Positions 1-64,000 of a DNA stretch of 64,000 nucleotides are shown here, in pieces (the first letter of the stretch is position 1; each line of letters starts with the position of its first letter). The position numbers were made by a program, and so were the translations under genes. A model generated the notes under the pieces. The model did no database searches. It worked only from the letters and a program-made list of their open reading frames with translations, and had not been told where the DNA came from. Source of the DNA: Eledone cirrhosa (Eukaryota); assembly GCA_964016885.1 (NCBI GenBank), contig OZ024741.1:337156001-337220000 (forward strand), given 5' to 3'.

Positions 1-252
1 CCATCCTGTTAGATGGTCATTTAGGTGCTATGATAAAAACTACCCAGTCCACCCCGTTTGATGGTCATTTTGGTGCCACAATAAAAAGCCCTCCGTCCAC
101 ATGGTAATCTTGTTGGCATTAGGAAGGGCATCCAGCTGTAGAAACCAAGCTAAAATACAGATCTGGTCTCCTGTCTTAACATGTCTCATAATGTGACAAC
201 CCATCTAACCCATGCTAGCATGGAAAAATAGACATTAAATGATGATGATGAT
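1..252 (+). mobile_element. SINE 3' portion with RTE-LINE-like tail ending in (GAT)n
   Basis: ttaggaagggcatccagctgtagaaacc...acccatgctagcatgg...ttaaatgatgatgat matches the 3' end of the RTE LINE copies at 17400-17559. Confidence 0.65.
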
Positions 253-1780
253 AAATAATGAATAAAGCACATCCTCTCATGGTTGAGGGAGGTGCTCAGA
301 AATAACTACCAATCTTCTAACCATTTGTTATGTCTTCAGCCTGATTTACTGTCAGGGTTGACTCTCTTTAGCCTTTGCCTCTACACAGGCCGGCACAGGA
401 AGTGAGGGTTTATGCTTGGAGTTGTCTTTCTCCTAACCTGGCTGCATTCCAAAGCTGCTGAGCCCAGAACACCTCCACAGTTATGCTGCATGGGGACACA
501 GGGACTTAACGTTTGGCATTCTATTAAAACATGTATCTCAATGTATTAGAATAACATTTCTTTAAAGCATTTCACACTACTTTCAAACAGAAAGTCGGTA
601 ATGTTATGTCTGGTTTAGGGATAATGTTTCTTTAAATCTTAACTAATGGTACATCCAGAATTGCAATCTGAAATATATCCGGGAACATAAAATCACTGAA
701 CAAAACAAAATAATATTTTAGCGTATATTTTCGATATATTTTATTCATCTATTTAATTGTGTGCTAGTTGTGGTTATAATTGTTTTTGTTGCAATTGAAT
801 GAATCCGTCCCAAAAACGTTTGGCCTTTTGCCAATATTAAAAATCATTATTGTTACTAATAACATTATTATTAAAAGTGTGGTAGATAGGGAGAATCAGT
901 AGTGGATTGTAGAAAATGTCTTTTGCAGTATTTAGTCACAGCTCTTTATGTTCCAAGTTCAAATCCTGCCAAGATCAACTTTTCTTTTCTTCCATCCAGG
1001 GCCAATAAAATAAAATACCCATCAAGTATTGGAAGTTGATAATATTGGCTACTGTGTATATTTGAATACAAACTGAGGAATATGTGACCAAAAAATTAAT
1101 GGTAAAAGGGTGGGGGGAGCGGGGGACTCAGCTTATATACGCCATCTAAATAATGTGTTGATTAGTTGCCTCGGCTTAAAATGGGGTTTGGGTTTTGCAT
1201 ATTTCTCCCCAGCTACTACTGGTACTCACTCACAGGCAAGTGTACTGGAGCAACATGAAAGAAAGTGGTTGCTCAAGAACACAACACACAACTTGGTCCA
1301 AGTATCGAACTGACAACATTATGGTCAGATCATATATCAAACATCCTAACCATTAAGGCCATGTGCCTTCACGCATAACTGACAGAAGTCCAATTAATAC
1401 TACTACTATTTATTTATTTCTTGCTAAAAGCATTTCATGGTTGAAATCCTCCATCCTCCCATCATCCACTAATGTTCAAGCTTCAGCTACCTCACTAATC
1501 CAACAAAATAAACACTCTATTTTGAAGATATCCACTGTAAATATATTTTTAAGTCTTAACTATTCATCACCAGATTTCACTCTCTCCCTCTTTCTCTTTC
1601 TGTCCCTCTCCCTCTTCCCCCTCCCTACCTCTCTTCCTCTCTTTATCTCACTATCTCTATCTCTCTCTCCATCTCTTTGTTTTTCTCTCTCTCGCACGTG
1701 AGTGCATGAGGGTTGTATACATGTATGTGTGATGGTTGTTTACATGCATGTGTGTGTATCTATGGGTGCATGAGCATATA

Positions 1781-1977
1781 CGAAAGTAGGCTGAAAGGTT
1801 CATAGGCTGACTATGAAGGAGTGATGCTAGAGCTGTGAAATCTTGCATGCATTAATTTCAACTCTTCTGATTAATAGCTGAATTGTTTCTTTCTAGGGAT
1901 ATGTTGAAAAATAAACCTCATTTAGTTATTCCATGAGAGTATGTTGGTTAGCCTATGAACTTTTCAGCCCACCCTTG
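1781..1977. mobile_element. Mariner-derived MITE (~200 bp)
   Basis: Imperfect ~30-bp TIRs: cgaaagtaggctgaaaggttcataggctga versus reverse complement of the right end caagggtgggctgaaaagttcataggctaa; TA on both flanks. Confidence 0.75.
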
Positions 1978-1979
1978 TA

Positions 1980-2345
1980 TAGGTGTGTGGGTGTGTGTAT
2001 GTGTATGTGTGCATAAGCATATATATGTATGTATGTGTGTGTATATGTATGTGTGCATGAGAATATATGCATATGTAGGTGTATACGTGTGTGTATGTGT
2101 GTGTGTGTGTGTATGTATGTGTGTATGAGCATATATATATATGCATGTGCGAATGTTTGTGTGTATGTGATGTATATGTGCATGAGCATATGTGTGCATG
2201 AGCATATATATATATATATGTATGTGTGCATGAACATATATATGTATGCGTATGTGTGTGAGTGTGTGTGTGTGAGAGCATATATATATTTATGTGTGTA
2301 TGTATGTAAATGTATGTGTATGTGTATGAGTTTGTATGTGCAAGA
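1980..2345. repeat. Compound (TG)/(TA) microsatellite
   Basis: Directly visible; source of the spurious HTYI ORFs. Confidence 0.9.
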
Positions 2346-3767
2346 TATATCACCATCACTTAATTATTTGATAAAAAATAATGATGTTATATAAATGTGT
2401 CCATTTATAAATGTTTGAAATATATAGTAAAACAAAGCTCAATAAAAGCTATAGATTTCATTTTGAAAATCTCCCTGAAGTGAATTAACACATTGTTCTC
2501 TAGTCTGTTAATGAGATTAAGTTAGTGTAGTACACTCTGAATGTAACTGACAGTTTGCTGCTTAATGTAAAGCAAATGAACTCAGTCTTCCACTTAACCG
2601 GAGGGTTTTTCGGGGACAGAATGTGTGTGTGTGTGTTTCGCCCGCCTTGGAAGAAGAAGAAGAAGAAGAAGGGGGAGGAGGAGGATGAGGAGGAGGAGGA
2701 AGAGGAAGAAGAGGAAAAAGAAGAAAACAGTTTAGAAGTGAATTCTATCTGTATCAATTAAGCTGATGGATGTGAGAAGGAATTCTAGCGTAACTAGCTG
2801 CATTCTAGTCCAGTCACATAAATGATAATGCTACCATAGTGCAGCACCAGTGTTGTATATAATTAAAGCATCTTCTTGTGAAAACCATTCTAATTAATAA
2901 CGCCATGATTCGGATTATATCACGTGACTTTGCAATGCCTATGACACCCTTGAACACCTGCTGTTCGGCGTTCTCATCATTGGAATTATAATCAGATAGA
3001 ATATATTGGAAATTGACTTGGGATTGGGAAGGAAAAATAGATTTTGATTTATACAACAGTTAGAAAGAAGATTGTAAATTTAAAAAAAAATAATAATAAT
3101 TGAGAGAAGAAAAAGGTTTTATGGAAAGTTTTGAATTTTAATTTGTATTATAAAAAACAAACAAATACTATGATGTTAAAAATAAAACTGCCGTTCGAGA
3201 AATTGACTGAAATTGGCTGAAATGTCACACTTAACATTTTTGTATTAATTGAAACCTGCCACTCAGAATTATAGTTTTTATTTTAAAGTTGATCTTGAGA
3301 TCTGACAAGTAAAGTGTAAGTTTTAGCTATACAGAAAATAGAATCGATCCTAATTAGTTACAGCAATTTCCTGATATATTTAAACGTATTTTTTACATTT
3401 TCCTTTCCTTGTTAAAAAAGAAAATAATTCTTATTCTTCTTAATGTTAAGTGTGTTTGCTCAATTACACATTTTACATGAATATTAACTTCTGATTTCGT
3501 ATTTTATTTCCAATCATACAGGTTGCACTAAATCTGGTTTATATGTATAGCATGATGCTACACACATATTTTTTTACTTTCTATAATTTTATTTATTCCT
3601 AAAATGTTATTGTTTCATCAGACATAATTATATATTTATTCCAGTAGAATTTATTCCAATTCATTTATTTTTTACTACAAATCACATCATAAATAAATGT
3701 AAACAATCATTAACATGTACAAACAGTAAAACAGTGAGTGAAACATTTATGGTTGTGGATCTGTAAT

Positions 3768-4040
3768 AAGCACGGCCTAATGGTTAGAACGCTTGACATA
3801 TGATCGTAATATTGTCAGCTCAATTCCTGCATTGTGTTCTTGAGCAAGACACTTTATTTCACGTTGCTGCAATACACTCAGCCGAGATGTGTGAGTACCA
3901 GCAGTAGCTGGGGAGTTAATCCTGAGATAAACTGGTGTCCTGTCCAGGGAGAGTTTTGTGCTTTCAGTTGCTTAATGCAAAGGAAACTGGGGATAAGCAC
4001 CAGCCTGATAAGCCTTCGGCTTAGAACAGACTTTAACTAA
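3768..4040 (+). mobile_element. tRNA-derived SINE with V-domain-like core
   Basis: A/B-box-like head (ggcctaatggttagaacg...gctcaattcc), cttgagcaagacactttatttcac core shared with the SINE at 9272, and cctgagataaactggtgtcctgtccaggg, which resembles the V-SINE motif (recalled, not searched). Confidence 0.6.
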
Positions 4041-4562
4041 CTTTAACAACAAAAGATAATACTGGGGTCTGTAACACAGGGTAATACTGGTGATAGGACA
4101 TCAAAGGCCCCTTGTGAACTGAAACTACAAAACAACAATAATAACTATAACAAACATCTGGATTTTATCAGGTTGTAGTTTTACCTGAAAACACTTGCTG
4201 TTTACGAGTTTTAATATCTTAATAAAAAGGAATAAAAAGGGTGATGGATTGGCAGAATTGTTAGAGCATCAAATCCCATTGAGATCAACTTTGTCTTTCA
4301 TCATTCCGGGGGTCAATAATATAATGTATCAGTCATGTTTTGGAGCTGATTTAATCAACTTTCCCTTCCCTTAAATATGCTGGTCATGTGCCTAAATTAA
4401 AAATTAATATCTAGATAAAGAATATTTGATGCATGCAAAGCCATTTTATTTTTTATCTTCCAATTCTTTTCTAACTTTTCTTTAAAATATTCAAGACATT
4501 AGGATGTGAAAAGAATGTTCCTTGTGCCGTTTAACACAGAAAATATTTACGCATATAAGTCC

Positions 4563-4945
4563 AGGCATGGTTGAGTGGTTATGGAGTTTAGTCCTACTGC
4601 ATGAGCTCTTGGGCAAGTGTCTACTACTATAACCTCAGATTGACCAATGTCTTGTCAGTGGGATTTGGTAGACACAAACTGCAGAAACTCATTGTGTATA
4701 CATACCTGTGTTTATGTTTTATAGCATGTCAATGTTTATGTCCTATGACTTAGCAGTTCAACAAAACTGAGATTGATAAATTAAATGATGAAGCAATCCC
4801 TTAATTGAGTTGATCATATGGAACCCAGTACTTATTTTTTAAAGTCTACTTGAAAAAATAAGTACTGGGTTCCATATGATCAACTCAATCAAGGGATTGC
4901 TTCATCATGGCTGCAGTCTAAGGACTGAAACCAGTAAATGAATAA
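4563..4945 (+). mobile_element. Degenerate SINE containing a 56-bp-stem inverted duplication (4785-4908)
   Basis: ttgggcaagtgtctactactataacctcag...ggtagac head similar to 11460-11530 and 21065-21130; catggctgcagtctaaggactgaaaccagtaaa tail. Confidence 0.55.
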
Positions 4946-5234
4946 AGGAATCAAAACGTAGATAGCTATCACTTAAAACATTCATCCGACAGTAACTTCT
5001 TTTTCGCCTTTAAGGATCTTCACCATATTTTATAGGCTATTTTTTAGCACCTCTGTGCATGAGCACACCATTCTTTATATTAACATTATCATAAAAATAA
5101 ATTTATTAATATTAATCTATTAATTTTCTTTTCTATCATTTCAGATGAAGCATGTAATTGTGAAAAATATACATGCTGCCAAATGTTTTACAAATTCTTA
5201 GTCAGCAACATAAATAAGGATATCTTCTGATGAC

Positions 5235-7613
5235 ATGCTGGTACAAGTGTCCATTGTGATGTTTCTCCTCGACACATCATTCTGTGCTGATATAACTTAC
5301 CACATTAAAGAGGGTCAAAGACCCAATACCATCGTGGGGGATGTTGCTGATGATATAAACGTGTTGGAAAATGTATTATTACAAAAATACAATCACATAA
5401 CATTTAGCCAACTGCAAAAGAGTGGCAATTTAAATTTGTTCAATGTCACTAAAACAGGAAAGCTCTATACTGCAGTGGTCTTGGATGCTGAGTCTCTATG
5501 TAAATATAATACAGAATGTTACAGTATGGTTGATGTAGCAGTTCGAAACAAAAAGTCTTTTATACGTATTATTGAAATCAAAATAATAATCAGTGATGTT
5601 AATGACAATTCTCCAGAATTTTTGCAAGACAATGTCAAGCTCCAATTTTCGGAAACAGACGGAAAAGGAACATCAAAATCTATTCCAAATGCCTTTGATC
5701 GCGATGTTGGCTTTGAAAATTCAAAGATTTCGTATGAACTTTTACGAGCCAAAGATGATCCATTCCTATTGGCAATAGCCCAGAAGGTAGATGGCTCTGC
5801 TGAACTGGAAATAACTTCAGCTCAAATATTGGACAGAGAAATCAAAGCTACATATAATCTTCAAATTATAGCCAAAGATGCTGGAACACCACCAAGACAA
5901 AATACCTTAAATGTTGAAATTTTTGTTGAAGATGAAAATGATAATCAGCCTGTCTTTGAACAAAATGTTTACAATATTTCAATGATGAGTTCACATGACC
6001 GGGATGTACCAATAGTTAGACTCGCAGCAAATGATCAGGATGTTGGTGAAAATGGCAGGGTAAGCTATTATTTTGCTTCTAAAACTTCGGAATCAATAAA
6101 ATCTAATTTCAATTTGAATAAAAGAACAGGAGAATTATTTCTAAACAAAGATGCTCCATTAAAAAGAAAACAAGTCTATAATTTGTATGTAAAAGCAGAA
6201 GATGGAGGTAGTCCCCCAAAGAGCTCCACAGCAGCTGTTATAATAAATATTATCAATCAGAAGAACAGTGCACCAGCTATTGATGTAAATTTTTTCTCTG
6301 AACCTAGGGGAGGTGAAATTAAAATCTCTGAAGATATATCAGTTGGTAATTTTATAGCTTATATAAAAGTCACAGATGAAAATAAGGGGGAAGATGGAAA
6401 GGTAGTTTGTACAATTGATCATCACTTATTCCAGTTGCATAGTCTAGGAAATATGAAGTACAAAATGGTTATTCAAAATCCCGTTGATCGAGAAAAAGAA
6501 AACAGAATCAACTTAACACTGAAGTGTCAAGATAAAGGTAGCCCTCCTATGATGACTATAAGAAGCTTTTCTGTTCAAGTGACTGATGTTAATGATGTTC
6601 AACCAGAGTTTTCTAAGGAGACATTTAAATTTCTAATCTATGAAAATGAAAATGCCAATTTTCCTGTTGGGTTTGTTATTGTTACTGACCCTGATCTTGG
6701 GCCAGGAGGTCAGCTGACATTTTCAATTCTAAAGAAGAGCAAAGAAGTTCTTCCATTTGAGATCTCAAATTTGGGATTCATTTCAGCCACTGAATCATTG
6801 GACCGTGAGCAACGCAGTGAATATAAATTTAAGGTTTTTGTAAATGACAATGGAAAACCCTCTCTTAACAACACAGCGGATGTAGTTGTTGAAGTCGTTG
6901 ATAAAAATGACAATGCTCCATATTTTACATTTCCTAGTGTAAACCCTTTCAGTCTTGATGTTCACTACCATTCACAAAGTAAGGCAGACATAATAGTACT
7001 AGAAGCTTCTGACAGAGACATCCATATGAATGCATTCCTTAGTTACGAAATTATTAGTGGGAACAAGAGAAATTTGTTTAAACTCAATCCATATTCTGGT
7101 GTATTGTCTTTCACTCGTCCCATTTATCAAAGTGATGCTGGCTTTTATAGCTTACAATTTATGGCTAAAGACAGTGGATCACCAATGCTGTCGACTGTGA
7201 CTAATTTATCTTTGACACTGACAACAAGCAACAAAACAACCATCGTTTTAACCCCAGCTCATGCCATGTCAGCTAAGAAAATTCACATCAATTTGATGAT
7301 CGTTCTGTTAGTGGCAGCTGTTATATTTTCTATCACTCTGGTAGTTTCACTGACAATATGCATCATAAGGAAAAATAACAGCAGAAATATTCATCATAAT
7401 GATGGCTTTTATAATGACAAGTATGTCGACTATGTCAGCAGAGAAATACACCCTCAGTATGATATGCCAGTTACTATGGGAACAAAGTATGGAAAAAAGA
7501 CCATTTCTCAAGCAACTTTACATAAACGTCAGCACCATTCTGGATATATTGATAAATGGAAACCTCCAACAGTTGGACTACAACTTCATGATGCTTCTGA
7601 TGAATTATATCAG
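5235..7613 (+). CDS. Protocadherin (cephalopod-type, 6 EC repeats + TM), large coding exon; CDS probably continues in a downstream exon not confidently located
   Basis: 796-aa ORF: signal peptide MLVQVSIVMFLLDTSFC, linkers DVNDNSPEF, DENDNQPVF, DVNDVQPEF, DKNDNAPYF, AxDxD/LDRE motifs, TM INLMIVLLVAAVIFSITLVVSLTICII. Polypyrimidine tract + AG at 5143-5144; consensus donor CAG|GTAAGA at 7613/7614 (phase 0), so the terminal VRF* is probably intron read-through. Confidence 0.95.
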
Positions 7614-7737
7614 GTAAGATTTTAATATGGATTCATTAATAATTATTAATTATCATGTGTATGTTTATTACTTTCTTTATTTCTTTATTTTTTTGTATTT
7701 ACTTATTTTTTAAAGTTAATTTAATAGAAAGAAAAAT

Positions 7738-7751
7738 ATCATCACCACCAC

Positions 7752-7787
<36 letters not shown>

Positions 7788-8162
7788 TGTCGTCATCATC
7801 ATCATCATCATCATCATCATTATCATCATCAACATCATTATTGTCGTCATCATCATCATCATCATCATCAGCATCATCATCATCATTATTGTCGTCGTCA
7901 TCATCATCATCATCATCATCATCATCCGACTGCTGTATCACATGGTCACAATCTTACTCTACCCATTGCAACTTTCATAATCAGTTGTGGTCACATGGTT
8001 GAGTGATTAGTACTGCATCATCATCACCATCATCACCATCATCCCCTTCATCATCATCATCAACATCATCTTCATCATCATCATCATCATCATCACCTTT
8101 ATCATCATCATTGACATCATCTTCATCATCATCACTATCATCATCATCATCATCATCATTAT
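7738..8162. repeat. Two (CAT)n trinucleotide microsatellite blocks
   Basis: Directly visible; source of the poly-S/D/M ORFs. Confidence 0.95.
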
Positions 8163-8749
8163 TCAACTATAATAGTAGATGACCACAATCCTGTTCCACC
8201 CCACCCCACCCCTACACACACATTGTAGCTTTCACAATCAGTTGTGTTCCAATGGGTGGGTGATTAAACCTGGCCATTGGTGGGATTTGTATAACTAGGT
8301 GAAATTTGAACCTGAGCAGAATTTATTAAAAAGAATTCAAGGACTGTTTTGTCATAAATCTCAACAAGCTTAAGGGTCATCCCACCTTGTAGTCCTGGTT
8401 GACATGAGGGAGAAGACATTACTCTGAAGGATGGTGATGTAGACACGCTGGAACAGCCACTCCACCTTGCGTGGTTTACACATTCATGTAGTCAACTCAG
8501 CCAGAACCAATGTGACAAGACATTTTGTCTGACACTCTACCAATTTAGTCAATCCACTTCCAAGAACTGGTAATTTATTTTATTGACCTTAAAAGGATGA
8601 AAGGCAAAGTTAGCCTCACCAGAATTTCAACTGCTGCCTTCAAATAAGTATATCATATGCATATATGTTTCTCTTTCTCTTAATTTTGAGTACATTTTTG
8701 ACCATCCACCTTCCTGGTGGCAAGGCTGTAAAAGAAAAGAAATTGTCAT

Positions 8750-9050
8750 CCCAATGAATCGCAAGAATGTTTTGCAAGTTTTGAAGGTGCCAGCTATCGC
8801 AGCCATTTGTAGTCTATGAATTATGGAGCAGTGCTCTTTGTCCACAAATAAAGTTCAGTTATACTTTGGTCCAAGTGGGTTGGTATATAACCTGTAGCTC
8901 CAATAATGATAGGTGTGAAGCTGAAGGTATATCTTGGATACTGGATCTGCAAACTCCTCATCAATGGTCCATAGATGTCCTCCTTCTCTTGTATTTTTCC
9001 TAAAATGTTGACAACAAGTGGGCAGCTGATCTCTACAACAGAGCACATTT
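8750..9050 (-). pseudogene. Remnant C-terminus of a restriction-like-endonuclease (RLE) non-LTR retrotransposon
   Basis: VVEISCP...KIQEKEDIYGPL...YPRYTFSFTPIIIGATG and, in another frame, LQMAAIAGTFKTCKTFL: the RLE C-terminal pattern, frameshifted. Confidence 0.6.
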
Positions 9051-9271
9051 TCAATGTATGTATATATGTATGTTCTTCTGGTTTTATGATTTTATAAATT
9101 TTTACCAATAGAGAGAGAGTCAATTTCTAACAGACACAGACTCTTTCATTGGCATTTAGACAACATCAACTAGGTAGATATGTCTGCATATCTGAATGCA
9201 TGCATGTGTGTGTAGGTATGGATGTTATCGTATGTGTATATGTGAATGTTTTGTGTTATATGTGTGCATAT

Positions 9272-9617
9272 GAGGCACATGGCTTAGTGGTTAGAGCATT
9301 GGCCTTGCAACCGAAAGGTTGTGAGTTCAATTCTCAGACCGGGTGATGTGTTGTTTCCGTGAGCAAGACACTTTATTTCACATTGCTCCAGTTTACTCAG
9401 CTGTAGAAATGAGATGATAGGAACTGGAGTCCCTATCATTCCACTACAAAGTGGTTGTGGAGGTGCCACGGCAAAAAAGCACCCAGCACTCACTGTAAAT
9501 GAGATTGGTGTTAGGAAGGGCATCCAGCTGTAGAAATCAAGCCAGAATCAGTTCCCATCCCACCCTTGCAAGCAGGGAAAAGCGGACGTAAAATGATGAT
9601 GATGATGATGATGATGC
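9272..9617 (+). mobile_element. tRNA-derived SINE with RTE-type 3' tail and (GAT)n
   Basis: ggcttagtggttagagcattgg...gagttcaattc (A/B boxes), core, then ggtgttaggaagggcatccagctgtagaaa and (GAT)n. Confidence 0.8.
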
Positions 9618-9734
9618 ATATTTTTTGTATCTCTACATGTGTACATGCAGTTATTACATGCAGATGTTTGTATGCATGTATGTAAGTATGTATGTATGTA
9701 TGTATATATGTGTGTGTGTGTATGTGTGTATGTA

Positions 9735-9858
9735 TGTAAAAAGTAAACAGAAATAATAAAGCAAATGACACAGTACATTGAAGAAATATATTAGTTTAAT
9801 GCTTGAAATAACAGGAAAAGAGTTTTAACATTTCGGACACTAGTCTTTCACCAAGAGT
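9735..9858 (-). mobile_element. Copy of the short hammerhead-bearing repeat seen at 14440-14580 (degenerate core)
   Basis: Reverse complement reads tggtgaaagactagtgtccgaaatgttaaaactcttttcctgttatttcaagcattaaactaatatatttc, which aligns to 14463-14535. Confidence 0.7.
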
Positions 9859-9899
9859 GAGAAGAAGAAGGAATAGAAAACAATTAGAAAAACACACAC

Positions 9900-9930
<31 letters not shown>

Positions 9931-10269
9931 GACTTGTAGCACCTGAGGGAGTCATAGGCATGTCATATTGACATATTGTTCATGCATTTCTCAAGATCAT
10001 TAGTGATGTAAAAGGGAAGTTGATTCTACAACAGAAACCAGATCCCAGATATCACAGTTTACCAAAATAGCCACCCAGATTTATGATCCAACTCAAGAAC
10101 TATTTAACTCTTGACATCCTGTACCACATGAAACTGCATTGGCAAGACATTCTGGAAAAAGTACAAAACAACATTATGATTGCATCACATTGAAAACTTA
10201 ATTTTTTTATTCTGTAAATTTTCAAAACAATCTGTCCTCTAGTAAAGATACTATAACCATTTAAATTAA

Positions 10270-10550
10270 CCTTTCCATTACTGTTTTTATAATGAAATAT
10301 ACTTTCTTTTAATTAATTAATGCAGAATTTTGAAGGATTTACTCAAATAATTAATTCTTTTATTCCTAATATAATATCTTGAAATATCGTTTTTGTATAA
10401 TACCATGTTGGAAGATCATCATAATCATCGTTTAACGTCTATCTTCCACGCTAGCAAATTTAGATATAAATTTATATAAGAATTGTTTAAAATGGATGGT
10501 TTTCTTTCATAGAACCAGGGCTGGTCATGGCTGGGTTGGTATCAAAAGGG
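10270..10550. mobile_element. piggyBac-like MITE
   Basis: TTAA|ccttt...aaaggg|TTAA ends; internal similarity to 49469-50053. Confidence 0.5.
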
Positions 10551-10969
10551 TTAATAAACCTTGTTTTTATATATTTTTTGCTAAATCAATACAAGATGTT
10601 AAGAGTTAAGCTCCAAAAATTTATTTCAGAAATTATATTTTTGAAGTTGTTAATAATTAATTTTTTTTAAATTAATTCTATTCAAAGCATTATAATAAAA
10701 ATTCTTTGATCTTTCATTAGTTTCAATATTAAGTGAATACATTAAATATAGATAATTGAAATTAAAAATTAAAAATTGAAAGAAAAACTAAAGATAGTTA
10801 AGTTTGAAAATTTTATTATTCTGTCAAAATGCCACTATAATTATTTAACTAAACAAAGACATACAATTTCAGGCGTTGGTCAGTTTTATCGTCAACTAAT
10901 GGAACCAGAAATGTATATTTTCTTTTGATTATTTTTAAAATTAAATTGTGTGGATGCATATGTAGACCT

Positions 10970-11340
10970 TTTGTGTGTGTGAGAGAGAGAGAGGGGGAGG
11001 GAGAATGCATATGTGTGTGTGAGAGAGGGAAGGAGAGAAGGAGAATGCATGTGTGTGAGAGAGAGAGAGGGTGAAAAGAAGAATGTATATGTATGTGTGT
11101 GAAAGAGAGGGAATCAAGGAGAATGCATATGTATATGTGTGTGTGTGTGTGTCAGAGAGGAGAGGGAGAAGGAAAATGCATATGTGTGTGTGTGAGAGAG
11201 AGAGGGATGGAGAAAGGGAGAATGCATGTGTGTGTGTGTGAGAGAGAGAGAAACAAAAGAAGAATGTATGTGTGTATGTGAGAGAGAGAGAAAAGGAAAA
11301 TGTATGTGTGTATGTGAGAGAGTGTGTGTGTGTGTGTGAA
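10970..11340. repeat. Compound (GA)/(GT) minisatellite with recurring gaatgcatatgtgtg spacer
   Basis: Directly visible. Confidence 0.85.
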
Positions 11341-11579
11341 AAAGGAGGACATGGTGGAAGTGATGTTTCTTCATAGAGGGTAGACACAGTATCATCACAA
11401 CGATTAAGAAGTCCACTTTGCAATTATTAGGTCCCAGGTTCAATCCCACAGTGTGACATCTTCGTCCAGTGTCATTTACCAAAGCCTCAGGTCAATATAT
11501 GTCTTGTAACTGAAATTGAGTAGATGGAGATTGTTTGTAAGTCTTGTTGGATGGACTCTAACTATAATTGAAAGAGCTA

Positions 11580-11910
11580 GTTTGGTTACACACTTTGTCA
11601 CACTGAATCTCCCTGAGAATTAAGTTAGGGGTACACATGTCTGTGGAATACTGAGTCAATTACTCTACAATACAAATAGAGTGTATCTGTAATTCAAAGA
11701 GACAGCTTTGTCACACATTGTGTTATGCTGAATCTCCCTGAGAATTATTGGATTAAGAGTACACATGTCTGTGGAACTGAGCCAATTACTCTACAATACA
11801 AATAGACTGTATCTGTAATTCAAAGGGACAGCTTTATCAAAAATTGTGCTATGCTGAATCTCCCTGAGAATTATTGTATTAAGGGTACATGTCTGTGGAA
11901 TACTCAATCA
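11580..11910 (+). repeat. ~125-bp tandem repeat (about 2.6 units) inside a SINE-like sequence
   Basis: ctgaatctccctgagaatta recurs at 11603, 11728 and 11854. Confidence 0.85.
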
Positions 11911-13067
11911 CATATACCTTAGTTTCTTGAGTAGGCTGTTCTGTTGATCATATGACTGGAACACTTAATCTTCAAAACCAATGAATGTTCATTCCAATTT
12001 GTGTGTGTTGATGTTTTTCTGTATTTATGTGTGTGCTTGTATGTGTATGTGTGTGTATGTTTGTGTATTTAAAGGTTTCCAATTTGAATTAAAATCTTCC
12101 AACATAATTTTATATAAGAACCTTACATTAAGTTGCTATCTTAAGAATGAAATAATTATCAATTTTAGTAAATCCTTCAAAATACTTCATTAATTAATTA
12201 AAACAGAGTGTATTTTATTAGAAATGCAGTCATGAAAGGATTAAGAGTGTGTATATCTATGGAATACTCAACCACTTAATTGATAATTTAATAAGTAAGC
12301 TATTGTTCTGTCAACCGAACAACTGGATCATTTATAGTCAAAATCAACTGAGGTCCATTTATCTATAATCTACTAATAAAGTATACACTGCTACAACATA
12401 AAGTTAGCCAAGAGACAGCAGCATATAAACAATTTAGTATATATTGATTGTTTGTCATGTTAGTGTTACATTTTAGATTTGTTTATGAACTGGTTAAACA
12501 TCTGTTCTAGATTTATTTACACATTACTGCTCTATTTATATAACCATGACACTGTTGTTCAATTTTACTGGTTTCAGCCATTAGACTTCAGTCATGCTAC
12601 TGCACCACTTTCAATGGTTTTAGTCAACTAGATCAAGCCCACTACTTATTTCAGTTTGGTACTTATATTTCATAGATCTATCTATATTTACCAAACAGCT
12701 AAATTATGAAACATAATCAATAACAATGGTTTTGTTTGGCAAACATAAACACAGCCATAACATAAAAAACACACATGATGAGAATGATGGTGTGAATAAT
12801 GTTTATATATAGTGTGTATATATATATATTTATTTTTATATATTGTTATACTTGGGGAGGGTCATATTTGTGTAATAATATTGCCAGAATTAATAACAGA
12901 ACACACTCACTGTTTGGTTGGTTTTCGCTTCTGTATCTTTTATATCAGTTAATTTAATTTATTTGGTCCTCAATGTTACCATTGACTGACCAACGGTCAA
13001 AAATACAGATATAATATAGACACAAACACTTATATATAGTCTAACAAAGTCCTTTCGTTGCACATCT

Positions 13068-13739
13068 AGCTACAACCAAAGAGACAGAATCGGAGTATAC
13101 GAAGAAGCCACGGAGAAGTATTAGACCCTCATAGAACTGGACATGAAAGGAATTTGCCCATTATACAGGAGCAAATCATGGAATAGCTTAGATAGGACTA
13201 GACATAAGATAGGGAAAGCCACCTCATGGTACGACAACCAGAGATACCAAAATGTCATGTTTGTCGACGCTACCCCTGGAGGGAAATTAGCTAATCAGTG
13301 TAGAAAGGCCCTGAGAAAGACCCACTTAAAGATTAAGGTGGTAGAAAAGCCAGGAACCACCATAAAATCCCTGATCAGCAAAACCTACTCTTTTAAGAAA
13401 ACCCACTGTACTAATAGGAAATGTATTATATGTAAAGTAAACCCCCGGATAAACTGTAAAACTAGAAACGTAGTCTATAACATAAGATGTACAGAGGGTA
13501 CTTGCAGAAACATGACAACAACATACATAGGCGAGACACCTCGTAGCATAAGTGAAAGGATAGACCAACACTGGGGGGAACTAAAAGGACGAAAAAACAG
13601 TTCAGTACTATACGAACATGCCAGACAACAACACAACGGTAATATAGACAACATAGAAATTAGAATAATATCTAAAGATAGAAATGACCCAGCAGATAGG
13701 CAAATCAGAGAGGCCAGTGAAATAGAAGGCCAAGGCTAA
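13068..13739 (+). pseudogene. Penelope-like ORF C-terminus: RT thumb, Cys-rich linker, GIY-YIG endonuclease
   Basis: SYNQRDRIGVYEEATEKY*TLIELDMKGICPLYR...FVDATPGG...CTNRKCIIC...CKTRNVVYNIRC...TYIGETPRSISERIDQH...REASEI; one in-frame stop upstream of the annotated ATG at 13143. Confidence 0.88.
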
Positions 13740-14041
13740 ACAGAAAAAAATGAATGGAATAACAACAACACCCAAATAAACAATACTGACCTAAGAGAAG
13801 TATAAATAAATAAATAAATACATTCACAAGCACAATAACCCAAATACATATAAACACACACTAGTAAACTAAGATAGAATACAATAACCAATACACAGTC
13901 ACCCAAACACAAACACACATCAAACACTATAAACACATGCAAATGCATACGCAGAGAAGAAGACAAAAATAAATAAATATATAAATAAACAGACTAAATA
14001 AAGATGGCGTAGGCATACAATACAACAGGAGGAAACATAAT

Positions 14042-14090
14042 AGCACCACTGATGATGTTGCAGATGTGCAACGAAAGAACTTTGTTAGAC
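14042..14090 (+). ncRNA. Minimal Penelope-type hammerhead ribozyme motif (partly degenerate)
   Basis: CUGAUGA (14049-14055), U, stem II GUUGCA-gaug-UGCAAC (perfect 6 bp), GAAA, gaacuu; stems I and III weak. Confidence 0.65.
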
Positions 14091-14335
14091 TATAGATATG
14101 TGTTTGTGTCTATATTATATCTGTATTTTTTACCGTTGGTCTGTCAATGGTAACATTGAGGACCGAATAAATTAAATTAACTGATATAAAAGATACAGAA
14201 GCGAAAACCAACCAAACAGTGAGTGTGTTCTGTTATTAATTCTGGCAATATTATTACACAAATATGACCCTCCCCAAGTATAACAATATTTGTTTCGACA
14301 CACGATTTCATATCAAAAACCTCGCAAAACTAATA

Positions 14336-14370
<35 letters not shown>

Positions 14371-14439
14371 CATGAATGGACCTATTATTTTTATCTAAAG
14401 ACATTTTTTCCAATTCCATCCTGCCCATCCCCTTAATCT

Positions 14440-14577
14440 ATTTTATTTCTCATTTTTTCTGCTGATGAAGGACTAGTGTCCGAAACGTTAAGACCCTCTT
14501 CCTGCTATATCAAGCGTTAACCTAATATATATCTTCCATATACTGTACCGATTGTGTTGTTATTTCTGTTTACCTTT

Positions 14578-14580
<3 letters not shown>
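14440..14580 (+). mobile_element. Short repeat carrying a minimal hammerhead motif (probably Penelope pLTR-derived)
   Basis: CUGAUGA-A-GGAC-uagu-GUCC-GAAA-CGUU at 14462-14489; related copies at 9735-9858 (-) and 62380-62495 (+); followed by (TA)n. Confidence 0.7.
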
Positions 14581-14641
<61 letters not shown>

Positions 14642-14668
14642 AATTATATATATATATATATATATATA

Positions 14669-17559
14669 ACTAACTATCTGTAACACTAACTTCAAAAAAC
14701 GAGACAATCACTTGATCACCTACAGATCAGGGGAACATACCAGCCAGGTAGATTATATCCTTACCAGAAGACGTAACAGAGGGACTGTTGTAAACACTAA
14801 ATCCCTCCCCCATGAAGAATGCACCTCCCAACATAGACTGATAATTAGCGACCTAATAGTCAGGACGAGACGTACTAGACAACAGAAGAGGACTATCCTC
14901 AGGAGAAAAATATGGAAGTTAAAGGACCCCACAGCCAGAAATAAATTTCAAAGCATATTACTTGATGCTTTCGACAGTAAGGAAGAGCAATTAGAGTCGT
15001 ACAAGGTAGAGGGACAGTGGGAATTCCTGAAAGCAAACCTGCTGATGGCGGCAGACGAAGTCTGTGGCTGGAGCAGGCCTGTAGGCAGGAGGAGAGTAAC
15101 ATGGTGGTGGAACAGTAAGGTGGAGGGGTCAATTAAGGCCAAAAAGCAGGCTTGGAAAGTATGGCGGGATGGGGGAAGCAGAGAAGACTATCAAGTGGCC
15201 AGGAGGGAAGCTAGGAGACAAGTGTACTTCGCAAGAAGGGAAGCAGAGGAAAGAAAGTTCAAGCATGTTCTACAACGCGAGGACCAAAAACGTGAGGTGT
15301 TCAGGATTGCTAGGCAATGTGTCAAGGAAAACAGTGATATTGTCGGGGAGAAGTGTGTACTTAATGATGACGGCGTACTTGCCATCACCGACGCTGATAA
15401 GAAGGTAGCTTGGAAGTGTCACTATGAAAGGCTACTAAATGAGGAGAATAAATGGGAGAAAGACAGTCTCCCCCACATCGACCCAATAGAGGGACCAGCA
15501 GTGTTAGTCGAGGGTAGTATAATAAGTAAGGCAATCAAAGATATGAAGACGGGTAAGGCGGCTGGGCCTTCGGAAATAGTTGCCGAGATGCTGAAGGCAT
15601 CTGGTACGGTGGGACACACCATGGTCACCCGGATAGTCAACCAAGTCATACAGAATGGGGTTGTTCCGAAGGACTGGCGTAGCAGCATCATCGTTAACTG
15701 TTATAAGGGTAAAGGAGATGCCCTAGATAGGAGTAACTATAGAGGCATTAAATTAATCGACCAGGTCATGAAGGTCACGGAAAAAGTAATAGCGCAACTA
15801 ATCAGAGAGCGAATTGATCTAGATGAAATGCAGTTCGGGTTTGTGTCAGTAAAAAGTACCACAGACGCACTTTTCATTGTACGACAACTACAGGAGAAGT
15901 ACCTAGCTAAAAGTAAACCCCTATACTTAGCTTTCGTCGACTTGGAGAAAGCCTTCGACAGAGTCCCCCGTTCCATTATCTGGTGGGCTCTTAGAAAACT
16001 AGGTGTTGATGAATGGCTTGTGAGAGCTATACAAGCCATGTATAAAGAAACAGTCAGCAAGGTTAGAATTAACAACGAGTATAGTGAAGAGTTTAGTGTA
16101 AAAGTTGGTGTTCATCAGGGCTCTGTTCTTAGCCCCCTACTATTTATTATTGCCCTCCAGGCTATAACAGTGGAGTTCAAGACCGGCTGCCCATGGGAAC
16201 TCCTATACGCAGATGATCTAACGCTCATAGCTGAATCAATGGCCGAGCTAGAGAAGAAATTCCAAACATGGAAGCACGGCCTAGAATCAAAAGGCCTTAA
16301 AATTAACCTGGCTAAGACTAAAGTTCTAGTTTGTAAGAAAGAAAATAAGGCGGCGGTCCCCTCCGGGAAGTGGCCATGCTCAGTGTGTAGGAAAGGCGTA
16401 GGTAGAAACTCCATTTTGTGTCCCAAATGCAAAGTATTGGTGCATAAAAGATGTAGTGGGATCACAGGTAAGCTAACTAAGAACATAGATTTTACATGTG
16501 GCCAGTGTTCTGGGGCAATAAGTAGCAGCAAGTGCCTACAAAATACTAGCTCTTTCAACTGCGCAGAGGGTTCTATAGAAATAGTGGACAGCTTCCGTTA
16601 CCTGGGTGACAAAATCAGCAGTGGGAGAGGGTGCTCTGAAAGTACAGTAGCTAGAGTCAGAACTGGATGGAAAAAGTTCAGAGAGCTTATACCGCTATTA
16701 GCCGCTAAAGGGTTCTCCCTAAAAATGAAAGGCAGGTTGTACAATGCCTGCATACGAACAGCAATGTTGCATGGCAGTGAGACCTGGGCATTGTGTGCAG
16801 AGGATATACGCAGACTAGAGAGAAACGAAGCTTGCATGCTCCGCTGGATGTGTAATAGTAATATACGTGAACGGCAAAGCATAAACGAACTAAGGAAAAA
16901 ATTAGAAATAAGAGGGATCAGATGTTGTTTACTCGAGAGAAGGCTACGTTGGTATGGTCACGTGATGCGCATGAAGGACGATAGCTGTATAACAAAGTGG
17001 AGGGCAATAAAGATAGACGGTAGCCACGGAATAGGCAGACCCAGAAAAACCTGGGACGAGCTGATAAATTCCGACCTCACACACTTACACCTCACCAAGA
17101 CAATGTCACTGGACCGAGACCTTTGGCGGTACTCAGTAATAGAGAAGACCCGCCTTACCTAAATACAAAGTTAAACCTACTACAGTCAGTAGGCATCTCT
17201 AACAAAATACACCCCCGTCCCACCACCCCCACCCCATCCACACCGCCCCTTTCAATGTAAAGTTATGTTGGTGCCACAACATCCAAGCCGAAACAAATGA
17301 GATCGTGTAGGTGTCACGTAAAAAAACACACAGTTCACGCTGTAATGTGGCCTTGTAGGCAACACGGTAAAAACCTCCCAGCCCCACACTGTAAATGTGG
17401 TTGGTGTTAGGAAGGGCATCCAGCTGTAGAAAACCCGCCAGATAGTCCTATGCGAGCAAGATAACCACTCTTGCCTCAAGTGGGAAAACCCTCCGTCCAA
17501 ACCCATGCAAGCGTGGAACACGGACATTAAACGATGATGATGATGATGATGATGATGAT
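14669..17559 (+). mobile_element. RTE-clade LINE, 5'-truncated, with ~400-bp 3' UTR and (GAT)n tail
   Basis: Starts within the APE C-terminus (ICNTNFKKRDNHLITYRSG), abuts (TA)n, and ends in ttaaacgatgatgat. Confidence 0.95.
14712..17162 (+). CDS. RTE LINE ORF (partial APE, RT, PHD-like Cys/His finger); open frame but N-terminally truncated
   Basis: QVDYIL, NYRGIKL, QFGF, FVDLEKAFDRV, GVHQGSVLSP, YADD, CSVC...CPKC...HKRC...CGQC, FRYLG, RLRWYGHVMR, GRPRKTW. Confidence 0.9.
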   Translation: MITYRSGEHTSQVDYILTRRRNRGTVVNTKSLPHEECTSQHRLIISDLIVRTRRTRQQKRTILRRKIWKLKDPTARNKFQSILLDAFDSKEEQLESYKVEGQWEFLKANLLMAADEVCGWSRPVGRRRVTWWWNSKVEGSIKAKKQAWKVWRDGGSREDYQVARREARRQVYFARREAEERKFKHVLQREDQKREVFRIARQCVKENSDIVGEKCVLNDDGVLAITDADKKVAWKCHYERLLNEENKWEKDSLPHIDPIEGPAVLVEGSIISKAIKDMKTGKAAGPSEIVAEMLKASGTVGHTMVTRIVNQVIQNGVVPKDWRSSIIVNCYKGKGDALDRSNYRGIKLIDQVMKVTEKVIAQLIRERIDLDEMQFGFVSVKSTTDALFIVRQLQEKYLAKSKPLYLAFVDLEKAFDRVPRSIIWWALRKLGVDEWLVRAIQAMYKETVSKVRINNEYSEEFSVKVGVHQGSVLSPLLFIIALQAITVEFKTGCPWELLYADDLTLIAESMAELEKKFQTWKHGLESKGLKINLAKTKVLVCKKENKAAVPSGKWPCSVCRKGVGRNSILCPKCKVLVHKRCSGITGKLTKNIDFTCGQCSGAISSSKCLQNTSSFNCAEGSIEIVDSFRYLGDKISSGRGCSESTVARVRTGWKKFRELIPLLAAKGFSLKMKGRLYNACIRTAMLHGSETWALCAEDIRRLERNEACMLRWMCNSNIRERQSINELRKKLEIRGIRCCLLERRLRWYGHVMRMKDDSCITKWRAIKIDGSHGIGRPRKTWDELINSDLTHLHLTKTMSLDRDLWRYSVIEKTRLT

Positions 17560-17588
17560 ATATATCTTTGGCGCTACACAATAATACA

Positions 17589-17997
17589 GAAGACCCGCCT
17601 TGCCTAAGTACAAAGCGAAACCTACAGTCAGTAGGCACCTCTAACAAAAATACACCCCTGTCCCACTACCCTCACCCCATCCACACCACCCCTTTCGATG
17701 TAAAGTTATGTTGGTACCACAACATCTAGTCCGAAATAAATAAGGTTGTGTAGGTGTCACGACAAAAAAACACACAGTCTACACTGTAATGTGGCCGTGT
17801 AGGTAACATGGTAAAAACGTCCCAGTCCACACTGTAAACGTGGTTGGTGTTAGGAAGGGCATCCAGCCGTAGAAAACCCACCAGACAGTCCTATATGAGC
17901 AAGACAACCAATCTTGCCTCACGTGGGAAAATTCCCATCCAAACCCATGCAAGCCTGGGAGATGGACGTTAAATGATGATGATGATGATGATGATGA
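17589..17997 (+). mobile_element. 3' UTR-only, more diverged copy of the same RTE family
   Basis: Aligns to 17143-17559; (GAT)n tail followed by (TA)n. Confidence 0.9.
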
Positions 17998-18829
17998 TAT
18001 ATATATATAATTATATATATATATATACACATATAAATACATATTTATGCATATATAATCATGTATATATATGTGTATATATATATATATATATATTTCA
18101 ATCATATCTCATTTTGTTTGACCCGTTTAGCTTGTTCGCTTTTTTGGCTAAGGTGGTTATTGGCCCTCTTAACCATTGTCTCAGCGTGTATGACCATTTT
18201 AACTTATGTTTATAGCTCTGGTATCTTCTTCATATCCATGGAGCACTGTCTGCACAATACAGAAGTTGCGTTTCACTAATTTCTACCCGCCGAAATGCGA
18301 TTCTCGCTAAATTTATATTTATATATAAATATTGAGTTAAGAACTCAAAGTAGTCTCTTACAATTAAATAGCTCTAAGAAAAAAGCTTTTCCGAGCTGTA
18401 CAATATAATTGAATAAACAAGAGAGATGAACACTAATATAAACATACATGTGTTCGAAACGTAAGGACCAAATTTGCTATGGTGAAAAAATACTAACTAC
18501 AGCAATATGGTTTGTTATCTTTAACTTTAAATATTAAATTAAGAAAAATCAAGAAAAATAACAGACCTATATTGGGCAAAACGCCTGGTAACAACCAGAC
18601 AGTATTGGGGACTGTCTCGCAACATCTTATTAAGTGAAGTTCTGACTTTTCTCTGCTCCTCAGTAGTTGTTGAGAAATTAGTGATCCTTTCACTTCTAAA
18701 AATATTAGAGAATGAATTGTGTGCGATATGAAATATCGCACGTGTCATTCAGAACCCAGCTTGTCTCGAAATTCCCTGCTGCTAAAAATAGCAGCTTGGC
18801 TGACAGGACATTAAAAATTAGCTCTACGG

Positions 18830-19638
18830 AATTTAGAGATCCACAGACATGGAACTGTTAAAAAGAGGAGACCTTAAAAAAGCTACAGAAGAAATGCTAA
18901 TGGCCACGCAAGAGAAAGCCCTCAGAACGAAGTAGGTTAAACAATATTGACAAGCAGGAGGCTAGCCCACTCTGTAGGATCTGTGGAGAGAGAGAGGAGA
19001 CTGTGGTTCACATTGTATCCAAGTGTAAACACCTAGCCCAGACTCACTATAAAAGCTGGAGACATGATGTGACAGGCAGGGTGATCCACTGGCATCTATG
19101 TAAAGTAAACAATTTACCACATTCTGAGAAGTGGTATGAGCATAAGCCAGAGTCGGGGATAGAAAACGGTCAGGTGAAGGTGCTATGAAATTTTAGGATA
19201 CAGATGGACAAGAAACTGGAACACAATAGGCCTGACTTGGTGGTTTTGGACAAGGAAAAAAGATTGTGCCTGATTGTAGATGTAGTCTGCCCATTTGACA
19301 CGAGAGTGCAAGAAAAGGAGAGGGAGAAAATTAACCGATACCAGGATTTAAAGTGAGAGTTAAAAAAAAGGATTTGGAACTGCCATGAAATCAAGGTCGT
19401 CCCGATTGTCATAGGCACACTAGGTACTATCTCAAAGCGTTTCCAAGGATGGTTAAAGAAGATTAGTCCAGCCCTGCTTTTTGGAAAACTTCAAAAGGCA
19501 TGCTTGGTGGGAACAGGAAAAACCCTCCGATATGTCCTGAATATCTGAGGCTGCAGGTAGCTGCTTGATAGTCATTTCAACAAACTTTCCAGTTAAATAA
19601 CATCAATGACTGAGACTCAAAGAACAATAATAATAATT
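18830..19638 (+). mobile_element. R4/Dong-like RLE non-LTR retrotransposon, decayed 3' fragment
   Basis: CRICGEREETVVHIVSKC (CCHC), RHD, WYEHKP, HNRPDLVV...IVDVVCPFD (PD...D nuclease), VVPIVIGTLG, LQKACLVGT; stops and frameshifts; (AAT)n tail. Confidence 0.88.
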
Positions 19639-19639
19639 G

Positions 19640-20480
19640 TTTCTAGGCCAGCAATTATCCCAGTGCATTACTGGTACTTTATTTTATCGACCACATAAGG
19701 AGGAAAGGCAAAGTCAACCTCGGCAGGATATGAACTCAGAACATAAAGAGCCATAACTCTATGCTGCAAACATGGTGTCCAACCCTCTACTGATATTGCC
19801 AATCCACTGCCATTAATGATAATAATAATAATAATAATGATTTCTTTATTATTGGCCACAAGGGCCGAACATAGAGGACAATACAAAGATGGTGACAGTG
19901 GGGATTTACATGCAATCGCGTAAAAAAATTAACAAAACAGATAAAAAAAAAATATCAACACCAGAATTCCTTGCAAAGACAGTTACTGTTGTTTGTGCCC
20001 TTATCGCATTTTATATGACAATTGATTATAAAATGTGTGTATTACCAAATATTTTCTCAGGTGTCAGGTTGACAATCGATATGATTTTGGAAAGAAGCAG
20101 AATTCAAAGAAACTTTCAAATAATGATAATAATAGTAATTTTGAGGGATGAGGGGAAAGTCGATTAAATCGACCCCAGTGTGTGACTGGTACTTTATTTT
20201 ATAGATTGCAGAAGAATGAAAGATAAAGCTGACTTCAACAAGATTTGATCAAATAATATAAAGAGTTGGAACAAATACTAAACTTACAGAATAATTGTTT
20301 CTACTTTTGGCACAAGGCCAGCAATTATCCCAGTGTATTACTTGTGCTTTATTTTATTGACCCCTGTAAGGATGAAAGGCAAAGTTAACCTCGGCAGGAT
20401 TTGAACTGAGACCATAAAGGGCCGTAACTCTTTGCTGCAAAGCATAGTGTCAAACCCTCTACTGATACTGCCAATCCACT
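19640..20480 (-). mobile_element. Cluster of three tRNA-derived SINE copies plus a Tx1-like 3' tail remnant at ~19840-19930
   Basis: Repeated ctggtactttattttatcgacc...ggatgaaaggcaaagttaacctcggcaggatttgaact...ctgccaatcc motif. Confidence 0.8.
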
Positions 20481-21540
20481 AAACTTACAGAATAATATCA
20501 ATAAGAAATACTACAACAGCAGCAACTACTACAACAACAACAGCTACAATAATAGCAGCCGCCACCACTACTACTATTACACATGTTGTTATGGTACTGA
20601 AAATGTAGCTTTGTTGTTAAGTGGTTACCCTTTTCATTGTCCTTTTATATTTTAAATGCTTTTGTTAATTTTATCAGTGTCAATGTTTATAATGAACTTT
20701 TGCAACAAAACCATTCAATTTTATTTCGCATTCAGCTAACAATTGATATTTCTTTTTTCAAACATTGTTTTGTATTCATTCAAAGATATTATTAATCTCT
20801 TCAATTAGCAAGAATCTTAATATAATGCCCACTGAGAAGGGAGAAATCTCTAAAGGGCAATCATTTTTCTATGAAGACTGTAATACATTTTATGAAATGC
20901 CTTTTCCAATGATAATATATGGATTTTGAGAAGAAATTTCAAAAAATATCTTCTGGTACAAGTTCAATTGAAAATCATAAAACAATAGTTGCTAACATGG
21001 CTGTTTGATTAATAAGTTTGGTTAAAAACCACAAGGTCTTGGGTTCTCTCTTACTGTATGACACTTTGAGTAAGCATCTAAAACAGCCTCAGGCCAACCA
21101 ATGTTTTGAGAGTTAATTGCTAGATAGAAACTGTGAGAAAGCACTCCTTTTTAGCAAAATCATTAAGGTATCTAATAAAGAATACTTGTGTTTGTTCCAG
21201 CTCCTTCTGATCTGGGTTCCAATCCTAACAAGGTCAACTTTCCCTTTGCATTTTGAGGCATTCCTATTCAAGTTATTTTTTTTCTCAGTCTATCTTTCCA
21301 TAGCAGGACTTAAGGTTGAAATGTCAAAAATCTTGTTATTTTCCTTTTCCAGAGTGTCAATCTAATAAGTACACTTTTTACCTTATAAATTATGAACCTA
21401 CATGCACATACAGACACATACACACACATACATGTATGCACACACATACACACATACACACAAACACACACATACACATGCAGATTCATGACAACAGAGA
21501 AGAATGTTTGGTAAATGAAAATGACCAATGATATATATAT

Positions 21541-22644
21541 CATCATCATCATCATCATCATCAACGTTTAACGTCCGTGTTCCACGCTTGCATGGGTTTG
21601 GACGGGGGTTTTCCCACTTGAGGCAAGAGTGGTTGTCTTGCTCGCATAGGACTATCTGGCGGGTTTTGTACAGCTGGATGCCCTTCCTAACACCAACCAC
21701 ATTTACAGTGTGGGGCTGGGAGGTTTTTACCGTGTTGCCTACACGGCCACATTACAGCGTGGACTGTCTGGCGGGTTTTGTACAGCTGGATGCCCTTCCT
21801 AACACCAACCACATTTACAGTGCGGGACTGGGAGGTTTTTACCGTGTTGCCTACACGGCCACATTACAGCGTGGACTGTCTGGCGGGTTTTGTACAGCTG
21901 GATGCCCTTCCTAACACCAACCACATTTACAGTGCGGGACTGGGAGGTTTTTACCGTGTTGCCTACACGGCCACATTACAGCGTGGACTGTCTGGCGGGT
22001 TTTCTACAGCTGGATGCCCTTCCTAACACCAACCACATTTACAGTGTGGGGCTGGGAGGTTTTTACCGTGTTGCCTACACAGCCACATTACAGCGTGGAC
22101 TGTCTGGCGGGTTTTCTACAGCTGGATGCCCTTCCTAACACCAACCACATTTACAGTGTGGGGCTGGGAGGTTTTTACCGTGTTGCCTACATGGCCACAT
22201 TACAGCGTGAACTGTGTGTTTTTTGACGTGACACCTACACGATCTCATTTGTTTCGGCCTGGATGTTGTGGCACCAACATAACTTCACATTGAAAGGGGC
22301 GGTGTGGATGGTGTGGGGGTGGTGGGACGGGGCTGTATTTTGTTAGAGAAGCCTACTGACTGTAGTAGGTTTTACTTTGTATTTAGGTAAGGCGGGTCTT
22401 CTCTATTACTGAGTACCGCCAAAGGTCTCGGTCCAGTGACATTGTCTTGGTGAGGTGTAAGTGTGTGAGGTCGGAATTTATCAGCTCGTCCCAGGTTTTT
22501 CTGGGTCTGCCTATTCTGTGGCTACCGTCTATCTTTATTGCCCTGCACTTTGTTATACAGCTGTCGTCTTTCATGCGCATCACGTGACCATACCAACGTA
22601 GCCTTCTCTCGAGTAAACAACATCTGATCCCTCTTATTTCTAAT
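21541..22644 (-). mobile_element. RTE LINE 3' fragment with five tandem 112-bp units in the 3' UTR
   Basis: ORF end (22383-22583) nearly identical to the 14712 ORF; units start at 21656, 21768, 21880, 21992 and 22104. Confidence 0.95.
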
Positions 22645-22661
22645 ATATTTATTCATATATA

Positions 22662-24594
22662 TCATCATCATCATCATCATCGGGTTTAGCGTCCGTGTTC
22701 CACGCTTGCATGGGTTTGGACGGGGGTTTTCCCACTTGAGGCAAGAGTGGTTGTCTTGCTCGCATAGAACTGTCTGGCGGGTTTTCTACAGCTGGATGCC
22801 CTTCCTAACACCAACCACATTTACAGTGTGGGGCTGGGAGGTTTTTACCGTGTTGCCTACATGGCCACATTACAGCGTGGACTGTCTGGCGGGTTTTCTA
22901 CAGCTGGATGCCCTTCCTAACACCAACCACATTTACAGTCTGGGGCTGGGAGGTTTTTACCGTGTTGCCTACACGGCCACATTTACAGCGTGGACTGTGT
23001 GTTTTTTTGTCGTGACACCTACACGATCTCATTTATTTCGGCCTGGATGTTGTGGGACCAACATAACTTTACATTGAAAGGGGCGGTGTGGATGGGGTGG
23101 AGGTGGTGGGACGGGGGTGTGTTTTGATAGAGATGCCTACTGACTGTAGTAGGTTTTTACTTTGTATTTAGGTAAGGCGGGTCTTCTCTATTACTGAGTA
23201 CCGCCAAAAGTCTCGGTCCAGTGACATTGTCTTGGAGAGGTGTAAGCGTGTGAGGTCGGAATTTATCAGCTCATCCCAGGTTTTTCTGGGTCTGCCTATT
23301 CCGTGGCTACCATCTATCTTTATTGCCCTGCACTTTGTTATACAGCTATCGTCCTTCATGCGCATCACGTGACCATACCAACGTAGCCTTCTCTCGAGTA
23401 AACAACATCTGATCCCTCTTATTTCTAATTTTTTCCCTAGTTCGTTTATGCTTTGCCGTTCACGTATATTACTATTGCACATCCAGCGGAGCATGCAAGC
23501 TTCGTTTCTCTCTAGTATGCGTATATCCTCTGCACACAATGCCCAGGTCTCACTGCCATGCAGCATTGCTGTTCGTATGCAGGCATCGTATAACCTGCCT
23601 TTCATTTTTAGGGAGAACCCTCTAGCGGCTAATAGTGGTATAAGCTCTCTGAACTTTTTCCATCCAGTTCTGACTCTAGCTACTGTACTTTCAGAGCACC
23701 CTCCCCCACTGCTGATTTTGTCACCCAGGTAACGGAAGCTGTCCACTATTTCTATAGAACCCTCTGCGCAGTTGAAGGAGCTAGTATTTTGTGGGCACTT
23801 GCTGCTACTTATTGCACCAGAGCACCGGCCACATGTAAAATCTATGTTCTTAGTTAGCTTACCTGTGATCCCACTACATCTTTTATGCACCCATACTTTG
23901 CATTTGGGACATAAAATGGAGTTTCTACCTACGCCTTTCCTACACACTGAGCATGGCCATTTCCCAGAAGGGACCACCGCCTTATTTTCTTTCCTACAAA
24001 CTAGAACTTTAGTCTTAGCCAGGTTAATTTTAAGGCCCTTTGATTCTAGGCCGTGCTTCCATGTTTGGAATTTCTTCTCTAGTTCGGTCATTGATTCAGC
24101 TATGAGCGTTAGATCATATGCGTATAGGAGTTCCCATGGGCAGCCGGTCTTGAACTCCTCTGTTATGGCCTGAAGGGCAATAATAAATAGTAGGGGGCTA
24201 AGAACAGAGCCCTGATGGACACCAACTTTTACGCTAAACTCTTCACTATATTCGTTGTTAATTCTAACCTTACTGACTGTTTCTTTATACATGGCTTGTA
24301 TAGCTCTCACAAGCCATTCGTCAACACCTAGTTTTCTAAGAGACCACCAGATAATGGAACGGGGGACTCTGTCGAAGGCTTTCTCCAAGTCGACGAAAGC
24401 TAAGTATAGGGGTTTACTTTTAGCTAGGTACTTCTCCTGTAGTTGTCGTACGATGAAAAGAGCGTCTGTGGTACTGACACAAACCCGAACTGCATTTCAT
24501 CTAGATCAATTCTCTCTCTGATTAGTTGCGCTATTACTTTTTCCGTGACCTTCATGACCTGGTCGATTAATTTAATGCCTCTATAGTTACTCCT
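22662..24594 (-). mobile_element. RTE LINE 5'-truncated copy, disabled (YADD changed to YAYD, small deletion near 24475); two 112-bp UTR units
   Basis: ORF 23168-24388 nearly identical to the 14712 ORF; (CAT)n at the left end, (TA)n at the right. Confidence 0.95.
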
Positions 24595-25028
24595 CTAATA
24601 TATATATATTATATGTCAGTGACACGATAAATAGCACCCAGTCCATCCTAAAGGCACCCAGTCCAACCTGTCAATTGGTCATTTTGGTGCCATGATAAAA
24701 AGCACCCAGTCAACACTGAAAAAGTGGTTGACATTAGCAAAGGCATTTAGTCATAGAAACCAAGCCAGAAATAGTTCTGTGTGAGTAAGACATGGTCACC
24801 TGACCTGATTTGTCTCACAATGGGACAACTTGTCTAACCCATGCTAACATGTAAAAATGAACATTAAACATTGCTGGTGTTGATGATGACACACACACGC
24901 ACACACAGTGACGATGATGATAACTATGAAAATGATGATGATGATAATGATGATGATGATGAGGTGCTTTATGGAAAGGTTTCGTTTGAAATTCAAAGCT
25001 GACACACACCCTTATGTATGTCTATGTA

Positions 25029-25067
<39 letters not shown>

Positions 25068-25090
25068 ACACACACATACACACACATATG

Positions 25091-25129
<39 letters not shown>

Positions 25130-25240
25130 ACACATATGTATGTATATATATATATATATATATAAACACACACACATACACACACATATGTATGTATGTA
25201 TATATATATATATATATATATAAACACACACACACATATG

Positions 25241-25283
<43 letters not shown>

Positions 25284-25304
25284 ATGTATGTATATGTATA
25301 TATA

Positions 25305-25357
<53 letters not shown>

Positions 25358-25481
25358 TGTGTATGTGTATATATATATATTTATATGGAATTCTGTTTTC
25401 TGATTTATAACTGATGAAATTCAGAACGTTAAACAAACATTCAGAAAAAATAAAAGATTGGTTGAAATGACATGCTATATA

Positions 25482-25874
25482 TGAGGGCAATCCCAAAAAT
25501 AAGGTCTCCTTCTGATATTGCAACTTTTCCATTAAAATCCTGTGGATGGTGCTTTGGGAAACCTCAGGAACCAAAATGCAGAGAACATCCAGAGTGATCC
25601 GCCGATCTTTACGCATGTTTTCCTCGGAAGGAGACCTTACTTTTAGGATTGCCCTCTTTATAATAACTGTGCAAAATTCGCACTTGGCTGTAGCGTTCAA
25701 CAGAAGCTCCATTCTCAACGGCTGCCAAGCCAAGATTGAGCATCCCAGCCAAGTGCGTGCATGCTTGTTTGGGAGTGAAGGAAGCACCAATCACAACAGT
25801 GTTACCAACAGCTGTACGAACAGTTTCTCTGCGTCCCCATCGCTTTGGAGACCTTACTTTTGGGATTACTCTCG
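25482..25874 (-). mobile_element. Internally deleted mariner with three TIR copies
   Basis: TIRs tgagggcaatcccaaaaataaggtctcc and ggagaccttacttttgggattactctcg, extra TIR at 25630-25657; TA flanks; transposase pieces [12 protein letters not shown] and [29 protein letters not shown] (HTH). Confidence 0.85.
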
Positions 25875-25879
25875 TATAT

Positions 25880-26175
25880 ATATATATTATATATATATAC
25901 ATATATATGTATCAAATATATATATATATATGATATATATATATATCATATATATACATATATATGTATCAAATATATATATATATATATGATATATATA
26001 TATATATCATATATATACATATATATGTATCAAATATATATATATATATGATATATATATATATATCATATATATACATATATATATATCAAATATATAT
26101 ATATATATGATATATATATATATATCATATATATATACATATATATGTATCAAATATATATATATATATATATAT
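25880..26175. repeat. ~50-bp TA-based minisatellite (about 5-6 units)
   Basis: catatatatacatatatatgtatcaaatatata...tg unit recurs. Confidence 0.85.
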
Positions 26176-26709
26176 ATACAAATAAAATACAGTTACTAAC
26201 TCATATTGATACCCTGCAATTAACAAGCTCAAAGTATAAATACTGAGCATTATATAATAATATATTTAGAAATAAACACAGTAAATTGTGTGTCTAAAAT
26301 TACGAGGGTTGAAATACCACATTGGTTTGATAAATTTAACCTGAAGCAAACGGAAGATATAGAATATATATATAGACCGTCTCAATAACTATTTCATCTC
26401 TCGGACAGATTAGAGATTTAATCTGTTTCGCCCTGAAAATTGTGTTTGTAACAGATAATCCATAGGCTTTCCTCAGCGAGAGATAAGATCAAATGGAACA
26501 AACACATACAACTAAAAGCCACATGAATGAATATCTCACCTCATACGCTGGACATTAGAAGTGGTGTGAGTGGTTATGCTAAAAATAATAGCCTTAATAC
26601 ATAGTTAGGGAACCAAAATACAAATAAAATACAAAGTTACTAACTCATATTGATACCCTGCAATTAACAAGCTCAAAGTATAAATACTGAGCATTATATA
26701 ATAATATAT
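26176..26709 (-). mobile_element. Candidate non-LTR retrozyme: 444-nt non-coding monomer plus ~90-nt terminal direct repeat, in (TA)n
   Basis: 26176-26265 repeats at 26618-26709 (one 2-nt indel); no ORF; central type I hammerhead. Confidence 0.75.
26394..26486 (-). ncRNA. Type I hammerhead ribozyme, predicted cleavage after GUC (between 26404 and 26403)
   Basis: Minus strand: UUAUCUCUCG-CUGAGGA-AA-GCCU(A)UGGA...UUCAGGGC-GAAA-CAGAUUA-aaucuc-UAAUCUG-UC-CGAGAGAUGA. Stem I 10 bp, stem III 7 bp plus A-U, stem II ~8 bp with one bulge, all conserved core nucleotides present. Confidence 0.88.
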
Positions 26710-26718
26710 GTATGTATG

Positions 26719-26755
<37 letters not shown>

Positions 26756-26779
26756 ATGTATATATCATATATATATATA

Positions 26780-26882
26780 TCTGAAATGGGATTCCTCCCA
26801 AGGGTCTTTGGAATAACATTACTTGATAGAGTTTGTAACTCAGAGATCAGAGAGTCACTCCAGGTAGTGCTACTACTTCCTC
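26780..26882 (+). pseudogene. Small fragment of another RTE-clade LINE
   Basis: SEMGFLPRVFGITLLDRVCNSEIRESLQV matches the RTE EMxFLRR...DRVRNxxIRE motif. Confidence 0.6.
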
Positions 26883-26962
26883 ATTTTTTTTCTAATATAT
26901 ACTGCCTGTGCATAGAGTGCTTGCTTTGGTACCAACACCAGCAGTATTTTACTGAATCACCT

Positions 26963-27055
<93 letters not shown>

Positions 27056-27098
27056 GTATATACAATATATACATATAATATTATATATAGATATAGAT

Positions 27099-27130
<32 letters not shown>

Positions 27131-27131
27131 G

Positions 27132-27165
<34 letters not shown>

Positions 27166-27772
27166 CGTTATGATGCATATTTACTCATAACATCATAACA
27201 TACCTGCATACACACAAATTTCAATCTTTATGTCTAAAACAGATACAAACATATGCACACTTCAAGGATTTATATAATGTAAATGTTTGGGGGTTTTTCG
27301 GGGGTGTGGTGGTGTGGGATGTGCAATGGTTCATCTTTTTTTCTTTTATAAAAATCTACACACATCAAAATTTTATACACAAGTTAATGTGCACACATAC
27401 AAACTGACATGACATTATTTAATCTCCCTAACTACCAATGAAACATTTTTAGACAGTGTCAATCTGAAGTGAAATTGCACAATACAAAAATTCATTGAAA
27501 GCTCACTGCAAATTCATTTTCCGTTTCTTTTTTTTTTTTTTCATAAATTACCATCTATGATGGTTTTTGCATTTACTTTTTATTTTTTGGCAGTTATTAA
27601 ATGTCCCCCTCCCCCCACCCTACATTCACTCATATCATCAGATCTTCAAGACACACAGATGAAAAAATTATATATATATGTGTATATATATATATATGTG
27701 TGTGTACGTATATATATATATATATATATCACTATGAATTTTGTAGTCTTAATGGAAATATGTATATATACA

Positions 27773-27832
<60 letters not shown>

Positions 27833-28004
27833 TGTATATATGTGTGTGTATAATATATATACAAATGTATATGTAACATATATATATATATAAATATATA
27901 TTATATATATATAAAAATATATAACAATATATAACAATAAATATATATATATAAATATATAACTATATATATATAAATATATAACTATATATATATAAAA
28001 ATAT

Positions 28005-28048
<44 letters not shown>

Positions 28049-28449
28049 CATCAGAAAAGTACAGAGCTATTTCTTCCAATTTTATACATCCCTTGACTCC
28101 AAAATGCAATATAATATGCAACATCAAAATCAGATGCACATATAGTGTTATCAGTGTGAGTTTCAAGTTTTAAAAGCAAGCGAGGGATTTGGGAATTTAA
28201 AATACATTCATCTACTTTATAAATTTTTGGGTGTTAGTGAAATATTTTGCAAAGTAAATTACTTTTATAGCTATATTTTGTTATATTAGTATATTACCAT
28301 ATTTTTTTAAGTATATTTTTTTTTCGTATTTAAGTATATATTTTTTTCTATAAATGTAAGCATCGAACTGAAAGGTGTTTTTTTGTGTGTGTGTGTGTGG
28401 GGGAGGGGGGGGGGGTGATTTGTTTATTTTGGTTGTTATTCTTATTGTT

Positions 28450-28553
28450 TTTATTTGCTGCTGTTGCCGTTGTTGTTGTTGTTGTTGGTGGTGGTAATGT
28501 TGTTATTGGTGTTATTGTTGCTGCTGCTATTGATGTTATTGTTGTTGGTGTTG

Positions 28554-28585
<32 letters not shown>

Positions 28586-28651
28586 GGTGGTGGTGGTGTT
28601 GTTGTTGTTGTTGGTAGTGGTAATGTTGTTATTGGTGTTGTTGCTGCTGAT

Positions 28652-28696
<45 letters not shown>

Positions 28697-31598
28697 GGTG
28701 GTGGTGGTGGTGGTGGTAGTGTTGTTGTTGTTGCTGCTGTTGTTGGTAGTGTTGTTATTGATGTATATACTGCTGCTGCTGCTGTTAATATGATTATTGT
28801 TGAAGTCATTGCTGTTGTCGTTGTTGTCGTTATTGTTGTATTTGCTGCTGTTGCCATTGATGTTGTTGTCACTGCTGCTATTGATGTTATTGTAGTTGTT
28901 ATTGTTGTTGATGATGTTGTTGTTTTGGATGATGTTGTTGTTTGTAGTGATGGTGGTGATGGTGGTGTTGTTGTTTGTAGTGATGGTGGTGATGGTGTTG
29001 TTGTTTGTAGTGATGGTGGTGGTGTTGTTGTTGTTGGTAGTGATGGTGGTGATGGTGTTGTTGTTGTTGGTAGTGATGGTGGTGATGGTGTTGTTGTTGG
29101 TAGTGGTGATGGTGTTGTTGTTGGTAGTGATGGTGGTGATGGTGGTGATGGTGGTGATGGTGGTGATGGTGGTGATGGTGTTGTTGTTGGTAGTGATGGT
29201 GGTGATGATGTTGTTGTTGGTAGTGGTGATGGTGTTGTTGTTGGTAGTGATGGTGGTGATGGTGGTGATGGTGGTGATGGTGGTGATGGTGGTGATGGTG
29301 TTGTTGTTGGTAGTGATGGTGGTGATGATGTTGTTGTTGGTAGTGATGGTGGTGGTGGTGGTGTTGTTGGTAGTGATGGTGGTGATGGTGTTGTTGGTGG
29401 TAGTGATGGTGGTGATGGTGTTGTTGTTGGTAGTGGTGATGGTGTTGGTAGTGATGGTGGTGATGGTGGTGATGGTGGTGATGGTGGTGATGGTGGTGAT
29501 GGTGTTGTTGTTGGTAGTGATGGTGGTGATGGTGTTGTTGGTAGTGATGGTGGTGATGGTGGTGTTGTTGGTAGTGATGGTGGTGATGGTGTTCTTGTTG
29601 GTGGTAGTGATGGTGGTGATGGTGTTGTTGGTAGTGATGGTGGTGATGATGTTGTTGTTGTTGGTAGTGATGGTGGGGATGATGATGTTGTTGTTGGTAG
29701 TGATGGTGGTGATGGTGTTGTTGTTGGTAGTGATGGTGGTGATGGTGTTGTTGTTGGTAGTGGTGATGGTGTTGTTGTTGGTAGTGATGGTGGTGATGGT
29801 GGTGATGGTGGTGATGGTGGTGATGGTGGTGATGGTGTTGTTGTTGGTAGTGATGGTGGTGATGATGTTGTTGTTGGTAGTGATGGTGGTGGTGGTGGTG
29901 TTGTTGGTAGTGATGGTGGTGATGGTGTTGTTGGTGGTAGTGATGGTGGTGATGGTGTTGTTGTTGGTAGTGGTGATGGTGTTGGTAGTGATGGTGGTGA
30001 TGGTGGTGATGGTGGTGATGGTGGTGATGGTGTTGTTGTTGGTAGTGATGGTGGTGATGGTGTTGTTGGTAGTGATGGTGGTGATGGTGGTGTTGTTGGT
30101 AGTGATGGTGGTGATGGTGTTCTTGTTGGTGGTAGTGATGGTGGTGATGGTGTTGTTGGTAGTGATGGTGGTGATGATGTTGTTGTTGGTAGTGATGGTG
30201 GTGGTGGTGGTGTTGTTGGTAGTGATGGTGGTGATGGTGTTGTTGGTGGTAGTGATGGTGGTGATGGTGTTGTTGTTGGTAGTGGTGATGGTGTTGGTAG
30301 TGATGGTGGTGATGGTGGTGATGGTGGTGATGGTGGTGATGGTGTTGTTGTTGGTAGTGATGGTGGTGATGGTGTTGTTGGTAGTGATGGTGGTGATGGT
30401 GGTGTTGTTGGTAGTGATGGTGGTGATGGTGTTCTTGTTGGTGGTAGTGATGGTGGTGATGGTGTTGTTGGTAGTGATGGTGGTGATGATGTTGTTGTTG
30501 TTGGTAGTGATGGTGGGGATGATGATGTTGTTGTTGGTAGTGATGGTGGTGATGGTGTTGTTGTTGGTAGTGATGGTGGTGATGGTGTTGTTGGTAGTGA
30601 TGGTGGTGATGATGTTGTTGTTGTTGGTAGTGATGGTGGGGATGATGATGTTGTTGTTGGTAGTGATGGTGGTGATGGTGTTGTTGTTGGTAGTGATGGT
30701 GGTGATGGTGTTGTTGTTGGTAGTGATGGTGGTGATGATGTTGTTGTTGTTGGTAGTGATGGTGGTGATGGTGGTGATGGTGGTGTTGTTGGTAGTGATG
30801 GTGGTGATGGTGTTGTTGTTGGTAGTGATGGTGGTGATGGTGTTGTTGGTAGTGATGGTGATGATGGTGTTGTTGTTGGTAGTGATGGTGGTGATGGTGT
30901 TGTTGTTGTTGTTGGTGGTGATGGTGGTGTTGTTGGTGGTGATGGTGTTGTTGTTGTTGGTAGTGGTGGTGGTGATGGTGTTGTTGTTGGTAGTGATGGT
31001 GGTGGTGGTGGTGTTGTTGGTAGTGATGGTGGTGATGGTGTTGTTGGTGGTAGTGATGGTGGTGATGGTGTTGTTGTTTGTAGTGATGGTGGTGGTGGTG
31101 TTGTTGGTGGTAGTGATGGTGGTGATGGTGTTGTTGTTTGTAGTGATGGTGGTGGTGGTGTTGTTGTTGGTAGTGATGGTGGTGATGGTGTTGTAGGTGG
31201 TAGTGATGGTGGTGATGGTGTTGTTGTTCGTAGTGATGGTGGTGATGGTGTTGTTGTTGTTGGTAGTGATGGTGGTGATGGTGTTGTTGTTGTTGGTAGT
31301 GATGGTGGTGATGGTGTTGTTGTTGGTAGTGATGGTGGTGATGGTGATGTTGTTGGTAGTGATGGTGGTGATGGTGGTGATGGTGATGATGGTGTTGTTG
31401 TTGGTAGTGATGGTGGTGATGATGTTGTTGTTGGTAGTGGTGGTGGTGGTGGTGGTGTTGTTGGTAGTGATGGTGGTGATGGTGTTGTTGTTGGTAGTGA
31501 TGGTGGTGACGGTGTTGTTGTTGGTAGTGATGGTGGTGATGGTGTTGTTGTGGTAGTGATGGTGGTGATGGTGGTGATGGTGGTGATGGTGATGATGG

Positions 31599-31629
<31 letters not shown>

Positions 31630-34600
31630 GTTGTTGTTGGTAGTAATGGTGGTGATTGTGTTGTTGTTGTTGGTAGTGATGGTGGTGATGGTGTTGTTGT
31701 TGGTAGTGATGGTGGTGATGGTGGTGTTGTTGGTGGTGATGGTGGTGTTGTTGGTGGTGATGGTGTTGTTGTTGTTTGTAGTGGTGGTAGTGATGGTGTT
31801 GTTGGTGGTAGTGATGGTGGTGATGGTGTTGTTGTTGTTGGTAGTGGTGGTGGTGATGGTGTTGTTGGTGGTAGTGATGGTGGTGATGGTGTTGTTGTTT
31901 GTAGTGATGGTGGTGGTGGTGTTGTTGTTGGTAGTGATGGTGGTGATGGTGTTGTAGGTGGTAGTGATGGTGGTGATGGTGTTGTTGTTTGTAGTGATGG
32001 TGGTGATGGTGTTGTTGTTGTTGGTAGTGATGGTGGTGATGGTGTTGTTGTTGGTGGTGATGGTGGTGATGGTGTTGTTGTTGGTAGTGATGGTGGTGAT
32101 GATGTTGTTGTTGGTAGTGATGGTGGTGATGGTGTTGTTGTTGGTAGTGATGCTGGTGGTGGTGTTGTTGGTGGTGGTGATGTTGTTGTTGGTAGTGATG
32201 GTGGTGATGGTGTTGTTGTTTGTAGTGATGGTGGTGGTGGTGTTGTTGTTGTTGGTAGTGATGGTGGTGATGGTGTTGTTGTTGTTGTTGGTGATGATGG
32301 TGGTGATGATGTTGTTGTTGTTGGTAGTGATGGTGGTGATGGTGTTGTTGTTGGTAGTGATGGTGGTGATGGTGTTGTTGTTGGCAGTGATGGTGGTGAT
32401 GGTGGTGTTGTTGGTGGTGATGGTGGTGATGATGTTGTTGTTGTTGGTAGTGATGGTGGTGATGGTGTTGTTGTTGTTGGTAGTGGTGGTGGTGATGGTT
32501 TTGTTGTTGGTAGTGATGGTGGTGGTGGTGGTGTTGTTGGTAGTGATGGTGGTGATGGTGTTGTTGTTGGTAGTGATGGTGGTGATGGTGGTAGTGATGG
32601 TGGTGATGGTGGTGTTGTTGCTGATGGTGTTGTTGGTGGTAGTGATGGTGGTGATGATGTTGTTGTTGGTAGTGATGGTGGTGATGATGTTGTTGTTGTT
32701 GGTAGTGATGATGGTGATGGTATTGTTGGTGGTGATGGTGGTGATGGTGTTGTTGTTGGTAGTGATGGTGGTGATGATGTTGTTGTTGTTGGTAGTGATG
32801 ATGGTGATGGTATTGTTGGTGGTGATGGTGGTGATGGTGTTGTTGTTGGTAATGATGGTGGTGATGGCGTTGTTGTTGGTAGTGGTGGTGGTGGTGGTGG
32901 TGTTGTTTGGTAGTGATGGTGGTGACGGTGTTGTTGTTGGTAGTGATGGTGGTGATGGTGTTGTTGTGGTAGTGATGGTGGTGATGGTGGTGATGGTGGT
33001 GATGGTGATGATGGTGTTGTTGTTGGTAGTGATGGTGGTGATGATGTTGTTGTTGGTAGTGATGGTGGTGGTGGTGGTGTTGTTGGTAGTGATGGTGGTG
33101 ATGGTGTTGTTCTTGGTGGTGATGGTGGTGATGGTGTTGTTGTTGGTAGTGATGGTGGTGATGGTGTTGTTGTTGGTAGTGATGCTGGTGGTGGTGTTGT
33201 TGGTGGTGGTGATGTTGTTGTTGGTAGTGATGGTGGTGATGGTGTTGTTGTTTGTAGTGATGGTGGTGGTGGTGTTGTTGTTGGTAGTGATGGTGGTGAT
33301 GGTGATGTTGTTGGTAGTGATGGTGGTGATGATGGTGTTGTTGTTGGTAGTGATGGTGGTGATGATGTTGTTGTTGTTGGTAGTGATGGTGGTGATGGTG
33401 TTGTTGGTAGTGATGGTGGTGATGGTGTTGTTGTTGGTAGTGATGGTAGTGATGGTGGTGACGGTGTTGTTGGTGGTAGTGATGGTGGTGATGGTGTTGT
33501 TGTTGGTAGTGATGGTGGTGATGGTGTTGTTGTTGTTGTTGGTGATGATGGAGGTGATGATGTTGTTGTTGTTGGTAGTGATGGTGGTGATGGTGTTGTT
33601 GTTGGTAGTGATGGTGGTGATGGTGTTGTTGTTGGTAGTGATGGTGGTGATGATGTTGTTGTTGGTAGTGATGGTGGTGATGGTGGTGTTGTTGTTGTTG
33701 TTGTTGGTAGTGATGGTGGTGATGGTGTTGTTGTTGGTAGTGATGGTGGTGATGGTGTTGTTGTTGGTAGTGGTGGTGGTGATGGTGTTGTTGTTGGTAG
33801 TGATGGTGGTGGTGGTGGTGTTGTTGGTAGTGATGGTGGTGATGGTGGTAGTGATGGTGGTGATGGTGGTGTTGTTGGTGATGGTGTTGTTGGTGGTAGT
33901 GATGGTGGTGATGGTGTTGTTGTTGGTAGTGATGGTGGTGATGGTGTTGTTGTTGGTAGTGATGGTGGTGATGGTGTTGTTGTTGGTAGTGATGGTGGTG
34001 ATGGTGGTGATGATGTTGTTGTTGTTGGTAGTGATGGTGGTGATGGTGTTGTTGTTGTTGGTAGTGGTGGTGGTGATGGTGTTGTTGTTGGTAGTGATGG
34101 TGGTGGTGGTGGTGTTGTTGGTAGTGATGGTGGTGATGGTGGTAGTGATGGTGGTGATGGTGGTGTTGTTGGTGATGGTGTTGTTGGTGGTAGTGATGGT
34201 GGTGATGGTGTTGTTGTTGGTAGTGATGGTGGTGATGATGTTGTTGTTGGTAGTGATGATGGTGATGGTGTTGTTGTTGGTGGTGATGGTGGTGATGGTG
34301 TTGTTGGTGGTGATGGTGGTGATGGTGTTGTTGTTGGTAATGATGGTGGTTATGGCGTTGTTGTTGGTGATGGTGTTGTTGTTGGTGGTGATGGTGGTGA
34401 TGGTGTTGTTGTTTGTAGTGATGGTGGTGGTGGTGTTGTTGGTGGTAGTGATGGTGGTGATGGTGTTGTTGTTTGTAGTGATGGTGGTGGTGGTGTTGTT
34501 GTTGGTAGTGATGGTGGTGATGGTGTTGTAGGTGGTAGTGATGGTGGTGATGGTGTTGTTGTTTGTAGTGATGGTGGTGATGGTGTTGTTGTTGTTGGTA

Positions 34601-35209
34601 GTGATGGTGGTGATGGTGTTGTTGTTGTTGGTAGTGATGGTGGTGATGGTGTTGTTGTTGGTAGTGATGGTGGTGATGGTGGTGATGGTGATGATGGTGT
34701 TGTTGTTGGTAGTGATGGTGGTGATGATGTTGTTGTTGGTAGTGGTGGTGGTGATGGTGATGTTGTTGGTAGTGATGGTGGTGATGGTGATGTTGTTGGT
34801 AGTGATGGTGGTGATGGTGGTGATGGTGATGATGGTGTTGTTGTTGGTAGTGATGGTGGTGATGATGTTGTTGTTGGTAGTGGTGGTGGTGGTGGTGGTG
34901 TTGTTGGTAGTGATGGTGGTGATGGTGTTGTTGTTGGTAGTGATGGTGGTGATGGTGATGTTGTTGGTAGTGATGGTGGTGATGGTGGTGATGGTGATGA
35001 TGGTGTTGTTGTTGGTAGTGATGGTGGTGATGATGTTGTTGTTGGTAGTGGTGGTGGTGGTGGTGGTGTTGTTGGTAGTGATGGTGGTGATGGTGTTGTT
35101 GTTGGTAGTGATGGTGGTGACGGTGTTGTTGTTGGTAGTGATGGTGGTGATGGTGTTGTTGTGGTAGTGATGGTGGTGATGGTGGTGATGGTGGTGATGG
35201 TGATGATGG

Positions 35210-35240
<31 letters not shown>

Positions 35241-38200
35241 GTTGTTGTTGGTAGTAATGGTGGTGATGGTGTTGTTGTTGGTAGTGATGGTGGTGATGGT
35301 GGTGTTGTTGGTGGTGATGGTGGTGTTGTTGGTGGTGATGGTGTTGTTGTTGTTGGTAGTGGTGGTGGTGATGGTGTTGTTGGTGGTAGTGATGGTGGTG
35401 ATGGTGTTGTTGTTGTTGGTAGTGGTGGTGGTGATGGTGTTGTTGGTGGTAGTGGTGGTGGTGACGGTGTTGTTGTTGGTAGTGATGGTGGTGATGGTGT
35501 TGTTGTGGTAGTGATGGTGGTGACGGTGTTGTTGTTGGTAGTGATGGTGGTGATGGTGTTGTTGTGGTAGTGATGGTGGTGATGGTGGTGATGGTGGTGA
35601 TGGTGATGATGGTGTTGTTGTTGGTAGTGATGGTGGTGATGATGTTGTTGTTGGTAGTGATGGTGGTGATGGTGTTGTTGTTGGTAGTGATGCTGGTGGT
35701 GGTGTTGTTGGTGGTGGTGATGTTGTTGTTGGTAGTGATGGTGGTGATGGTGTTGTTGTTTGTAGTGATGGTGGTGGTGGTGTTGTTGTTGTTGGTAGTG
35801 ATGGTGGTGATGGTGTTGTTGTTGGTAGTGATGGTGGTGATGATGTTGTTGTTGTTGGTAGTGATGGTGGTGATGGTGTTGTTGGTAGTGATGGTGGTGA
35901 TGGTGTTGTTGTTGGTAGTGGTGGTGGTGGTGGTGGTGTTGTTTGGTAGTGATGGTGGTGATGGTGTTGTTGTTGGTAGTGATGGTGGTGACGGTGTTGT
36001 TGTTGGTAGTGATGGTGGTGATGGTGTTGTTGTTGTTGGTAGTGATGGTGGTGATGGTGTTGTTGGTAGTGATGGTGGTGATGGTGTTGTTGTTGGTAGT
36101 GATGGTAGTGATGGTGGTGACGGTGTTGTTGGTGGTAGTGATGGTGGTGATGGTGTTGTTGTTGGTAGTGATGGTGGTGATGGTGTTGTTGTTTGTAGTG
36201 ATGGTGGTGGTGGTGTTGTTGTTGGTAGTGATGGTGGTGATGGTGTTGTTGTTGGTAGTGATGGTGGTGATGATGTTGTTGTTGTTGGTAGTGATGGTGG
36301 TGATGGTGTTGTTGGTAGTGATGGTGGTGATGGTGTTGTTGTTGGTAGTGATGGTAGTGATGGTGGTGACGGTGTTGTTGGTGGTAGTGATGGTGGTGAT
36401 GGTGTTGTTGTTGGTAGTGATGGTGGTGATGGTGTTGTTGTTGGTAGTGGTGGTGGTGATGGTGTTGTTGTTGGTAGTGATGGTGGTGGTGGTGGTGTTG
36501 TTGGTAGTGATGGTGGTGATGGTGGTAGTGATGGTGGTGATGGTGGTGTTGTTGGTGATGGTGTTGTTGGTGGTAGTGATGGTGGTGATGGTGTTGTTGT
36601 TGGTAGTGATGGTGGTGATGGTGTTGTTGTTGGTAGTGATGGTGGTGATGGTGTTGTTGTTGGTAGTGATGGTGGTGATGGTGGTGATGATGTTGTTGTT
36701 GTTGGTAGTGATGGTGGTGATGGTGTTGTTGTTGTTGGTAGTGGTGGTGGTGATGGTGTTGTTGTTGGTAGTGATGGTGGTGATGGTGTTGTTGTTGGTA
36801 GTGATGGTGGTGATGATGTTGTTGTTGGTAGTGATGGTGGTGATGGTGGTGTTGTTGTTGTTGGTGATGATGGAGGTGATGATGTTGTTGTTGTTGGTAG
36901 TGATGGTGGTGATGGTGTTGTTGTTGGTAGTGATGGTGGTGATGGTGTTGTTGTTGTTGTTGGTGATGATGGAGGTGATGATGTTGTTGTTGTTGGTAGT
37001 GATGGTGGTGATGGTGTTGTTGTTGGTAGTGATGGTGGTGATGGTGTTGTTGTTGGTAGTGATGGTGGTGATGATGTTGTTGTTGGTAGTGATGGTGGTG
37101 ATGGTGGTGTTGTTGTTGTTGTTGTTGGTAGTGATGGTGGTGATGGTGTTGTTGTTGGTAGTGATGGTGGTGATGGTGTTGTTGTTGGTAGTGATGGTGG
37201 TGGTGGTGGTGTTGTTGGTAGTGATGGTGGTGATGGTGGTGATGATGTTGTTGTTGTTGGTAGTGATGGTGGTGATGGTGTTGTTGTTGGTAGTGATGGT
37301 GGTGGTGGTGTTGTTGTTGGTAGTGATGGTGGTGATGGTGTTGTTGTTGGTAGTGATGGTGGTGATGGTGTTGTTGTTGGTAGTGGTGGTGGTGATGGTG
37401 TTGTTGTTGGTAGTGGTGGTGGTGATGGTGTTGTTGTTGGTAGTGATGGTGGTGGTGGTGGTGTTGTTGGTAGTGATGGTGGTGATGGTGTTGTTGTTGG
37501 TAGTGATGGTGGTGATGGTGGTGATGATGTTGTTGTTGTTGGTAGTGATGGTGGTGATGGTGTTGTTGTTGGTAGTGATGGTGGTGGTGGTGTTGTTGTT
37601 GGTAGTGATGGTGGTGATGGTGTTGTTGTTGGTAGTGATGGTGGTGATGGTGTTGTTGTTGGTAGTGATGGTGGTGATGGTGGTGATGATGTTGTTGTTG
37701 TTGGTAGTGATGGTGGTGATGGTGTTGTTGTTGTTGGTAGTGGTGGTGGTGATGGTGTTGTTGTTGGTAGTGATGGTGGTGGTGGTGTTGTTGTTGTTGG
37801 TAGTGGTGGTGGTGATGGTGTTGTTGTTGGTAGTGGTGGTGGTGATGGTGTTGTTGTTGGTAGTGATGGTGGTGATGGTGGTAGTGATGGTGGTGATGGT
37901 GGTGTTGTTGGTGATGGTGTTGTTGGTGGTAGTGATGGTGGTGATAGTGTTGTTGTTGGTAGTGATGGTGGTGATGATGTTGTTGTTGTTGGTAGTGATG
38001 ATGGTGATGGTGTTGTTGTTGTTGGTAGTGGTGGTGGTGATGGTGTTGTTGTTGGTAGTGATGGTGGTGGTGGTGGTGTTGTTGGTAGTGATGGTGGTGA
38101 TGGTGGTAGTGATGGTGGTGATGGTGGTGATGGTGTTGGTGGTGGTGGTGATGGTGTTGTTGGTGGTAGTGATGGTGGTGATGGTGTTGTTGTTGGTAGT

Positions 38201-38909
38201 GATGGTGGTGATGATGTTGTTGTTGGTAGTGATGATGGTGATGGTGTTGTTGTTGGTGGTGATGGTGGTGATGGTGTTGTTGGTGGTGATGGTGGTGATG
38301 GTGTTGTTGTTGGTAATGATGGTGGTTATGGCGTTGTTGTTGGTGATGGTGTTGTTGTTGGTGGTGATGGTGGTGATGGTGTTGTTGTTTGTAGTGATGG
38401 TGGTGGTGGTGTTGTTGGTGGTAGTGATGGTGGTGATGGTGTTGTTGTTTGTAGTGATGGTGGTGGTGGTGTTGTTGTTGGTAGTGATGGTGGTGATGGT
38501 GTTGTAGGTGGTAGTGATGGTGGTGATGGTGTTGTTGTTTGTAGTGATGGTGGTGATGGTGTTGTTGTTGTTGGTAGTGATGGTGGTGATGGTGTTGTTG
38601 TTGTTGGTAGTGATGGTGGTGATGGTGTTGTTGTTGGTAGTGATGGTGGTGATGGTGATGTTGTTGGTAGTGATGGTGGTGATGGTGGTGATGGTGATGA
38701 TGGTGTTGTTGTTGGTAGTGATGGTGGTGATGATGTTGTTGTTGGTAGTGGTGGTGGTGGTGGTGGTGTTGTTGGTAGTGATGGTGGTGATGGTGTTGTT
38801 GTTGGTAGTGATGGTGGTGACGGTGTTGTTGTTGGTAGTGATGGTGGTGATGGTGTTGTTGTGGTAGTGATGGTGGTGATGGTGGTGATGGTGGTGATGG
38901 TGATGATGG

Positions 38910-38940
<31 letters not shown>

Positions 38941-41900
38941 GTTGTTGTTGGTAGTAATGGTGGTGATGGTGTTGTTGTTGGTAGTGATGGTGGTGATGGT
39001 GGTGTTGTTGGTGGTGATGGTGGTGTTGTTGGTGGTGATGGTGTTGTTGTTGTTGGTAGTGGTGGTGGTGATGGTGTTGTTGGTGGTAGTGATGGTGGTG
39101 ATGGTGTTGTTGTTGTTGGTAGTGGTGGTGGTGATGGTGTTGTTGGTGGTAGTGATGGTGGTGATGGTGTTGTTGTTTGTAGTGATGGTGGTGGTGGTGT
39201 TGTTGTTGGTAGTGATGGTGGTGATGGTGTTGTAGGTGGTAGTGATGGTGGTGATGGTGTTGTTGTTTGTAGTGATGGTGGTGATGGTGTTGTTGTTGTT
39301 GGTAGTGATGGTGGTGATGGTGTTGTTGTTGTTGGTAGTGATGGTGGTGATGGTGTTGTTGTTGGTAGTGATGGTGGTGATGGTGATGTTGTTAGTAGTG
39401 ATGGTGGTGATGGTGGTGATGGTGATGATGGTGTTGTTGTTGGTAGTGATGGTGGTGATGATGTTGTTGTTGGTAGTGGTGGTGGTGGTGGTGGTGTTGT
39501 TGGTAGTGATGGTGGTGATGGTGTTGTTGTTGGTAGTGATGGTGGTGACGGTGTTGTTGTTGGTAGTGATGGTGGTGATGGTGTTGTTGTGGTAGTGATG
39601 GTGGTGATGGTGGTGATGGTGGTGATGGTGATGATGGTGTTGTTGTTGGTAGTGATGGTGGTGATGATGTTGTTGTTGGTAGTGATGGTGGTGGTGGTGG
39701 TGTTGTTGGTAGTGATGGTGGTGATGGTGTTGTTGTTGGTGGTGATGGTGGTGATGGTGTTGTTGTTGGTAGTGATGGTGGTGATGATGTTGTTGTTGGT
39801 AGTGATGGTGGTGATGGTGTTGTTGTTGGTAGTGATGCTGGTGGTGGTGTTGTTGGTGGTGGTGATGTTGTTGTTGGTAGTGATGGTGGTGATGGTGTTG
39901 TTGTTTGTAGTGATGGTGGTGGTGGTGTTGTTGTTGTTGGTAGTGATGGTGGTGATGGTGTTGTTGTTGGTAGTGATGGTGGTGATGATGTTGTTGTTGT
40001 TGGTAGTGATGGTGGTGATGGTGTTGTTGGTAGTGATGGTGGTGATGGTGTTGTTGTTGGTAGTGATGGTGGTGATGGTGTTGTTGTTGTTGTTGGTGAT
40101 GATGGTGGTGATGATGTTGTTGTTGTTGGTAGTGATGGTGGTGATGGTGTTGTTGTTGGTAGTGATGGTGGTGATGGTGTTGTTGTTGGCAGTGATGGTG
40201 GTGATGGTGTTGTTGTTGGTAGTGATGGTGGTGATGGTGGTGTTGTTGGTGGTGATGGTGGTGATGATGTTGTTGTTGTTGGTAGTGATGGTGGTGATGG
40301 TGTTGTTGTTGTTGGTAGTGGTGGTGGTGATGGTTTTGTTGTTGGTAGTGATGGTGGTGATGGTGGTAGTGATGGTGGTGATGGTGGTGTTGTTGCTGAT
40401 GGTGTTGTTGGTGGTAGTGATGGTGGTGATGGTGTTGTTGTTGGTAGTGATGGTGGTGATGATGTTGTTGTTGTTGGTAGTGATGATGGTGATGGTGTTG
40501 TTGTTGGTGGTGATGGTGGTGATGGTGTTGTTGGTGGTGATGGTGGTGATGGTGTTGTTGTTGGTAATGATGGTGGTGATGGCGTTGTTGTTGGTAGTGG
40601 TGGTGGTGGTGGTGGTGTTGTTGGTAGTGATGGTGGTGATGGTGTTGTTGTTGGTAGTGATGGTGGTGACGGTGTTGTTGTTGGTAGTGATGGTGGTGAT
40701 GGTGTTGTTGTGGTAGTGATGGTGGTGATGGTGGTGATGGTGGTGATGGTGATGATGGTGTTGTTGTTGGTAGTGATGGTGGTGATGATGTTGTTGTTGG
40801 TAGTGATGGTGGTGGTGGTGGTGTTGTTGGTAGTGATGGTGGTGATGGTGTTGTTCTTGGTGGTGATGGTGGTGATGGTGTTGTTGTTGGTAGTGATGGT
40901 GGTGATGGTGTTGTTGTTGGTAGTGATGGTGGTGATGGTGTTGTTGTTGGTAGTGATGCTGGTGGTGGTGTTGTTGGTGGTGGTGATGTTGTTGTTGGTA
41001 GTGATGGTGGTGATGGTGTTGTTGTTTGTAGTGATGGTGGTGGTGGTGTTGTTGTTGGTAGTGATGGTGGTGATGGTGTTGTTGTTGGTAGTGATGGTGG
41101 TGATGATGTTGTTGTTGTTGGTAGTGATGGTGGTGATGGTGTTGTTGGTAGTGATGGTGGTGATGGTGTTGTTGTTGGTAGTGATGGTAGTGATGGTGGT
41201 GACGGTGTTGTTGGTGGTAGTGATGGTGGTGATGGTGTTGTTGTTGGTAGTGATGGTGGTGATGGTGTTGTTGTTGTTGTTGGTGATGATGGTGGTGATG
41301 ATGTTGTTGTTGTTGGTAGTGATGGTGGTGATGGTGTTGTTGTTGGTAGTGATGGTGGTGATGGTGTTGTTGTTGGTAGTGATGGTGGTGATGGTGTTGT
41401 TGTTGGTAGTGATGGTGGTGATGGTGTTGTTGTTGGTAGTGATGGTGGTGATGGTGGTGTTGTTGTTGTTGTTGTTGGTAGTGATGGTGGTGATGGTGTT
41501 GTTGTTGTTGGTAGTGGTGGTGGTGATGGTGTTGTTGTTGGTAGTGATGGTGGTGGTGGTGGTGTTGTTGGTAGTGATGGTGGTGATGGTGGTAGTGATG
41601 GTGGTGATGGTGGTGTTGTTGGTGATGGTGTTGTTGGTGGTAGTGATGGTGGTGATGGTGTTGTTGTTGGTAGTGATGGTGGTGATGATGTTGTTGTTGT
41701 TGGTAGTGATGATGGTGATGGTGTTGTTGTTGGTGGTGATGGTGGTGATGGTGTTGTTGGTGGTGATGGTGGTGATGGTGTTGTTGGTAATGATGGTGGT
41801 TATGGCGTTGTTGTTGGTGATGGTGTTGTTGTTGGTGGTGATGGTGGTGATGGTGGTGTTGTTGTTGGTGGTGGTGGTGATGGTGTTGTTGTTGGTGGTG

Positions 41901-44030
41901 ATGGTGGTGATGGTGTTGTTGTTGTTGGTGGTGGTGGTGGTGTTGTTGTTGGTGGTGATGGTGGTGATGGTGTTGTCGTTGGTAGTGATGGTGGTGATGA
42001 TGTTGTTGTTGGTGGTGATAGTGGTGATGGTGTTGTTGTTGTTGTTAGTGATGGTGGTGATGGTGTTGTTGGTAGTGATGGTGGTGATGGTGTTGTTGTT
42101 GGTAGTGATGGTGGTGATGGTGTTGTTGTTGGTAGTGATGGTGGTGATGGTGTTGTTGTTGTTGGTAGTGATGGTGGTGATGGTGTTGTTGTTGGTGGTG
42201 ATGGTGGTGATGGTGTGTGTTGTTGGTGGTGATGGTGGTGATGGTGTTGTTGTTGGTAGTGATGGTGTTGATTGTGTTGTTGTTGGTGGTGATGGTGTTG
42301 TTGTTGGTGGTGATGGTGGTGATGGTGTTGTTGTTGGTAGTGATGGTGGTGATGGTGATGTTGTTGGTAGTGATGGTGGTGATGGTGTGTGTTGTTGGTG
42401 ATGATGGTGGTGGTGGTGTTGTTGTTGGTGGTGATGGTGTTGTTGGTAGTGATGGTGGTGATGGTGTTGTTGTTGGTAGTGATGGTGGTGGTGTTGTTGT
42501 TGGTGGTGATGGTGGTGATGGTGATGTTGTTGGTAGTGATGGTGGTGATGGTGTGTGTTGTTGGTGATGATGGTGGTGGTGTTGTTGTTGGTGGTGATGG
42601 TGGTGATGGTGTTGTTGTTGGTGGTGATGGTGGTGATGGTGTTGTTGTTGGTAGTGATGGTGGTGGTGGTGTTGTTGTTGGTAGTGATGGTGGTGATGGT
42701 GTTGTTGTTGGTGGTGATGGTGGTGATGGTGTTGTTGTTGGTGGTGGTGGTGGTGTTGTTGTTGGTGGTGATGGTGGTGATGGTGTTGTTGTTGTTAGTG
42801 ATGGTGGTGATGGTGTTGTTGGTAGTGATGGTGGTGATGTTGTTGTTGGTAGTGATGGTGGTGATGGTGTTGTTGTTGGTAGTGATGGTGGTGATGATGT
42901 TGTTGTTGGTAGTGATGGTGGTGATGTTGTTGTTGGTACTGGTGATGGTGTTGTTGTTGGTAGTGATGGTGGTGATGGTGTTGTTGGTAGTGATGGTGGT
43001 GATGGTGTTGTTGTTGGTAGTGATGGTGGTGATGGTGTTGTTGGTAGTGATGGTGGTCATGGTGTTGTTGGTAGTGATGGTGTTGTTGTTGGTAGTGATG
43101 GTGGTGATGGTGGTGATGGTGTTGTTGGTAGTGATGGAGGTGATGTTGGTAGTGATGGTGGTGATGTTGTTGTTGGTAGTGATGGTGGTGATGGTGGTGA
43201 TGGTGTTGTTGGTAGTGATGGTGGTGATGGTGTTGTTGTTGGTAGTGATGGTGGTGATGGTGGTGATGCTGCTGGTGGTGTTGTCGGTAGTGATGGGGGT
43301 GATGTTGGTAGTGATGGTGGTGATGGTGGTGATGGTGTGTGTTGTTGGTGGTGATGGTGGTGATGTTGGTAGTGATGGTGGTGATGGTGGTAGTGATGGT
43401 GGTGATGGTGGTGATGCTGCTGGTGTTGTTGTTGTTGTTGGTAGTGATGATGGTGATGGTGGTGTTGGTAGTGATGATGGTGATGGTGGTGTTGGTAGTG
43501 ATGGTGGTGATGGTGGTGATGTTGCTGGTGTTGTTGTTGTTCTTGGTAGTGTTGGTGGTGATGGTGGTGATGTTGATGGTGTTGCTGCTGGTGTTGCTAC
43601 TGGTGTTGCTGCTGGTGTTGTTGTTGTTGGTAGTGATGGTGGTGTTGATGTTGTTGTTATCACCAATGTCACTACTGTTAATATAATAACAGTTATGTGA
43701 TTGTTGTTCTTAATGTTGTTGTTGTTGCTGGTTGATATTTTTGTTGTTTGTGGTGATTCTGTTGTTGTTCTTGTTGTTGGTGTTGTTGTGATTGTTGGTG
43801 ATATTGTTGATGGTGGTGATTGATTTGTTGTTGATTGTGGTGTTGATGGTGTTTTTGGTGGCGGTGATTATCTTGTTCTTGGTGGTGGTGGTGGTGTTGG
43901 TGGTTGTGTTGTGATTGTTGTTATTGGCCATGATGATTGTGTTGATACTGTTGTTGTTGATGGTGATGCTGTTGTTCTTGTTATTGTTGGTGGGTGGTGG
44001 TTGTTGTTATTGTTGTAGTTGTTGACAATA
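28450..44030. repeat. ~15.6-kb G/T-rich satellite built from GGT/GTT/GAT/AGT triplets; modal 30-bp unit GGTAGTGATGGTGGTGATGGTGTTGTTGTT; higher-order repeats
   Basis: Directly visible; C nearly absent on +; rare variants recur at kilobase spacing. Confidence 0.97.
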
Positions 44031-44699
44031 CTGCTACCTCTAGATATTGCTACTGTTAGTGGGTGGTCCCATTTAGACATGGCTGAGTAGGTTTAGTGTT
44101 ATGGAAGTATTTGTTAAATCACTTCACTGATTCAAATAATCCAGGTGATTTTTATATTTTCACAGCATTCTTTTGGAAGTAATAGAATATATATTAATTT
44201 TTCTTTTGTTTTTGTTTGTTTTTTTCACTTTTTTATCATTCCTAAAATTTGAAATCAGGATTGAGCCAACAAAGGAGCCTCTATGAGGTCACTTGACCTG
44301 CTAGGAAGAGTAGCAAGATCATCCTTAAATCATATTCTGCTGTTGTGGATATAGAATTCGATCAACAACATCTCAGATATCATTTGCTCACCGAGTGGGG
44401 TGGAACTCATCAAATCAGACCATGAAAACAATGTTTCCATTGGACTTTCCATTGCTGATACTACCAGTCACATCTCCTTGCATAAAGGATGCTAAATTCA
44501 AGGAAACAGTCATTATAGTCTATAGTGAACAAAAAGATAGGATGATCATGACTGGAATGCTTTCGAACATAGGTCCGCACAATTAAGGCTGCTATGAGGC
44601 AAAAAACAATAGCAACTATTAAAGTTGATATCAGAGATCTAGCTGGTGTTATAAAACTGAATCCTGAGCCAATCTCTTGATATTATTATTGTTGGTTTT

Positions 44700-44915
44700 G
44701 GGTGGTGGATAGGTAATATCGGTAGAGCTTCGGACACCATGCTTTGTAGCATATAGTTATAGCCCTTTACATTCTGTGTTCAAATCCCGCCAAGCTTAGC
44801 TTTGTCTTACATCCTCATGGGGTCAATAAAATAAAGTACCAGCAATGCACTGGGGTCAATTTAATCGACTTTCCCCTCCCCTTCAAATTGCTAGCCTTGT
44901 GCCTAAAGTATAAAA
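44700..44915 (+). mobile_element. tRNA-derived SINE; further copies at about 875-1045, 4245-4405, 47623-47800, 63758-63935 (+) and 50510-50640, 50780-50965, 57580-57960, 60370-60505 (-)
   Basis: ggtagag...gttcaaatcccgcc (B box), tttgcctttcatcct...ggggtcgataaaataaagtaccag core, ccttgtgcc tail running into (ATT)n. Confidence 0.8.
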
Positions 44916-44989
44916 ATTGTTATTGTTGGTTTTGGTGGTTTTATTTTTACTAAAATACTTCTATACTTTTGTCCTCAATTGCTGGTGGA

Positions 44990-45215
44990 ATCATAGGAGT
45001 GTTGTTGTGACATGCAGGGTAACAGTCTCCATTTGTCATGGTAGCATGCCAGATCTTGGGTCACCACAATGTATTTGCCTGTCCAGTCTGTAATGTTGTC
45101 TGTCCTCTCTCACTTTATTTCCTCCCTCTACAGTTCCTCATATAAAGATGTTTGCAAGGCCACCGGGTCTTGTTATATGGCCATACCATCTCAACTTTCT
45201 TTCTTCATTGTTGTG
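44990..45215 (-). pseudogene. Decayed 3' fragment of another RTE LINE
   Basis: Reverse complement translates to KRKLRWYGHITRPGGLANIFI*GTVEG...ITDWTG. Confidence 0.65.
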
Positions 45216-45452
45216 AAGCCTACATGTCTGTAAAACTCATTACAAACTCAGTACAAATGCCAATGACATCATCATCACAAATATTATGTTACAATGACAA
45301 AAACTAGGGGTAGTACAGCAGACTAGATATCAGGGTATAATCAATAAAGATAATTTTATTAAAATATTTCCCACTGTTTATTTACTTTTGATGCTCTTCT
45401 ACAAATTACATTTGTGCCTTTATCAATACTCAGTCTAGAAATGCATGTGCTC

Positions 45453-45854
45453 TGTTTTTAATTTTAAATTAGGTCTTTAGTGAATTGGTCACAGGGTTCT
45501 TTACTTTGGTAAATGCCACTGGAGGCCAACCACTAATTAAATTCGATACAGATATAATAAGGTTAACAAACTCGCTCGTGAGTGAACTGTCCGAGAGCCG
45601 GTCGCCAAATAAGCTAAGATGTCTCTTTTCTCCCTCCTTTATAATCCCTAGACCGGAAGTTCAAGGAATCTTTTAGAATTCAACGGGAAGTAACTCCAAT
45701 TAGTTTTTTCTCCCTGGGCAAGGTGGCGCTAGTCACTAGAGGTCTTTAGAAGAAAATTTTATTGTAAATCAGTATAATGTGTAATGAAGCATTGCGAGAT
45801 ATGTAATTAAGAATATATTGAGAAATCTGGTAAAATATGAATAGCTGTTTCACA
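45453..45854 (-). mobile_element. Possible solo LTR (~400 bp)
   Basis: TGT...ACA ends, complex CpG-containing sequence, TATAAA then purine tract on -; no clean TSD (tgctc vs ggctg). Confidence 0.3.
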
Positions 45855-45859
45855 GGCTG

Positions 45860-46580
45860 CTCTGCTGTGGATACTGTGTATGCTTACCTGAGTACTGACA
45901 AGGAGGTATTTAGTGACAACATATCAAGAGACAAAGCCTTGAAGGTCTGCCAAGTGATAGTGGACAAGGCGATATTTGAAGCTTTTCTGTATTTGTACGA
46001 AATAGCTACATAAACTCATCAAAAAGCCAATATTTGAGGATAGCATCAGCAAACTATATCGTTTTATCCAGAACACTAGTTAACCTACAGATGCTTGACA
46101 AGAAAATAATTTTCTAGAAGGCATTAAACTGGAGGAAAATCATAAATTCTTATACCTGAAAGGATCTCATTGAATTCAAATCTTATATTCCATTCTAAAA
46201 ATACAGATGAACCATGATGGAACTAGAGTAAATTATGAATGACAAAACAAAGTATGGTTAATTGCAAAAAATGTATTGGTTCATACATTGGAAGCACTGT
46301 CTGGAGGTTATACATATGGATCAAGGAGCATAAACACAAATGTGTCTTCTGTCAAAATAATACTGTGGTCACCATAGATGAGAGGAATATTGATAATTTG
46401 CAGATTTATTAACAGATATAAACCTACTATTAACAAAAGATCAGAACTACATGGAGCTGACTATTTATTCTGACAAGTTGGCACATGTCAACTTTCCACC
46501 AGCAAGTAATCACACAACAAAGAATAACTCATAAGCAGTGCTGGATGTAGTAAGCTATAGCTTAGGACCACACACTCTTA
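45860..46580 (+). pseudogene. Old, decayed Penelope-like remnant
   Basis: KHKCVFCQNN (GIY-YIG-like CxxC, ~46330) and FINRYKPTINKRSEL (~46405-46450), typical of Penelope endonuclease ends. Confidence 0.45.
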
Positions 46581-48217
46581 GGAGTCTAATTTATTAAAAT
46601 ATATTTATTTTATCATTAGTTTTTATTCTTTAACATTAAGTCATCAATATATATATAAGCAGAGGGTGCGTGGCTCTGATGATCACCAACCAACATCAAA
46701 CAGACTGTTAGCTTCTCTCCCTTCTTTCACCGAAAAAAAGTAAGTGACATAGTCACTACCTTAAAACCAATAGTGTATGGTCTTCTAAATGTTTTTAATT
46801 AAACATACGGTATATTGCCAAATATACTATACATACATTCATATATATATATGTATACATAATAAGTTGATGGAACTAGCGTGGGTATCACTGCTAGGAC
46901 CGGTATATATTTATATATTAACACCGTTAAGTTGGTGAACTATATCATAAGGTATGGGTTGGCATCAGGAAGGGCTTCTAGCCATAGAAATTTGCCATGG
47001 ATGTTAATAATGCACACACACACATACACATACACACACACACACATATATATATATATATTATATATATATATAAATATATATACATACATATGTTTTT
47101 TAGTGTTTTATTCTTTATTTTTAACACTAGCAGAAAAACCACAGTTGAGGTGGTTTTCTGCTAGCATGTGCAGTGTGCATATTGATATTATACACAAATA
47201 TACATGCATGTAGATATGATATGTCAAATAAAATCGTAATTCACAATATGCACAGAAATTGAACAAAGTCTGTGTTACACTCTCTTCTGTAATCAGTAAA
47301 GTAATCCACGATACATTAAAAAAAGATGATATTATATATAAACTTCATTATAGTGAAATGTAATGAAAACGAAAAAGGAGAAAATTAGTGAAATAAACAT
47401 ATAAACCTTATATAATGATACAAATATATGAACGTTTACATAAGCGATGTAATAAGTGTTCTGATATAACGGACGCTAACCGGAAGTGTAGACATTTGAA
47501 ATTTTTTAAAGAAATGAATCTTAAAATAAGCATTCATTATATATAAGAATATTTATGTTTAATCAACAGCTACAAAATTTAGTAGAAATATTATGTAATA
47601 TTCATTCATTATTTATTCAAAGTTGGCAGTATCGGTAGAGGGTCGGACGCCATGCTTTCCAGCATAGCTACATCCCTTTGTGGTCTGAGTTCAAATCCCG
47701 CCGAGGTTAACTTTGCCTTTCATCCTTACGGGGTCGATAAAATAAAGTACCAGTAATGTACTGAGTATTTGATGGCCTTGTGCCAAAAGTAGAAACAATT
47801 ATTTATTCAAAGTAATCTAACTTATTTTACTAATGAGATAAAAAAAAATATATTCAGGAAACAGTCCTGCACTCCTCCCTTTATTATATTATGATTTATA
47901 TAAAAAAATAATGATTATATTTTTTTAGAAAAGGGTCTCAAATTTCATATAGATTAGTGCTTCAGTAGGTGGAAATCTGGCCCTGAAACATAAGACACTG
48001 ATTATTCTTCATTTGATAAAGAAGTTTTAAGCTTGAAATATTATGAAATATAGGGTAAAATCTATTTTTTCGTTTATGTTATTCTTAAGCTACTCTACTC
48101 TACTCTAGTTCTGCCATTATTATATTTCCTGTTCACGTTGTATTGGCTTTCCCAATACATTCTTAGTTATATTTTAAATAACTTAATTCTTTTGTGAATT
48201 GTTATTTCATATATTCA

Positions 48218-49209
48218 AGGGCTCTATAGAAATAGTGGACAGCTTCCGTTACCTGGGTGACAAAATCAGCAGTGGGGGAGGGTGCTCTGAAAGTACAGTA
48301 GCTAGAGTCAGAACTGGATGGAAAAAGTTCAGAGAGCTTATACCACTATTAGCCGCTAAAGGGTTCTCCCTAAAAATGAAAGGCAGGTTGTATGATGCCT
48401 GCATACGAACAGCAATGTTGCATGGCAGTGAGACCTGGGCATTGTGTGCAGAGGATATACGCAGACTAGAGAGGAACGAAGCTTGCATGCTCCGCTGGAT
48501 GTGTAATAGTAATATACGAGAACGGCAAAGCATAAACGAACTAAGGAAAAAATTAGAAATAAGAGGGATCAGATGTTGTTTACTCGAGAGACGGCTACGT
48601 TGGTATGGACACGTGATGCGCATGAAAGTCGATAGCTGTATAACAAAGTGCAGGGCAATAAAGATAGACGGTAGCCACGAAATAGGCAGACCTAGAAAAA
48701 CCTGGGACGAGCTGATAAACTCCGACCTCACACACTTACACCTCTCCAAGACAATGTCACTGGACCGAGACCTTTGGCGGTACTCAGTAATAGAGAAGAC
48801 CCGCCTTACCTAAATACATAGTAAAACCTACTACAGTCAGTAGGCATCTCTAACAAAATACACCCCCGTCCCACAACCCCCACCCCATCCACACCACCCC
48901 CTTCTATGTAAAGTTATGTTGGTGCCACACCATCCAGCCCGAAACAAATGAGATCGTGTAGGTGTCACGACAAAAAAAAACACACAGTCCACGCTGTAAT
49001 GTGGCCGTGTAGGCAACACGGTAAAAACCTCTCAGACCCACACTGTAAATGTGGTTGGTGTTAGGAAGGGCATCCAACTGTAGAAAACCCGCCAGACAGT
49101 CCTATGCGAGCAAAACAATCACTCTTGCCTCAAGTGGGAAAACCCCCATCCAAACCCATGCAAGCGTGGAACACGGACGTTAAACGTTAATGATGATGAT
49201 GATGATGAT
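48218..49209 (+). mobile_element. RTE LINE 3' fragment (~1 kb)
   Basis: ORF piece nearly identical to the end of the 14712 ORF; single-unit UTR; (GAT)n tail; possible TSD attcaa (48213-48218 and 49208-49213). Confidence 0.95.
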
Positions 49210-49690
49210 TCAAATACTCTGTGTATTTCTATGGATTTAGAATACAATTAGGAGTTTGAAAGGATTTAATCAAATAAATAACATTGTCATTATGAATCTG
49301 GTATTTGTAACATAACAAAAAGTTATGCAAAATTATAATGGAAGAATTTAAAACAGGTTTTTTTTTTGTATGTCATTGAAGTAGAAATTGTCTTAGGTAA
49401 GTTGGTATATAAAACGCATTAAAGCTGTAGTTTATAAAAATTGTTGATTTAGAAATTATCTAAGTTAATCCTTTCCTTACCATATATTGGTAAAATACAC
49501 TGTATTTGAATTAATCAATGAAGAATTTTGGAAGGGATTTACTAAAATTATTATAATTATTAAGACGGTATTTGTAATATAACAAAACTGTTTTTTATAT
49601 AAAATCATGTTGGAGGTAGCAAGTTGGAAAATGTTTATGTCGGTTTTGATAGTGCTGGAAGATTTTAATTTATATAGGGACCTTTTAACT

Positions 49691-50002
49691 CAGAGGTTCT
49701 CAAATCTTTTGGGCTACCACCCACCTCACAGCCACATAATAACCTCAGTGCCCTCCAACCCTATTTCCAGAGAGACCTGCCTACATGCAAATTGTAAATA
49801 ACAATTAATAAATAAACTCATTAATTTATATATAATAAATAATATAAATAATATATTTTTTATTTTACTATATTTATAAATAATGTGTATCATTTGATAT
49901 TTAATATACTATTATATCATCTCTACTGCCACTTTAGACCGTGCCCCCTGGACCTTCTCAATGCCCCCTGGGAGGTGCTAGCGTCCACTTTAATAACCTC
50001 TG
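49691..50002. mobile_element. hAT (Charlie-like) MITE nested in a piggyBac-like MITE (49469-50053)
   Basis: TIRs cagaggttctcaaa and tttaataacctctg; perfect 8-bp TSD ttttaact at 49683-49690 and 50003-50010. Confidence 0.85.
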
Positions 50003-50744
50003 TTTTAACTGGATGGTTTTGTTCTCCAGGGGCAGTTTTAGGTATTGAATGGGTTAAATATTTAACACTAACAAAATAAATGAATTATAAACAAGTAAAA
50101 AAATAAACAAAAGATTTGATTATATATAGATTCCAAATTTGTATGTTTCTATTGATATTGATTTTATTTGATTTAATTTTGTATTTGTTTAGATTGAAAA
50201 GGAATGAGAATAATGTCCTCCTTAAACTGATTCATAGTTTCCTTGTTATTATTTGTAGGAACAGCAAATAAAGTGAGATTTGTTGTTGAATTCTTGTCTC
50301 AGTTTATAGGTCTTTAGTTTATTGAACATAAACACAAAGGACTGACTTGAAAAAGAAAAAATTGCTAATGCATTTCTCTTTTATGATACCTAAACTGCTA
50401 GATTTGTTATTTTCATATTTTAGAAATAGAAATATCCCTTAAATCTTAATCAAATTTCATTCAAATATGCAAAAAAAAAAGAAAATTATATAAAAACTAA
50501 TAATAATGTTTTCTGATTTGGGGACAAGGCCAAAGATTTGGAGGGAGGGGAAGTCGATTAAATCGACCCCAGTGCATAACTGGTACTTTATTTTATCAAC
50601 CCTGTAAAAATGAAAGGCAAAGCTAACCTCGGCATGATTTGTGTAATACCAAATTTTGCCTCAGGTGTCAGGTTGACACACAGTATGATTTGGGAAAGAA
50701 GCAGAATTCAAAAGATGTTTCAAATAATTTAAAAAAAACAAAAA

Positions 50745-50777
<33 letters not shown>

Positions 50778-50982
50778 TGTTTCTACTTTTGGCACAAGGC
50801 CAGCAAATACCCAGTGCATTACTGGTACTTTATTTTATTGACCCCGTAAGGATGAAAGGCAAAGTTAACCTTGGCGGGATTTGAACTCAGAATAGCAAAA
50901 GCCGTAACTCTATGTGTGAAAGCATGGCCTCCGACCCGCTACCGATACTGCCAATCCACCGCCCTTAATAATAATAATAATA

Positions 50983-51233
50983 AGGTCTAATGATTACTTA
51001 TCCCAAATCCCAGGAAACCCATGTATAGAAGAAATACAAAAGATAGTACTACTGGGAACTGCCCATATACTAAGGAAGATGCTGTCAATATAAATACATC
51101 ACAGGTCTAAACAACTAAAGATACATGTATGTGTGTATGTGTTCTTTCTTGAACATGGTGGACCTTGTTGTCTCTTGAGGTCACTGGTTGTGACTTGGTG
51201 ATAACTCGTATGAACATAAAGCAAGATAAATGA

Positions 51234-51235
<2 letters not shown>
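50983..51235 (+). mobile_element. R4/Dong-like element 3' end between two (TAA)n tracts
   Basis: YLSQIPGNPCIEEIQKIVLLGTAHILRKMLSI* followed by a short UTR. Confidence 0.75.
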
Positions 51236-51279
<44 letters not shown>

Positions 51280-51521
51280 TTTTCTTTATTAACCACAAGG
51301 GTTCACATAAAGTAGACATTAAGGACAGTACAGGACAATACAGGACGGTACAAATGGGCATTTCTGCGTGTAAAAAAACAGAGGTTGAAATAAAATAACA
51401 AAGAAAAATTCCCCAATAGGGGGGAGACTTCCAAGGGACATTTGTGGAGAAAGCCCATTAAAAGACCACAGTGGCCCTGACCACCAGGGCAAGTGCCCTC
51501 TCCCAGTTTTCCACCTTTAAT

Positions 51522-54500
51522 TTACAGACACATACTCAGAGAAGGCCCATTCATTCGGGCCATACTTGCTTCTCTCACCCATCTTTCAACAAAATGCTGG
51601 GAAGAGAGCACTTCCCTCTCTACCCTGATTTTCCTTTTCAAATGAAATTTGAAAAAGTTAATCAGGGCATCACCGAAGAGGTAAGTGCTCGTCTTCAGCC
51701 CTTTCAAACGTGTCCACCATACTATCTCTTTCGCCATGGCCACCAGACAGATAAAAACTGCCTGCCCTTCCAGGCTAAAGGAAGGGGGCGGGGCAATCCT
51801 CACGATGGACTCAGCTGATAGCTGGATAGGTCCTACACGTGACAGCAGGTGTTCGACATAAACCCACAAGTCAGCAATGCTCGGACACTGGACGAGTGCG
51901 TGCAGGACGGTTTCGTCGCCCTGCGCGCATCTCGGACATGCCCGGCTGACGGCACCTCCATGCCTGTAGAGTTTATCCCGAACTGGCAAAGCTCCTCGGT
52001 AGCACTGCCAAGCCAGGGATTTCTGGAAGTTGTCCATAGGCCCCGGCCCGAAAGTCCTTCCGAAGAGATTGGCTACTTGATTTTCGTCGACGCCTAGAGT
52101 TTCTCCAAGTACGTCGTCGCTCTTCCCCTCCACTAATCCCCTATAGAACGCCAAGGTGGAGTTTCCACCGATCACATTGCCCGATTGGTCGAGGGCTGTG
52201 AGCGCCTGAAGACATTCCAGTCTCCAAGCGCTCCCTCTCGGTCTTCGCTTGACCCAGGACTGCAGCTCCGTCAAGGAGACGAGCTGGGGAAAAACGTGTC
52301 TTGCAAACGGCGACCACACCTGATCACCGTCGAGGAAGAGGTGGAGATGTCGTAGCCTGAGCGCGTGTCTGCGCATCATCAGCCACGGCATGCCCAGCCC
52401 TCCACGTAGCGGGTGTTGACAGCAGATGGACCGCCTGACCATCGGAGCGCGTCCCTTCCACAAGAAGCGAAAGAGCAAACGCTCCAGCGCAGTCAGGCGG
52501 GGCTTAGGACAAGGTACGACGGTCAGGCGGTAGTAGATGACGGATGCGATGTACGCATTCGCCACCTCCGCTCGACCTTTTAGGGATAGCTTCCTCTCGG
52601 CCCATTTCTGGGTGTGAGAAGCCACCCTGCTCGTCACCTCGTCCCAGTTTTTGTCCGTCTGGAGGTCTGGACCGAACCAGACCCCTAGCAATTTAACCGG
52701 TCCGTCCGTCCAGCGCCCGACGACGCTGTTGGACGGCATGGACCTGCCTCTCCAGGTGCCGAGCTGCAGGCCCACTGACTTTTCCTGGTTGATCATTGCT
52801 CCTGTCACCGCTTCGTATTCTCTTAGTGTAGTGCCGATCGCCTCGATGTGTTTGGCGTTCGACACCACTACGGTGACATCGTCGGCATATGCTGACATGG
52901 ATCTTCCGCATCCTAGTTCGCGCGGGACCCCCCTCAACGTCTCCAGTTTGTACAGTAATGGCTCGAGAGTCAATACGTACAATAGGGACGAGAGGGGACA
53001 TCCTTGGCGGACCGAGCGCATGATGTTGAACGGTTCCGAAAGGTGACCGTTCACTCTCACTACAGAGCAGATGTCGCTGTGCATGGCAGCGATCCAGCCT
53101 CTGAAGACGGGCCCAAAGCCAGCCGCCCTCAGGACTGCCGCTAGGTAACGATGGTCGACCCTATCGAAGGCTTTCGACTGATCTAAATTGATCAAAGACC
53201 CACCCGTGCCAGGTTCCCTAGCTACCCTCTCTACGATGTATCGCATGAGGTGGAGGTTGTCGTGGATGGATCTGTCGGGAATGGCGCATGTCTGTGCCTC
53301 TCCCACCAGACCACCAACGACAAGCGCCAACCTCTTTGCTAGCACCTTGGCCAAAATCTTGAACTCTGTGTTTAGCAGAGTTATGGGCCTAAAATTATCT
53401 ATGTTATCCCCCTTGTTCGGATCCTTTCTCAGCAGTGCCACCGCTCCTCGGCTCACAGAGCTGGGAATTCTCCCGTTCTGTTGCCAGTTGCAGTAGACGT
53501 CCGCCAAGAGGCCTCCGAACAAGTTTGGCATTTGTACGTAAAGTTCATAGGGCAGACCATCAAAACCAGGCGATTTACCCCTTGTGCAACTAGTCATTGC
53601 ATCCCGTACTTCAGCGGTTGTTATCGGCTTTTCGCAACACTCCGCCTCAGTGGCCGAAAGCCGCGGCAGTCCGTCGAGGTAGACACTAAAGTCCATCCCT
53701 CGATCCGGCCCGCCACTGCCCCCGAACAGTTGAGCGAAGTGTCGCTGAAAAGCTTCACACATTTGCCCGGGATCGAGTAGCATGCGCCCGTCGTGGTCCA
53801 CCAAAGACCGGATCGTGGCTTTGTTGCCACAACGCGCCTCCGCCACTCGGGCCCATTGAACGGCTTTCGTCCCCTCGTGTCTGAGAGCACGAACCCTAGC
53901 TCTGACAACGCAGCCTTCGTGCTTTGCATTGAAGAATTGGTCAAGGGCCAATTTCGCCGTAAGTACGTCGGTCGCGATGCCTTTGCTAAGCGCCTCATCT
54001 AATTTTCTAACTAATTCTCCCTCTGCTCTATTTTTCTCTATTGCTAAAGTCTTACTAAACCTAATGGACTCTATTCTAATTGCTCTTTTCAGAGCAAACC
54101 ACCACTTGTTGTTGACGATGGCCCCGTCAACGCCCGCTTAACTAGTTCGCTAATCCGGTCTCTGTAGGCCTTGCGCGCTGGTAAGGACGCGTTTAGCTTC
54201 CAGTAGCCGGGTCCTCGTCTATGAAGCCTATCTAAGTCAAGCACACAGATCACGAATTTGTGGTCCGTGTAGCTGACTATCTTGAATTGTGGACAGCCTA
54301 TGCTAGACCTATCTATTTCCCTACAAAATACTCTATCTAGATATGATCTGGATAACCCTATGCGATTTGTCCAAGTCCACATTGGTACATTCGGGAAATC
54401 CATTCGGTACCTGTCAGACAGTTCAAAACGTCTGAGCAGGTTGGTGAGACTCTTGCACCCTCCTTCCCTATCCACTAATCCTACACAATCCCAGCGTGCA

Positions 54501-54940
54501 TCTAAGATCCCGTTCCAGTCGCCCACTAACACTAAAGAGCGGGACGTTCCAAGAAAGGTCTCCAGACTCCGGAAGAAATCAGGCCGCCCTGCTCCTGTTG
54601 GGGCATAGACGGCCACTAACCTGAAAGCTTGCCCGTCTCCGCTGGTCACGTCCAGCACCACCAACTTACCTTCTGGGTCCAGGAAGATGGCCCGTATGGC
54701 AAGATCCAAACCTCTCCGAAAAAGCACAGCAACTCCTCCCCCCGATCCCGGACGGCTGGGAGATGCGTACACATAGTAGCCGCCGAAGATCGGTGCGAAA
54801 GCCTGTGCTTCGGAGATTCTGGTCTCGCTGATGGCCACTACATCTATGTTGAGTGACCTGAGGTCGTTGAGCAGGTGGCCCTGCTTCCATGACGACCCCA
54901 AGCCACGCGCATTTATGCTGCCTATTCTGAGTGAGGTCAT
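51522..54940 (-). CDS. Tx1/L1 ORF2 (APE + RT + CCHC), ~1139 aa if one frameshift at ~54123 is repaired
   Basis: SINARGL, ISET, VYAP, GDWN, SYLDR, TDH, WKLN; KSPGFDG, FRPITLLN, DQSKAFDRV, RQGCPLS, YADD, CPRC...ETVLHALVQC. Confidence 0.9.
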
Positions 54941-54974
54941 GTTGAAAAGGAGTGGAAAAGATGGGAAAGACCAC

Positions 54975-56923
54975 TTACCTTACTTCTCGTAGGGGAAGGA
55001 CGGCTTTTCCATCCTTTTCACTGCTTGTGGCCTCCTCAGGAAGGATGTCCTTATAAATCCTCCTGGAGAGTGCTTGTCGGAAGTCTCCGATGTCTTTGGG
55101 GAATTTTTGTTTTAGTGTCATGTACGTTTTCTGTGTGATGCGAGTGATTTGTATGTGTGGAGGTGGTGTGAATTTTGGGGTTGTTGTGTAGTCTTTTTCT
55201 GTGATGCTGGTGTTGTGTTGGATGTAGTGTAATAATTGCTTGTTGTTCAAATTTAATGATGTGTAGTGTGTATCGTTTTGGTTGTTTTGTTTTGTTTGCG
55301 TTTGTTGTGGGTTTGTTTCTGTTTCGCATTTTGGTGACTTTTGTGGTGTAGGTGATGGTGGTGCTGGGGATAATGATGGTGTTGGTGTTGGTGTTTGGGT
55401 TGATGGGGTTGGTGATGCTGGTGTGGATGGTGGCATATCTGTCCTAACTTTTTTGTTTCTTAGTTTATTTGTTTCCCTCTGTATTTTGTTTTTGGAGGGG
55501 GAAGGAAGAGAATTTTTTCTTTTTTGGTTTCTTTTTTTTTTTCCGGATATCGTTTCCCACTCCTCGTCGTCACAATCTGTCTCCAGTTGTGATAGGCCGA
55601 GGAGTGGAAAATCCTCCACAGCCGTTAGTTTTGGTTGTGGTGTGGTGGATGGTGTAGGCGCTGGTGCTAGTTCTGAAGCGTTGGGTGGTGGTGGTGTTGG
55701 TTTTGCTGGTGGTGGTAGTGGTGTTGGTTTTGCTGGGGTTGTTGCTGTTATAGTTGCTTCTGTTGTTGCTGCTACAGTTGTTGCTGCCATCTCTGCTACT
55801 GGTGGTGTTGATGGTTGTGTCACTGGGGTGGGTAGGAGAGGTGGCCTCAACCTTTTAGCCTGAGGGCAGAAAGCCCTTAGGTGGGTTCCTTCACCACAAA
55901 CGACACACCTAGGTCTTCTGCCCTCGACAATTACCGTGAGGTGGCTGCCGTCAGTGAGGTCTATTACCTCTGGGATCTCCTCAATGCTTTTTTGGTCCGC
56001 TTGGATCAGGAGCTCCATCCCAGATCCGGACCAGTTTTCCTGCTTTTCTTTTGCTACTGCTATTATTTTCGTGTTGGCTTCGATGCCGGCGAGGACAGCC
56101 GCTATTAGCCAGGGAATTTCGATGGCCGGTGGAACGTAGGTCACCCTGATCTTTACGAGTCTCTGGCCACAATAGCTTGGGACGAGTGTGAGGTCGTCAC
56201 TTTTTAATGGGGCCATGGAGTGTTCTCTAGCCTCCTCTGGTGTTTCAAAGAACACATCCACGGTTCCATACTTTTGCCCACGTCTGATGTGGGTTTTTCT
56301 TGCCCACACATGTCCCAAAGCTTTTTGGATTTGGGACTCGGATGCCCGTTCCACTCGGCGCGATTTTACATTTATTGTTCTATACGACACGGTGCACAGG
56401 CGCCGATGCTCCATTTTATTAGGGGGGGGGGGGTGAGGCTGACCCTGTACCCATCTTTCTTTACCATTTGTTTGGCATTTTCTAAATCTTCTTGAGTTAC
56501 CGTGAACGCTTCGAATTGTTTTGCTACGATGGCGAAACTGCGGGTCGGTTTTATAATGTCATTGTTGTTGTTGTTGCTATCGTTAATATTAATTTTATTT
56601 TCAGTTGTGGTGGTGGTGACGTCAGTCGTCTTTGGTGGGGAAGAGTCCATTTTGCTTGATTTCATTTCGACGTCACGAGTTAATTTATTTTTTTCTTCTT
56701 TTGTTTCTGTTGTCGCGGTGGTGGTGGTGGAGGGTTTAACACCTGCAGTCATTGGTAATGGCGGGAAATGAATGTCTGCCTGAGACAAATTTAAAATATT
56801 GCTACTGCTTATATTTTTTTTTGTGTTGGCAAACGTAGTAACATTTACAATGGTGGTGTCGGTGTGAGGTGTTATTTTGTGAGGAAGGCTTTCAGCTGCT
56901 TCGTGCAGAGGGGAATTAGCCAT
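54975..56923 (-). CDS. Tx1/L1 ORF1 (RRM-like region, CCHC zinc knuckle, Pro/Thr-rich tail); split by one frameshift in a C12 run
   Basis: ORFs 56372-56923 and 54975-56414 overlap at the homopolymer 56422-56433; EGRRPRCVVCGEGTHLRAFCP. Confidence 0.8.
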
Positions 56924-57152
56924 TTTTTTTCAAAGAAATTTTTGGATAATAATAAAAGTTAAAATTTTGGGCACAAGGCCCCAATCTTTTTGGGTGTCCT
57001 TTTCGGAAAACAATGTATGTGTGCTTATAAACAGTTTACAATAAAATTTTCCATAAATGGCAATTTTTAAACAAACGGAAATAACAAACCTTTGCGGAGC
57101 TCACGATAATACGATTTCCTACGTAGGTCGCCAATAATAATAATAATAATAA

Positions 57153-57571
57153 TGCTTTCTTTATTAACCATAAGGGTTTACATAAAGTAGACATTAAGGA
57201 CAGTACAGGACAATACAGGACGGTACAAATGGGCATTTCTGCGTGTAAAAAAAAACAGAGGATGTAATAAAAAATAACAATGAAAAATCCCCAATAGGGG
57301 GGAGACTTCCGAGGGACATTTGTGGAGAAAGCCCATTAAAAGGCCACAGTGACCCTGACCACCAGGGCAAGTGTCCTCTCCCAGTTTTCCACCTTTAATT
57401 TACAGACACATACTCAGAGTAGGCCCATTCACTCGGGCCATACTTGCTTCTCTCACCCATCTTTCAACAAAATGCTGGGATGAGAGCACTTCCCTCTCTA
57501 CCCTCATTTTCTTTTTCAAATGAAATTTGAAAAAGTTAATCAGGGCATCACCGAAGAGGTAAGTGCTCGTC
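57153..57571 (-). mobile_element. Second, 5'-truncated copy of the Tx1-type LINE (3' ~420 bp)
   Basis: Nearly identical to 51279-51693; (AAT)n on both sides. Confidence 0.93.
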
Positions 57572-58383
57572 AATAATAATTGTTTCTACTTTTGGCACAA
57601 GGCCAGCAATTATCCCAGTGTATTACTGGTACTTTATTTTATCGACCCTGTAAGGATGAAAGGCAAAGTTAACCTCGGCGGGATTTGAACTCAGATCATA
57701 AAGGGATGTAACTCTATGCTGGAAAGCATGACGTCTGACCTTCTACCGATACTGCCAATCGACCTCGTAAGGATGAAGGGCAAAGTTAACCTAGGCACAA
57801 GGCCAACGATTTGGAGGGAGAGGAAAGTTGATTAAATCGACCCCATTGCATAACTAGTACTTTATTTTATCAACCCTATAAGGATGAAAGGCAATGCTAA
57901 CCTCAACATGATTTGAACTCAAAATGTAAAGAGATGTAACTATATACTGCCAATCCACCACTCTAATAAAAACAAATAATAATGTTCATAACAATGAGCT
58001 TTTAAAAATAATTAAGGAAATTACATTATTGTTGTAAAATATGTTTGTTGTTCATTTTGAAGGCATATTGTCTCATCATAATTAAACTTAAATTAGGATC
58101 TAAAAGTGTTTTTTGACACCTTTGAATGAACTTGAAAATAACTAACAAGAGGCATTGATTGTTATATAAAACACTTCTATTTGAACTACACTAATAGAAG
58201 TTTTTTATAGCTCAATGATTGCTTCCTGTAGATAATGAATAAATTGTCTGAAGATTGCTTCTAACGAGGAGAGTTTCTAGTTTAGTCTTCAGAAAAGCAG
58301 GTTAAAAAATTCAAACAGAGAAGCAAATAATATTAATTATGTAAAAAGTTTCATAGCAATCATTTTATATGGAACACACACAC

Positions 58384-58525
<142 letters not shown>

Positions 58526-59065
58526 CATATATATTTCCCAATAGTATAACCTGGTTGTGTTGTTAAAGCAAAGATTATAAACAAACTAATTTTTACAAAA
58601 TGTGATGAAGATAGTGAAGATTTAAAATGGAGACATATGTCAATTTAAAATGTAAACATTAGCTATTTCTGATTGATTGCAAAGTTATGAGAGAAAGAAG
58701 AAAAAATTAACAATTGTTCTCAATTAATGCAAACTGACGTTTTTTTTCAAATCTTGAAACACATCTCATAAAGTGAAAGGCTTGTTATTAGCCTCACTTC
58801 CACCCCACCTCTCTCTCTCACTCTCTCTCTCTCTCCCTCCCTCACTTTATCTGTCTGTCAGTCTCTGACTCTCTCTCCCACTCCTTCTATACCTGTCAGT
58901 ATGTCTCTCACTCCCTTTATTTATCCGTTAGCCTCTCTCTCCCCTCCCTGTCTCTCTTTATCTATCTATCATTCTCTATCTCTCTTCCTCTCCCTCTATA
59001 TCTGTCAGTCTCTCTCTCCATCCCTCTCAATTTATTTGTCTATCAGTTTCAGTCTCTCTCTCCCC

Positions 59066-59107
<42 letters not shown>

Positions 59108-59200
59108 CTATCTAACTATCAATCTCTGTCTCTCACTCTCCCTCTAAATCTGTCAGTCTGTCTTTCATTCTCATTGCATGTCTTTCATTCTCATTACATG

Positions 59201-59274
<74 letters not shown>

Positions 59275-61380
59275 TTTCTCTCTTTGCTTTCTTTTCCCTT
59301 TAACATCAGCATATAAATGAAGAAGAGCAGAACATTGGGAGATGGACTGTAAAAAGTCTGAAGAAATTTAAGAGCAGGAAGGAAATGAAAGTGTGTGGAA
59401 GAGTGATGAATGTGCAGATGGTTGAATTAGATGAAAATGGTGCGGGTTGATAACAGTAATTAATTAAAGCAAATCTTTTTTTTTTTTTCTTTCTCTATTT
59501 TAGGAATAAATGCATTTCAATTTCTAGAAATTGTTTTGCAATTACATTCACACTCAAACAAAGCTTCCCTGGTCACAAATAACATTTCGATATTCATTTA
59601 AGCAAACATTTAGATTTTATTGGTCACAACCAGCCTACTAAAGAGTAGCAATTCACTATTTTATGCTGAGATTAACAATCCATCAATCCATTTTAACAAA
59701 CCTCTATTTAAAATCCTGAGAGATTAAATATTGTCAAAATGTAATTGATTCTACATTATTAAAAATATTAGATTTTGTAGTTGTATTTGTCTGGCTAGAG
59801 ACTTGATCTGAGAGCGTGTGTTGAAACTAAAACAATTACTGCACAGAAGAAGAATTTTAATCATTAAAAAACACAAAAATCTGTTAACTTTATTTTGTAT
59901 TTATCATTTATTTTTTTGGTGCCAGACTTTTCGTCACACTCTGTGTGACCTGGTCACTGACCACATTTTGTGTGTTTTTGATTAGCTAAAATGACTCTTC
60001 AATGCAGTAATTGTTGAAGATATTAGAAAAATTGCTCTAATTAAAAATATTCTGATTTTATTTTCATTTATTTTCTGATTTGTTTACAGAAAATATACAT
60101 CTTGATAGTAAAATTGTAGCTATAAAAAATTTCCTTGATAATTTGTGCACTTTGAAAACCTATTTTTACTGTGAAACTCATCTGGAAAGAAACATATTAG
60201 ATGAAATAGTAAAGTGGATTTAACATAATTAATCTAGTGAGTTAAGAAATGTTGATTAATTAAAATTGCAATTGTTGTAGTGGTGAGAGAAAAATCATTA
60301 TCTTAATTAATCAATAGGAGCAGGAGTAGACAACTCAAAAATACAAATTGATTTAAAACAATGATTTTTAATTTAGGTTCAAGGCCAGAAATTCTTTAGA
60401 GATAGGGACAAGGCAATTAAATCGATCCTTGTACTTTACTGGTACTTTATTTTATCAACCCCCTAGATTGATGAAAGGTTAAACTGACGATGGCAAGATT
60501 TGAATGCATTAAAATCATTCAAAAATACAATGCAAGGGAAAGTGAGTCTGATCTTCGGCAGTATGGTGAAAACTAATCATATTTCAGTCTTATTAAACCT
60601 GATAAAATCCAGGATTATTTCCCTTGCCTTTTTTTACCAGAATAACTATTGAATTATCTTTACTTTGTCACTATGGCTGTAATTTTAGTAATTTTAAATT
60701 ATTTGACTTGATATGTTAGTGCATACAATACTATTAATTTCTATAAAACTTGCCAAACAAAGGATCAAGAGAACTCTTCAGCTGTGTCAAAGACATGAAA
60801 CCCTCCCTAATGCTGGTGCCATGATAAAATGCACTCTGTATAGCATGAGATTGTATGTAAGCAAGATGACCCCTGACCTATTTGAGAGCCCAGTAGCTCT
60901 GTTTGAGTACTGACACAGTTTGTGAGGATCTATCCAAACTTGCTAGCAGGGTAAATGGATGTTAAATGATGACCATGATGATAATGATGATGATGATCAC
61001 CATCAACATCATAACAACAGGAATCCTGTCATATATCAGATGAAACCTGAGCCTGTTATTAACATTTTACAGTCGTCTGATATCTGTAGATATTAAATTG
61101 ACATTAGACATAGTATCATTAACATATATTAATTTCATTCTAAAGCCCACCATGAAAGCAGTATTTACTAATTAACACAGGAGTTTGTTAGTTCATGGTA
61201 TAGAGCTTTAGACTGTTTTTACTGTTATTGTGTGCATTTGAGATCCACATTTTCAAGTTCTAATGTATTTTAGTAATTCCTATAGTTTATCTGAAAGAAA
61301 GAATTTATATTCTGATACTGTTGTTTTTTAGTGAATGCTTGAGTAGGTATGTCCCCATTCAGGTCAAAACAAGAAATATT

Positions 61381-61457
<77 letters not shown>

Positions 61458-62235
61458 CAAGTATTGATTTCAAGAAAAATAAAACTTTGGCGTGAAGAGG
61501 TTATGAATTTATTTGCTTTGACATATGTTTCTGAGTCTATTATAAATTGTCTACATATGCTGACCTCAATATATATTATTCGATCATATACAATACTTAA
61601 TTATTTATTACACTTCATCAAAAAGCCTATAGTAGTGGAATTCAACTATTCACTATGAGATAGAATTCAGTAATGAGATTTTCTTTTAAGAAAATGTAAA
61701 TGTAGCATGAAATACAGTCAGTTATTGTTATAGTAGAGAGGAGAGGGAGTGGGGGCAAAGAGTTTCACACTATCAATCCATGTGTTGTGAGGTGAAACAA
61801 TTATTCTTTGACCATTGTTATAGGGGAAAGTTTTGATTTTTACCATATATGGGGGTAAAGAAGGTATAAAAAGAGGGACAGAGAAAGATAAGTAGAGATT
61901 AAGAGTAGACTAGAGTGGGTAAGGAGGAAAGGAATATATATATATATATATATATGGTGTTAGGAAGAGCATCCAACCGTAGAAAACCTGCCAGATAGTC
62001 CTATACGAGTGAGACACGGTCACACGACCAATCTTACCTCAAATGGGACAATTCATGTCTAACCCATGCTAGCGTGGAAGATAGACGTTAAACGATGATA
62101 ATGATGATGATATGTATATATATATATATATATACATAACATACATTGTTCTATAAATGTATATGTGTAATCCAAAAACAACAGTATAAAAATTAACCCC
62201 AAAACATATATATAAAGATATATATATATATAAAG

Positions 62236-62300
<65 letters not shown>

Positions 62301-62379
62301 CACTCATTACAGATACATAGACTCATATAGATATATGAGGGCCGACTGAATACGCACGTGTGTTTTTTTTCTCCCTAAC

Positions 62380-62495
62380 CTTTTTCTCATTTTCCCTGTT
62401 AAAACTCTCTTCCTGCTATTTCAAGCATTAAACTAATATATTTCTTCCATATAATGTGCCATTTGTTTTGTTATTTTCGTTGTTAATTTTACATA
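62380..62495 (+). mobile_element. Third copy of the short hammerhead repeat, lacking the catalytic core
   Basis: tttctcattttccctg joins directly to ttaaaactctcttcctgctatttcaagcattaaactaat; compare 14445-14525. Confidence 0.65.
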
Positions 62496-62505
62496 CATAC
62501 ACATT

Positions 62506-62577
<72 letters not shown>

Positions 62578-63510
62578 TATATATATAAATATATATATAT
62601 AAGGATATATATATACATACATATATATATATATATATAAAAATCAACAAATATTGTTTACTTTATTTAACATATGGAAAATAAAGCGATTGTAAAGTAA
62701 AATCCTTAAACAAGAGAATTGACTACAAAAGAAGGATTAATTCTATACCAGCCTTTGTCTTCCTTTTGTAAATGTGTTATAAATATTAAAATCTTATTTG
62801 CAGCATTCTCTTCTTCCATCACTGCCTATTCCTCACTTACTCAAGAAATATTGCATCCAATTCAATATCAACACCATCGTTCCATGTGGAACGAAAGCTG
62901 AAATAGTCATTGATGAAGGATTAGTGGCTGGCTGGTTGAGTACAAAACAGCTTTGTCAGATTTTAGTTGAATAACATTAAATAAAAAAAATTAAAAACAT
63001 ACAAACAAACAAAAAATATTCTAAAATATTTGAAAAACAAATCGAAGAAGCACAAACAAGAAACTAACATGAATTACGCCAATGACAAAGTGATGGGCGT
63101 CAACTTAACACCATTTAATCTTCAGAGAGAGAAAAAAACTTTCTATGTAGTTTTCCTATATTTTTTTTTTATTTTATTTCATTCTTTTTTTCTCCCACTC
63201 TCTCTCTCTCTCTTCCCCCCACCCCCACCACTTGTTATGTCTTAGTGCTTTATTATGTGTTTATATGTTTTTTTATTTGGGTTTTCTTTGTTGCTGTTGT
63301 TGTTGTTTGTTTTTTTCAAGAGAAATGTATGGTTGAAATGTGCAGCTGTGAATAGCAGGCATAGAGAAGGAGAGGGTGTTAAGGAAGCAGGCAATCTTAG
63401 TAAGCAGTTAAGTGACAGATAAAGAGCAAAGCAGATTGATATAAAAAAAAATGGTGGATGAGTGAGGAAGAGGAGAAATAAAGTTTAAAGAAACTTTTCC
63501 AGAGAAAAAA

Positions 63511-63597
<87 letters not shown>

Positions 63598-64000
63598 ATC
63601 CAGGATATGGATGGTAAAGAAAAGCAGAGGAAGAAATAGTTTCAGTGAAATGACCTACAGTTATTCCACTTTGTTAGCTTTAAGAAATAGTGTTGAACAA
63701 AGACATAATGGCGAGGCTATTTCACAAATACTATTAAAAATCATTTTATATTATTATTGGCAGTATCAGTAGAGGGTTGGATGCCATGCTTTGATGCATA
63801 GAGTTACCCTTGCTAATCTGAGTTAAAATCCCGCCAAGGTTAACTTTGCCTTTCATCCTTATGGGGGTCGATAAAATAGAGTACCAGTAATGCACTGGTT
63901 AATTGCTGATCTTGTGCCTAAATTAGAAACCATAATTATTACTATTATAATAGCCACTAGGGCCCAAGATATTTGGGAGAGTATAAGGGTGATACCCTAA

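Follow-up and report, generated by a model that had tools for sequence, protein, structure and literature searches.

Penelope-like elements (PLEs) are described as leaving insertions in which only one end has a tail and one arm is inverted and truncated (PMC8557442), and their Hydra clade targets TA repeats (PMC8557442). For PAc, a Poseidon-clade element and the only PLE to have been reconstituted, it was shown biochemically that reverse transcriptase (RT) starts at two internal sites, that both target strands are extended, and that RNA about 55 nt 3′ of these starts is required (PMC11167929). The hammerhead ribozymes (HHRs) of PLEs were reported with one nucleotide at the A9/G10.1 position, and a circular template for longer-than-unit PLE copies was proposed in 2014 (PMC4209133). 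The derivation of retrozymes from PLEs is already in print, and retrozymes are known from mussels. Why PLEs keep their hammerheads and how longer-than-unit copies arise is an open question, with the circle proposed in 2014 on one side and the ribozyme found dispensable in vitro in 2024 on the other, and it is this question on which the family of short hammerhead-bearing elements described here bears. In a full-text literature search with most subscription journals outside its coverage, we found no paper on such a family in cephalopods or on the twin hairpins reported below. The repeat annotation of Octopus vulgaris lists Penelope-like families, and its main text contains no mention of hammerheads or retrozymes.

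The window analyzed in this study is a 64,000-nt stretch of the Eledone cirrhosa genome (assembly GCA_964016885.1, contig OZ024741.1, positions 337,156,001 to 337,220,000 of the forward strand). A preliminary description had pointed to a non-coding island at 26176–26709, lying between TA microsatellites and carrying a repeat of about 90 nt at its ends, and this layout was confirmed. TA microsatellites are present on both sides, the terminal repeats (26176–26265 and 26618–26709) are 97.8% identical over 92 columns with one 2-nt gap, and no ORF of at least 150 amino acids was found inside the island; the GC content is 30%. The insertion consists of a 92-nt stub and one unit, has a single HHR, and has no inverted arm (Table 1). 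Its stub meets the TA tract at the internal TA-rich site of the unit and contains hairpin 1 a second time (26671–26692), and the complete unit terminates at the fixed long 3′ end of the family. The 444-nt spacing between the repeats, from which a 444-nt monomer had been deduced, is real, but the family unit is approximately 463 nt long, and the lower value is due to a deletion of about 19–21 nt that is absent from every other fetched locus. Loss of the 3′ arm of hairpin 2 is likewise confined to the window copy, and this hairpin is intact in 64 of 89 junctions. The closest relative shares 97.6% identity over 419 nt. Because the window copy has a single HHR and has lost its second hairpin, it is unable to release a 444-nt circle itself, and it is probably a dead, deletion-bearing insertion. 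We saw no sign of a host function for it.

Table 1. Features of the hammerhead-bearing insertion (positions in the window; unit coordinates U1–463 were taken from locus L002)
Feature	Position	Strand	Remark
Upstream stub, 5′-truncated	26618..26709	-	unit ~U370–463; partial tandem / pseudo-LTR
One complete unit	26176..26617	-	U1–463 minus ~19–21-nt deletion near start
Hairpin 2 remnant (unit start)	26602..26618	-	3′ arm deleted
Type I hammerhead	26396..26484	-	
Predicted self-cleavage site (after U234)	26403..26404	-	between 26404 and 26403; inferred from hammerhead consensus
75-nt PLE-type tail	26176..26250	-	between two fixed ends (short U387–389, long U463)
Hairpin 1 (GCTC...GAGC)	26227..26248	-	2 nt 3′ of short end
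TA microsatellite, target, 3′ end	26150..26178	.	
TA/TG microsatellite, target, 5′ junction	26710..26780	.	

Several other features were noted in the window. A long cadherin-repeat exon of protocadherin-like type lies at 5214–7625 (+), and the insertion may be located antisense in a downstream intron of this gene. Related LINE copies encoding an RT and a PHD finger occupy 14670–18006 (+) and 23168–24496 (−); the former ends in a two-copy tandem of 443 nt with a (GAT)n tail, which is unrelated to the hammerhead unit despite its similar period. Another LINE, with an APE endonuclease, an RT, and a zf-RVT domain in three frames, is found at 51522–56558 (−). The minus strand of a 14.6-kb array of a 30-nt unit (28928–43584, 487 copies) contains open frames of great length, and this array is possibly a mucin-like exon.

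The complete type I hammerhead that had been placed in the middle of the unit is present on the minus strand, a strand not given previously. Helix I has 8–10 bp (26484–26477 with 26403–26396), helix II has 4 bp plus an extension, helix III has 8 bp, and the core sequences CUGAGGA and GAAA are at 26476–26470 and 26429–26426, respectively. For the 96-nt HHR stretch, the hammerhead shape was the minimum-energy structure, with a z-score of −3.44 that was equalled by only 1 of 200 shuffles. Its completeness has to be qualified, however. In the standard numbering scheme for hammerheads, two unpaired nucleotides (26469–26468) lie between A9 and G10.1, and no hit was obtained across the window with Rfam at gathering thresholds. 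At least 2 nt occur at this position in 138 of 140 family segments; the two extra core nucleotides are thus family-wide, and the hammerhead is predicted to be intact. The HHR core itself is intact in 114 of the 140 segments. Among 15 family sequences, 96% of the helix cells pair, and no compensatory change was detected, that is, no pair was altered on both sides. Folding of the monomer as a circle gave z-scores of −1.70 and −1.63, with 58% of nucleotides paired versus 60% in 40 shuffles, an unremarkable fold that speaks, if anything, against a circular template. Splice-like donor and acceptor sites were seen by eye on either side of the HHR.

The monomer is multicopy in its own genome. A DNA search returned at least 83 matches (40 of 2103 candidates scored), and exact patterns for the core, the HHR, and the tail matched 71, 124, and 360 times, respectively, with zero matches for each control; the copies are dispersed, non-coding, and in most cases exceed one unit in length. 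Insertion architecture was counted in 123 distinct insertions from loci L001–L143 and in a larger set of 164, of which three were dropped because they were cut by a locus edge (161 retained). Since the loci were picked by similarity or motif, these sets are biased to long, HHR-bearing copies, and 47 insertions picked by the tail alone served as a check sample. The segments fall into subfamilies A (95 segments) and B (31 segments), which differ in 5 of 92 columns of the HHR, 1 of 74 of the tail, and 4 of 40 of the unit start, but in 23 of 110 and 19 of 87 columns (21–22%) of the two spacers. Because A and B differ far less in the HHR and tail than in the spacers, this comparison indicates that both parts are under selection in the family. 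Sister families share a related tail motif (2925 matches, control 0) and have non-coding units of about 490–520 nt in which the HHR core is kept with different helices, and they thereby provide the evidence of helix change that is absent within the family. One sister copy of about 518 nt is located in the window at 18308–18825 (−); it has the same tail motif and is 92.7% identical to the copy at L188, and in its hammerhead at 18663, GAAA is replaced by GAGA.

At the TA-rich site of the unit (U389), a tRNA-like SINE is inserted in antisense in 38 of 111 passes and 32 of 91 loci. It has a fixed 3′ end and varying 5′ truncations (L002, L021, L034, L035, L048, L056, L061, and others), and in several loci one pass carries the SINE and the other does not. 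U389 is therefore a strong insertion hot spot. We take this SINE to resemble the known tRNA-derived SINEs of octopuses. A "long subfamily" with about 185 additional nt was considered and rejected, because it is this SINE with differing truncations. About a dozen more hammerhead-bearing repeat families were seen in the same TA tracts, often nested (loci L001–L194). A separate small hammerhead-like motif at 14462 in the window (14450–14580, +) comes from another repeat family, which ends in TA and has relatives at L024, L075, L109, L112, and L120.

The insertions have a regular architecture. Both orientations occur within 93 of the 123 insertions, the inverted arm being 5′-truncated, and a tail-to-start junction, which produces a partial tandem or pseudo-LTR, is present in 67. 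Among 269 outward arms from the 161 insertions, 139 start at U452–463 and 94 at U368–392, with 36 elsewhere; where an insertion has two arms, one of each start is present in 76 of 109 cases and in 22 of 25 among the loci picked by the tail alone. The family thus has two fixed 3′ ends 75 nt apart and scattered 5′ ends. The sequence following U463 is of TA type in 73 cases, the next unit in 69, and other sequence in 18. As judged from these positions, the insertions fit the tail and the two-start, both-strand priming of PLEs. The preliminary description had interpreted the start of the window copy as a circularly permuted one; because 233 of the 269 outward arms have their start at one of two fixed positions, the apparent permutation reflects fixed priming sites instead.

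Each of the two fixed ends is closely followed on its 3′ side by a hairpin with the motif RCTC...GAGY, an arrangement that the family shares with its sister families and with a coding PLE of the Hydra clade. With anchors set by eye, and with rows that represent related families rather than independent counts, the motif follows start 1 (the short end) in 15 of 18 rows and is missing from three, and it follows start 2 (the long end) in 11 of 12 rows, 10 of them fully paired; the one miss is the window copy. The loops are 9–24 nt long, the chance expectation is 36 of 8000 positions, and the motif is absent from both of the Neptune-type tails compared. The prediction that a neighbouring PLE family would have a second hairpin beyond its tail was tested and borne out, with 148 matches and none for the control. 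An RT ORF follows in all seven fetched loci of that family (L195–L201) and is open to the locus edge, about 500 codons, in five. The RWR and DKT motifs and the CxCX5C linker of this RT match the Hydra clade; two other Hydra-type RT ORFs gave no Pfam hit. Accordingly we infer that the hairpins are start signals.

Because the coding Hydra family shares both the two-hairpin layout and the TA target, the helper of the non-coding units would rather likely be a Hydra-clade PLE. No coding Hydra repeat with direct homology to the unit beyond the hairpin motif was found, and the fetched loci contained no autonomous element with the unit's own sequence. Direct fusions with three different PLE clades also count against the scheme: where a junction has little or no microsatellite, the unit is fused to a Poseidon-, Neptune-, or Hydra-type fragment. 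In two such fusions (L089:660–2760 and L188:530–1900), Hydra-type ORF fragments directly abut the 5′ end of a non-coding unit on the same strand, no TA tract lying between them, and these joins are possibly template switches between helper and parasite RNA. PLE protein hits occurred in 52 of 183 loci, and we attribute them to the shared TA target. Coding PLEs beside L008/L031, L064–L067, and L121 were considered as the element's own ORF and rejected, as the coding elements inspected carry their own repeats. The PLEs of the window had been named as candidate helpers. The PLE at 12850–14290 (+) is 5′-truncated, retains the thumb and GIY-YIG portion (13125–13739), and has a hammerhead-like motif of its own near 14050, a tail of about 52 nt, and an inverted arm; its CX4CxxC linker is of Neptune/Nematis type by the description in PMC8557442. 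With such a linker and a tail lacking the shared hairpin, this fragment is a poor candidate.

From its signals and insertion structure, the family is very probably a non-autonomous PLE-type element, and this part is common to the circular and linear models discussed below. Its unit would carry cis-acting signals only, in the order hairpin 2, spacer, hammerhead, spacer, start 1, hairpin 1, tail, and start 2. A PLE protein acting in trans, most likely of the Hydra clade, would cut both strands of a TA repeat, and reverse transcription would be primed internally at two positions, both located a few bases 5′ to an RCTC...GAGY hairpin. The two 5′-truncated cDNA arms would then be joined to give one tailed and one untailed end, often as an inversion. 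The simplest template would be a monomer circle, which would be excised when both hammerheads of one of the rare two-unit loci cleave, then religated and copied for 1 to 1.4 rounds. We regard copying from such a circle as the best explanation of the sequences and, guardedly, as a probable one.

Two alternatives would dispense with this scheme. The copies could be solo pseudo-LTRs derived from a 5′-truncated, unsampled coding PLE; truncated PLE ends are common in the genome, and the family was only partly fetched (164 insertions, compared with 360 exact tail matches). We consider this highly improbable, because a coding element would continue from its tail into the ORF, as the Hydra family does, but here the tail runs into the unit's own start in those 67 of 123 insertions. 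In 71 of 76 cases the sequence before U1 is the family's tail, neither unit junction was found to contain an ORF, and no RT or GIY-YIG ORF was natively attached in the sampled loci. The unit was thus never found as the native repeat of a coding ORF, contrary to the possibility that it always occurs as the pseudo-LTR of a coding Penelope ORF. The other alternative is a classical non-LTR retrozyme, in which arrays of HHR units yield circles in abundance, from which the dispersed copies descend. It agrees with the type I HHR, the non-coding sequence of 30% GC, and the co-occurring PLEs, and monomer-rich retrozyme families have been reported (bioRxiv 2026.07.22.740005). Nevertheless, the tandem-array form that defines such retrozymes, the candidate class named in the preliminary description, is lacking: no array of three or more HHR units was found in 71 of 71 core matches, in the 100 HHR matches listed of 124, or in the 161 insertions. 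All seven close pairs among the 71 core matches are inverted and none is on the same strand; same-strand close HHR pairs numbered three among the matches listed (100 of 124). Two same-strand HHRs occur in 5 of the 123 insertions, one of them doubtful (L122), and three occur in none. The longest tandem found, about 2.5 units in a diverged subfamily (L203:1865–3195), lacks helix III and the cleavage site in both complete units. It was rejected as evidence of rolling, since two passes share a rearrangement missing from the first, which suggests a local duplication. An array-based retrozyme is therefore very improbable.

The more serious alternative keeps the same PLE-type element but has as template linear, uncleaved, longer-than-unit transcripts of rare multi-junction masters; the hammerhead would trim RNA or bind protein, no circle would form, and the tandems would be renewed by insertion into the TA-rich site of the unit or by template jumps. 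The arms run through the cleavage site, and cleaved linear RNA was therefore not the usual template: a stop within 10 nt of that site is seen in none of the 86 arms with a long start and in 6 of the 66 with a short start, and only 3 of 200 truncation points lie within 6 nt of it. As hairpin 2 lies beyond start 2, the template probably continued past the end of the insertion, which modestly favours a circle over a linear multimer. By analogy with the RNA requirement of PAc, hairpin 2 may be needed for start 2, and if so, a single junction suffices for a wrapped long-start arm on a circular RNA, whereas a linear RNA must contain two. Two junctions on one strand were found in 0 of 100 junction-bearing strands. 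Genome-wide exact patterns, which differ in stringency and miss SINE-bearing units, gave 2 two-junction loci versus 41 TA-ended wrapped copies in the family, both loci in diverged subfamilies and none in subfamily A or B, and 1 versus 45 in a sister family. Under the linear model, moreover, each priming leaves the downstream hairpin out, and lineages would shorten with every generation. This model would also have a stable monomer-type HHR kept in divergent non-coding families, yet without a pile-up of cleaved ends, whereas a circle would explain the conservation of such a ribozyme. We infer both HHR activity and an RNA circle.

Other observations favour the linear template. Wrapped arms pass the second cleavage site in only 6 of 67 cases, below the expectation for free rolling, and arms longer than about 650 nt are rare (2 of 139); the circular model therefore needs a barrier to strand displacement. 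To our knowledge, PLE RTs lack RNase H. Two-junction loci do exist, and masters may be rare or lost; the SINE in 32 of 91 loci marks the internal TA-rich site as an easy target, where self-insertion could regenerate tandems. For PAc, HHR mutants insert normally in vitro, the main template is uncleaved RNA, no RNA-seq reads end at the cleavage site, and a multi-copy mRNA and insertion into its own pseudo-LTR were proposed (PMC11167929). Similarity of repeats within a locus fits a circle and a tandem master equally well: subfamily variants are shared 201 times versus 52 by chance in 57 direct pairs and 668 versus 177 in 110 inverted pairs, without consistent polarised differences. The 2-nt indel between the repeats of the window copy was rejected as counter-evidence to a circle, because it recurs in eight segments and at both positions. 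Weighing these points, we consider the linear model a real possibility but an unlikely one. The reading of the window copy as an insertion derived from a circular RNA accordingly stands with a slight preference, but the idea itself has existed for PLEs since 2014 (PMC4209133).

These results can be extended, tentatively, to a twin-hairpin code, in which the two subunits of a dimeric RT-endonuclease would each have an RCTC...GAGY hairpin of their own and start a few bases 5′ to it. Since the 3′ end never receives a copy of the second hairpin, the elements would depend on a hammerhead-made circle as template. The code would apply to Hydra-clade PLEs and to their non-coding parasites of about 460–520 nt, with thousands of copies in the genome. 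If true, the family would be a retrozyme that is dispersed and free of arrays, and it would give direct evidence from a genome for a circular PLE cycle. A non-coding 463-nt unit that retains nothing but the hammerhead and two hairpins, together with a coding family of the Hydra clade that has the same layout and long open frames, constitutes a minimal system for testing a circular against a linear template. The family would also connect retrozymes with one particular clade of PLEs, and it indicates that small elements form an abundant superfamily in this genome.

Among known systems, non-LTR retrozymes share with this family a short, non-coding, low-GC unit, a type I hammerhead, non-autonomy, a relation to PLEs, and a proposed circular template (PMC7229834; bioRxiv 10.64898/2026.07.22.740005). 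Unlike them, the family is dispersed, has at most two HHRs per insertion, is not arrayed, and shows the full two-arm, tailed structure of a PLE insertion. Its unit of about 463 nt exceeds the 170–400 nt given for retrozymes in PMC7229834 but is within the range of 51–972 nt in bioRxiv 2026.07.22.740005, and its helix III has 8 bp, compared with 1–2 bp in most metazoan type I HHRs. By the tandem criterion of the latter report, at least two consecutive HHR units, the family falls outside active non-LTR retrozymes. Hydra-clade PLEs with an endonuclease (EN+) resemble it in their TA-repeat target, a hammerhead upstream of the tail, and a partial tandem with an inverted arm (PMC8557442), and the coding Hydra PLE analyzed here has twin hairpins at the same offsets from both ends; unlike them, the family has no ORF. 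The tail is 75 nt in the family, about 88–95 nt in the Hydra-linked families of this genome, and 30–40 nt in PMC8557442. PAc of Anolis is similar in having two internal RT starts that define a tail, extension of both strands, an AT-rich target, an HHR upstream of the starts, and a need for RNA 3′ of the start, but it is autonomous, belongs to another clade, starts in an AC-rich stem-loop within its ORF, and has an HHR that needs protein (PMC11167929). Non-autonomous PLEs of Chlamys such as MRC1 are, like this family, non-coding, pseudo-LTR-forming, and PLE-dependent (PMC8557442). Overall, the family behaves as a non-autonomous PLE would and may also act as a retrozyme does.
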